A stretch of 32,000 nucleotides of DNA, taken from assembly GCA_963767445.1 (NCBI GenBank), contig CAVYEF010000001.1, forward strand, positions 3,204,869-3,236,868. Reading direction: 5' to 3'. This document shows positions 1 to 32,000 of this stretch, in pieces. A program made the position numbers and the translations under genes. Within the stretch, counting starts at the first letter, position 1. Every line of letters begins with the position of its first letter. The notes below the pieces were generated by a model, which saw only the letters and a program-made list of their open reading frames with translations, did not search any database and had not been told where the DNA came from. Source of the DNA: an uncultured Alphaproteobacteria bacterium (GTDB taxonomy: Bacteria; Pseudomonadota; Alphaproteobacteria; Rhizobiales; Xanthobacteraceae).

Positions 1-118
1 GGCGCAGCTCGACCGCCTGCAGCACGCCGCGCAGGCCGCGCGGGACCTGCAGGCTTCGCCGCCGAAGCCGCGCAAACGCTCCTCGCGGCGCGGGCGGGAT
101 TTCGTAAGGGTTTCCTTC

Positions 119-321
119 GTCGTCCCCGCGAAGGCACTAGGGCATGCACATATCTCTGTCGTCATTGCCGGGCTTGACCCGCGCATGACGAGATGTGTGC
201 ATGCCCTAGCGCGAAGGCGGGGACCCATACGCCGTGACGCTCGCGTTGACGCGCGACGTTGCAACGTCGTGCCAGACCACGAACGACGGTGGTTATGGGT
301 CCCCGCCTTCGCGGGGACGAC
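119..321. repeat. Composite REP: family-A inverted-arm element with a short family-B MITE inserted in the left arm hairpin
   Basis: GTCGTCCCC-GCGAAGGC-[ACTAGGGCATGCACATATCTCTGTCGTCAT...ATGACGAGATGTGTGCATGCCCTAGC]-GCGAAGGC-GGGGACCCATA ... TTATGGGTCCCCGCCTTCGCGGGGACGAC. There is an exact 8-bp direct duplication around the insert. Confidence 0.9.
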
Positions 322-361
322 GGCGGAATTTTTTTATAACGCCGTCGCCCCGAGGCCTGCC

Positions 362-988
362 ATGCACGCGCCGCTGCCGCCGATGTCCCGCCTCTCGCTC
401 AGCCTCGATGGCAGCATCGAGGGCTATGCCAGCCTGTTCGGCGAGGTCGACCAGGCCCGCGACATGGTGATGCCCGGCGCGTTCGCGCAGACGCTGAAGC
501 AACGCGGCCTGCGCAAGATCCCGATGCTGTTCCAGCACGATCCCTCCGAGCCGGTCGGGATCTGGCTCGACCTCGTCGAGGACTGGCGCGGCCTGAAAGC
601 GCGCGGCCGGCTGATCCCGGACGTGGCGCGGGCGCGCGAACTGCTGTCGCTGCTGAAAGCCGGCGCGGTCGACGGGCTGTCGATCGGCTACCGCACCGTG
701 CGCGGCCAGATCGATCCGAAGACCCGGGTGCGCCGGCTCTATCAGGTCGAGCTGTGGGAAATCTCCATCGTGACGTTTCCGCTGCTGAACGGCGCGCGGG
801 TCAGCGCGGTGAAAGCGGCGGCGCCGAAACTGTCGCGGCTGCGCGCCGCCGCCGAAGCCGAGTGGCGCAGCGTTGTGGCAGGTGGAGAGATCGGCGCACC
901 GCGTTCGCGGCATGCGCCGCTGGCGTCGAGGTTGAGCGATCGCGATGGCCGCAGAACCGCGCTGCGCGATGTCGCAAGGGCGCGGTGA
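362..988 (+). CDS. GTA g4-like HK97-family prohead (capsid maturation) protease
   Basis: Translation (SLDGSIEGYASLFGEVDQARDMVMPGAF...LFQHD...GLSIGYR...ELWEISIVTFPL) matches my recollection of HK97 prohead protease / RcGTA g4. It lies upstream of the capsid gene. The track ORF starts at 185 inside a REP element, so I chose the internal ATG at 362 (383 is an alternative). Confidence 0.85.
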   Translation: MHAPLPPMSRLSLSLDGSIEGYASLFGEVDQARDMVMPGAFAQTLKQRGLRKIPMLFQHDPSEPVGIWLDLVEDWRGLKARGRLIPDVARARELLSLLKAGAVDGLSIGYRTVRGQIDPKTRVRRLYQVELWEISIVTFPLLNGARVSAVKAAAPKLSRLRAAAEAEWRSVVAGGEIGAPRSRHAPLASRLSDRDGRRTALRDVARAR

Positions 989-997
989 CCTGTTCAT

Positions 998-1168
998 GTC
1001 GTCCCCGCGAAGGCGCTAAGGCATGCACACATCTCGTCATGCGCGGGCTTGACCCGCGCATCCATCCATCTTCGAAAGAGTCTTTCGAAGCGTGATGGAT
1101 TGCCGGGTCACGCCCGGCAATGACGACAGAGATATGTGCATGCCCTAGCGCGCAGGCGGGGACCCATG
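998..1168. repeat. Composite REP: single family-A arm split by a full-length family-B/C palindromic MITE (~134 bp)
   Basis: GTCGTCCCC-GCGAAGGC-[GCTAAGGCATGCACACATCTCGTCATGCGCGGGCTTGACCCGCGCATCCATC...GATGGATTGCCGGGTCACGCCCGGCAATGACGACAGAGATATGTGCATGCCCTAGC]-GCGCAGGC-GGGGACCCAT. Confidence 0.9.
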
Positions 1169-1448
1169 ATCACCGAAGCCAACAATTGCTCGCCGGCGTT
1201 GCGAGGCTTCTGCTTGACTGACAAGGCAGTAGGTATTGCATACAACGCCGCGATCGGTTGTCCTGCTCACGCTCTCCGCGACGAGGGACATACACCTCTA
1301 ACGAAGCAAACAGCGAGCACACAATTTTTCGTTTACTGAATGGAACTCGCGCCGAATCTCGACGCTGCCTTCGGCATCTTTCCAACCGCGCAAATTAAGC
1401 TAGCATGATCAGGTTGCCGCTTATCCTTTATCGATTGGAAATCTCATC

Positions 1449-2402
1449 ATGCAAAGAAAATCGACCTGCTTCATCACTGCCGCCGCCGTTGCCTTCGCCT
1501 CTGCCACCGCGACCCCTGTCCACGCGCAAGCATACCACACTTTTGTCTCGGGACTCGGCGACGACACACAGCCGTGCTCCCGCGGCGCGCCGTGCAAGAC
1601 GTTTGCCACCGCGCTCTCGAAGACCGCCGCCGGGGGCGAGATCAACTGCGTCGATAACGGCGGCTATGGTCCAGTGACGATCACCAAATCCATCACCATC
1701 GATTGCTCCGGGGCCAAGGCGACCATCCTTGCCCCGAGTACGACGGGCGTCAACATCAACGTCGATGTCGTGAGCGGCCTCATCGTTCGCCTGCGTAACC
1801 TTTATATCAACGGCCTGCTCAACATCAACCCGAGCAGAGGCATCGCGATCGTCGGAACGACAAACAACGACAACGCCATCAGCATCGAGAACTGCGTCAT
1901 CGATGGATTCACCACCAACGGGATCATCGACTCCGCCAAGAACGGCCGCCTGCTCATCAAGGATACGGTAGTCCGCAACAATTACGGACCCGCCGTCACG
2001 ATTGCATCGGCGTCGGGAACCTCGAGCGTCAAGGCGACGCTGGACAACGTCAGCACGTTCGACTCCGGTTTTGGTTTCGCGTTCGGCAACGGCGCGCAGG
2101 CATTGATCAAGAACTCGATCGCATCGCAGCACGTCACCGCGGGCGTGCAGGCGGATGCGGGCGCCACGGTCGCGATCGTGTCCAGCGTCATTCTGGGCAA
2201 CCCCACGGGTATCTCTGCGAATGCCGGTTCTAACGTCCGCGTCCGCAGCAGCGATATCTCCTACAATACCACCAGCAACGGCGGCGCGATCCAGTCGCAT
2301 ATCGACAACAGCTTCTTCGCCAATGGCGCTGCCGGCCCTGTCAATCCCGCTGCCGGTGGCGTTACCAGTCCGCAAGGCCTGCAGGTGAGAAGCTTGCCGT
2401 AA
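1449..2402 (+). CDS. Secreted right-handed parallel beta-helix repeat protein (accessory, not a canonical GTA gene)
   Basis: Sec-type signal peptide (MQRKSTCFITAAAVAFASATATPVHA-QA). N-terminal pattern FVSGLGDD..PC.RGAPCKTFA.AL..TAAGGEINCVDNGGYG, followed by repeated short N/G/I/V-rich beta-helix-like rungs. The region is visibly more A/T-rich than its flanks. Confidence 0.7.
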   Translation: MQRKSTCFITAAAVAFASATATPVHAQAYHTFVSGLGDDTQPCSRGAPCKTFATALSKTAAGGEINCVDNGGYGPVTITKSITIDCSGAKATILAPSTTGVNINVDVVSGLIVRLRNLYINGLLNINPSRGIAIVGTTNNDNAISIENCVIDGFTTNGIIDSAKNGRLLIKDTVVRNNYGPAVTIASASGTSSVKATLDNVSTFDSGFGFAFGNGAQALIKNSIASQHVTAGVQADAGATVAIVSSVILGNPTGISANAGSNVRVRSSDISYNTTSNGGAIQSHIDNSFFANGAAGPVNPAAGGVTSPQGLQVRSLP

Positions 2403-2414
2403 ACAAGACCTGAC

Positions 2415-2470
2415 GTCATTCCGGGATGCGCCCTGTTGGGCTCGCGCGAAGACGCGCGCCCCGGATTGAC
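2415..2470. repeat. Family-E palindromic REP (GTCATTCCGGG...CCCGGATTGAC)
   Basis: An inverted repeat with GTCAT/TGAC termini, lying between two convergent ORFs. The same family occurs at 27964-28063. Confidence 0.7.
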
Positions 2471-2526
2471 GGTCCTCTCGATGGATACGCGCGGCGACGG
2501 CGCAAACGACGAAACACCCGGCGCCG

Positions 2527-2940
2527 TCAGCAGCCGCGGCAGATGCTTAAGGAGCGATCGAGCTTTCGATCCAGCAGCCTGCCATGGGTACGGGTCTCGG
2601 CGCGGGCCTGACCGCGGCGCGAAGCGCGCGGCGCGAACATCTTGCCGCGCCGTTTGATCCGGACCGCCGGTACGGCGCGCGGCGATACCCGGCTCGACGC
2701 CACGGAGCCGGCGGAGGGCACCGCGGGTGCCGCCATGCTCGGCGGCGGCGGCGCCTGAATTCTCGCCGCATTGCCGACGCCGCTCGGGTCGTTGCCCGAA
2801 TTGTTGAGACCGCCGACGCTGCCGGGCCCGCGCGGAATTCCGCTCACGCCGGCGTCGCCCGCGTTCTGGGCGAGGCCTTGCAGCGGCGCCAGCAAACCGG
2901 CCAGCACGGCAAACACGGCAAACGTCGATCTGCGGGACAT
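2527..2940 (-). CDS. Small secreted Gly/Pro-rich hypothetical protein
   Basis: ATG preceded by AAGGA (6-nt spacer) on the minus strand. Clear signal-peptide-like N-terminus (MSRRSTFAVFAVLAGLLAPLQGLA-QN). The overlapping + strand ORFs look like GC shadow ORFs. The C-terminal third is Arg-rich and less convincing. Confidence 0.45.
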   Translation of the reverse strand: MSRRSTFAVFAVLAGLLAPLQGLAQNAGDAGVSGIPRGPGSVGGLNNSGNDPSGVGNAARIQAPPPPSMAAPAVPSAGSVASSRVSPRAVPAVRIKRRGKMFAPRASRRGQARAETRTHGRLLDRKLDRSLSICRGC

Positions 2941-3049
2941 CGGCGATCCTTTGTTTTGCGAAGACTACATCAACGAGCCCGCGGTGCCAGGGTTCCGACG
3001 CACGTGTCCCGAACGAATCAACGCTGCGCGCCGCATCGCGCCTGGAATC

Positions 3050-3218
3050 GTCGTCCCCGCGCAGGCGCTAAGGCATGCACACATCTCGTCATGCGCGGGC
3101 TTGACCCGCGCATCCATCCATCTTCGAAAGAGTCTTTCGAAGCGTGATGGATTGCCGGGTCAAGCCCGGCAATGACGACAGAGATATGTGCATGCCCTAG
3201 CGCCTGCGCGGGGACGAC
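3050..3218. repeat. Composite REP: family-B/C MITE flanked by inverted outer halves of family-A arms
   Basis: GTCGTCCCCGCGCAGGC-[B/C core differing by 1 nt from the copy at 998-1168]-GCCTGCGCGGGGACGAC. Here the 8-mers flanking the core are inverted rather than direct. Confidence 0.9.
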
Positions 3219-3274
3219 AGCGGCATTTTTTCACCGATCCCGCAACACCTCACCCAACCACAGGAGTATCCCTT

Positions 3275-4528
3275 ATGGACTTCGACATTTCAGACACCGC
3301 CCCCGAGCACAAGGCCGGCATCGCCGTTCGCGACGCCTACGACGATTTGCGCGTCACCTTCGAGGAGTTCAAATCCGCCAATGACGAGCGGCTGGCGAAA
3401 CTCGAGCGACGCCGCGGCGACGTGCTGCTGGAGGAGAAGGTCGAGCGCATCAACGCGGCGCTCGACCTGCAGAACCGGCGCATCGACGACGTCGCGCTTC
3501 GGCAGGGGCGTCCCGCGCTGGAAGGCCGCGGCCGGATCGTGCAGGACGCCGCCAACCGCGAGCACAAGAGCGCGTTCGACGCCTATGTGCGCTCCGGCGA
3601 GACCGCCGCGCTGCGCACGATCGAGACCAAGGCGATGTCGGCCGGCTCCGACGCCGACGGCGGCTATCTGGTGCCGGTCGAACTCGAGCACGCGATCGGC
3701 CAGCGGCTCGCCAGCATCTCGCCGATCCGCGGCCTCGCCTCGGTGCGCGAAATCTCCGGCTCGGTCTACAAGAAGCCGTTCATGACCGCGGGACCGGCGA
3801 CGGGGTGGGTCGGCGAGACCGACGCGCGCCCGCAGACCGCCTCGCCCGTGCTCGACGCGCTGTCGTTTCCGGCGATGGAGCTCTACGCCATGCCGGCGGC
3901 GACCGCGACGCTGCTCGACGACAGCGCCGTCAACATCGACGAATGGATCGCCGGTGAAGTCGAGCTCACCTTCGCGGTGCAGGAGGGCGCCGCGTTCGTG
4001 TCGGGGGACGGCAGCAATAAGCCGAAGGGCTTTCTCTCCTACAGCACGGTGGCGAATGCGTCGTGGGCCTGGGGCAGCCTCGGCACCATCGCCTCGGGTG
4101 CGGCCGGCGCGTTCGCCTCCAGCAATCCGTCCGATCCCTTGGTCGACCTGATCTATGCGCTGAAGGCGGGCTACCGGCAGAACGGCAACTTCGTGATGAA
4201 CCGCAAGACCCAGGCGGCGATCCGCAAGTTCAAGGACTCCACCGGCAATTACCTGTGGCAGCCGCCGGCGCAGGCCGGCGGGCGCGCCAACCTGATGACG
4301 TTCCCGATCGTGGAAGCCGAGGACATGCCGGACATCGCGGCCAATTCGCTGTCGATCGCGTTCGGCGACTTCCGCCGCGGCTACCTGATCGTCGACCGCG
4401 TCGGCGTCCGGGTGCTGCGCGACCCGTATTCCGCAAAACCCTACGTGTTGTTCTACACCACCAAGCGCGTCGGCGGCGGCGTGCAGGACTTCGACGCCAT
4501 CAAGCTGATGAAGTTCGCGGTGAGTTAG
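3275..4528 (+). CDS. GTA g5-like major capsid protein (HK97 family)
   Basis: GGAG 8 nt upstream of the ATG at 3275. N-terminal coiled scaffold-like delta region, then ...DADGGYLVP...ELYAMP...GDGSNKPKGFL...NGNFVMNRKT...YLWQP...LMTFPIVEAEDMP...GDFRRGYLIVDRVG..., typical of HK97-fold capsid proteins. The track ORF start at 3188 lies inside a REP element. Confidence 0.95.
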   Translation: MDFDISDTAPEHKAGIAVRDAYDDLRVTFEEFKSANDERLAKLERRRGDVLLEEKVERINAALDLQNRRIDDVALRQGRPALEGRGRIVQDAANREHKSAFDAYVRSGETAALRTIETKAMSAGSDADGGYLVPVELEHAIGQRLASISPIRGLASVREISGSVYKKPFMTAGPATGWVGETDARPQTASPVLDALSFPAMELYAMPAATATLLDDSAVNIDEWIAGEVELTFAVQEGAAFVSGDGSNKPKGFLSYSTVANASWAWGSLGTIASGAAGAFASSNPSDPLVDLIYALKAGYRQNGNFVMNRKTQAAIRKFKDSTGNYLWQPPAQAGGRANLMTFPIVEAEDMPDIAANSLSIAFGDFRRGYLIVDRVGVRVLRDPYSAKPYVLFYTTKRVGGGVQDFDAIKLMKFAVS

Positions 4529-4544
4529 CGTTAGCTCACCCGTC

Positions 4545-4777
4545 GTCGTCCCCGCAGGCGGGGACCCATAGCCACCGGCGAGCGTGGTTGCTGGTGGACC
4601 GTCGCAGGACCGTGCGTCAACACGAACGACACGGCGTATGGGTCCCCGCCTGCGCGGGGACGACGCGGAGTGAGATTCTCACATCGCGTCATACGCGGAC
4701 TTGATCCGCGTATCCATTGATCTCCGAAAAGCTTCTCACGAAGCGTGATGGATGCGCGGGTCAAGCCCGCGCATGAC
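4545..4777. repeat. Family-A inverted-arm REP followed by a diverged family-C palindrome
   Basis: GTCGTCCCCGCAGGCGGGGACCCATAGCCACCG...CGGCGTATGGGTCCCCGCCTGCGCGGGGACGAC, then GTCATACGCGGACTTGATCCGCGTATCCAT...GATGGATGCGCGGGTCAAGCCCGCGCATGAC. Confidence 0.9.
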
Positions 4778-4799
4778 GGAGATTCAGTCTGGACACTGC

Positions 4800-5435
4800 A
4801 TGCCGCAGCACGACGAGCCCTGGCAGCGCCATGCGCGCGAGCGCTGGATGCGGCCCGACGCGCATCGCTGGATACGCGCCGACGCCGCGCGCTTTCTCAA
4901 GCCCGGCACCGATCCCGCCGGCGTCTATCCGGCGCTGGCGCGCAAGCGCGACGCGGAAGACGCAGCGATTGCAGCACAGCTTGCGCAGGAGCGCGAACGC
5001 CTGGTCGCGCTGCGCGACGAACTGATATCGATCCAGGCCGAGCTGGAACGGCGGCGGCTGAAGCAAAGCAAATACAGCCCGAGCCAGCCGCGCGTGCCGA
5101 CGGGCAATCCGCGCGGCGGGCAATGGACCGATCGCAGCGGAGGTGCGGCTCAAGGCACCGGCCTCGCGTTGCCGATGGGCGACGCCGAACCCGGCGATGT
5201 CAGCGGGGCGAGCGATGTCGGCGATCCGTTTCAGATCACGCCGGACGACACGCGCGCGGACGGTGAACAGGTCGCGGATGTTATCAGGGTCTGCACAGTG
5301 ACCGGCGCTGGGCGGTCCACTGTCGATGGGGTTAAGACCCACTTTGTTATTTATGAGTGCGCTGGCGGAAGAACTTTTCGCAGGGATGGCGTCGGACACA
5401 ACTTTCGCGGCGTTGTTCTCGACCCGTTTCGGTGA
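4800..5435 (+). CDS. Polymorphic-toxin-like protein A: charged/coiled N-terminal region, conserved linker (SQPRVPTGNPRGGQWTDRSGG), short variable C-terminal domain
   Basis: ORF in the operon orientation directly after the capsid gene. I chose the internal ATG at 4800 because 4752-4799 is REP sequence. It shares a 150-nt perfectly identical segment and a further diverged linker with ORF 6107-6850, then diverges completely after TRADG-QVA. A tightly following small ORF fits a toxin/immunity layout. The function is inferred, not recognised. Confidence 0.6.
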   Translation: MPQHDEPWQRHARERWMRPDAHRWIRADAARFLKPGTDPAGVYPALARKRDAEDAAIAAQLAQERERLVALRDELISIQAELERRRLKQSKYSPSQPRVPTGNPRGGQWTDRSGGAAQGTGLALPMGDAEPGDVSGASDVGDPFQITPDDTRADGEQVADVIRVCTVTGAGRSTVDGVKTHFVIYECAGGRTFRRDGVGHNFRGVVLDPFR

Positions 5436-5483
5436 TTGAAACAATACGGCGCCTTGTCTGCGGGATAACGCAAGGACAATTGC

Positions 5484-5975
5484 ATGGTTCAGGTTAACGA
5501 TGACTTCTTCAACAGTCCCGGGCAGGTCGGGATTTCTTCCGCGGCGCTTGCGGAGGCGCGGAAGTTTGCGCGGGCGGTCGGGGCGTTGGATCATGGCGCT
5601 CAGATTGTCAGTATCGATTGGGCGTTGTCGCTCATCCTGCGGGAGCCCGGGCAGCCGGAACGGCAGGTTGGTCCCTGCGTGATGATCGGCGCCTATCGAC
5701 GGGATCAGGTGCCTGAACAATTCATCGATGTGATCGACGGATTGGAATTGGCATTCCAGATTCCGGATAATGCATGGCCTGCGGGCGCGCTGAGGATTGT
5801 CGACGTCGACGAGACCAAACCGTTCGGATTTGGGTTGCAATGGGTTTTCTCGCGCCAGCAGCGATTGTTCCGCGATCGAGCAATCGGATTTCCGCCGCGG
5901 CTACCTGATCGTCGACCGCGTCACCACCAAGCGCGTCGGCGGCGGCGTGCAGGGACTTCGACGCCATCAAGCTGA
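5484..5975 (+). CDS. Putative cognate immunity protein A (C-terminus chimeric, reads into the capsid-gene remnant)
   Basis: AAGGA 6 nt upstream of the ATG, and 48 nt downstream of the toxin-A stop. Lower-GC segment. The last ~27 codons are encoded by the out-of-frame capsid 3' remnant (from ~5895), so the native C-terminus has probably been replaced. I recognise no family. Confidence 0.45.
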   Translation: MVQVNDDFFNSPGQVGISSAALAEARKFARAVGALDHGAQIVSIDWALSLILREPGQPERQVGPCVMIGAYRRDQVPEQFIDVIDGLELAFQIPDNAWPAGALRIVDVDETKPFGFGLQWVFSRQQRLFRDRAIGFPPRLPDRRPRHHQARRRRRAGTSTPSS

Positions 5976-5995
5976 TGAAGTTCGCGGTGAGTTAG
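5895..5995 (+). pseudogene. Degenerate duplicate of the g5 capsid gene 3' end
   Basis: Aligns by eye to 4364-4528. It has one 54-bp in-frame internal deletion (equivalent to 4403-4456) and a 1-nt insertion (cagGgacttc). It ends in the same GTGAGTTAG stop context and is followed by the same REP element. Confidence 0.85.
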
Positions 5996-6011
5996 CGTTA
6001 GCTCACCCGTC

Positions 6012-6125
6012 GTCGTCCCCGCGCAGGCGGGGACCCATAGCCACCGGCGAGCGTGGTTGCTGGTGGACCGTCGCAGGACCGTGCGTCAACACGAACGACA
6101 CGGCGTATGGGTCCCCGCCTGCGCG
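6012..6125. repeat. Duplicate of the family-A REP at 4545-4655, truncated at its right arm by fusion to the toxin linker
   Basis: Near-identical to 4545-4655 (one 2-nt indel). The right arm ends ...GGGTCCCCGCCTGCGCG and continues directly into AACGCCTGGTCGCG of the toxin gene. Confidence 0.9.
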
Positions 6126-6850
6126 AACGCCTGGTCGCGCTGCGCGACGAACTGATATCGATCCAGGCCGAGCTGGAACGGCGGCGGCTGAAGCAAAGCA
6201 AATACAGCCCGAGCCAGCCGCGCGTGCCGACGGGCAATCCGCGCGGCGGGCAATGGACCGATCGCAGCGGCGGGCAGGGCACGGCGCAAGGCCAGGATCA
6301 GAGCCAGGACCCCGCCATCGCATCGCCGATGGGCGATGCCGAACCCGGCAACGTCAGCGGATCGAGCGACGTCGGCGATCTGTTCTCGACCAAGCCGGAC
6401 GTCACACGCGCTGACGGCGTGCAGGTCGCGGGTGACGGCTATCCGATTGATTTGCTCGAAGAACGCGAACTTGGCGGTCATGCAATCGAGCGTCACATCA
6501 GAAGTGACCAATCGCTCAAGTCCGACTTGGAAGCGCAGGTTGCCGGGGCCGTGCGCAAGGGCGACTCTGTTAGCGATATGCGGCAGGGTGCATTCAGCTC
6601 GCTCGAATCCGCGAACAAGCTTGTTAATGCAACTATCGCGGAAAATCCGGAACAGATTCGTCGGGTCGTCAGCGGGGTATCGCCGAAGGAAGAGCTCGAC
6701 CCAACCGGACGGGAAGCCGTTGCGCGCACGGGACGGTCGCAGATATATATTCGAGACACTTATGATGTGCGTGTTGTTATTGTACCGGACGGCTCGGTGG
6801 CAAAGGGCTTTCGAGTTGAGACGGCATTCCCGATGAACCGCAAGCGATGA
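6107..6850 (+). CDS. 5'-truncated polymorphic-toxin-like protein B with putative RNase-type C-terminal domain
   Basis: Nucleotides 6121-6270 are identical to 4991-5140 of toxin A. The region equivalent to the first ~64 codons of A is missing. In-frame starts are only available inside the REP element (ATG 6107 within tATGGGTCCCC, or 6053). The C-terminal domain has the GGHAIERHI and ETAFP motifs, which I recall from CdiA-CT RNase-type toxins. Confidence 0.55.
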   Translation: MGPRLRERLVALRDELISIQAELERRRLKQSKYSPSQPRVPTGNPRGGQWTDRSGGQGTAQGQDQSQDPAIASPMGDAEPGNVSGSSDVGDLFSTKPDVTRADGVQVAGDGYPIDLLEERELGGHAIERHIRSDQSLKSDLEAQVAGAVRKGDSVSDMRQGAFSSLESANKLVNATIAENPEQIRRVVSGVSPKEELDPTGREAVARTGRSQIYIRDTYDVRVVIVPDGSVAKGFRVETAFPMNRKR

Positions 6851-6854
6851 TGCC

Positions 6855-7346
6855 ATGCCAAAAGAATTCAAGATCGCACTTCGCCTGGCTTATGATGATC
6901 TGGGATCGCTACAGTCCTGGTCACGGGCAGCGAATTACCTGCGTGCACGGGAATTCCTTGAAGCGCTGGTCGGAGGCCCGCATCGGGTGGCCAAAACGCA
7001 TTTTGGCGACATTGATGAGTACGATATTTCATCCCAGGCGCAAATGAATGAATTCATAAGATTCAATTCGGAGTTGAAAAGGGCGAATCCCGAAACCGAT
7101 CCTGGTCGCGCGATGGCGCAAACTGGTCTGGACGTCCATTGCCTGTTCAACGGGATATCGATGACAATTCCCTACGGCACGGTGCAGAACTACCGGCTTG
7201 CTTCGGCGCTGGCATCTGAACTCACCGGTCCCGCCGGGCGCGCGGTTTCGGAAGAAGGAGACGAGACATTTTATCTCGAAACGCGAGAACAAATGGACGC
7301 GTTGTTTGCTTTGCAACGGAAGTTGAAAGTGAAGCGCGAAGATTGA
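6855..7346 (+). CDS. Putative cognate immunity protein B
   Basis: The ATG lies 4 nt after the toxin-B stop (tight coupling). 163 aa, acidic. This is the most A/T-rich segment of the window. I recognise no family; the role is inferred from position only. Confidence 0.5.
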   Translation: MPKEFKIALRLAYDDLGSLQSWSRAANYLRAREFLEALVGGPHRVAKTHFGDIDEYDISSQAQMNEFIRFNSELKRANPETDPGRAMAQTGLDVHCLFNGISMTIPYGTVQNYRLASALASELTGPAGRAVSEEGDETFYLETREQMDALFALQRKLKVKRED

Positions 7347-7401
7347 CGTTGCTCGTGGTCTCTGTTGCGCGGAGCATTCTTCGCGTCTAGGACATGGGTC
7401 T

Positions 7402-8160
7402 TCACAATCCCGCGCTCCACGCGCGCGCCGTCTGCAATATCCACCCCCGGTACAGCGTCAGCGGGGTAACGCCGGTGAGGCCGCCGCAGCCGTCGGTGTT
7501 GTTCGGTCCCGTCGACCAGCTTACCACGCCAACAATGACGGCGCGGCCGCCCTGCATCGCGAAGGCCGGCGCGCCGGAATCCCCGGTGCAGGCGCCGAGG
7601 CCATCGCGGGTGTTGTTGGTGAGCGGATCGGCGAGACGGATCTGCAAAGTGCCGGGCTTGCCGGTGATGGCGAGATCCGCGGCGCGGACGCTGCCGCCGC
7701 TCTTGCCGTCGCCGCGCCGGGTGACGCCGACGCCGGCGATGGTAAGGCGGTCGCCGGTCTGAATCGGGACCAGCGGCGCGCCGAGCGGCGCCGGGGTTTT
7801 GCTCGCGGGCAGCGGAGCGGCCAGTTGCAGCAGCGTCACGTCGGCGGAGGCGCGGTGCGCCGCGATGCTTGCCGCATTGAATTGCGGATGCTGCGCCACG
7901 CGCTTGACGTCGAGCAGACGCGGCGGCGTTTCGCCGGGAACGATGACCTTGTAGTCGGCGCCGGGCATCGCGCAATGCGCCGCGGTCAACACCAGATCCT
8001 GCGCGATCAGGCTGCCGGTGCAGAAGGTGCCGCGCGAGCCGATGACGGTGACGACCGCGCGCGACATGTTTTCCGCGGGCGCGCCGCCGCCGCCGACGAT
8101 GGCGGATGCGGGGGTGACGGCGAGCGCGGCGGCGACGGCGATGACGAAGCGTTGAATCAT
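7402..8160 (-). CDS. Secreted trypsin-like (S1 family) serine peptidase
   Basis: Signal peptide MIQRFVIAVAAALAVTPASA, then IVGG, TAAHC (His), and GDSGAP (Ser) motifs. It is antisense to the GTA operon. I chose the start at 8160 (internal Met of track ORF 7402..8208). Confidence 0.85.
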   Translation of the reverse strand: MIQRFVIAVAAALAVTPASAIVGGGGAPAENMSRAVVTVIGSRGTFCTGSLIAQDLVLTAAHCAMPGADYKVIVPGETPPRLLDVKRVAQHPQFNAASIAAHRASADVTLLQLAAPLPASKTPAPLGAPLVPIQTGDRLTIAGVGVTRRGDGKSGGSVRAADLAITGKPGTLQIRLADPLTNNTRDGLGACTGDSGAPAFAMQGGRAVIVGVVSWSTGPNNTDGCGGLTGVTPLTLYRGWILQTARAWSAGL

Positions 8161-8264
8161 CCGGCGATGTGAGCCGCTGCCGGCGGCGAGTGTCAATGCT
8201 CCTCGCATCCCGTACCCGATGCGGCGCGACGTGCCGCGTCCGCGGCGCGAAATACATAAAGCGC

Positions 8265-8352
8265 GTCATGCGCGGGCTTGACCCGCGCATCCATCCAGCT
8301 TCGCAACACGCTTTCGAAGACGATGGATTGCCGGGTCAAGCCCGGCAATGAC
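8265..8352. repeat. Family-C palindrome alone
   Basis: GTCATGCGCGGGCTTGACCCGCGCATCCATCC...GATGGATTGCCGGGTCAAGCCCGGCAATGAC, immediately upstream of g6. Confidence 0.9.
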
Positions 8353-8371
8353 GAAGGGAAGGATCACCGCC

Positions 8372-8938
8372 ATGTCCGCCATCCTGCTGACGCCGCCATC
8401 CGCCGAGCCGTGGACGGTGGCGGAGGCCAAGGACTTTCTGCGCATCGAGCATGACGATGACGATACCATCGTCGCGGCGCTGGTCGCGGCAGCCCGCGGC
8501 CATGTCGAGGCGCTGACGCGGCGCGCGCTGCTGACGCAGGGCTGGCGCTTCGTGCTCGATGCGTGGCCATCAGACGGCCGCTACGCGCCGCGCATGGCGC
8601 CGCTGCGCGAACTCGCCGCGGCGCGGGTCTACGACGCCGCCGGCCACGCCGGCGCCGTCGACACCGCGACCTTCGTGCTCGACGCCGCCGCCAATGTGAT
8701 CGCGGCGCCATGCTTGTCGCTGCCCGTTCCCGGCCGCGCCGCCGCCGGCATCGAACTCGACGTCCAGCTCGGCTACGGCGCCGCGGTCGATGTGCCGGAT
8801 GCGCTGCGCCATGCGGTGCGCATGCTGGTGGCGCACTGGTACGAGAACCGCGGCCTCGCCGCGCTCGGCGCAAGCGTGGCGGTGCTGCCGGCCGGCGCCG
8901 GCGCGCTGCTCGCGCCCTATCGGGTGCTGTCGCTATGA
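8372..8938 (+). CDS. GTA g6-like head-tail connector (gp6-like adaptor)
   Basis: GGGAAGGA upstream of the ATG at 8372. Pattern EPWTVAEAKDFLRIEHDDDDTIVAALVAAARGHVEALTRRALLTQ....HWYENRG is typical of phage gp6-like head-tail connectors. Its stop overlaps the next start (ATGA). Confidence 0.85.
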   Translation: MSAILLTPPSAEPWTVAEAKDFLRIEHDDDDTIVAALVAAARGHVEALTRRALLTQGWRFVLDAWPSDGRYAPRMAPLRELAAARVYDAAGHAGAVDTATFVLDAAANVIAAPCLSLPVPGRAAAGIELDVQLGYGAAVDVPDALRHAVRMLVAHWYENRGLAALGASVAVLPAGAGALLAPYRVLSL

Positions 8939-9264
8939 TCGATCCCGGACGATTGAAAACCCGGCTCGCGATCCAGTCGCCGGTCGAGACCGACGACGGG
9001 CAGGGCGGTGTCGCGCGGAGCTTTACGACGCTGGCGACGGTGTGGGCGGCGGTGACGCCGCTGGCCGCGCACAGCGGTGCCGGCGGCGTCGAAGCCGGCG
9101 CGGCCGGCGCCATCATAAAATACCGCATCGTCCTGCGCGGCAATTTCTCGCTGACCCTGCGGCATCGCCTGGTCGACGGCGCCCGCAGCTATCGCATCAC
9201 GGCGATCCGCGACCTCGACGACCGCCGCTTCGTGTCGCTCGACGCGGAGTTATGGGTGGAGTGA
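8935..9264 (+). CDS. GTA g7-like head closure / head-tail joining protein
   Basis: ATGA overlap with g6. About 109 aa. Pattern RLKTRLAIQSPVETDDGQGG....WAAV.P......YRI.LR....RHRLV.G.R.Y.I is typical of the Phage_H_T_join family. Confidence 0.85.
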   Translation: MIDPGRLKTRLAIQSPVETDDGQGGVARSFTTLATVWAAVTPLAAHSGAGGVEAGAAGAIIKYRIVLRGNFSLTLRHRLVDGARSYRITAIRDLDDRRFVSLDAELWVE

Positions 9265-9375
9265 GGCGCGCAGATCATCCCGAACGCCGGGCGTTCGTAA
9301 CGGCCCCGGCTCTGCAGCACATCGCGCCGCAAAGTGCGACGCGGCGCTGCGTCCGGGGCACGCAGTATATCTGCC

Positions 9376-9494
9376 GTCGTCCCCGCGCAGGCGGGGACCC
9401 ATAGCCACGGTGTTTGCAGCGGCGCGCCGGCGCTGGGGCATCGTGCTTCATCACGACGGCGGTGTGTATGGATCCCCGCCTGCGCGGGGACGAC
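9376..9494. repeat. Family-A inverted-arm REP
   Basis: GTCGTCCCCGCGCAGGCGGGGACCCATAGCCACGG...GTGTGTATGGATCCCCGCCTGCGCGGGGACGAC, between g7 and g8. Confidence 0.9.
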
Positions 9495-9515
9495 GGCTTA
9501 AAAGGAATCTTCGCC

Positions 9516-9926
9516 ATGTCATCCGCCCACGTCGCGCTGCGGTCGGCCATTCATGACGCGCTGGTCGCCGATAGCGGCCTGGCCGCGGCGCTTGGCGGCG
9601 CCAAGGTCTATGACGAGCCGCCGCGTAACGCGGTGTTTCCCTATGTCACGCTCGGCGAGGCGCGTATCGTCGATATCTCCGCCGACGACGGCCCGACCCA
9701 GGAACATCAACTGACGCTGCACGCCTGGTCGCGGCAGGGCGGCCACAGGCAAGCCCATCTCATCGCAGGCGCGCTGTTGAGCGCGCTCGACGACGCACCG
9801 CTCGCGCCCGACGGGCACCGGCTGGTCAATCTGCGCTTCGCGCTCGCTGATATCCGCCGCCAAGCCGACGGCCAAACCTATCACGCACTGGTGCGGTTTC
9901 GCGCCATCACCGAACCCGCGACATAA
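9516..9926 (+). CDS. GTA g8-like tail terminator (DUF3168-like)
   Basis: AGGA upstream of the ATG at 9516. Pattern L.AD..L.AALGG.KVYDE.P....FPYVTLGE ... H.L.LH.WSR resembles DUF3168. The position between g7 and the major tail gene also fits. Confidence 0.8.
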   Translation: MSSAHVALRSAIHDALVADSGLAAALGGAKVYDEPPRNAVFPYVTLGEARIVDISADDGPTQEHQLTLHAWSRQGGHRQAHLIAGALLSALDDAPLAPDGHRLVNLRFALADIRRQADGQTYHALVRFRAITEPAT

Positions 9927-9936
9927 GGAACAGCCC

Positions 9937-10344
9937 ATGGGCGCGCAAAAAGGCAAGGACCTGCTGCTCAAGATCGACGGCGGCACCGGCTTCGTCACCG
10001 TGGCGGGCTTGCGCAGCCGCCGCATCGCCTTCAACGCCGAACTGGTCGACATCACGCACGCGGAATTGGTCGACCGCTGGCGTGAATTGCTGGCCGGCGC
10101 CGGGATGCGGCGGGCGTCGATCTCGGGGCGCGGCCTGTTCAAGGACGCCGCCTCCGACGCGCTGGTGCGGCAGGCGTTCTTCGACGGCGCGGTCAACAAC
10201 ACCCGGGTGATCGTGCCGGATTTCGGCACCGTCGAGGGGCTGTTCCAGATTTCGAGCCTGGAATTTGCCGGCGAGCACAATGGCGAAGTGACGTTCGACC
10301 TCACGCTGGAATTGGCCGGCGCGCTGACATTCACGGCGATGTAG
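9937..10344 (+). CDS. GTA g9-like major tail (tube) protein
   Basis: AAGGAA upstream. MGAQKGKDLLLKID.G.GFVTVAGLRS..I.FNAE.VD.T ... SG.G.F.D...D ... F.I.SLE.AGEHNGEVTF.L.L matches the TP901-1-type major tail protein as in RcGTA g9. Confidence 0.9.
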   Translation: MGAQKGKDLLLKIDGGTGFVTVAGLRSRRIAFNAELVDITHAELVDRWRELLAGAGMRRASISGRGLFKDAASDALVRQAFFDGAVNNTRVIVPDFGTVEGLFQISSLEFAGEHNGEVTFDLTLELAGALTFTAM

Positions 10345-10349
10345 GTTTC

Positions 10350-10475
10350 ATCGTCCTCGCGGAGGCGGGGACCCACACGCCGTCGCTGCGAACTAGAAAG
10401 TGTCGACGGCTTGCGGGTGCAATTTTGCCGGATCATGAACGCCGGTGGTCATGGATCCCCGCCTGCGGGGACGAC
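10350..10475. repeat. Family-A inverted-arm REP (diverged)
   Basis: ATCGTCCTCGCGGAGGCGGGGACCCACA...TCATGGATCCCCGCCTGCGGGGACGAC, between g9 and g10. Confidence 0.8.
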
Positions 10476-10489
10476 GAGGAGAGGTTTCG

Positions 10490-10813
10490 ATGGCCAACAA
10501 ATACCGCGGCGAGATCGAGGCCGAGATCGGCGGCATCCGGCGCGTGCTGGTGCTGACGCTGGGGGCGCTGGCGGAACTGGAGAGCGCGTTCGCGGCCGGC
10601 GACCTGGTGGCGCTGGCGGAGCGCTTGGGTTCGGGACGGTTGTCGGCGCGCGACCTCGTGCGCATCATCGCCGCCGGCCTGCGCGGCGCCGGCGAGAACA
10701 TCGGGGACGACGAGGTCGCGGCCATGACGGTGGAGGGCGGCGCCGCCGGTTATGTGCGGATCGCAGCCGAACTGATCGCCGCCACCTTCGACGACACGCC
10801 GGCGCCGCGATGA
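10490..10813 (+). CDS. GTA g10-like tail assembly chaperone (gene transfer agent family protein)
   Basis: GAGGAGAGG upstream of the ATG at 10490. RGEIEAEIGG..R.L.LTLGALAELE.AF...L.AL..R resembles the GTA g10 family. The track ORF start at 10445 lies in a REP arm. Confidence 0.8.
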   Translation: MANKYRGEIEAEIGGIRRVLVLTLGALAELESAFAAGDLVALAERLGSGRLSARDLVRIIAAGLRGAGENIGDDEVAAMTVEGGAAGYVRIAAELIAATFDDTPAPR

Positions 10814-11001
10814 AGCCGTTCCCGTGGACCGACGCCATGCAGTTCGGCTTCGGCGTGCTGCGCCTGTCGCCGGACGCGTTCTGGCGAATGACGCCGCGCG
10901 AACTGGCGCAGGCCATCGCCGCGGTGCGCGGCCATGCCCCGGCGCCGATCGCGCGCGGCGATTTCGACGCGCTGATGCAAGCGTTTCCGGACAGGGCATA
11001 A
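10810..11001 (+). CDS. GTA g10.1-like protein (rcc01693-family tail assembly chaperone)
   Basis: ATGA overlap with g10. MKPFPW.DAMQFGFGVLRLSPDAFWRMTPRELA.A matches my recollection of the rcc01693 family. Confidence 0.8.
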   Translation: MKPFPWTDAMQFGFGVLRLSPDAFWRMTPRELAQAIAAVRGHAPAPIARGDFDALMQAFPDRA

Positions 11002-11011
11002 CGTACTCAGC

Positions 11012-11099
11012 GTCATGTGCGGGCTTGACCCGCGCATCCATCAATCTTCGCAAGATTCTTTCGAAGACGATGGATTGCCGGGTCAAGCCCGGCAACGAC
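11012..11099. repeat. Family-C palindrome alone
   Basis: GTCATGTGCGGGCTTGACCCGCGCATCCATCA...GATGGATTGCCGGGTCAAGCCCGGCAACGAC, between g10.1 and g11. Confidence 0.9.
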
Positions 11100-11118
11100 A
11101 CAGATGGAGGAGCGATTC

Positions 11119-11703
11119 ATGGCCGACGACACCGACCTGCTCTCGACGTCGAGCACGCTCGACGGCCTTGCGCTGAAGACAAAAGACCTCACCGCCAGCG
11201 CCGGCGGATTCGCGCGCGCGATGACGCAGGCGTTTTCCGCCTCCGTCAGCGGCGGCAAGCAGTTCGACGACGTACTGAAATCGCTCGGCCTGCGCATCTC
11301 CGATCTCGCGGTGCGGCTCGCCTTCAAGCCGCTGGAGAAGTCCTTGACCAGCGGCATATCGAGCCTGCTGTCGGGGCTGACCGGCAGCGTCGGCGGCGGC
11401 GCGACCTCATCGCTCGCCGCCGCGTCCGGCGCGATCAAGCCGTTCGCGGCCGGCGGCGTGATCGGCACGCCGAGCTATTTTCCGCTCGCAAGCGGCGGCG
11501 TGGGCCTTGCCGGCGAAGCCGGACCCGAAGCGATCATGCCGCTGACGCGCGGCCCCGACGGCCGGCTCGGCGTATCCGGCGGCGGCGGCAACACCATCAA
11601 TGTGCAGATCGCCACCCCCGACCTCGACAATTTCCGCCGCTCCGAAAGCTACGTCACCGGCCAGATCGCCCGCGCCGTGGCGCGAGGGCAGCGCAGTTTG
11701 TGA
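11119..11703 (+). CDS. GTA g11-like short tape measure protein
   Basis: GGAGGA 7 nt upstream of the ATG at 11119. Ala/Gly/Ser-rich helical N-terminus, then FAAGGVIG.PSYFP...G.GLAGEAGPEAIMPL.RG.DGRLGV, typical of the GTA tape measure. Confidence 0.85.
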   Translation: MADDTDLLSTSSTLDGLALKTKDLTASAGGFARAMTQAFSASVSGGKQFDDVLKSLGLRISDLAVRLAFKPLEKSLTSGISSLLSGLTGSVGGGATSSLAAASGAIKPFAAGGVIGTPSYFPLASGGVGLAGEAGPEAIMPLTRGPDGRLGVSGGGGNTINVQIATPDLDNFRRSESYVTGQIARAVARGQRSL

Positions 11704-11728
11704 GCTACTTGCTCCGGACGCACCACGA

Positions 11729-11931
11729 GTCGTCCCCGCGCAGGAGGGGACCCATAGCCACCGATGTTTGTGGTTGCGTGCGGACAATGCCACATCGTGC
11801 TTCAACGCCAGCACGGTGTGTATGGGTCCCCGCCTTCGCGCTAGGGCATGCACATATCTCTGTCGTCATTGCCGGGCTTGACCCGCGCATGACGAGATGT
11901 GTGCATGCCTGAGCGCCTTCGCGGGGACGAC
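11729..11931. repeat. Composite REP: family-A element with a short family-B MITE in the right arm
   Basis: ...TATGGGTCCCC-GCCTTCGC-[GCTAGGGCATGCACATATCTCTGTCGTCATTGCCGGGCTTGACCCGCGCATGACGAGATGTGTGCATGCCTGAGC]-GCCTTCGC-GGGGACGAC. There is an exact 8-bp direct duplication. Confidence 0.9.
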
Positions 11932-11964
11932 GATGATTGTTATGGGCGCCCAGGATACTGAATC

Positions 11965-12600
11965 ATGTCGTTTCACGAAATCCTGTTTCCGCTCGACATC
12001 GCGCTGCGCAGCGCGGGCGGGCCGGAGCGGCGCACCGAACTGGTGACGTTCGGCTCCGGGCGCGAGGCACGCAACGCGCGCTGGGCGCATTCGCGCCGCC
12101 GCTACGACGCGGGCTACGGCGTAAAGACGCTGGATGCGCTGCAGGCGGTAGTGGCGTTCTTCGAGGAGCGGCGCGGCCAGCTCCACGGGTTTCGCTGGCG
12201 CGACCGGCTCGATCATTCCAGCGCCGCGCCGGGCGCGCCGGTCTCCCCGCTGGACCAGGGCATCGGCATCGGCGACGGCATCACCGCGACGTTTCAACTG
12301 ATGAAAACCTACGGCGCGGGTTTTGCGCCCTATGCGCGCGCGATCGTCAAACCCGTGGGTGGCAGCGTGCGCGTCGCGGTCAGCGGTGCCGAGATCGCGG
12401 GCACGGCTTTCGGCTGCGACGTCGCCACCGGCGTGGTGACGTTCGCCGCCGGCCATATTCCGCCGGCGGGCGCTGCGATCACCGCGGGATTCCTGTTCGA
12501 CGTACCGGTGCGGTTCGACACCGATTATCTCGAAGTCGATTTCTCCGCCTTTGCCGCCGGCGCGATCCCGAAGATCCCGCTGGTCGAGATACGGATTTAG
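11965..12600 (+). CDS. GTA g12-like distal tail protein (DUF2460)
   Basis: MSFHEILFP.DI...S.GGPERRT..V...SG.E.RN.RW..SRR.YDAGYGV......L..V..FFE.RRG...GFRW.D is the characteristic DUF2460 N-terminus. Confidence 0.9.
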   Translation: MSFHEILFPLDIALRSAGGPERRTELVTFGSGREARNARWAHSRRRYDAGYGVKTLDALQAVVAFFEERRGQLHGFRWRDRLDHSSAAPGAPVSPLDQGIGIGDGITATFQLMKTYGAGFAPYARAIVKPVGGSVRVAVSGAEIAGTAFGCDVATGVVTFAAGHIPPAGAAITAGFLFDVPVRFDTDYLEVDFSAFAAGAIPKIPLVEIRI

Positions 12601-12614
12601 CGTCGCCCCACCTC

Positions 12615-12746
12615 GTCGTCGTCCCCGCGAAGGCCCTCTGTTCCCTCCCCCCTTGTGGGGAGGGTTAGGGAGGGGGGTGGCCGCATGCCCCGGTGTTTGT
12701 GATTACCCCCCTCTCCAACTCTCCCCCACAAGGGGGGGAGAGGGCC
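12615..12746. repeat. Half family-A arm followed by a family-F G/C-tract double hairpin
   Basis: GTCGTCGTCCCCGCGAAGGC, then CCCTCCCCCCTTGTGGGGAGGG...CTCTCCCCCACAAGGGGGGGAGAGGG (two hairpins in inverted orientation), between g12 and g13. Confidence 0.8.
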
Positions 12747-12799
12747 GAGCGCTGTGCGCGGCACCGCCGGTGCCGGATTTTTTGCGAGAAAGCTACTCC

Positions 12800-13711
12800 A
12801 TGCGCGCCATCCCATCCGCCTTGCAGGCGAAACTCGATTCCGGCGTCACCACGCTGGCGCGGTGCTGGAAGCTGACGCGGCGTGACGGCGGCGTCACCGG
12901 ATTCACCGATCACGACCGCGACCTCGTGCTCGACGGCGTGACCTGCCGCGCCGGCACCGGCTTTGCCGCCTCGGAGGCGACCAGCCGGTTCGATCTGTCG
13001 GTCGATGGCGCGGAAGTTTCCGGCGCGCTCGCCGACGATTCGCTGACGGAGGCCGATCTCGCCGCCGGGCGCTACGACGCGGCGCGCATCGAAACCTGGC
13101 TGGTGGACTGGAGCGAACCGTCGTTGCGCGTACTGACCGCGCGCGGCACGCTCGGCGAGGTCCGGCGCGAAGGCCAGGCCTTCACCGCGGAGCTGCGCGG
13201 GCTCGCCGACCTGCTGTCGCAGGAAAGCGGGCGGCTCTATACCGCCAGATGCGGCGCCGATCTCGGCGACGCGCGCTGCAGGGTCGACCTTTCGGCGCCG
13301 ACGCTGCGCGGCACCGGCGCCGTGACCGCGATCGAGGGCGGCTCGATCGTGGTTGTCGCCGGCCTCGACGACTTTGCCGACGGATGGTTTTCCTCAGGGA
13401 GGCTGACATGGACCGGCGGCGCCAATGCCGGGCTCGGCATCGAGATCAAGCAGCATCGCCTGCTCACAGGCCATGCGCGGCTGACGCTGTGGCAGGCGAT
13501 GGCCGAGCCGGTCGCGGCCGGCGACACGTTCACCGTGACCGCCGGCTGCGACAAGAGTTTCGCCACCTGCCGCGCCCGCTTCGCCAACACCGACAATTTC
13601 CGCGGCTTTCCGCAGATCCCCGGCAACGATTTCCTGATCGGCGCCCCGACCCAGGGCGCGCCGGGCAATGACGGGCTGCCGCTGGTTTCCCCGCCGGTCC
13701 TGCCGGGGTAG
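12800..13711 (+). CDS. GTA g13-like hub protein (DUF2163 plus BR0599-like C-terminal domain)
   Basis: Internal ATG at 12800, after the repeat element. MRAIPSALQAKLDSGVTTLARCWKLTRRDG...GFTDHD.DL..DGV.C ... CDK.F.TC...F.N..NFRGFP.IPG.DF is typical of this family. Confidence 0.9.
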   Translation: MRAIPSALQAKLDSGVTTLARCWKLTRRDGGVTGFTDHDRDLVLDGVTCRAGTGFAASEATSRFDLSVDGAEVSGALADDSLTEADLAAGRYDAARIETWLVDWSEPSLRVLTARGTLGEVRREGQAFTAELRGLADLLSQESGRLYTARCGADLGDARCRVDLSAPTLRGTGAVTAIEGGSIVVVAGLDDFADGWFSSGRLTWTGGANAGLGIEIKQHRLLTGHARLTLWQAMAEPVAAGDTFTVTAGCDKSFATCRARFANTDNFRGFPQIPGNDFLIGAPTQGAPGNDGLPLVSPPVLPG

Positions 13712-13726
13712 GCGGATGTTTCAACC

Positions 13727-13988
13727 GTCGTCCCCGCGAAGCGGGGACCCATAGCCACCGGTGCTTTGGCTGCGCACGAACGGTGCGACGACGCGCTTCA
13801 ACGCGAGCAGCGGTGTGTATCGGTCCCCGCCTGCGCGCTAAGGCATGCACACATCTCGTCATGCGTGGGCTTGACCCGCGCATCCATCCATCTTCGAAAC
13901 AGTCTTTCGAAGCGTGATGGATTGCCGGGTCAAGCCCGGCAATGACGACAGAGATATGTGCATGCCCTAGCGCCTTCGCGGGGACGAC
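13727..13988. repeat. Composite REP: family-A element with a full family-B/C MITE in the right arm
   Basis: GTCGTCCCCGCGAAGCGGGGACCCATAGCCACCG...TATCGGTCCCC-GCCTGCGC-[B/C core]-GCCTTCGC-GGGGACGAC. The 8-bp direct duplication has 1 mismatch. Confidence 0.9.
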
Positions 13989-14004
13989 GAACGGAGCTGT
14001 TGGC

Positions 14005-14445
14005 ATGCCCCCACCTCTCACCCGCGCCGCGATCGTTGCCGAGGCGCGCTCCTGGATCGGCACGCGCTATCGGCATCAGGCGTCGGTGAAGGGCGTCGGC
14101 TGCGATTGTCTCGGGCTGGTGCGCGGAGTGTGGCGGGCATGCGTCGGCGAGGAGCCGGAGACGGTGCCGCCTTACGCGCCGGACTGGGCCGAGTCGAGCG
14201 GCGAAGAGTTGCTTGCCGACGCGGCGCTGCGTCATCTTGCGCCGGTGCCGTGCGAAAAATTCGCGGCCGGCGACGTGCTGCTGTTTCGCTGGCGCGCCGG
14301 GTGCGTCGCCAAGCATGTCGCCATCGCGGCATCGCACGGCGCCATGATCCATGCCCATGACGGCGCATCGGTATGCGAGATCGCCATCGCGCCGTGGTGG
14401 CGGCGTCGGCTCGCTCATGCGTTCGCCTTTCCCGGAGTTGACTGA
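14005..14445 (+). CDS. GTA g14-like NlpC/P60 cell-wall peptidase
   Basis: ACGGAG upstream of the ATG at 14005. IV.EAR.WIGT.YRHQAS.KG.GCDCLGLVRGVW (catalytic Cys context) ... HVAI....MIHA. The track ORF start at 13942 is inside a REP element. Confidence 0.9.
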   Translation: MPPPLTRAAIVAEARSWIGTRYRHQASVKGVGCDCLGLVRGVWRACVGEEPETVPPYAPDWAESSGEELLADAALRHLAPVPCEKFAAGDVLLFRWRAGCVAKHVAIAASHGAMIHAHDGASVCEIAIAPWWRRRLAHAFAFPGVD

Positions 14446-17400
14446 TGGCAGCTCTCGTTCTTTCCGTCGCGGGCGCCGCGGCCGGGGCAGTGTTCGGTCC
14501 GGCCGGCGCGATGGCCGGGCGGATCGCCGGCGCGCTGGTCGGCAATATCGTCGACCGGAAGCTGTTCGGGCCCGGCGACCAGAACGTGGTCGGGCCGCGG
14601 CTCGCCGATCTCGACGTGATGGCCTCGACCGAGGGCGCGCCGATCCCGCGGGTCTATGGCCGCGCCAGGCTTGCCGGCCAGGTGATCTGGGCGACGCAGC
14701 TCGAGGAGGTGGTCTCCAGCTCGACCACCTCGTCGGGCGGCAAGGGCCATCTCGTCTCCGGGCCCCGCACGACCACCACCACCTATTCCTACTTCGGCAA
14801 TTTCGCGGTCGGCCTGTGCGAAGGCGTGATCGGGCGGGTGGGGCGGATCTGGGCCGACGGCAAGCTGCTCGACCAGACCGACAAGACCATCCGCGTTCAT
14901 CGCGGCACCGAAGCGCAGGCGGTCGACGACCTGATCCTCGCCAAGCAGGGTGCCGGCACCGCGCCGGCCTACCGTGGCCTCGCTTACGTGGTGTTCGAAC
15001 GGCTGCCGCTGGCGGATTTCGGCAACCGCATCCCGCAATTGTCGTTCGAGATCGTCAGGCCGGTCGGCGAGCTCGAACGCATGATCCGCGCGGTGACGAT
15101 GATCCCCGGCACCACCGAATTCGGCTACGACCCATCCACCATCGTCGGGGTTCTCCTGCCCGGCACCTCGGCGCCGGAGAACCGCCACGTCTCGAACGCG
15201 GCCTCGGATGTACAGGCCGCGCTCGACGACCTCATCGGCGTCTGCCCCAACCTCGAACGCGTCGCGCTGGTGGTGGCGTGGTTCGGCTCGGACCTGCGCT
15301 GCGGGCACTGTACCGTGCAGCCCGGCGTCGAGAGCGCCGACAAGTTCGTCAGTGGCGGATCGTGGTCCGTCTATGGCGCGGCGCGCGGCAGCGCGCATGT
15401 CGTGTCGCAGGTCGGCGGCCGGCCTGCGTTCGGCGGCACGCCGTCGGATGCCAGCGTGGTGAGCCTGATCGCCGAACTGAAAGCGCGCGGGTTAAAGATC
15501 ACGTTCTATCCGTTTGTGGTGATGGACATCGCTGCCGGCAACGCGCTGCCGGATCCATGGAGCGGGGCGGCGTCGCAGCCGGCCTATCCGTGGCGCGGCC
15601 GCATTACCTGCGATCCGGCGCCGGGCCAACCCGGCTCGCCGCACGGCACCCCGGCCGCGGCGGCGCAGGTGGCGAGTTTCTTCTCCGGCGGCGACTGGAA
15701 TTATTGCGGCATGATCCTGCACTACGCCGACCTCGTGGCGTCGGCCGGCGGCGTCGAGGCGTTTTTGATCGGCTCGGAATTGAAGGGCCTGACGCGGGTG
15801 CGCTCCGCCGCGGGGGTCTATCCGGCGGTGGACGCGCTGGTGGCGCTGGCCGCGGATGTCAAGGCGATCGTCGGCGGCGCGACCCTGGTCAGCTATGGCG
15901 CCGACTGGACCGAATACGGCGCCGACGTGGTCGATGCATCGGAGGTGCGCTTCCCGCTCGATGCGCTGTGGGCCTCGCCGGCGATCGGCGCGGTCGGCAT
16001 CGACTGGTATGCGCCGCTCGCCGACTGGCGCGATGGCGCCGGGCATCTGGATTCCGCGCTCACGCCGTCGATCCATGACAAAAGCTATCTCGGCGGCAAT
16101 GTCGCGGGCGGTGAGGGCTACGACTTCTACTATGTCGACGACGCCGCGCGCGCGGCGCAGGCGCGCACCGGCATTTCAGACAGTCTCGGCAAGCCCTGGA
16201 TATTCCGTGCCAAGGACATTCTGAACTGGTGGTCGTCGGCGCATCACGAGCGCGTCGCCAATGCCGAACTGGCGTCGCCGACCGCGTGGATCGCGCGCTC
16301 GAAACCGGTATGGTTCACCGAGGTCGGCTGTCCCGCGGTCGACAAGGGCGCCAACCAGCCCAGCGTGTTTCCCGATCCGAAATCCTCGGAGAACGCCTTG
16401 CCGTATTTTTCCAGCGGCGCGCGTGACGACCTGATGCAGCGCCGTTATCTGGAATCGTTCATCGCCGCGTTCGATCCGGCCTATGGCGCCGACGTCGCGC
16501 GCAATCCGGTGTCGCCGCTCTATGGCGGCCGCATGGTCGATCTCTCCGCGCTGCATCTGTGGACCTGGGACGCGCGGCCCTATCCGGTGTTTCCCGGCGC
16601 GTCCGAGGTCTGGAGCGACGGACCGAACTGGCAGACCGGACACTGGCTCACCGGCCGGCTCGGGAGCGCGCCGCTGGACGCGCTGATCGGCGCACTGCTC
16701 GACGATGCCGGCGTGGACGGTGTCGACAGCGGCGGCTTGCGTGAGACGTGCGACGGCTATGTCGTCGATCGCCCGATGTCGCCACGCGCGATGATCGAGC
16801 CGCTGGCGATGGCCTACGCGTTCGACGCGACCGCGGCCGACGGCACGCTGCGCTTCGTGCAGCGTGGCGGCGCACCGGTCGCCGAAATTGTCGAAGACGA
16901 TCTGGTGCTGCCGGATCACGGCGCGGTGGCGCGGCTGACCCGCGCGGAGGAAACCGGGCTGCCGCGCGAGACCAGCCTTGGCTTCACCGACGCGGATGCG
17001 GATTACCGCCGCTCGGCGGCGATCTCGCGCAAGCTGGTCGGCGCCGCCGGCCGGGCGCTGCATTCCGATCTTGCCGTGATCACCAACGAGGCGGCGGCGA
17101 CGCGGCGCGCCGAAATCTGGCTGCAGGATCTGTGGGCGGGACGCGAGAGCGCGGAGTTCGCGCTCGGCGTGGCCGCGTTGCGATTAGCGCCGGGCGACGT
17201 GGTGGCGCTGACGCTGGGCGGCCGGCGGCGGCTGTTCGAGATCGGCGACCTGATCGATACCGAGACGCGGCAGGTCAAGGCGCGCAGCATCGATCCCGAG
17301 GTGTTCTCGGTGCCGCTGCAGCCGTCGCGCATGAGGGCGCCGCCGATTCCGCCGGCGCTGGGGCCGGTCGCGGTGACGGTGCTGGACCTGCCCGCGCTCG

Positions 17401-18293
17401 ACGCATCGGCGCCGGTCGTGCTGACCCGGCTGGCGGTGACCGCCAATCCATGGCCGGGCTCGGTGGCGATCTGGCGATCGTCCGACGGCACGGGTTTTGC
17501 AATCGCCGCGGTTGCCGCGGCACCTTGCGTGATCGGCGAGACGCTGGACGATTTGCCGGCGGGCCCGACCGCGCGCTGGGATCGCGGCAACCAGGTGCGC
17601 GTCAGGCTCTATGGTGGCGCGTTAACGTCGATGTCGGACGCGCGGGTGCTGGAAGGCGGCAACGCCGCCGCGCTGCGAAATGCCGATGGCGGCTGGGAGA
17701 TCTTCCAGTTCGCCAACGCCGAGCTGGTCGACGGCAACGTCTACCGGCTGTCGCGGCTGCTGCGCGGCCAACTGGGCAGCGAGGTCGCGATGGCCGCCTC
17801 GCTCGCGGCCGGCGCCACGTTCGTGCTGCTCGGCGCGCAGATGGTGCCGATCGCCGCCGGGTTGGACGCGCTGGATCGCCCGATGCAGTTGCGCGTCGTC
17901 GCTTCCGGGCGCAGCCACGACGACACCGCGGCGGTGGCGCTGACGGCGACGCCCGGCGCCACCGCGCTGAAGCCGCTGGCGCCGGTGCATGTCGCCGCGG
18001 TGCGCGCGGGCGACGGAATTCATGTCTCGTGGATCCGGCGCACCCGCATCGACGGCGACGGCTGGAGCGTCGAGGTGCCGCTTGGCGAGGAGCGCGAGGC
18101 CTACGCGCTCGACATCCTCTCCGGTGGCGCGGTGGTGCGGAGCGTCACATGCGCAACGCCGCAGGCGTTGTATGCAAGCGCAGACGAGCTTGCGGATTTC
18201 GGTATCGCGCAACCCAGCCTGCATGTGCGTGTCGCGCAACTCTCCGCGACGGTCGGCGCAGGATATGCGGCCGATGTAACGCTCATTGTTTAA
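14445..18293 (+). CDS. GTA g15-like large baseplate/host-specificity protein (megatron; GTA TIM-barrel-like domain)
   Basis: TGATG overlap with g14. 1282 aa. The N-terminus (Gly/Ala-rich, then GPRL.DL.V.AS.EGAPIP.VYGRARLAG.VIWAT) and overall size are characteristic of RcGTA g15 homologues. Confidence 0.95.
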   Translation: MAALVLSVAGAAAGAVFGPAGAMAGRIAGALVGNIVDRKLFGPGDQNVVGPRLADLDVMASTEGAPIPRVYGRARLAGQVIWATQLEEVVSSSTTSSGGKGHLVSGPRTTTTTYSYFGNFAVGLCEGVIGRVGRIWADGKLLDQTDKTIRVHRGTEAQAVDDLILAKQGAGTAPAYRGLAYVVFERLPLADFGNRIPQLSFEIVRPVGELERMIRAVTMIPGTTEFGYDPSTIVGVLLPGTSAPENRHVSNAASDVQAALDDLIGVCPNLERVALVVAWFGSDLRCGHCTVQPGVESADKFVSGGSWSVYGAARGSAHVVSQVGGRPAFGGTPSDASVVSLIAELKARGLKITFYPFVVMDIAAGNALPDPWSGAASQPAYPWRGRITCDPAPGQPGSPHGTPAAAAQVASFFSGGDWNYCGMILHYADLVASAGGVEAFLIGSELKGLTRVRSAAGVYPAVDALVALAADVKAIVGGATLVSYGADWTEYGADVVDASEVRFPLDALWASPAIGAVGIDWYAPLADWRDGAGHLDSALTPSIHDKSYLGGNVAGGEGYDFYYVDDAARAAQARTGISDSLGKPWIFRAKDILNWWSSAHHERVANAELASPTAWIARSKPVWFTEVGCPAVDKGANQPSVFPDPKSSENALPYFSSGARDDLMQRRYLESFIAAFDPAYGADVARNPVSPLYGGRMVDLSALHLWTWDARPYPVFPGASEVWSDGPNWQTGHWLTGRLGSAPLDALIGALLDDAGVDGVDSGGLRETCDGYVVDRPMSPRAMIEPLAMAYAFDATAADGTLRFVQRGGAPVAEIVEDDLVLPDHGAVARLTRAEETGLPRETSLGFTDADADYRRSAAISRKLVGAAGRALHSDLAVITNEAAATRRAEIWLQDLWAGRESAEFALGVAALRLAPGDVVALTLGGRRRLFEIGDLIDTETRQVKARSIDPEVFSVPLQPSRMRAPPIPPALGPVAVTVLDLPALDASAPVVLTRLAVTANPWPGSVAIWRSSDGTGFAIAAVAAAPCVIGETLDDLPAGPTARWDRGNQVRVRLYGGALTSMSDARVLEGGNAAALRNADGGWEIFQFANAELVDGNVYRLSRLLRGQLGSEVAMAASLAAGATFVLLGAQMVPIAAGLDALDRPMQLRVVASGRSHDDTAAVALTATPGATALKPLAPVHVAAVRAGDGIHVSWIRRTRIDGDGWSVEVPLGEEREAYALDILSGGAVVRSVTCATPQALYASADELADFGIAQPSLHVRVAQLSATVGAGYAADVTLIV

Positions 18294-18316
18294 CGCAATG
18301 GATCAAAACAACCCAT

Positions 18317-18457
18317 GTCGTCCCCGCGCAGGCGGGACCCATAACCACCGCGTATCGCGTCCGGGACACGAGATTTTGTCATTGCGAGCGCAGCGAAGCA
18401 ATCCAGCGCAACAAGCCAGGAACTGGATTGCTTCGTCGCTTCGCTCCTCGCAATGAC
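18317..18457. repeat. Single family-A arm plus a family-D palindrome
   Basis: GTCGTCCCCGCGCAGGCGGGACCCATAACCACCG, then GTCATTGCGAGCGCAGCGAAGCAATCCAG...CTGGATTGCTTCGTCGCTTCGCTCCTCGCAATGAC, between g15 and the DUF2793 gene. Confidence 0.85.
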
Positions 18458-18475
18458 GACAGCAGGAATCACATC

Positions 18476-20293
18476 ATGACGGACACACCGAACCTCGGGC
18501 TGCCTTTCATCGAGGGCAGCCAGGCGCAGAAGCATGTCACGCATAATGAGGGTTTAAGGATTCTCGACGCGGCGATTCAGATCGCGGTGCTGGACCTGAC
18601 GCGCACGGCGCCGCCGTCTTCGCCGGCCGAGGGTGAGCGCCACGTCGTGGCGATAGGGGCGGGCGGGGCGTGGGCCGGGCACGGCAATGCGATCGCGACC
18701 TGGCAGGACGGCGCCTGGGTGTTCCTTGCGCCGAAGTCCGGCTGGTGCATCTGGTCGGCGGCCGACGCCGTGGTGTTCGTGTTCGACGGCGCGGCGTGGC
18801 GCGATCTGCGCAATCTCGCGGTCGACAACCTGCCGCATCTCGGCATCAACACCACGGCCAGCGCGCCCAATCTGCTCAGCGTCAAGTCCAATGCGGCGCT
18901 GCTCGCCGCGGTCAACGCGGCGGACGGCGGCAGCGGCGATGCGCGATTGCAGCTATCGAAGGAAAGTGCCGCGAAAACTGCGTCGGTGTTTTTCTCCGAC
19001 GCATTCTCCGGCCGCGCCGAATTCGGGCTGGTCGGATCGGATGCGTTCAAGCTGAAAGTCTCCGCCGACGGATCGGCCTGGGTGGAAGCGCTCGGCATCG
19101 ACCAGGGCAGCGGCAACCTCGCGCTGCCGCGCGGCCTCGCACTCACCGGCGTGATTTCGCCGCCGCAGATCACAGCGAACCAGAACGACTACAATCCGTC
19201 CGGCGTTGCAACCGCGTCGGTGCTGCAGGTTTTCTCGGACGCGGCACGCAGCATCTCCGGCCTCGCCGGCGGCGCGGAGGGGCGCGTCGTCAGCCTGATA
19301 AATATCGGCAGCCAGCCGATCGCGCTGCTCGACGAGAGCGCGTCATCGACGGCGGCCAATCGCTTCACGCTCGGCGCATCGCTGACGCTGCCGGCGAAGC
19401 AGGCGGCGCTGCTGCGCTATGACGGCACCGCCACGCGCTGGCGCCTGGTTGCCGGCACCACCGGACTGCTGGCGGCGGCGAACAATCTTTCCGATCTGGC
19501 CAGCACGGCGACCGCGCGTGCCAATCTCGGCGTCCGCGAGCAGTTGAGCGCGAACCGGACCTATTATGTGCGGACCGACGGCGCCGACACCAATAACGGC
19601 CTCGCCAATACCGGCGCCGGCGCTTTCCTCACCATCCAGAAGGCGATCGACACCGTCGCTGCGCTCGATCTGTCGATCTTCAATGTCACCATCCAGGTCG
19701 CCGACGGCAGCTATGGCGGCGCGGTGCTGGTATCGGCGCCATGGGTCGGATCGGGCGGCGTCACCTTGCAGGGCAACACCTCGACGCCGGCGAACGTGCT
19801 GTTCTCCACCGGCGCGTCGGACACGATCAGCGTGATCGGCGGCGGCGCACTGACGGTGACCGGGTTCAGGCTGACCAATTCGGGATCGTTCCTGCTGCAT
19901 GCCTCGTCGGGGTCGATCCGCTTTTCGGCGATGACGTTCGGTAGCTGCGGCTCGCAGCAGGTGCGGGTCACCGATGGCGGCCGCATTACCGCGACCGGCA
20001 ATTACGGCATCGACGGCGGCGCCGGCAATCACTGGAGCGCGATCGGCAACGGCATCGTCCGCGTCCAGGGCAAGACCGTCACCCTGACCGGCACGCCGGC
20101 GTTTTCGGGCGCCTTCGCCAACGCCGACCTGAGCAGCACGGTGCTGGTCAACGGCAACACCTTCTCAGGGTCTGCGACCGGGCCGCGCTATTCGGCGACC
20201 AACAACGCGGTGATCTCCAGCGGCGGCGCCGGCGCCAGCTACCTGCCGGGCAACGCCGCCGGATCGACCGGCGCCGGCGGGCAGTATGTCTAG
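18476..20293 (+). CDS. DUF2793-type GTA fibre-like protein with C-terminal beta-helix-like region
   Basis: AGGA upstream of the ATG at 18476. MTDTPNLGLPFIEGSQAQKHVTHNEGLRILDAAIQ is the DUF2793 signature. The central LSDLASTATARANLGV is a phage fibre-like motif. The C-terminus reads YYVRTDGADTNNG...FLTIQKAID plus G/S/T/N-rich rungs. Track ORF 16748..20293 is this gene plus an out-of-frame shadow over g15. Confidence 0.85.
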   Translation: MTDTPNLGLPFIEGSQAQKHVTHNEGLRILDAAIQIAVLDLTRTAPPSSPAEGERHVVAIGAGGAWAGHGNAIATWQDGAWVFLAPKSGWCIWSAADAVVFVFDGAAWRDLRNLAVDNLPHLGINTTASAPNLLSVKSNAALLAAVNAADGGSGDARLQLSKESAAKTASVFFSDAFSGRAEFGLVGSDAFKLKVSADGSAWVEALGIDQGSGNLALPRGLALTGVISPPQITANQNDYNPSGVATASVLQVFSDAARSISGLAGGAEGRVVSLINIGSQPIALLDESASSTAANRFTLGASLTLPAKQAALLRYDGTATRWRLVAGTTGLLAAANNLSDLASTATARANLGVREQLSANRTYYVRTDGADTNNGLANTGAGAFLTIQKAIDTVAALDLSIFNVTIQVADGSYGGAVLVSAPWVGSGGVTLQGNTSTPANVLFSTGASDTISVIGGGALTVTGFRLTNSGSFLLHASSGSIRFSAMTFGSCGSQQVRVTDGGRITATGNYGIDGGAGNHWSAIGNGIVRVQGKTVTLTGTPAFSGAFANADLSSTVLVNGNTFSGSATGPRYSATNNAVISSGGAGASYLPGNAAGSTGAGGQYV

Positions 20294-20334
20294 GCCGATG
20301 CGCGCGTGCTCCGGACGCAGCGCTGCGCCCGTGC

Positions 20335-20850
20335 TCAACGGGCCGGCTGTGGCAGTGGAGCGCCGCCCACCGAGATTGCCGGCGCCGGCTTTTTAGCCGC
20401 GATAGGTCTTTTTCGCGGGGCGGCCGGCGCCGGCGTCGGCGCGGTGGGAAGCGCGGCTTGCGCCGAGGCCGATGCGGCAGGGGACTGCAGCGCGTCGATC
20501 CTGGCGGCCAGCGCGGCTATCTGGTCGGACAGGCGTTTGATCTCGGCCTGCTGCGCGCCCAGAAGCTGCGACGTCGATTGCATGGTTCCGGCGATCTGCT
20601 GCTGGAAGGCCTGGAAGTCCGCGACCCCGACTGTCCTGTTCGCGGCTGCTTCGGCGGCGGCAGGTTTTTCGGACGCAGCGGAGGGAAAAATCGGCACTCC
20701 ATCGCTCCAGGTGTGCCAGAGCAACGCCGAGACGACGCCAACCACCGCAAGCCCGAGGGCTCCGACGACCCCGACCCAGCGCCGGCGTCTGGGCTCGGGC
20801 TCGACTTGGTAATCGGCATCGTCGGGCGCGTTATCGAATAGATGGGCCAC
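20335..20850 (-). CDS. Membrane-anchored coiled-coil hypothetical protein
   Basis: GTG start with GAGGA 6 nt upstream. One TM helix (WVGVVGALGLAVVGVVSALLW), a heptad-like segment (QQAEIKRLSDQIAALAARIDALQ), and a Pro/Ala-rich tail. It is convergent with the fibre gene. Confidence 0.55.
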   Translation of the reverse strand: MAHLFDNAPDDADYQVEPEPRRRRWVGVVGALGLAVVGVVSALLWHTWSDGVPIFPSAASEKPAAAEAAANRTVGVADFQAFQQQIAGTMQSTSQLLGAQQAEIKRLSDQIAALAARIDALQSPAASASAQAALPTAPTPAPAAPRKRPIAAKKPAPAISVGGAPLPQPAR

Positions 20851-21095
20851 CGTAAATCCTCAGTTCCAGCCGGACCTTACGACTTATCATGTCAGGCACT
20901 CAAGGGACCCGTTAGGAATTTCGACCATGCCGCGCTCGGTCGACGGGGTGTCGCGGCGGTAGCCGTGGACGCGCCGCCCATTAAGCCCATTCGTTAACCG
21001 GCTCGATTTTGTCGAGTTCCTCGCCGAAGTCGCGTTTCGCTGTCCCGATCTCGTTCATCGCGGTGCTGGAATAAGTCAGCTTCAACGCCGGTACC

Positions 21096-21118
21096 GCCGC
21101 CTGCCGGGCGGCTTTTTT
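21096..21118 (+). terminator. Intrinsic-terminator-like hairpin (GCCGCC-tgccg-GGCGGC followed by T6)
   Basis: 6-bp all-GC stem, 5-nt loop and a T6 run seen directly in the sequence. It sits only ~15 nt upstream of the GH19 start codon, with no recognisable + strand CDS upstream of it. Confidence 0.5.
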
Positions 21119-21133
21119 CACTGGAGCACGATC

Positions 21134-21889
21134 ATGTCGCAATCGTCTTTCGGCGAGGCTTTGTCGCGCCTGTGGCCCAATGGCGATGAAAAGATTCATG
21201 GCCTGCGCGCCGGCATCGTCGCGGCGGCACCCACCGTGTTCACGAGATACGGCATCGCGACGCCGCTGCTGGTCGCCCATGTGATGGCGCAGATCAGCCA
21301 CGAATGCGGCGCCGGCCACGACGTGGTGGAGAACCTCAACTATACCGCGGGGCGCATGGTGCGGGTGTGGCCGTCGCGGTTTCCGGCGCGGGCGATGGCG
21401 GCGCCCTATGCCGGCAATCCGCGCGCGCTCGCCAACAAGGTCTACAACGGCCGCATGGGCAACGCCCTGGGCTCCGACGACGGCTGGAATTTCCGCGGCC
21501 GGGGAGCGGCGCAGACCACCGGGCGCGAAGGTTATGCGCGGCTCGCCAGGGCAACCGGCCTCGATCTCGTCAATAATCCGGATCTCGTCAACGATCCCCA
21601 GCGCTTCCTCGAATGCGGGGTCGCCGATTTCATCCTCTGCGGCTGCCTGCCGTTCGCCAGGGCCGACGACGTGGTGGGCGTCACGCGGCGGCTGAACGGC
21701 GGCACCGTCGGCCTCGCACAGCGCCGGGTGTGGCTGGCGAAATGGAAGGCCGCCCTCGGATCGGCGCCAGTAGTGCTTGCACCGCCGCCCGCAAGGGCAC
21801 CGGTTGCGCAGGCGCCCTCTGCCGCACAACCGCAGTTCATGCTTGCGCGATTTATCGCCGCGATTGTCGCGGCATTCAGGAGAAAGTGA
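21134..21889 (+). CDS. GH19-type (chitinase-like) peptidoglycan hydrolase, putative GTA/phage endolysin
   Basis: GGAG 7 nt upstream. AHVMAQISHECG.....ENLNY.......VW.SRF........YAGNP.ALANKVY.GRMGN....DGW.FRGRG..QTTGR..Y matches the COG3179/GH19 phage lysozyme pattern. Confidence 0.85.
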   Translation: MSQSSFGEALSRLWPNGDEKIHGLRAGIVAAAPTVFTRYGIATPLLVAHVMAQISHECGAGHDVVENLNYTAGRMVRVWPSRFPARAMAAPYAGNPRALANKVYNGRMGNALGSDDGWNFRGRGAAQTTGREGYARLARATGLDLVNNPDLVNDPQRFLECGVADFILCGCLPFARADDVVGVTRRLNGGTVGLAQRRVWLAKWKAALGSAPVVLAPPPARAPVAQAPSAAQPQFMLARFIAAIVAAFRRK

Positions 21890-21891
21890 CC

Positions 21892-22056
21892 ATGCTTGAA
21901 CTCATGACTTTCATCGCCGGATTTGCCGGCGGCTACGCCGCCTCGATCTGGTCATGGCCGTGGATCCGCACGCGCGCGATCGGCGCGGGCGCCGAAATCA
22001 GCCGGCTTCGCGTGCGGGCAAAAGCGCTGGAGGACCGGATCAGGGGAGCGCTGTAA
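21892..22056 (+). CDS. Small membrane protein (possible holin/antiholin/spanin-like lysis accessory)
   Basis: AGGAG upstream. It starts 2 nt after the GH19 stop. 54 aa with one N-terminal hydrophobic helix (LMTFIAGFAGGYAASIWSWPW) and a charged amphipathic tail. The function is inferred from position. Confidence 0.5.
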   Translation: MLELMTFIAGFAGGYAASIWSWPWIRTRAIGAGAEISRLRVRAKALEDRIRGAL

Positions 22057-22103
22057 GCTGCCGCACCATCGCCATCAGCGACCATTCAACCCGGGAGAAC
22101 TGC

Positions 22104-23888
22104 ATGTCCGTCGATAATCTTGCCGCACTGAAAGCGCTGACCCCGTCCGTCGGGGACTCCGTCGAAATGAAGGGATACTACAATCCCGGTGACGGCGGCG
22201 GAAGCACCTTCTACTGGAGGAGCACGTCGACCGCGCCGGACAATGGCGGCACCGTCATTCAGCCCGCGGCCGGCGGCACCGGCCGGTGGTTTCGTGACTA
22301 TTCCGGCCCGCTCAACATCCTGTGGTTTGGCGCCGTCGAAGGAAATGTCGGCAACCAGCAGCCGGTCTACGTGGCTGCGGCCAACGAGGCCATCCGGCTC
22401 GGCGGCGGAACGGTCTATACCCCGCGCGGCCAGTTTCGCATCACCTCGGCCATTCCGGTCAGTTCCGCCCTTGTCAGCTACGAGGGCGATGGACAGGAAA
22501 GCATCATTCGCGCGGTAGGATGCGGCGCCTTCATCATCAGCTTCGTCGCGGCCTTCAACGATACCGCAATCCGCAAGCTCCATCTCGTTGGCCACGACGC
22601 GCAGACCGATATCGCCATCTACCAGCCGCCGGTCCTGAACTTCGACGATCGCGCCTATGGCCTCATCATCGAGGACAATCTGTTCGAGCACTGGAAGACC
22701 GCCGCCGAGTTCAACTGCATCCAGACCGTCACCATCCGGCACAATTGGGGCCAGTTCCTCAACAGCGGCTTCCGGTTCATCGGCTTCTGCGGCTCCGTCA
22801 ACGTGACTGAAAACACGCTGGTGTGCGGGTCGGCGTCCGCGGCGGACCAGTACGGCATCCTCGCCGACAGCTTCGACTACACCACCAATGGAGGCCTGCT
22901 GCAGCCGGAAGCGCTTCGCATTTACAGCAACAGCGTGTTCGGATTCGATCGCTGCATCGCCATCAAGGCGTCGATCTATTGCGAAATCGCGATGAACGAT
23001 ATCAAGGCGCAACTCGAGGGGATTGTCCTGGACTCGGTGCGGTCGACCACCCTGGTGATCGGGAATTACGTCGAGGTCGACACCGTAACCGCGTCCTGCG
23101 GCCTGCGGGTGAAGGACCAAGTCACCTATCGGGACGAAAAGATCATCATTCGCGACAACCATTTTCTCTCCGACGCCGAATCCGTCGAGGCAATCGGCGT
23201 GCTGGTCGGCAGCAATGGCGGCACCGGCCGTCGCAACAACACCGTCATCGAGAACAACAAGCTGATCGGATTCAAGTCGTCCGACATTGCCGTCTATGGC
23301 AGCGGCGGCCTGCGGATTCACGGCAACGACTGCCAGTCGACGGCGGTCGCCAACAGCATCGCGATCAAGGCCATCCCGGCCAATATGCCGGTCTACGTGT
23401 CGGAGAATGTCTGCGCCTCGATCATCTTCGATGAGGCGCCGGCGCTTGCGAACGGCCTGCTCCAGCTCGGGCCGAACGTCATCAACGGCACTACCTTCAT
23501 CGGCGCCACCATCGACGACCAGCCGTGGAAATCCTACACGCCGACCATCGTGGCGCAGATGCAGCCCCCGTTGCCGGCGGCGCAGGCGGTGTTTGCGCTG
23601 AACAGCGCGCGCTACAAGAAAATCGGCAAGACCGTTTTCATGGAAGCCGACGTTACCGTGACGAACGCGGGCGCCGGCACCGACGATCTGATGATCTCGC
23701 TTCCGGTGTCGCCGGCCGCGGCGTTCCGCTTCAACGGCAGCGGCGGCGAGTACGGCAGCACGGGCAGGGCGGTCGGCGCGATCGTGCCCGCGGGCGGAAC
23801 GACCGTCCACGTCCGCGACGTGAGTTCGTCGTCGATCGTCGTGACCGGCAACGCGGTTTCGATCACGGTGACCTACGAGGTGCCCTGA
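22104..23888 (+). CDS. Pectate-lyase-superfamily (tailspike-like right-handed beta-helix) protein, putative receptor-binding/depolymerase
   Basis: GGGAGA upstream of the ATG at 22104. N-terminus ...V.MKGYYNPGDGGGSTFYW......DNGGTVIQP....GRW.R.YSGPLNILWFGA ... GGGTVY.PRG.F.I resembles Pectate_lyase_3-type tailspikes. There is no signal peptide. GC looks somewhat lower than the neighbouring genes. Confidence 0.8.
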   Translation: MSVDNLAALKALTPSVGDSVEMKGYYNPGDGGGSTFYWRSTSTAPDNGGTVIQPAAGGTGRWFRDYSGPLNILWFGAVEGNVGNQQPVYVAAANEAIRLGGGTVYTPRGQFRITSAIPVSSALVSYEGDGQESIIRAVGCGAFIISFVAAFNDTAIRKLHLVGHDAQTDIAIYQPPVLNFDDRAYGLIIEDNLFEHWKTAAEFNCIQTVTIRHNWGQFLNSGFRFIGFCGSVNVTENTLVCGSASAADQYGILADSFDYTTNGGLLQPEALRIYSNSVFGFDRCIAIKASIYCEIAMNDIKAQLEGIVLDSVRSTTLVIGNYVEVDTVTASCGLRVKDQVTYRDEKIIIRDNHFLSDAESVEAIGVLVGSNGGTGRRNNTVIENNKLIGFKSSDIAVYGSGGLRIHGNDCQSTAVANSIAIKAIPANMPVYVSENVCASIIFDEAPALANGLLQLGPNVINGTTFIGATIDDQPWKSYTPTIVAQMQPPLPAAQAVFALNSARYKKIGKTVFMEADVTVTNAGAGTDDLMISLPVSPAAAFRFNGSGGEYGSTGRAVGAIVPAGGTTVHVRDVSSSSIVVTGNAVSITVTYEVP

Positions 23889-23993
23889 CCGGCATCGCGG
23901 CGGCGCCTGCTTCCGCACCTCGCGCTCACCCAATTCGCCGGCTTTCGTCGCGTGTCGCCCGGTGCGGCACCGTGAACGATCGCGGCATCCCTC

Positions 23994-24581
23994 ATGAAAG
24001 GAACGACAATGGACTGGAGCGATCTTGCAAAACAGGTGATCGCGCTCGGCGCGCCGATGCTGGGATCGGCGCTGGGCGGCCCGCTCGGCGGCGTAGCCGG
24101 CGAAATCCTCGCCAAGGCCGTGGGCTCGGTGACGCCCACGCCTTCGGCGGTGCAGGCCGCGCTGCCAGCCGCGGATCCCGCAAGGCTCGCGGAAGCCGAA
24201 GCGCAATGGGCGGACATGATCCGCGCCGAGGCCGAAACGCAGCGCACCGCGATTTCGGAAACCCAAGCCACCATCCGTGCCGAGATCGCCAGCTCCGATC
24301 CGGTGCAGCGCTGGTGGCGGCCGGCCTATGCATGGGAACTGACGCTGGAATGCGCGGCGCTGTGGATCGTGCTGGTGCACGAGTTCTGGACCGGCGACAT
24401 CGCGACCGTCAACGCGCTGGTCGGCGCCACCACATTGCTGGTGGCCTATTGGGGCTTCCGGTTCGGCGTGCTGGGCGTCTATATCTCCGGCCGGACCCGC
24501 GAAAAGGTCAGTGCCGCCACCGGTCAGGACGTGCCCGGCGCGATCGAAAAAATCGTCAAGGCGGTTGTGAAGAAAAAGTAA
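23994..24581 (+). CDS. GTA-type holin (3TM holin family)
   Basis: Gly-rich N-terminus (LGAPMLGSALGGPLGGVAGEIL), an Ala/Glu-rich helical middle, then WWRPAYAWELTLECAALWIVLV and further hydrophobic segments. This matches my recollection of the holin-of-3TMs family for gene-transfer release. The alternative start at ATG 24009 has a better AAGGAA spacing. Confidence 0.75.
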   Translation: MKGTTMDWSDLAKQVIALGAPMLGSALGGPLGGVAGEILAKAVGSVTPTPSAVQAALPAADPARLAEAEAQWADMIRAEAETQRTAISETQATIRAEIASSDPVQRWWRPAYAWELTLECAALWIVLVHEFWTGDIATVNALVGATTLLVAYWGFRFGVLGVYISGRTREKVSAATGQDVPGAIEKIVKAVVKKK

Positions 24582-24630
24582 CCTTCGGGGTTGATGTTGT
24601 TCATGGAGCATTCACGCGTGTGAGGCTCAT

Positions 24631-25341
24631 GTGGATGGCGACGCTGCCATTCAACCCGCGGAGACCGAGTTGCGCCTGCTCGTCGTCGAAGATGACCCCG
24701 ATCTCAACCGTCAACTCACCACGGCGCTGACCGACGCCGGCTATGTCGTGGACCGCGCTTTCGACGGCGAGGAGGGACACTTCCTGGGCGACAGCGAACC
24801 CTATGACGCCGTGGTGCTCGACATCGGACTGCCGAAGATGGACGGCATCTCGGTGCTGGAGGCGTGGCGCCGCAACAAGCGGGCGATGCCGGTGCTGATC
24901 CTGACCGCGCGGGACCGCTGGAGCGACAAGGTACAGGGTTTCGACGCCGGCGCCGACGACTATGTCGCAAAACCGTTTCACCTCGAGGAAGTCCTGGCGC
25001 GCATCCGCGCGCTGCTGCGCCGCACCGCCGGTCATGCGCAAAGCGAACTCATCTGCGGGCCGGTGTCGCTGGACACCCGCACCAATCGCGTGACCGTCAA
25101 TGGCGCGCATATCAAGATGACCTCGCACGAATACCGGCTGCTGGCCTATCTGATGCACCACACCGGGCGCGTGGTGTCGCGCACCGAACTGGTCGAGCAT
25201 CTCTACGACCAGGATTTCGACCGCGATTCCAACACCATCGAAGTCTTCGTCGGCCGCATTCGCAAGAAGCTCGACGTCGACATCATCCAGACCGTGCGCG
25301 GCCTCGGCTATCTGCTGACGCCGCCGACCGACGCGAGCTAG
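24631..25341 (+). CDS. OmpR-family response regulator (FeuP-like by recollection)
   Basis: Receiver domain (LLVVEDD...DAVVLDIGLPKMDG...PVLILTARD...GADDYV.KPF) plus a winged-helix output domain (LT.HEYRLL.YLM.H.G.VVSR.EL.EH.Y.....DSNTIEVFVGR.RKK...IQTVRGLGY.L). The more likely start is TTG 24670 (GGAGA 6 nt upstream), giving MRLLVVEDD. Confidence 0.93.
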   Translation: MDGDAAIQPAETELRLLVVEDDPDLNRQLTTALTDAGYVVDRAFDGEEGHFLGDSEPYDAVVLDIGLPKMDGISVLEAWRRNKRAMPVLILTARDRWSDKVQGFDAGADDYVAKPFHLEEVLARIRALLRRTAGHAQSELICGPVSLDTRTNRVTVNGAHIKMTSHEYRLLAYLMHHTGRVVSRTELVEHLYDQDFDRDSNTIEVFVGRIRKKLDVDIIQTVRGLGYLLTPPTDAS

Positions 25342-25363
25342 GTTCGCACCTTTTACCATCCAC

Positions 25364-25622
25364 GTCGTCCCCGCGCAGGCGCTAAGGCATGCACACATCT
25401 CGTCATGCGCGGGCTTGACCCGCGCATCCATCCATCTTCGAAAGAGTCTTTCGAAGATGGATGGATTGCCGGGTCAAGCCCGGCAATGACGACAGAGATA
25501 TGTGCATGCCCTAGCGCGCAGGCGGGGACCCATAACCTCCGATGCCTGTTGCTGAAGGACTGGGGCCCAGCCTTCGCAAAACATCGGCGGAGGCTATGGG
25601 TCCCCGCCTGCGCGGGGACGAC
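25364..25622. repeat. Composite REP: family-A element with a full family-B/C MITE in the left arm
   Basis: GTCGTCCCC-GCGCAGGC-[GCTAAGGCATGCAC...GTGCATGCCCTAGC]-GCGCAGGC-GGGGACCCATAACC...GGCTATGGGTCCCCGCCTGCGCGGGGACGAC. There is an exact 8-bp direct duplication. Confidence 0.9.
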
Positions 25623-25693
25623 AGCTGTGTTTGAGGCTGCCGTGCTCACATCCGCACTGTAATTCTCCCGCGCTTTGGTTCAGAACGCTCTTG

Positions 25694-27127
25694 ATGGAAA
25701 CGCGGTCAACACCGAGAGACGTCCTGCATCGCGGAGCGAATTCGCTCGCCACCCGGCTGTTCGTCTCGGCCACCGCCTGGGTCGTTGTGATCCTGCTGAT
25801 CACCGGGGTCGTGCTGTCGTCGGTGTACCGCTCGGCCTCCGAGCGCGCGTTCGACCGCCGGCTCAATCTCTATCTTCGTACGCTGGTGGCTGACGTCGCG
25901 ACCCCGGACGAGCCGGCCAACAAGCAGATGCAGTCGCTCGGCGAGCCGCTGTTCGAGCTGCCGCTGTCGGGCTGGTACTGGCAGGTCACCCGTACCGACG
26001 GCGAAAAGCCCGAGGTGAAATCGTCGCGCTCGCTGTGGGACAAGAAGCTGCCGAAACTCGAGGAGCAGGGCGCGGACCTGACCGCGGCCGGCATCCGCAT
26101 CGGCTATGTCGAGGGTCCGGAAGGCCAGACCCTGCGCATGGTGGAGCGGCCGGTCGATCTCGGCGCCGACGGCAAATATCTGGTGATGGTGGCCGGCGAC
26201 GGATCCGAGATTTTCGAGGAGACCCGCGCCTTCGACTATTATCTCGGCGGCACCTTCGCGGCACTCTCGGTGGTGCTGGTGCTGACCACCATCTTCCAGG
26301 TGCGCTTTGGCCTCGCGCCGCTGAAGCGCATCTCGGACGCCATCGCCGACATCCGCTCCGGCCGCGCCGAGCGCCTCGAGGGCGAGTTCCCGGTCGAGAT
26401 CGCGCCGTTGGCGCGCGAGACCAACGCGCTGATCGACGCCAACCGCGAAATCGTCGAGCGCGCGCGCACCCATGTCGGCAATCTCGCGCACGCCATCAAG
26501 ACGCCGCTGTCGGTGCTGGTCAACGAAGCGTCGTCGCGCGGCGGCGATCCGTTCGCTTCAAAAGTATTGGAGCAGACCGGGGTGATGCGCGATCAGGTCG
26601 CCCATCACCTCGAGCGCGCGCGCATCGCCGCGCGGCTGACCATCATCGGCACCGTCACCGACGTCGCGCCAGCGATCGAGGCGCTGCGCCGGACCATGGA
26701 AAAGATCCACCGCGACCGCGGCCTCGTCATCGACGTCGAGGCGGACACCTCGGCGAAATTCCGCGGCGAGCGGCAGGACCTCGAGGAAATGGTCGGCAAC
26801 CTGGTCGACAATGCCTGCAAGTGGTGCCGTTCGCGGGTGTTCATCGAGGTGCTGGTGGAGCAGGCAGGCCGCGTCGACGCGCGGGCAATCGGCGAGGCGG
26901 ACGGCCCGATGCTGCGCATCGTCGTCGACGACGACGGCCGTGGCCTGTCGCCCGCCGAACGTGCCCAGGTCTCGCGCCGCGGCGCGCGGCTGGACGAATC
27001 CAAGCCCGGCTCCGAACTCGGGCTGTCGATCGTGGTGGACCTCGCGGCGCTCTATGGCGGCAACCTGACGCTGGGCGCCGCGCCGATCGGAGGCTTGCGG
27101 GCGGAGCTCATGCTGCCGGGGGTGTGA
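25694..27127 (+). CDS. Sensor histidine kinase (FeuQ-like partner)
   Basis: Two TM segments flank a periplasmic region. HAMP-like linker, H-box GNLAHAIKTPLSVL, N-box NLVDNACKW, G-boxes DDDGRGL and GSELGLSIV. I chose the internal ATG at 25694 because upstream is REP sequence. Confidence 0.9.
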   Translation: METRSTPRDVLHRGANSLATRLFVSATAWVVVILLITGVVLSSVYRSASERAFDRRLNLYLRTLVADVATPDEPANKQMQSLGEPLFELPLSGWYWQVTRTDGEKPEVKSSRSLWDKKLPKLEEQGADLTAAGIRIGYVEGPEGQTLRMVERPVDLGADGKYLVMVAGDGSEIFEETRAFDYYLGGTFAALSVVLVLTTIFQVRFGLAPLKRISDAIADIRSGRAERLEGEFPVEIAPLARETNALIDANREIVERARTHVGNLAHAIKTPLSVLVNEASSRGGDPFASKVLEQTGVMRDQVAHHLERARIAARLTIIGTVTDVAPAIEALRRTMEKIHRDRGLVIDVEADTSAKFRGERQDLEEMVGNLVDNACKWCRSRVFIEVLVEQAGRVDARAIGEADGPMLRIVVDDDGRGLSPAERAQVSRRGARLDESKPGSELGLSIVVDLAALYGGNLTLGAAPIGGLRAELMLPGV

Positions 27128-27228
27128 GGCGGCACGGGCGCCACCGTCTGCGTGCCGTGGACGCAGCGCGGCGGACCGTAAACGCGTTTATGACGTTGCG
27201 CGCCCGGAATACGCGCGACAACCACGGT

Positions 27229-27316
27229 GTCATGGCCGGACTTGATCCGGCCATCCATCCTCCTTGCAAGAACTCTTTGAATGATGGATGCGCGGGTCAA
27301 GCCCGCGCATGATGAC
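27229..27316. repeat. Family-C palindrome (diverged)
   Basis: GTCATGGCCGGACTTGATCCGGCCATCCATCC...GATGGATGCGCGGGTCAAGCCCGCGCATGATGAC, downstream of the kinase gene. Confidence 0.85.
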
Positions 27317-27491
27317 GCACGGCCTGAATGCCGCGCAGGTGTCAAATTCTTTGCTGAAATAGCAATTGGCTGAGGAGGTCGTGGCATATGGCATCTGCAA
27401 TCGATTCTGCCGTCGCCCGCCGCTTTCCCGCCCGAATTCTGCCGTCTCTGTTAAATCGTCCCGCGCATCTGTTTCCATTTCCGGAGTCCGC

Positions 27492-27950
27492 ATGATCGAC
27501 CCAAAGCCCGTGCTGCTGCTTGCGACGGCGCTGGCGCTTGGCGGCTGCGATCTTACGTCGAAAAGTGGTACGGGCGAGGGCGGCACGGCCAGAGCTTTCA
27601 GCGGCGTCGGCGGAACCGGCGACAGCGCCGCGGCAGCGGCTGCGCTGACCAATGCGGAACTTGGCCGGCTGATCGGCGTCAAGCTCGGTGCCGCGCTCAA
27701 CGACGACGACCGCCGTCTCGCCTATGAGGCGCAGATCAAGGCGCTGGAAAGCGGTTCCCCCGGCGCGCCGATGCCCTGGCGAAACTCCGCCTCGGGGCAT
27801 TACGGCAATATCGTTCCCGGGCCCGCCTACGACCGCAAAGGCGCGCAGTGCCGGGGCTATTCGCATTCGGTGACCATCAATGGCCAACTCGAAATCGCCC
27901 GCGGCACCGCCTGCCGCGGCACCGACGGGGCCTGGAGCGCGGTGGGGTAG
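27492..27950 (+). CDS. Lipoprotein with surface-antigen-like domain
   Basis: GGAG upstream of the ATG at 27492. Lipobox LALGG-C. The C-terminal pattern W.N..SGH.G.I.PG........CR.Y.H.V.I.G........ACR..DG.W resembles the 17-kDa surface antigen / COG4520 family. Confidence 0.75.
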   Translation: MIDPKPVLLLATALALGGCDLTSKSGTGEGGTARAFSGVGGTGDSAAAAAALTNAELGRLIGVKLGAALNDDDRRLAYEAQIKALESGSPGAPMPWRNSASGHYGNIVPGPAYDRKGAQCRGYSHSVTINGQLEIARGTACRGTDGAWSAVG

Positions 27951-27963
27951 CGCCCTCAACGCC

Positions 27964-28063
27964 GTCATTTCGGGGCGTGCCATTTAGGCGCGTACCCGGA
28001 ATCCAGCAACACGGTGCTAACTTTCTGGATTTCGGGTTCGCGCGGAAGGCGCCCCGGAATGAC
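27964..28063. repeat. Family-E palindromic REP
   Basis: GTCATTTCGGGGCG...CCGGAATCCAG...CTGGATTTCGG...GCGCCCCGGAATGAC, downstream of the lipoprotein gene. Confidence 0.8.
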
Positions 28064-28156
28064 GGGTTTCCCCTTCTTCCTCAACGGCTTCTTAACGCCG
28101 ACGCTGATATGACACCCGGTGGACCGCCTTGGCGGTCGTCACGGGCTTTCCGGCGC

Positions 28157-29554
28157 ATGGGCCAAACATCGATCGAGCGGCTGAGGGACTATCTCGCGCA
28201 GCTTCCGCCGCAGGCGCAGGCGCTGCTGATGCGGGAGTTCGAGCGCGCCATCGAGCGTGGCGAGGACGCTTCCGTCGCCACCTTCGTGCTCGGCGAGTTG
28301 CGTAAGATCGTGCGCGGCGCCGACGAGGCGATGCGGCCGCGCACCGACGATCCGGCGCGGCTCACCTTCCGCGCCCTCGAGCCGTTCCTGGTCGAGGCCA
28401 ATCTGCCGGTGCGGCCCGGGCAGATCCGGCGCGCCTCACTATCACCGATCTGGCAGTGGCTGGTGCGCGACGGCGCGCCCGATGCCTATCGGCAGTTCGA
28501 AGCAGCACTTGCGCGGCTGAAGGAATCCGCAACCGAAGCCGATCTCGACAGGCCGGTGCGCAAATTCCAGCTCGCGGCCGCCGAGGCCATCGCCGGCATC
28601 GCGACGCCGGCGGGCGGCGACCGGCAGCGCGCGCTGGCCCGGATCGGTCCCCCCAACGCGATCGAGGACATGCTGCCGGTCGGCGCCGTGCTCGGCGCCC
28701 GCGAAGCGCTGGACACCCTGGGCGGCCGGCTGCCGAGTTACCTGCGGCTGTTCGCGGATTCGCAGATCACCTCGGTGACCGCCTCCCTCAACGTTCCCGC
28801 CTTGCAGACGCCGCAGGTACTGCCGTTCGCGCTGTCGCTGGTGATGCGGCGGCTGTCGGCACCGTGGCAGATCATCCGTCTCGCGATCAGGATCGCCGGC
28901 TCCGACGACGAGATCCGTGTCGCCGCCACCTCCTGTGGCGTCGCCGTCACCATGGCGCTGCACGATTTGTCGATCGTCGCGGCCAGGCTGCGGGCCGACA
29001 TCAAGCGCGGTCAGTTCAACGACGTCGGCGAGCATCTCAAGACCATTCATGACGGCGTGCGCGGCCTGCGCACCGAACTCGATCTGCGCAACGACTCGCC
29101 GTGGGGCAAGCAGCTCACCGCGCTGCGCGCCGATATTTCCAACGCCTTGCAGGCGGAGATCGACAGCGTCCCGGGGCGGGTGCGGCGGCTGCTGCGGCAG
29201 CGCGCCGACAAGGACATTTCCGCAAGCGCCCGGCTGGATCCGTCCGATGTCGACGAGACCGCGGACCTGATCGACTTCGTCGCGGTGTGCCGCACCTATG
29301 CCAGCGAGCTTGCGATCAACGAAGTGACGCTGCGCACCTTCTCCGACCTGCAGCACTATGTCGAACACTCCACCGAGGCGCTGGTGCAGTCGTTGCGTGC
29401 CGCGGATTCGCGCGCGCGCGCGTTCCGGCACACCCAGGTCAAGGCCGCGATCCGCTTCTGCGACGTGCTGTTCGGCCACGACTATGCCTCGCTGATGTCG
29501 AGGGCCGCGGAGAACGCGCTGTCTGGCGAACGCAAGCCGACCAAGGTGGGGTAG
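28157..29554 (+). CDS. Conserved hypothetical, predicted all-alpha protein
   Basis: Long ORF with coding-like composition. The start is uncertain (ATG 28157 or upstream in-frame starts). I recognise no motif. Confidence 0.55.
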   Translation: MGQTSIERLRDYLAQLPPQAQALLMREFERAIERGEDASVATFVLGELRKIVRGADEAMRPRTDDPARLTFRALEPFLVEANLPVRPGQIRRASLSPIWQWLVRDGAPDAYRQFEAALARLKESATEADLDRPVRKFQLAAAEAIAGIATPAGGDRQRALARIGPPNAIEDMLPVGAVLGAREALDTLGGRLPSYLRLFADSQITSVTASLNVPALQTPQVLPFALSLVMRRLSAPWQIIRLAIRIAGSDDEIRVAATSCGVAVTMALHDLSIVAARLRADIKRGQFNDVGEHLKTIHDGVRGLRTELDLRNDSPWGKQLTALRADISNALQAEIDSVPGRVRRLLRQRADKDISASARLDPSDVDETADLIDFVAVCRTYASELAINEVTLRTFSDLQHYVEHSTEALVQSLRAADSRARAFRHTQVKAAIRFCDVLFGHDYASLMSRAAENALSGERKPTKVG

Positions 29555-29717
29555 GCTCTACAGATTCACATCTCGTCATATCCGGGTGTAGTCGCGGTTT
29601 CTGCCTCATTTGCCCGCGTTCCGTGCCGCAATTGTCAATTGCGCTGTATCCCCGCCCATGATGTAAACCGGCGCATCGGCGCCGCTGTCCGGCCGCCGTT
29701 CCAGTCGGATCCGCTGA

Positions 29718-30818
29718 ATGGCACTATGGTTTGTATTCGCGCTGATGACGGCCGCCGCGGTGTTCGCGGTGCTGTGGCCGCTCGGGCGCGGGCAGCGGCC
29801 GCAACGCGGCGGCAGCGAGGCCACCGTCTACAAGGACCAGCTTGCCGAAATCGAGCGCGACGTCGCGGCGGGGCTGATCGCAGCACCCGAGGCCGAGGCG
29901 GCACGGATCGAGATCAGCCGGCGCCTGCTGGCGGCGGCCGATTCCGAACGCGATATCCCGGCCTCTACCAGCACTACGCTGCGCCGCGCCGTCGCGGTGG
30001 TGGCGCTGGCCGGGCTGCCGGTGCTGGCGGTGGCGCTGTATCTGCCGCTCGGCTCGCCGCGCCTTCCCGATTTTCCGCTCAGCCAGCGCGCGCAGGCGCC
30101 GGCGGCGTCGCAGCCGCTGGATAATCTGGTGGCGCAGGTCGAGGCGCATCTGGAGAAAAACCCCTCCGATGGCCGTGGCTGGAACGTGCTGGCGCCGGTG
30201 CTGCTTAAGCTCGGCCGCTTCGACGACGCGGTGCGGGCCTATCGCAATGTCATCGCTTATGATGGCGACAGCGCTTCGCGACGCGCCGATCTCGGCGAGG
30301 CCATCGGTGCGGCGGCCGGCGGCGTCGTCACGGCGGAAGCGAAGGCCGAATTCGAGCGCGCCATCGCGTTGAATCCGGACGAGGCCAAGGCCAGCTATTT
30401 TCTTGGAGTCGCGGCCGAGCAGGATGGCCGCCCGCCGGAGGCGGCGTCGATCTGGCGCGCGATGCTCGGCAAGGCGCCGCCGGACGCGCCGTGGCGTCCG
30501 CTGGTGCAGGCGGCGCTGGCGCGGGTCGGCGCAACCGCGCCCGCGCTGTCCGACGACACCATGGCCGCGGCCAAGGACATGACCGAACCCGATCGTAACG
30601 CCATGATCCGCGGCATGGTCGATCGGCTCGCGACGCGGCTGAAGCAGAACGGCGACGACGTGGAGGGATGGCTGCGGCTGGTGCGGGCCTATATGGTGAT
30701 GGGCGACCGCGACAAGGCGAGCAGCGCCAGCGCGGATGCGCGCCAAGCCGTCGCCAACGATGCGGAACGGCTGCGGACGCTGAACGAGGGACTGAAGAAT
30801 CTTGGGCTGGATGGTTGA
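29718..30818 (+). CDS. ccmI: Cytochrome c-type biogenesis protein CcmI (CycH)
   Basis: MALWFVFALMTAAAVFAVLWPL....YKDQLAEIERDVA.GLI...EAEAARIEI.RRLL is the characteristic CcmI N-terminus. It has a second TM segment and TPR-like C-terminal repeats, and lies upstream of ccmE-ccmF. Confidence 0.85.
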   Translation: MALWFVFALMTAAAVFAVLWPLGRGQRPQRGGSEATVYKDQLAEIERDVAAGLIAAPEAEAARIEISRRLLAAADSERDIPASTSTTLRRAVAVVALAGLPVLAVALYLPLGSPRLPDFPLSQRAQAPAASQPLDNLVAQVEAHLEKNPSDGRGWNVLAPVLLKLGRFDDAVRAYRNVIAYDGDSASRRADLGEAIGAAAGGVVTAEAKAEFERAIALNPDEAKASYFLGVAAEQDGRPPEAASIWRAMLGKAPPDAPWRPLVQAALARVGATAPALSDDTMAAAKDMTEPDRNAMIRGMVDRLATRLKQNGDDVEGWLRLVRAYMVMGDRDKASSASADARQAVANDAERLRTLNEGLKNLGLDG

Positions 30819-30848
30819 ATGCGAATCTTGAACGCAGGCCTCTTTTCA

Positions 30849-30978
30849 CCTCGCCCCGCGTGCGGGGAGAGGTCGCCGCGCATCGTCAGATGCGCGGCGG
30901 GTGAGGGGGGCTATCCGCGAGTTCCGGTGCGTGGAGGGTCTCCCTCACCCCAACCCTCTCCCCGCAAGCGGGGAGAGG
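30849..30978. repeat. Family-F hairpin pair
   Basis: CCTCGCCCCGCGTGCGGGGAGAGG ... GGTGAGGGG/CCCTCACC ... CCTCTCCCCGCAAGCGGGGAGAGG, between ccmI and ccmE. Confidence 0.8.
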
Positions 30979-31027
30979 AGGCTCACCGCGCCTGGCGGCA
31001 ACGATTTTGCGTCAACGCAGGCCTGTC

Positions 31028-31513
31028 ATGACGCGCAGGCAGCGGCGGTTGACGATGATCGGCGGATCGCTGGCGGTGCTGGCGGTGGCGCTGGCGCTGG
31101 TGCTGAATGCGCTGCGCGATTCCATCGTGTTCTTCTCGACGCCGTCGATGGTGGCCGAGAAGCACATCGTCGCCGGAAAAAGGTTCCGGCTCGGCGGGCT
31201 GGTGGAAAACGGGTCGCTGGTGCGCGGCGACAATCTCGCCGTCAGCTTCAAGGTGTCGGACGGCAGCGCGACCTTGCCGGTGGCCTATAAAGGCATTCTG
31301 CCGGACCTGTTCCGCGAAGGGCAGGGCGTCGTCGCCGAAGGCGCGCTCGATGGCGCCGGGGTGTTCAAGGCCGACACCGTGCTTGCCAAGCACGACGAGA
31401 CCTACATGCCGAAAGACGTCGCCGACGCGCTGAAGAAGCAGGGCCACTGGAAGGACGATTACGACAGGAAGATGCCGGGCGCGTCGCAGGCGAGCCAGGG
31501 AGCCGTAAGATGA
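31028..31513 (+). CDS. ccmE: Cytochrome c heme chaperone CcmE (CycJ)
   Basis: MTRRQRRL....L.NAL.DSIVFF.TPS......[14 protein letters not shown].......V.F.V.D.......[18 protein letters not shown].......F.AD.VLAKHDE.YMP is a textbook CcmE, including the heme-binding His in KHDE. Confidence 0.95.
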
Positions 31514-32000
31514 TCGCGGAAGCAGGGCACTATGCGCTGGTGCTGGCGTTGGCGCTGGCGCTGATCCAGTCCACCGTGCCGGTGCTGGGCGCGCGCTGGC
31601 GCGACGGCGCGTTGATGAACGTGGCGCGCTCCACCGCGCTGGCGCAATTGCTGTTCGTGGCGTTGTCGTTCGCGGCGCTGGTGACGCTGCATGTCACCTC
31701 GGATTTCTCCGTGGTCAACGTGTTCGAGAATTCGCATTCCCTGAAACCGCTGATCTACAAGATCACCGGCGTGTGGGGCAATCACGAAGGCTCGATGCTG
31801 CTGTGGGTGACCATTCTCGCGCTGTTCGGCGGCCTCGTCGCCGCTTTCGGCAGCAACCTGCCGCTGTTGCTGCGCGCGCATGTCTTGAGCGTGCAGGCAT
31901 GGATTGCTTCCGCGTTCTATCTGTTCATCCTGGTCACCTCGAATCCGTTTCTGCGCATCGCCAACCCGCCGATCGAGGGCCGCGACCTCAATCCGGTGCT
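31510..32000 (+). CDS. ccmF: Cytochrome c heme lyase subunit CcmF (CycK), 5' partial, continues beyond the window
   Basis: ATGA overlap with ccmE. My manual translation is [14 protein letters not shown]...[39 protein letters not shown], the canonical CcmF N-terminus. It is absent from the ORF track because there is no stop in the window. Confidence 0.95.

Follow-up and report, generated by a model that had tools for sequence, protein, structure and literature searches.

Introduction

Temperate phages and remnants of prophages encode MuF-type polymorphic toxins, for which packing into a capsid and delivery 'as in phage transduction systems' were proposed (Zhang et al. 2012, PMC3482391; Jamet et al. 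2017, PMC5576092). Phage polyvalent proteins are presumed to be delivered by the virion; they contain 2–15 effector domains per polypeptide, without adjacent immunity genes (Iyer et al. 2017, PMC5512222).

Here, we analyzed one window (the whole stretch of alphaproteobacterial DNA, 32,000 nucleotides in length) that carries an RcGTA-type gene transfer agent (GTA) cluster. The region between two of its head genes is a two-cassette polymorphic toxin/immunity array, composed of one complete pair and one displaced, 5′-truncated RNase-A-type orphan pair. It represents a real polymorphic toxin/immunity system bearing a new, GTA-linked N-terminal module. The family is apparently undescribed, a word that reaches only as far as the literature searched, in which we found no description of GTA-borne toxins.

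Two cassettes lie between g5 and g6

Genes g6–g15 in the window are of canonical RcGTA type and order, and contain the GTA_TIM, Rcc01698_C and GTA-gp10 domains. In RcGTA, g5 abuts g6. Here, capsid and connector profile matches place the end of g5 at 4528 and the start of g6 at 8348, so that 3.8 kb (4529–8347) separate the two genes, as a sequence-only reading of this DNA had noticed. Upstream, the array is anchored by the 3′ end of g5. The interval contains the full-length toxin gene and its partner, the 5′-truncated orphan toxin gene and its partner, and a trypsin-like gene on the minus strand:

3272–4528, plus strand: GTA g5, HK97-type major capsid protein (TIGR01554, E = 7e-122; PF05065, E = 7e-90)
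4543–4790, no strand: two REP-type palindromic elements in the gap between g5 and the toxin gene (repeat families D3, D4, D5 and I2–I5; sequence read)
4800–5435, plus strand: ORF1, full-length toxin gene, 211 aa (696 homologues; alignment, invariant columns)
5484–5975, plus strand: putative immunity gene for CT1, the C-terminal domain of ORF1; partner family I2, native 119 codons at 5484–5840
6107–6850, plus strand: ORF2, 5′-truncated orphan toxin gene, homologous to ORF1 from 6122 (ORF1 residue 65)
6855–7346, plus strand: putative immunity gene for the RNase-A-like toxin, partner family I4, 163 aa
7402–8208, minus strand: trypsin-like serine protease with a signal-peptide-like N-terminus (..AVTPASA/IVGG..) (PF00089, E = 1.8e-25)
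8348–8938, plus strand: GTA g6, head-tail connector (TIGR02215, E = 2.7e-56), downstream border of the array

Further copies of both REP-type elements are located between many genes of the window. The trypsin-like gene lies directly upstream of g6, on the opposite strand, in most related loci (tblastn). The additional non-GTA genes inside the GTA cluster encode a beta-helix protein and this trypsin-like protease.

Every feature read from the letters held up, to within a few bases. ORF1 and ORF2 are co-oriented and have a common N-terminal part and linker, followed by unrelated C-termini: 4991–5143 corresponds to 6121–6273 at 99% identity and 5151–5280 to 6305–6434 at 80%, and the similarity ends beyond. 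The small ORFs 5484–5975 and 6855–7346 start 48 and 4 nt past the stop codons of ORF1 and ORF2, respectively, and are lower in GC (0.53–0.60) than the flanks (0.67–0.73). ORF2 is indeed a displaced, 5′-truncated orphan copy, of which the first 64 codons are gone.

The complete cassette

The ORF1 protein switches from the conserved to the variable part past '..TRADG.QVA', at residue 158. Residues 1–91 are helices; in the AlphaFold model, one long helix (44–91) is followed by a disordered stretch (93–160) and one small beta sheet (165–198). The parts downstream of the helices are encoded as follows:

5070–5144, plus strand: invariant motif KYSPSQPRVPTGNPRGGQWTDRSGG
to 5273, plus strand: Gly-rich linker and conserved pre-toxin block (PMG..GDVSG.S..GD.F.I.P.DTR.DG.QVA)
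5274–5432, plus strand: C-terminal domain CT1, 53 residues, Cys-containing, cluster T3

Pfam, NCBIfam and PHROG searches gave no match for ORF1. The searches recognized no toxin fold or family in CT1, and found it on no other toxin scaffold; its place in the architecture suggests that CT1 is a toxin domain.

The downstream ORF is preceded by an AAGGA Shine-Dalgarno sequence, ∼11 nt upstream of its start. Alignment showed that its stop codon is gone: where the family ends in '..FGFGLR*', '..FGFGLQW..' is found here. The reading frame gains 44 extra codons and runs into an out-of-frame duplicate of g5. Family I2 was found downstream of T3-type toxins in 8/8 cases.

The orphan cassette and its recombination scar

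The second cassette and the DNA in front of it contain the following features:

5887–5995, plus strand: decayed duplicate of the g5 3′ end (= 4367–4402 and 4456–4528), repeats D6, D8 and D9, 97–100% identity
5998–6125, no strand: duplicate of the first REP element (= 4531–4656, plus 2 nt), repeat family D4, 99% identity
6200–6274, plus strand: ORF2 motif
to about 6436, plus strand: Gly/Gln linker, longer than that of ORF1, and pre-toxin block
about 6476–6832, plus strand: C-terminal RNase-A-like toxin domain (Pfam PF18431)

Domain searches of the four ORFs, which the sequence-only reading had proposed, assigned ORF2, whereas ORF1 and ORF 6855–7346 remained without a Pfam match. The C-terminus of ORF2 matches PF18431 (RNAse_A_bac, CdiA-CT) with E = 1.6e-9 and 39 bits, above the gathering threshold of 27; the alignment covers profile positions 1–113 of 113. 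It also matches PDB 5e3e_B (CdiA-CT of Yersinia kristensenii) weakly, end to end. The missing 5′ part of ORF2 corresponds to one 339-nt deletion with GCGCG microhomology at its flanks, and the ATG at 6107 falls within a REP element; lacking the N-terminal 64 residues, ORF2 may be silent, i.e. not expressed.

The last ∼80 residues of ORF 6855–7346 can be aligned to short (76–82 aa) members of family I4, and the full 163 aa are kept in one related locus (L001). Family I4 lies downstream of RNase-A-type C-termini in 6 cases. The protein has no match in PDB and is, by sequence, unrelated to any solved CdiI.

The g5 duplicate, which the sequence-only reading had missed, comprises the last ∼160 nt of the gene, with one 54-nt deletion and one 1-nt insertion (pairwise alignment; tblastn). 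Together with the REP before the orphan, it is the scar left when recombination added a cassette. Cassettes are gained by recombination, with homology provided by the 3′-terminal part of whichever GTA structural gene lies upstream and by the conserved 5′ part of the toxin gene; this way of arrival accounts for the partial duplicates of g3, g4 or g5 that are left behind. Orphan and decayed toxin copies are frequent across loci. The direct repeats of 70–153 nt at 99–100% identity, and the large protein family, exclude chance.

C-terminal types co-vary with downstream partners

The toxin family comprises 696 homologue clusters; one second search gave 1,040 representatives at 50% identity, and about 1,000 cluster representatives were counted at E ≤ 1e-3. 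The proteins are merely 200–350 residues in length. Their N-terminal 158 residues are common to the family and contain helices, the invariant KYSPSQPRVPxGNPRGGQWT motif in a region of predicted disorder, the Gly-rich linker and the pre-toxin block. Domain searches found neither a signal peptide nor any known domain for secretion.

The C-termini fall into at least 14 recurrent types and about 16 singletons. They include an RNase-A-like domain, a DUF4258-like domain, a MafB19-like deaminase (PF14437, 29.2 bits versus 27), a putative HNH-like type recognized by its HHI(A/V)E motif and without a Pfam hit, and small Cys-rich types (T3, T6 and T14). The C-terminal types pair almost 1:1 with families of downstream ORFs:

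T1 followed by I1: 21/22
T3 followed by I2: 8/8
T4 followed by I6: 6/7
T5 followed by I5: 6/6
T7 followed by I8: 4/4

Of the partner families, I8 corresponds to Pfam Imm1 and I1 to DUF2019. The variable C-terminal/immunity pairs on one conserved N-terminus, for which a comparative survey had been proposed, were found. The polymorphic toxin architecture proposed earlier is borne out by the above-threshold PF18431 match, the range of C-terminal types, and the co-varying partners with Imm1 among them.

Tail fibre and chaperone genes have the same layout, and the genes are positioned among structural genes, as would be seen if they encoded receptor-binding or head-decoration proteins with assembly chaperones. 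The enzymatic toxin domains PF18431 and PF14437 and the Imm1 partner contradict this reading; moreover, the genes are in the head module, not in the tail-tip module, and g15 already provides the host-specificity protein. We regard it as extremely improbable.

The toxin family resides in GTA head modules

The head-module position in operon orientation, pointed out for this locus before, proved systematic. In 57/60 genomic loci, the toxin genes are inside RcGTA-type head modules and co-oriented with the GTA genes, right behind terminase, portal, protease or capsid genes; 79 of the 114 toxin genes start ≤450 nt downstream of g2, g3, g4, g5, g9, or a fragment thereof. Five intergenic slots are occupied across several genera, and single clusters can hold several cassettes in different slots (after g2, g3, g4 and g5). 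The three exceptions (L045, L053 and L054) are motif-bearing toxin/partner pairs in ordinary host context, with no GTA genes nearby. The N-terminal module is almost confined to head modules of RcGTA type, as carried by Nitrobacteraceae, Xanthobacteraceae and some other Alphaproteobacteria. Nearest neighbours by N-terminal sequence share the same upstream gene in 55/82 cases versus 24.6 ± 4.8 after shuffling; such slot-specific lineages indicate long residence in GTA clusters.

The cluster could also serve as one landing pad, conserved, REP-rich and recombination-prone, with no functional tie between cargo and particle; the pairs would then be addiction or toxin-antitoxin-like modules, or toxins exported by one unrelated route. 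REP elements beside the cassettes and in most gaps between the window's GTA genes, the cassette GC below that of the flanks, the common orphan and decayed copies, and the beta-helix and trypsin-like protease genes likewise lodged in the cluster are consistent with such hitch-hiking. However, the near exclusiveness of the N-terminal module to five head-module slots in several genera, the constant co-orientation with GTA genes, the long residence and the motif in common with phage head-module effectors argue against it, and a conserved N-terminus of ∼160 residues joined to exchanged C-termini marks exported toxins rather than toxin-antitoxin pairs. We consider hitch-hiking improbable; the array is very probably a polymorphic toxin/immunity system tied to GTA clusters. 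The near restriction of the family to GTA head modules suggests that virus-like GTA particles may double as carriers or releasers of weapons against non-kin bacteria.

The motif recurs in presumed phage virion effectors

The linker had been likened to those of MuF-type toxins. There is no MuF domain here, but the motif does recur in polyvalent proteins beside MuF and S78 protease genes. In all three phage loci examined, the genes for polyvalent proteins have portal/MuF on one side and the S78 prohead protease gene on the other. The motif occurs 3–11 times per locus at their domain boundaries; within these proteins it repeats up to 9 times, at each domain boundary, next to Acb1, ART-PolyVal, GNAT, NUDIX and Fic domains. 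It was also found within one S78 protease ORF. The text of Iyer et al. 2017 (PMC5512222), searched for mentions of motifs and linkers, yielded no account of this motif.

In locus L062, the reading frame of one portal protein runs on into motif, linker and toxin, and the portal protein stands in place of the toxin's own N-terminal helices. Standalone homologues start 9 nt past the portal gene. A search for further portal fusions returned standalone forms only; the one fused case comes from a metagenome-assembled genome.

Since polyvalent proteins with the motif include anti-defence domains such as Acb1, the C-terminal enzymes might be helper effectors, delivered with DNA to disarm recipient defences, with the downstream ORFs protecting the producer. 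However, CdiA-CT RNase A and a MafB19 deaminase paired with Imm1 are well-established domains of interbacterial toxins, and toxin/immunity diversification with orphan arrays is typical of antagonism. This function seems very unlikely.

Possible routes of delivery

Of the two delivery routes that the sequence-only reading had put forward, we tentatively favour packaging inside GTA particles; colicin-like release at lysis is the main rival. In the subpopulation of cells that produces GTAs, toxin and GTA head genes would be transcribed together. The invariant, disordered K-Y-S-P-S-Q-P-R-V-P-x-G-x-x-x-G-G-Q-W motif and the helices at the N-terminus would steer the protein into the GTA head as it assembles, and the motif possibly doubles as an S78 prohead protease processing site. 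Hints at head loading are the portal fusion, the standalone homologues close behind the portal gene, the recurrence of the motif in polyvalent proteins of phage head modules, its predicted disorder, and the lack of a signal peptide or a recognized secretion domain. The toxin would exit with the particle and reach recipient cells alongside DNA; kin recipients with the matching immunity gene would live, and others would be poisoned. For the whole proposal, an array tied to the GTA, packaged in its head and delivered with DNA while kin are spared, we estimate a probability of roughly 0.4. Packaging is disfavoured by the small size of RcGTA-type heads and by the fact that RcGTA brings its DNA into the periplasm, from where RNases and deaminases that act in the cytoplasm would need one extra entry step. 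Also weighing against the proposal are the lack of a recognizable toxin fold in CT1, the truncation of ORF2, the stop-loss extension of the ORF1 partner, the three loci outside GTA clusters and the lone portal fusion. The packaging step itself is tentative, at somewhat under even odds.

In colicin-like release, the toxins would be co-expressed with GTA genes, stay unpackaged and be freed when producers lyse, with kin immune; the helices and the disordered Gly-rich motif region would serve receptor binding and import into neighbours. Co-orientation within one lysis-linked operon is consistent with this, and the three loci outside GTA clusters indicate that the module is viable without adjacent head genes. 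Colicin translocation domains are disordered, and the motif-bearing Gly-rich region resembles them in its disorder, the one property computed; the small Cys-rich types T3, T6 and T14 could work outside the cytoplasm. However, repeats of the motif in polyvalent proteins and its presence within an S78 protease ORF are unexpected for an import box, the N-terminal helices are replaced in the portal fusion, and the toxin genes lie behind head genes, not near lysis genes. We regard this route as rather unlikely.

Comparison with known systems

Like MuF toxins, the family combines exchanged C-terminal toxin domains with neighbouring immunity genes, and is encoded in a phage-type head module beside terminase, portal and capsid genes. 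Different from them, it lacks the MuF domain (PF04233 unmatched) and has one short helical region and the disordered invariant motif as N-terminus; instead of a temperate phage, a chromosomal gene transfer agent of RcGTA type carries it, and several cassettes are spread over slots of one cluster. With polyvalent proteins it shares K[YF]xPxQPRxPxGxxxGG[QR]W immediately ahead of the effector domain, and the head module with an S78-family prohead protease; unlike them, each protein has one toxin domain, with one cognate immunity gene and polymorphism between strains.

The C-terminal domain of ORF2 belongs to the same Pfam family (PF18431) as that of CdiA-CT/CdiI from Yersinia kristensenii (PDB 5E3E), and the displaced downstream orphan CT/immunity module and the lower-GC cassettes also resemble CDI. 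Different from CDI, there are no CdiB, filamentous haemagglutinin repeats or VENN motif here, and the proteins are of 200–350 residues. Colicins and other lysis-released bacteriocins likewise have paired toxin and immunity genes and one N-terminal part with a disordered Gly-rich region, and their production is tied to lysis of one subpopulation, as it would be here. However, no receptor-binding or translocation domain is recognizable here, the genes are chromosomal and inside the GTA operon, and the conserved motif is common to phage virion effectors.

The cluster agrees with Rhodobacter capsulatus RcGTA in the canonical g4–g15 order and the GTA-specific domains. It differs in that head-module slots, here and in related Nitrobacteraceae, hold toxin/immunity cassettes, the trypsin-like protease, the beta-helix protein and REPs.

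A polymorphic toxin array between g5 and g6

We read the region between g5 and g6 as a polymorphic toxin/immunity array linked to the gene transfer agent (GTA), with a probability of about 0.9. Profile-library matches showed that the window carries an RcGTA-type head-tail cluster of collinear genes with GTA-specific domains; g2 and g3 fall outside it, on the upstream side, and are present in related loci. The sequence-only reading had placed about 3.8 kb between the capsid gene g5 and the connector gene g6 and had described two toxin-like cassettes there. The coordinates (4528 to 8348) bear out the distance, and the ORFs and repeats of the interval confirm the cassettes, to which we add a decayed duplicate of the 3' end of g5.

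Features of the GTA cluster and the g5-g6 interval
185-988: g4, prohead protease (PF04586)
3272-4528: g5, capsid (TIGR01554, E=7e-122)
4543-4790: two REP elements, between g5 and ORF1
4800-5435: ORF1, full-length toxin gene, 211 aa
5484-5975: small ORF, partner of ORF1, starting 48 nt past it
5887-5995: decayed copy of the g5 3' end, its final ~160 nt (4367-4402 plus 4456-4528, 97-100% identity)
5998-6125: REP copy, identical to the first REP element of 4543-4790
6107-6850: ORF2, orphan toxin gene truncated at its 5' end, 247 aa
6855-7346: small ORF, partner of ORF2, 4 nt past it
7402-8208, minus strand: trypsin-like gene (PF00089)
8348-8938: g6, connector (TIGR02215)
3' of g6, in canonical order: g7-g15 (GTA-gp10 chaperone, DUF2460, BR0599, NlpC/P60)
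last of these: g15, 1282 aa (GTA_TIM and Rcc01698_C)

The ORF1 and ORF2 copies are 99-100% identical up to the end of the stretch coding for GGQWTDRSGG (5143/6273), 80% identical across the linker, and share nothing beyond '..DG.QVA'. Their alignment begins only at residue 65 of ORF1, the first 64 codons being absent from ORF2; a 339-nt deletion, bordered by GCGCG microhomology, took out these codons together with the second REP element. The g5 duplicate contains a 54-nt deletion and a 1-nt insertion. The GC content is 0.53-0.60 over the C-terminal domains and the small ORFs, versus 0.67-0.73 in the flanks. Promoter and terminator scanning of 4400-8500 gave counts no higher than the shuffle level.

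REP-type palindromes fill nearly all the gaps between genes of the GTA cluster (3050-3218, 4543-4790, 5998-6125 and 8252-8354, with further intergenic sites at about 9290-9450, 10380-10450, 11000-11100 and 11700-11900). They give spurious ORF extensions (MRGSSPRMT.., ..GLDPRIHPSS.., ..PAFAGTT..), and the ATG of the orphan toxin ORF2 sits within one of them.

Other genes are also lodged in the cluster. The trypsin-like serine protease has a signal-peptide-like N-terminus ending in ..ASA/IVGG; almost all related GTA clusters (most of L004-L061 among the loci compared with the window) encode it immediately before g6 on the opposite strand, and in some it is duplicated or decayed (e.g. L031, L041, L046). 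The g4-g5 gap holds two non-GTA genes, one for a secreted right-handed beta-helix protein (1449-2402, plus strand, PF13229), present at the same place in L001 and L012, where it is sometimes duplicated; the other is a small ORF rich in Pro and Ala whose N-terminus is signal-like (2527-2940, minus strand). L009, L011, L027 and L033 contain a second, more divergent homologue of the terminase large subunit (about 58-65% identity to the query), which lies several kb from the first, either past g5 or in the stretch that separates the portal/toxin region from g4, as exemplified by L011 (841-2313 and 14379-15752).

The toxin family is tied to GTA clusters

Searching with ORF1 returned 696 clusters, nearly all from Bradyrhizobium-like genomes and soil metagenomes, and phmmer, run exhaustively with the first 158 residues as query, gave 1,040 representatives. 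Selecting one genome per species gave 60 loci, from Bradyrhizobium, Afipia, Rhodopseudomonas, Nitrobacter, Pseudolabrys, Rhodoplanes, Pseudorhodoplanes and unnamed Hyphomicrobiales; those closest to the window are from Bradyrhizobium and Nitrobacteraceae MAGs. As judged by tblastn with GTA proteins, 57 of the 60 loci have the gene embedded in a GTA head-tail cluster, co-oriented every time. The other three loci (L045 9905-11118; L053 about 9947-10690; L054 9893-10794) have pairs of motif-bearing toxin and small ORF in ordinary host contexts, with no GTA gene within 10 kb. The L045 pair adjoins glycosyltransferase and aminotransferase-like genes, and the L054 pair adjoins an aminotransferase.

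The 62 fetched loci and the window together yielded 114 genes with the N-terminal module, at one to four copies per cluster. Seventy-nine of them start within 450 nt downstream of g2, g3, g4, g5, g9 or a partial duplicate thereof, and the remainder are mostly second or third members of tandem arrays. The N-termini cluster by slot: 55 of 82 have a nearest neighbour, taken from a different locus, with the same upstream gene, a count slightly inflated by a few overlapping loci, versus 24.6 +/- 4.8 after shuffling. The slots are therefore long-standing and do not represent random insertions.

Truncated toxin copies are present in many loci. Tandem cassettes, those of the window included, are repeatedly separated by a partial 3'-end duplicate of g3, g4 or g5, whichever is the upstream structural gene, and because of this recurrence the scar in the window represents a general mode of cassette addition. 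The resulting A-N-CT1-I1-A'-N'-CT2-I2 structure could arise from a circularised fragment, through a single crossover in the conserved g5-3'/N-terminal region, or from unequal exchange between alleles; we infer one of these recombination routes from the arrangement of the copies.

C-terminal types co-vary with the downstream ORFs

In the family alignment, a conserved RW.RHDAH.WIR.D..RF..PG start is followed by a charged helix, the invariant KYSPSQPRVP.GNPRGGQWTDRSGG motif and a Gly/Gln linker of variable length; past the linker comes a second conserved block, PMGN...GDVSGSSELGDLFQIKP.DTR.DG.QVA, and then unrelated C-termini. According to the AlphaFold model of ORF1 (mean pLDDT 61), the N-terminus comprises about 90 residues of helix, with short helices and one long helix (44-91), followed by disorder (93-160), which takes in the motif region, and a three-stranded sheet (165-198). 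Only the long helix and the small sheet (pLDDT 73-81) are confident. In window coordinates, the C-terminal domains run from 5274 to 5432 in ORF1 and from 6437 to 6847 in ORF2.

The profile scans proposed for the four ORFs identified one of them. The C-terminus of ORF2 is the bacterial CdiA-CT RNase A domain PF18431 (39 bits versus a gathering threshold of 27, whole profile covered); its sole match among PDB sequences, CdiA-CT of Yersinia kristensenii (5e3e_B), runs end-to-end and is weak (E=0.42). ORF1 and both partners had no match in Pfam, NCBIfam or PHROGs, so that PF18431 is the only match among the four; PDB sequences searched with the second partner and with a profile of the ORF1 family yielded no meaningful match. 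Foldseek of the ORF1 model against the PDB returned no match below E=0.3 and no significant fold match, which leaves the 53-residue C-terminal domain (CT1) without a family, PDB or fold match. A profile of CT1 only returned 14 short (~87 aa) orphan modules and nothing else; it was not returned on other scaffolds (Rhs, CdiA), a weak negative since the word-indexed search missed even known full-length carriers. By the architecture of the gene alone, CT1 is a putative toxin.

Among the top 120 matches we distinguished three C-terminal types, namely the two-cysteine CT1 (72 proteins), the RNase-A type of ORF2 (31 proteins) and a domain of ~174 residues with an HHIVEQ motif and no Pfam match (14 proteins), which is putatively HNH-like. 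Across the 114 genes, 14 or more types recur and about 16 occur once; some C-termini match the MafB19-like deaminase PF14437 above threshold, and DUF4258-like matches are just below it. Types T3, T6, T8 and T14 are very small (53-80 residues), cysteine-rich and unlike enzymatic toxins (e.g. L043 5821-6192, L048 5234-5662). These small types might exert their effect outside the cytoplasm or without enzymatic activity.

C-termini and downstream ORFs of the 114 genes were clustered separately, into types T1, T2 and so on and putative immunity families I1, I2 and so on. The two classifications match nearly one-to-one.

C-terminal types and the families of their downstream ORFs
T1 with I1: 21 of 22
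T3 (ORF1 type) with I2: 8 of 8
T4 with I6: 6 of 7
T5 with I5: 6 of 6
T6 with I9: 4 of 5
T7 with I8: 4 of 4
T2 (RNase-A type): divided over I4, I7 and I10

T7 is the PF14437 deaminase, and the I8 family paired with it matches Pfam Imm1 (PF14430) above threshold; I1 and I9 correspond to DUF2019 and DUF6968. The window holds the pairs T3-I2 (ORF1 and partner) and T2-I4 (ORF2 and partner). I2 proteins are 119 aa in length and end in ..FGFGLR*; the member in the window has lost its stop (5838-5846, ..GLQW..) and gains, beyond its original 5484-5840, a 44-codon tail read from the out-of-frame g5 duplicate. The I4 partner in the window (163 aa) is kept full-length in L001, and its C-terminal ~80 residues align with short I4 members.

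Co-variation of toxin types with their putative immunity partners is the defining behaviour of polymorphic toxin/immunity systems. The swapped C-termini, the co-varying partners and the displaced, 5'-truncated orphan uphold the polymorphic toxin/immunity reading first made from the sequence. Tail fibre with chaperone was rejected as a reading of the pairs, since the C-termini include toxin domains (PF18431, PF14437); a toxin-antitoxin system is unlikely, given the long conserved N-terminus with swapped C-termini.

The motif occurs in a portal fusion and in phage polyvalent proteins

In one Rhodospirillaceae MAG (L062), a portal protein (3202-4893) is fused in frame to the motif, a linker and a DUF4258-like C-terminus, and a 94-aa ORF comes next (4907-5191). 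The portal homology stops at residue 392 and the toxin homology starts exactly at the motif, so the fusion is devoid of the N-terminal helices of the standalone homologues. Two such homologues (P0283 and P0284, in L064 and L065) start 9 nt past the portal gene, with an 89-aa ORF and an S78 protease next in line; they were all that a search with the C-terminal part of the L062 protein returned, and the fusion is a single case. Because a covalent portal link replaces the helices in L062, this one case suggests, as a Rosetta stone, that associating with the portal or procapsid is ordinarily the task of the N-terminal helices.

The exhaustive search also gave proteins of 1,000-2,700 residues, with 4-9 copies of the looser motif K[YF]xPxQPRxPxGxxxGG[QR]W, one ahead of each domain; the domains include Acb1, ART-PolyVal, ADP-ribosyltransferase, GNAT, NUDIX and Fic. 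These giant proteins belong to the phage polyvalent proteins that Iyer et al. 2017 (PMC5512222) described. The passages of that paper that a text search for motif and linker terms covers do not describe the motif.

Phage head modules with giant polyvalent proteins
L063, 4451-14267
L066, 440-13380
L067, 8001-15349

The three polyvalent-protein genes looked up all belong to phage head modules and have an S78-family prohead protease encoded downstream of them. The two loci that reach far enough upstream have the polyvalent gene after a MuF gene, in one case also after a portal gene. Each polyvalent-protein locus contains 3-11 regex matches to the motif, which in L063 stands ahead of the S78_2 protease domain as well. 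It may serve generally as a signal for processing or loading, and we found no account of it in the literature searched; that the trypsin-like protease of the GTA cluster processes this K/R-rich stretch is pure speculation.

Possible delivery of the toxins

By Pfam scan and the ORF1 model, the toxins have neither a signal peptide nor a known secretion domain. Taken together, the portal fusion, the sharing of the motif with polyvalent proteins and the absent export signal lead us to favour that the motif marks proteins bound for the inside of the capsid, where it may be a site at which the prohead protease processes them. GTA toxins, which carry the motif, would be loaded into particles. We hold particle-mediated delivery only tentatively, at somewhat short of even odds: RcGTA-type heads are small, RcGTA brings DNA to the periplasm, and three loci sit outside GTA clusters, all of which speak against particle loading. 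Colicin-like release of the toxins at GTA-induced lysis is a serious rival, which we consider somewhat less likely. Loading into particles, which we prefer, would be the mechanism proposed for MuF toxins by Zhang et al. 2012 (PMC3482391).

A broader and doubtful proposal is that RcGTA-type particles of Nitrobacteraceae, Xanthobacteraceae and some other Alphaproteobacteria are dual-purpose. Polymorphic toxins would enter the head alongside DNA via the short invariant motif, which would itself be a general capsid-loading or prohead-protease-processing signal shared with phage polyvalent proteins. The GTA would provide contact-independent toxin delivery, productive gene transfer would be limited to kin with the matching immunity gene, and the GTA structural genes would also serve as homology arms for the spread of new toxin/immunity cassettes.

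The upkeep of GTAs is a long-standing puzzle, as producers die and others benefit. A toxin family in the GTA module bears directly on the reasons for GTA maintenance; built into the head module, it would give GTAs a directly selectable function, either killing or exclusion of non-kin or kin-limited transfer. Polymorphic toxins, too, would gain a new trafficking class. The 19 residues common to GTA toxins and phage polyvalent virion proteins are a candidate capsid-loading or processing signal and, if confirmed, could be put to use for filling capsids with cargo. A dozen or more of the toxin and immunity domains in the family are uncharacterised, and its carriers have cultivable relatives in Afipia, Rhodopseudomonas and Nitrobacter.

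Comparison with known systems

The array shares with polymorphic toxin systems (sensu Zhang/Aravind 2012) a conserved N-terminus with alternative unrelated C-termini, switching after ..DG.QVA, a co-varying downstream partner and a displaced 5'-truncated orphan module (6107-7346 in the window). As to toxin domains at the C-terminus, ORF2 has PF18431 and family members have PF14437, both above threshold; the 53 residues of ORF1 have no family, PDB or fold match. MuF toxins share the location in a head-morphogenesis module (here g5-g6, elsewhere after g2, g3, g4 or g5); however, they carry Phage_Mu_F (PF04233), and ORF1 and ORF2 have no Pfam match at E<=0.1 besides PF18431. CDI systems consist of a large CdiA with haemagglutinin repeats and a VENN-type motif, and of CdiB, whereas the 211- and 247-aa proteins of the window have no such Pfam domains and no CdiB-like gene was seen among the window genes examined; the toxin domain family PF18431 is the only shared feature. 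Phage polyvalent proteins have the boundary motif in common but contain at least two effector domains per polypeptide, unlike the single C-terminal domain with an immunity gene found here. Identity with a MuF toxin, a CDI system or a polyvalent protein is thus ruled out by the missing MuF domain, the missing CdiA repeats and CdiB, and the single effector domain, respectively. The literature searched, Shakya et al. 2017 included, gave no prior description of polymorphic toxins in GTAs or of these inserts. The polymorphic-toxin behaviour is already known; the new parts are the N-terminal trafficking module and the GTA as carrier element.

Follow-up and report, generated by a model that had tools for sequence, protein, structure and literature searches.

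A two-member array of putative polymorphic toxin/immunity cassettes behind the major capsid gene of an RcGTA-like gene transfer agent cluster

The slot between g5 and g6

The stretch of DNA analysed here (32,000 nt, hereafter the window) contains a head-tail gene cluster of the RcGTA-like type. This assignment is read from the genes alone, i.e., from Pfam matches and synteny, which give the conserved order g4, g5, g6, g8-g15 together with GTA-specific domains; the members in the window are g4 (S78 protease), g5, g6, g8, g9, g10 (GTA-gp10), g12 (DUF2460), g13, g14 and g15 (GTA_TIM, Rcc01698_C). The terminase and portal genes lie outside the window, and both are present in the related loci L028 and L029. 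The slot between g5 and g6 is a two-member array of putative polymorphic toxin/immunity cassettes (Table 1). Cassette A, consisting of toxin A and immunity A, is intact and lies directly 3′ of g5, and is followed by the N-terminally truncated toxin B with immunity B. A trypsin-like gene forms the conserved downstream border of the slot, standing between it and g6 in 19 related loci. Scans of 4400-7450 showed no promoter or terminator signal above background.

Table 1. Features of the g5-g6 slot and aligned segments of the repeat (positions in the window)
Feature	Position	Strand	Evidence or remark
g5, HK97-type major capsid gene	3275..4528	+	Pfam Phage_capsid E = 6.7e-90; synteny with g4, g6, g8-g15
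REP/REPIN-type hairpin, copy 1, complete	4535..4674	+	inverted repeats I9 and I12; RNA fold -101.7 kcal/mol, z = -8.8
Second palindromic intergenic element ("family C"), copy 1 only	4680..4790	+	fold -59.7 kcal/mol, z = -6.7
Toxin A, full length, 211 aa	4800..5435	+	696 relatives with common N-terminal ~155 aa and differing C-termini
Immunity A	5484..5843	+	82% identical over 118 aa to a 119-aa gene 3′ of a toxin A-type gene in L028
Cassette A tail	5844..5886	+	aligns with L028 sequence 3′ of immunity A up to CGGAT; g5 from TTCCGCC on
Junction 1, tail of cassette A to g5 position 4367	5884-5889	+	illegitimate join, 2-5 nt imperfect microhomology
g5 3′-end copy	5887..5995	+	equals 4367-4528 minus 4402-4455, plus one base
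REP element, copy 2	6002..6125	+	2 extra bases (CG 6020-6021), without outer 3′ arm; fold -76 kcal/mol
Junction 2, single GCGCG	6121..6125	+	left by 339-nt deletion (4652-4990); sequence and alignment
Orphan toxin B	6121..6850	+	PF18431 E = 1.8e-9; starts at equivalent of codon 65
Immunity B, 163 aa	6855..7346	+	75-80% identical to genes 3′ of toxin B-type genes in L029 and L028
Trypsin-like serine protease gene	7402..8208	-	Pfam Trypsin E = 1.8e-25
Aligned segment	4367-4401 = 5887-5921		34/35 identical
Missing from copy 2	4402-4455		54 nt
Aligned segment	4456-4485 = 5922-5951		30/30
Extra G in copy 2	near 5952		one base
Aligned segment	4486-4552 = 5953-6019		67/67; spans g5 stop codon, 4526-4528 = 5993-5995
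Extra CG in copy 2	6020-6021		
Aligned segment	4553-4651 = 6022-6120		99/99
Aligned segment	4991-5140 = 6121-6270		150/150; alignment jumps here; part of toxin's conserved N-terminal region

In toxin A, the N-terminal region, from 4800 to about 5279, is conserved, and the C-terminal domain (5280-5432) is small and beta-rich; AF2 models the latter with a pLDDT of about 80, and a Foldseek search with it against the PDB gave only insignificant matches, to S28e/OB-like folds. By homology, the natural end of immunity A is at about codon 120, where the stop codon TGA of L028 reads TGG in the window, leaving the ORF open to 5975, i.e., through the capsid gene scar described below.

Toxin B opens with a 150-nt stretch identical to toxin A (6121-6270), which is followed by a pre-toxin linker that has diverged (6271-6434). 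Its RNase-A-like CdiA-CT domain, at 6435-6850, is short of 5 residues that are found in relatives. Its frame is open from 6039, with a possible GTG at 6053, and it is about 80% identical at the nucleotide level to the full-length toxins P0105 (L028) and P0084 (L029). Cassette B has thus kept its RNase-type toxin domain and immunity gene, while the promoter-proximal palindrome and codons 1-64 of the conserved N-terminal region are gone.

Two kinds of palindromic element accompany the cassettes. The first has the properties of REP/REPIN elements, being an imperfect palindrome that forms a long hairpin and is repeated in many intergenic regions, with further relatives in the window at 210-326, 9375-9495 and 11729-11840. 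Relatives of the second, the "family C" palindrome, are found at 1031-1125, 3083-3177, 8264-8353 and 11011-11091. An Rfam search of the whole window returned no family match.

Anatomy of the repeat and its junctions

Pairwise alignment and a repeat finder showed that three separate pieces of 4367-5140 recur, almost unchanged, in 5887-6270. An earlier note on this DNA had read by eye a duplication of the g5 3′ end, the REP and the toxin linker at 5895-6270; this duplication is real and the similarity is as strong as it had been read, with stretches of 67/67, 99/99 and 150/150 aligned, the last covering the claimed identity of 6121-6270 with 4991-5140. Perfect repeats of 67 to 150 nt within 32 kb are far beyond chance. 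The source of the capsid fragment is the last 162 nt of g5 (4367-4528). Its 54-bp deletion and 1-nt insertion, a single G within a G run, were described correctly, but the alignment places its start at 5887 rather than 5895; similarly, the REP repeat differs by the one 2-nt indel that had been noted, but its bounds are 4535-4674 and not 4545-4655. The block absent from the second copy does hold the rest of the REP, the palindrome and toxin codons 1-64, and measures 339 nt (4652-4990) instead of ~335 nt. The pentamer GCGCG is present at 4652-4656 and 4991-4995 in the first copy and once at 6121-6125, in agreement with the proposed microhomology at the deletion junction. Past the 150-nt repeat, 5151-5280 and 6305-6434 are only about 80% alike, and farther on the two copies are unrelated. 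The unit of g5 3′ end, REP and toxin 5′ region is therefore present twice by alignment, as had been claimed, and the downstream copy is indeed without its 5′ end and carries a different C-terminal domain (RNase-A-like, PF18431) with its own immunity gene. The proposal that the capsid gene served as the upstream homology arm is not supported: the fragment is joined illegitimately at its left edge (5884-5889), with 2-5 nt of imperfect microhomology.

Such a structure might in principle be produced by a long-read metagenome assembly that joined two strains with different cassettes behind g5, or that mis-resolved a repeat. The contig, which measures 4.27 Mb and is on record solely at NCBI/ENA, could be a long-read metagenome bin, a related bin of this kind (L002) contains apparent frameshift errors, and the lone extra G falls in a G run. 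However, the parts of a strain chimera would meet at shared sequence, which explains neither the illegitimate junction nor the capsid fragment that follows it, with 54 nt missing from its interior. Long reads are far longer than any of the repeats, which do not exceed 204 nt, and similar scars are present in at least seven other assemblies, an isolate genome among them. In addition, the exact immunity B sequence and the end of toxin B occur in an independent Logan assembly (run ERR11571141), although that contig starts only at ~6242, 121 nt short of junction 2. We consider an assembly artefact highly improbable.

The toxin family and its scars in related loci

Database relatives of the toxin N-terminal region number 696; their first ~155 aa are 50-70% identical, whereas their C-termini fall into at least four types, i.e., PF18431 RNase A, MafB19 deaminase, an HNH-like type and the small beta domain, each of which comes with a matching downstream gene. 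The family thus has the features of polymorphic toxins in the sense of Zhang et al. 2012, namely a conserved N-terminal region with alternative unrelated C-terminal domains, and an immunity gene directly 3′ that changes along with the toxin domain (A-type, 82% in L028; B-type, 75-80% in L028 and L029). Judged by this architecture, the C-terminal domains would be toxic and the downstream genes protective. The N-terminal region has no match in Pfam, PHROG or NCBIfam, and these databases gave no link of it to a known export route (T5SS, T6SS, T7SS, Sec, MuF and others). Literature searches on GTAs with toxins or immunity found no description of a GTA-toxin association, and the family, having no Pfam, PHROG or NCBIfam model and no literature report found, appears to be undescribed. 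Its conserved region contains an invariant motif, KYSPxQPRVPxGxxxGGQW, within a part predicted by AF2 to be disordered; in a motif-profile search of the protein database, the 120 matches listed were all 90 aa or shorter and uninformative on domain partners.

The sole consistent neighbours of the family are GTA structural genes. Among 26 genome loci, 23 lie inside GTA clusters, always with the toxin genes co-oriented with the GTA genes; the full-length family is found solely in these 23, and the remaining three match the motif region only. The hosts are Bradyrhizobium, Rhodopseudomonas, Afipia, Nitrobacter and relatives. In the window and its relatives, variable slots follow g2, g3, g4, g5, g9 and g12, and there is a beta-helix gene besides the conserved trypsin-like gene in antisense orientation. 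Among 2.9 million viral contigs, the family hardly occurs. In a 101-kb phage contig, a 1639-aa protein contains the motif four times, as a linker between domains; the protein is encoded 2.7 kb from a MuF-like head-morphogenesis gene and has no Pfam, PHROG or PDB sequence match.

Extra g5 3′ fragments were found in 7 of 20 other loci (L004, L006, L011, L013 with two, L014, L018 and L022 with two), beside further toxin modules. Their starts are all different, at window equivalents from 4310 to 4452, as are their ages, with identities of 79 to 100%. Portal 3′ fragments mark cassette boundaries likewise in L028 and L030, the latter also containing a possible terminase fragment (weak Pfam match). 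In the isolate genome of Rhodopseudomonas pseudopalustris DSM 123, a g5 fragment is fused to the last ~55 aa of a toxin, with an ORF in the putative immunity position. Because the fragments mark boundaries at different positions, isolate genome included, the scar represents a recurrent biological process rather than an assembly quirk. The closest match among species-representative genomes, which do not include the window's own species, is 64% identical in the toxin N-terminus, and the scars were compared across related loci.

We also considered whether the capsid fragments were imported from other functional g5 alleles. A raw codon-position test placed 58 of 80 differences at third positions (p about 1e-12). 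After polarisation with outgroups, however, this excess came mainly from the lineage of the resident gene, and the changes in the fragment lineage look neutral; moreover, for most fragments in other genomes the nearest sequence is the g5 resident in the same genome. For these two reasons the foreign-allele claim was dropped, the polarised analysis giving no clear sign of foreign functional g5 alleles behind the fragments of other genomes. The earlier suggestion of foreign DNA in the repeated arms is not supported either, the arms being identical in the window, and carriage of the DNA in GTA particles, which the earlier note had raised, is conjectural.

Origin of the array and relation to known systems

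The repeat anatomy, the two junctions, the cassette identities and the recurrence elsewhere are observed directly, whereas the order of events, its selective cause and the switching discussed below are inferred; cassette A is probably the newcomer and cassette B the displaced resident. The best reading, in which we have reasonable confidence, is additive cassette acquisition that left an older module orphaned, as in CDI/Rhs loci. A unit of about 1.5 kb, made up of the last 162 nt of g5, REP, palindrome, toxin, immunity gene and 43-nt tail, would have been added beside an existing cassette, creating the illegitimate junction at 5886/5887. The identity of the repeated arms points to this genome itself or a very close relative as the donor, though an internal tandem duplication or later gene conversion could also have made the arms identical. 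The older immunity gene would have been kept rather than replaced, as expected under selection while neighbours still make the older toxin. The copy not under selection would then have decayed through the 54-nt deletion inside the g5 fragment and the 339-nt deletion between two GCGCG pentamers, one of which lies within the strong REP hairpin. The parental layout that the earlier note had proposed to seek in relatives is found in L028, which has g5, a full-length B-type toxin, B-type immunity gene and trypsin gene in this order.

A purely internal tandem duplication would give a different history, in which microhomology-mediated unequal exchange between sister chromosomes doubled 4367-5886 and the downstream toxin domain and immunity gene were then replaced by homologous recombination. 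The replacement arms would be the toxin N-terminal region upstream and the trypsin-gene side downstream, both of which a single-cassette donor like L028 would supply, and cassette B would be the newcomer, decayed afterwards. The 100% identity of the arms, the illegitimate junction 1 and the other genomes' fragments, with their nearness to the resident g5 and their neutral-looking changes, are all consistent with this version. It requires, however, two rare events instead of one; it makes the newcomer the copy that is missing its 5′ end, though the new toxin should be the selected one; and nothing is left of any further toxin domain or immunity gene of the A type. We regard it as possible, though unlikely.

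Under additive acquisition, the 150-bp identical direct repeat (4991-5140 and 6121-6270) would leave the orphan re-armable, since one homologous deletion would yield a full-length toxin B. The predicted recombinant (4800-5140 followed by 6271 on) is in frame, 306 aa long and colinear with P0105 and P0084. This intact product, the sharp fall to 80% behind a repeat that is perfect over 150 nt, and the frequency of arrays and truncated members in the family (N-terminally truncated members are common in the protein database) would also suit a maintained switching system, in which the orphan is not debris but a silent cassette that recombination would bring into the expressed gene so as to change the toxin type, in the manner shown for orphan Rhs modules. 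Such recombination, however, would remove immunity A along with toxin A. Many arrays in relatives consist of two full-length toxins rather than silent copies, the indels in the g5 fragment and REP copy serve no switching purpose, and the toxin B domain carries a 5-residue deletion. Maintained switching thus seems quite improbable to us.

A separate question is whether the toxins are cargo of the GTA particle itself. In that case, the conserved N-terminal region and its motif would direct the toxin to the inside or the surface of the GTA head, and the g4 prohead protease might process it; the lysis by which the particles are set free would also release the toxin, which would enter recipients with the DNA, and only kin with the matching immunity gene would receive GTA-borne DNA safely. 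Confinement to GTA clusters, co-orientation, near-absence from viral contigs, the phage motif protein near a MuF-like gene and the disordered motif are hints in this direction, none of them proof, and we hold the cargo reading to be doubtful. If true, it would mean that GTA-mediated gene exchange is policed by toxin/immunity types, and that cassette arrays anchored on structural-gene ends are a record of that arms race.

Orphan toxin/immunity arrays are already known from contact-dependent inhibition, Rhs and type VI loci, and GTAs are usually discussed as cooperative DNA-sharing devices. New here are the same orphan-array behaviour in an apparently undescribed toxin family inside GTA structural gene clusters, and the copying of capsid and portal gene ends together with the cassettes. 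The scars are a datable record of cassette turnover in an otherwise conserved operon, and if GTAs were consistently linked to toxins that discriminate kin, this would matter for the long-standing question of why they are kept and to whose benefit.

The likeness to orphan C-terminal/immunity modules drawn in the earlier note is upheld, and the same kind of scar is present in many relatives. Cassette B qualifies as an orphan module of the CDI/Rhs type in that 6121-6270 equals 4991-5140, codons 1-64 are absent, and the toxin domains and immunity genes of the two cassettes differ. Like orphan cdiA-CT/cdiI and rhs-CT modules, it is a displaced toxin domain and immunity pair 3′ of the main gene, which has kept a conserved upstream coding piece and the immunity gene, has lost the 5′ end and start, and retains homology that could restore a full-length toxin by recombination; its toxin domain is even of the CdiA-CT type (PF18431), as in CDI. 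We note three differences. First, the window has no CdiB, FHA repeats, VENN motif, YD repeats or PxxxxDPxGL (for CdiB, CdiA filamentous haemagglutinin repeats and VENN, the Pfam-scanned g4-g15 part), and the conserved part is instead a short (~155 aa) undescribed N-terminal region. Second, the retained homology does not stop at the toxin gene but continues across the REP into a structural gene of the GTA, which is g5 here and the portal gene elsewhere. Third, the surroundings are those of a GTA head-tail cluster instead of a secretion-system operon.

The one-sided architecture also recalls homology-facilitated illegitimate recombination and Campbell-type single-crossover insertion, which likewise have one homologous side, one microhomology junction and an additive result, the likeness being a mechanistic analogy only. 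The MuF-domain polymorphic toxins of prophages, which are predicted phage-head cargo (Zhang et al. 2012, PMC3482391), resemble this locus in that polymorphic toxin domains and immunity proteins are encoded amid the genes for head morphogenesis (terminase, portal, capsid) in an element derived from a phage. In contrast to these, neither toxin A nor toxin B has a MuF (SPP1 gp7-like) match in Pfam, each toxin has a small gene of its own, such genes being inserted behind several different structural genes, and the element that hosts them is an RcGTA-like gene transfer agent instead of a prophage. With RcGTA-like clusters, finally, the window shares the order g4, g5, g6, g8-g15 and the GTA_TIM, Rcc01698_C and GTA-gp10 domains; whereas the canonical cluster is without toxin/immunity cassettes, the window and its relatives have them.

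Toxin and immunity genes of the cluster

Pfam scans identified the head–tail cluster in the window as RcGTA-like (see table), with four ORFs, i.e., cassettes A and B, in the interval from g5 to the trypsin gene. No family in Pfam, PHROGs or NCBIfam matches toxin A. A database search returned 696 relatives, among which the first ~155 residues are conserved. This N-terminal region opens with a W/R/H-rich stretch followed by a long helix, carries the invariant motif KYSPSQPRVPxGNPRGGQWTDRSGG and includes the pre-toxin stretch PMGxVxxGDVSGSSExGDLF. The C-termini of these relatives fall into unrelated classes, and, where compared, the downstream gene switches with the C-terminus, A-type toxins being followed by an immunity A homologue and B-type toxins by immunity B homologues. 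Judged from sequence, the conserved N-terminus, unrelated C-termini and co-varying downstream gene make up the architecture of a polymorphic toxin/immunity system. N-terminally truncated members are common in the family, with various cut points. Toxin B of the window lacks codons 1–64, in place of which it has REP sequence joined in frame, and is thus an orphan, in agreement with an earlier note's claim that the downstream copy had lost its 5′ end while keeping a different C-terminal domain and immunity pair.

Features of the window (repeat pieces are listed with their counterparts in copy 2)
Feature	Position	Copy 2	Remark
g4 prohead protease	185-988		S78 protease
beta-helix gene	1449-2402		absent from canonical cluster
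g5 capsid	3275-4528		Phage_capsid
capsid-gene end, piece 1	4367-4401	5887-5921	34/35 identical
capsid-gene end, gap	4402-4455	absent	54 nt, in frame
capsid-gene end, piece 2	4456-4485	5922-5951	30/30 identical
capsid-gene end into REP	4486-4552	5953-6019	67/67; g5 stop codon included
REP insertion		6020-6021	CG, two extra bases
REP element	4553-4651	6022-6120	99/99 identical
toxin region	4991-5140	6121-6270	150/150 identical
toxin A	4800-5435		211 aa
immunity A	starts 5484
toxin B ORF	open 6039 to 6850		last 120 residues match bacterial CdiA-CT RNase A domain (PF18431)
immunity B	6855-7346
trypsin-like gene	7402-8208		minus strand; Trypsin
g6	8348-8938
g8	9414-9926
g9	9937-10344
g10	10445-10813		GTA-gp10
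g12	11965-12600		DUF2460
g13	12551-13711
g14	13942-14445
g15	14445-18293		GTA_TIM, Rcc01698_C
REP-like family 1	210-326, 4535-4674, 6002-6125, 9375-9495, 11729-11840
REP-like family 2	1031-1125, 3083-3177, 4680-4790, 8264-8353, 11011-11091

Long palindromic REP-like elements of two families fill many intergenic gaps of the cluster, and none matches an Rfam family. The called g4 start (185) probably lies inside one such element, so the true start is likely ~50 codons downstream. In most related GTA clusters, the g5 toxin slot is separated from g6 by an antisense trypsin-like serine protease gene, which does not belong to the canonical RcGTA cluster (L002, L003, L006, L007, L009, L010, L012-L015, L018-L020, L022-L024, L028 and L029). 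The right-handed beta-helix protein gene between g4 and g5 is of low GC (0.55-0.61) and recurs in some relatives (duplicated in L009, 834-1700 and 4362-5297; L028, 14808-15746).

Anatomy of the second copy

Positions 3000-8000 were read directly, 4300-5300 was aligned against 5850-6450, and a repeat finder was also run. Alignment and repeat finder show that copy 2 is assembled from three pieces of copy 1, with block 4652-4990 missing and one extra G between the equivalents of 4456-4485 and 4486-4552. Past 5140/6270, identity drops immediately: the following 130 nt are ~80% alike and contain indels, beyond which the sequences are unrelated. The earlier note's description of 5895-6270 is correct overall and a few bases off at the edges: the repeated g5 3′ end begins at 5887 (= 4367) rather than 5895, and the missing block measures 339 rather than ~335 nt. 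The 54-bp in-frame deletion and 1-nt insertion, the single 2-nt REP indel, the identical 150 nt and the shared GCGCG at the junction were all recovered as described. If the assembly is a long-read metagenome bin, sequencing error may account for the extra G, given its place in a G run; no conclusion here rests on it.

At the first junction, cassette A, homologous to a cassette of metagenome contig L028 up to ~5886, meets g5 position 4367 with 2–5 nt of imperfect microhomology (GAT/TTC), an illegitimate junction. The immunity A stop codon is TGA in L028 and TGG in the window, so that the ORF runs 44 codons longer, out of frame through the capsid fragment (5838-5975 region). The second junction is a deletion between two GCGCG pentamers (4652-4656 and 4991-4995; a single one at 6121-6125), one within the 3′ arm of the REP hairpin. 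In RNA folding, the copy 1 hairpin reaches −101.7 kcal/mol (z = −8.8) and copy 2 lacks the outer arm, consistent with a structured site at which slippage or microhomology-mediated deletion took place.

Recurrence among relatives and origin of the array

Scanning the N-terminal alignment over one genome per species gave 26 loci from Bradyrhizobium, Afipia, Rhodopseudomonas, Nitrobacter and other Hyphomicrobiales, onto which the window's proteins were mapped. The toxin gene lies inside an RcGTA-like cluster or adjoins its genes in 23 of the 26, always on the GTA gene strand, most commonly between g5 and the antisense trypsin gene, and otherwise at g4/g5, g9/g10 or g12/g13 (L001); in metagenome contigs L028, L029 and L030, toxin genes also follow portal and terminase. 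The three exceptions (L021, L025, L026) match the motif region only; these are small toxin-like proteins encoded at other sites of their genomes. Those of L025 (Methylocystis, 9956-10690) and L021 (9905-11118) have only the KYSPxQPRVPAG..GGQW motif and a C-terminal domain. A small immunity-like gene comes after each, and neither locus is part of a GTA cluster, so the motif must be older, or more widely spread, than the N-terminal region linked to GTAs.

Extra g5 3′ fragments follow the first cassette in L004, L006, L011, L013 (two), L014, L018 and L022 (two), with starts all different (window-equivalent 4310-4452) and 100% down to 79% identity to the resident g5. In L028 (718 nt, 90%) and L030 (628 nt, 93%), this role falls to portal 3′ fragments. 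An isolate genome, that of Rhodopseudomonas pseudopalustris DSM 123, has a g5 fragment joined to what is left of an HNH-like toxin domain (its final ~55 residues), and the next ORF stands where an immunity gene would be expected. These fragments and truncations indicate that the window's scar is one case of a recurrent, independent process rather than an assembly peculiarity. The parental arrangement envisaged in the earlier note (g5, full-length toxin B) exists in L028, whose order of g5, full-length B-type toxin (P0105), B-type immunity and trypsin gene is that expected for the ancestor of the downstream copy.

Two further loci show other disturbances. In L017, a Rhodopseudomonas metagenome bin (6231-6701, 11023-11871), the cluster appears degraded: a truncated g4 runs directly into the last 49 codons of g5, g6-g9 are missing and the family toxin gene remains. 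L002, the closest genome relative (6780-8022, 10001-10921), has a 505-aa gene on the opposite strand between g5 and toxin. Both g5 and the toxin gene show apparent frameshifts, probably due to homopolymer errors of long reads, so that single-base differences in bins of this kind call for caution.

The added unit spans ~1520 nt (4367-5886), its right end joined illegitimately to g5 sequence; the arms of the two copies are identical, and the downstream copy subsequently lost 54 and 339 nt. A cassette would have been added, not replaced. A cell that swapped cassettes would lose immunity to its neighbours' toxin, so only recombinants keeping the old immunity gene would survive, the reasoning generally accepted for orphan arrays. 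A circularised fragment inserted by a single crossover, or a double crossover with a donor already carrying an array, would place the new cassette beside g5 and push the old one downstream. Internal tandem duplication, followed by replacement of the downstream copy's toxin domain and immunity gene, is the less likely of the two routes; we favour insertion by crossover, which takes fewer steps and agrees with the decay having affected the downstream copy. Import of the g5 fragments from other functional alleles, considered from third-position differences, was unsupported by polarised counts and nearest-neighbour comparisons, and the donors were apparently the same genome or close kin.

The identical 150-nt stretch is read in the same frame in both copies, and a deletion between the two would yield a 306-aa toxin colinear with P0105 and P0084 (the full-length B-type toxin of L029), with the loss of toxin A and immunity A. 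Toxin B activity is uncertain because its domain has a 5-residue deletion relative to P0105 and P0084.

Possible relation to the GTA particle, and comparison with known systems

A functional tie between the toxins and the GTA particle is suggested by their strict association and co-orientation with GTA structural genes, by how rarely the family occurs in viral contigs, by a motif region predicted to be disordered and by the reuse of the invariant motif in a giant phage protein near a MuF-like head-morphogenesis gene. The toxins may ride in or on the particles, a reading that we consider rather unlikely. The giant protein is a 1639-aa ORF (3919-8838) of L033, a 101-kb phage contig (IMGVR_UViG_3300014348_000112), with no Pfam, PHROG or PDB sequence match. 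It carries four copies of [KT][YF][DN]PxQPR[VW]PxGxxxGGQW, the motif invariant in the GTA toxin family, as an inter-domain linker, and the MuF-like gene (11599-13503) lies 2.7 kb downstream.

Toxin cassettes inside GTA clusters were not described in any paper returned by full-text literature searches that paired GTAs with toxins or taxa. The array behaves as the orphan CT/immunity modules of CDI and Rhs loci, a resemblance drawn in the earlier note, but none of the defining parts of those loci is present. Conceptually closest are the phage-head-associated polymorphic toxins of the MuF class (PMC3482391); the MuF domain is absent from the window's toxins.
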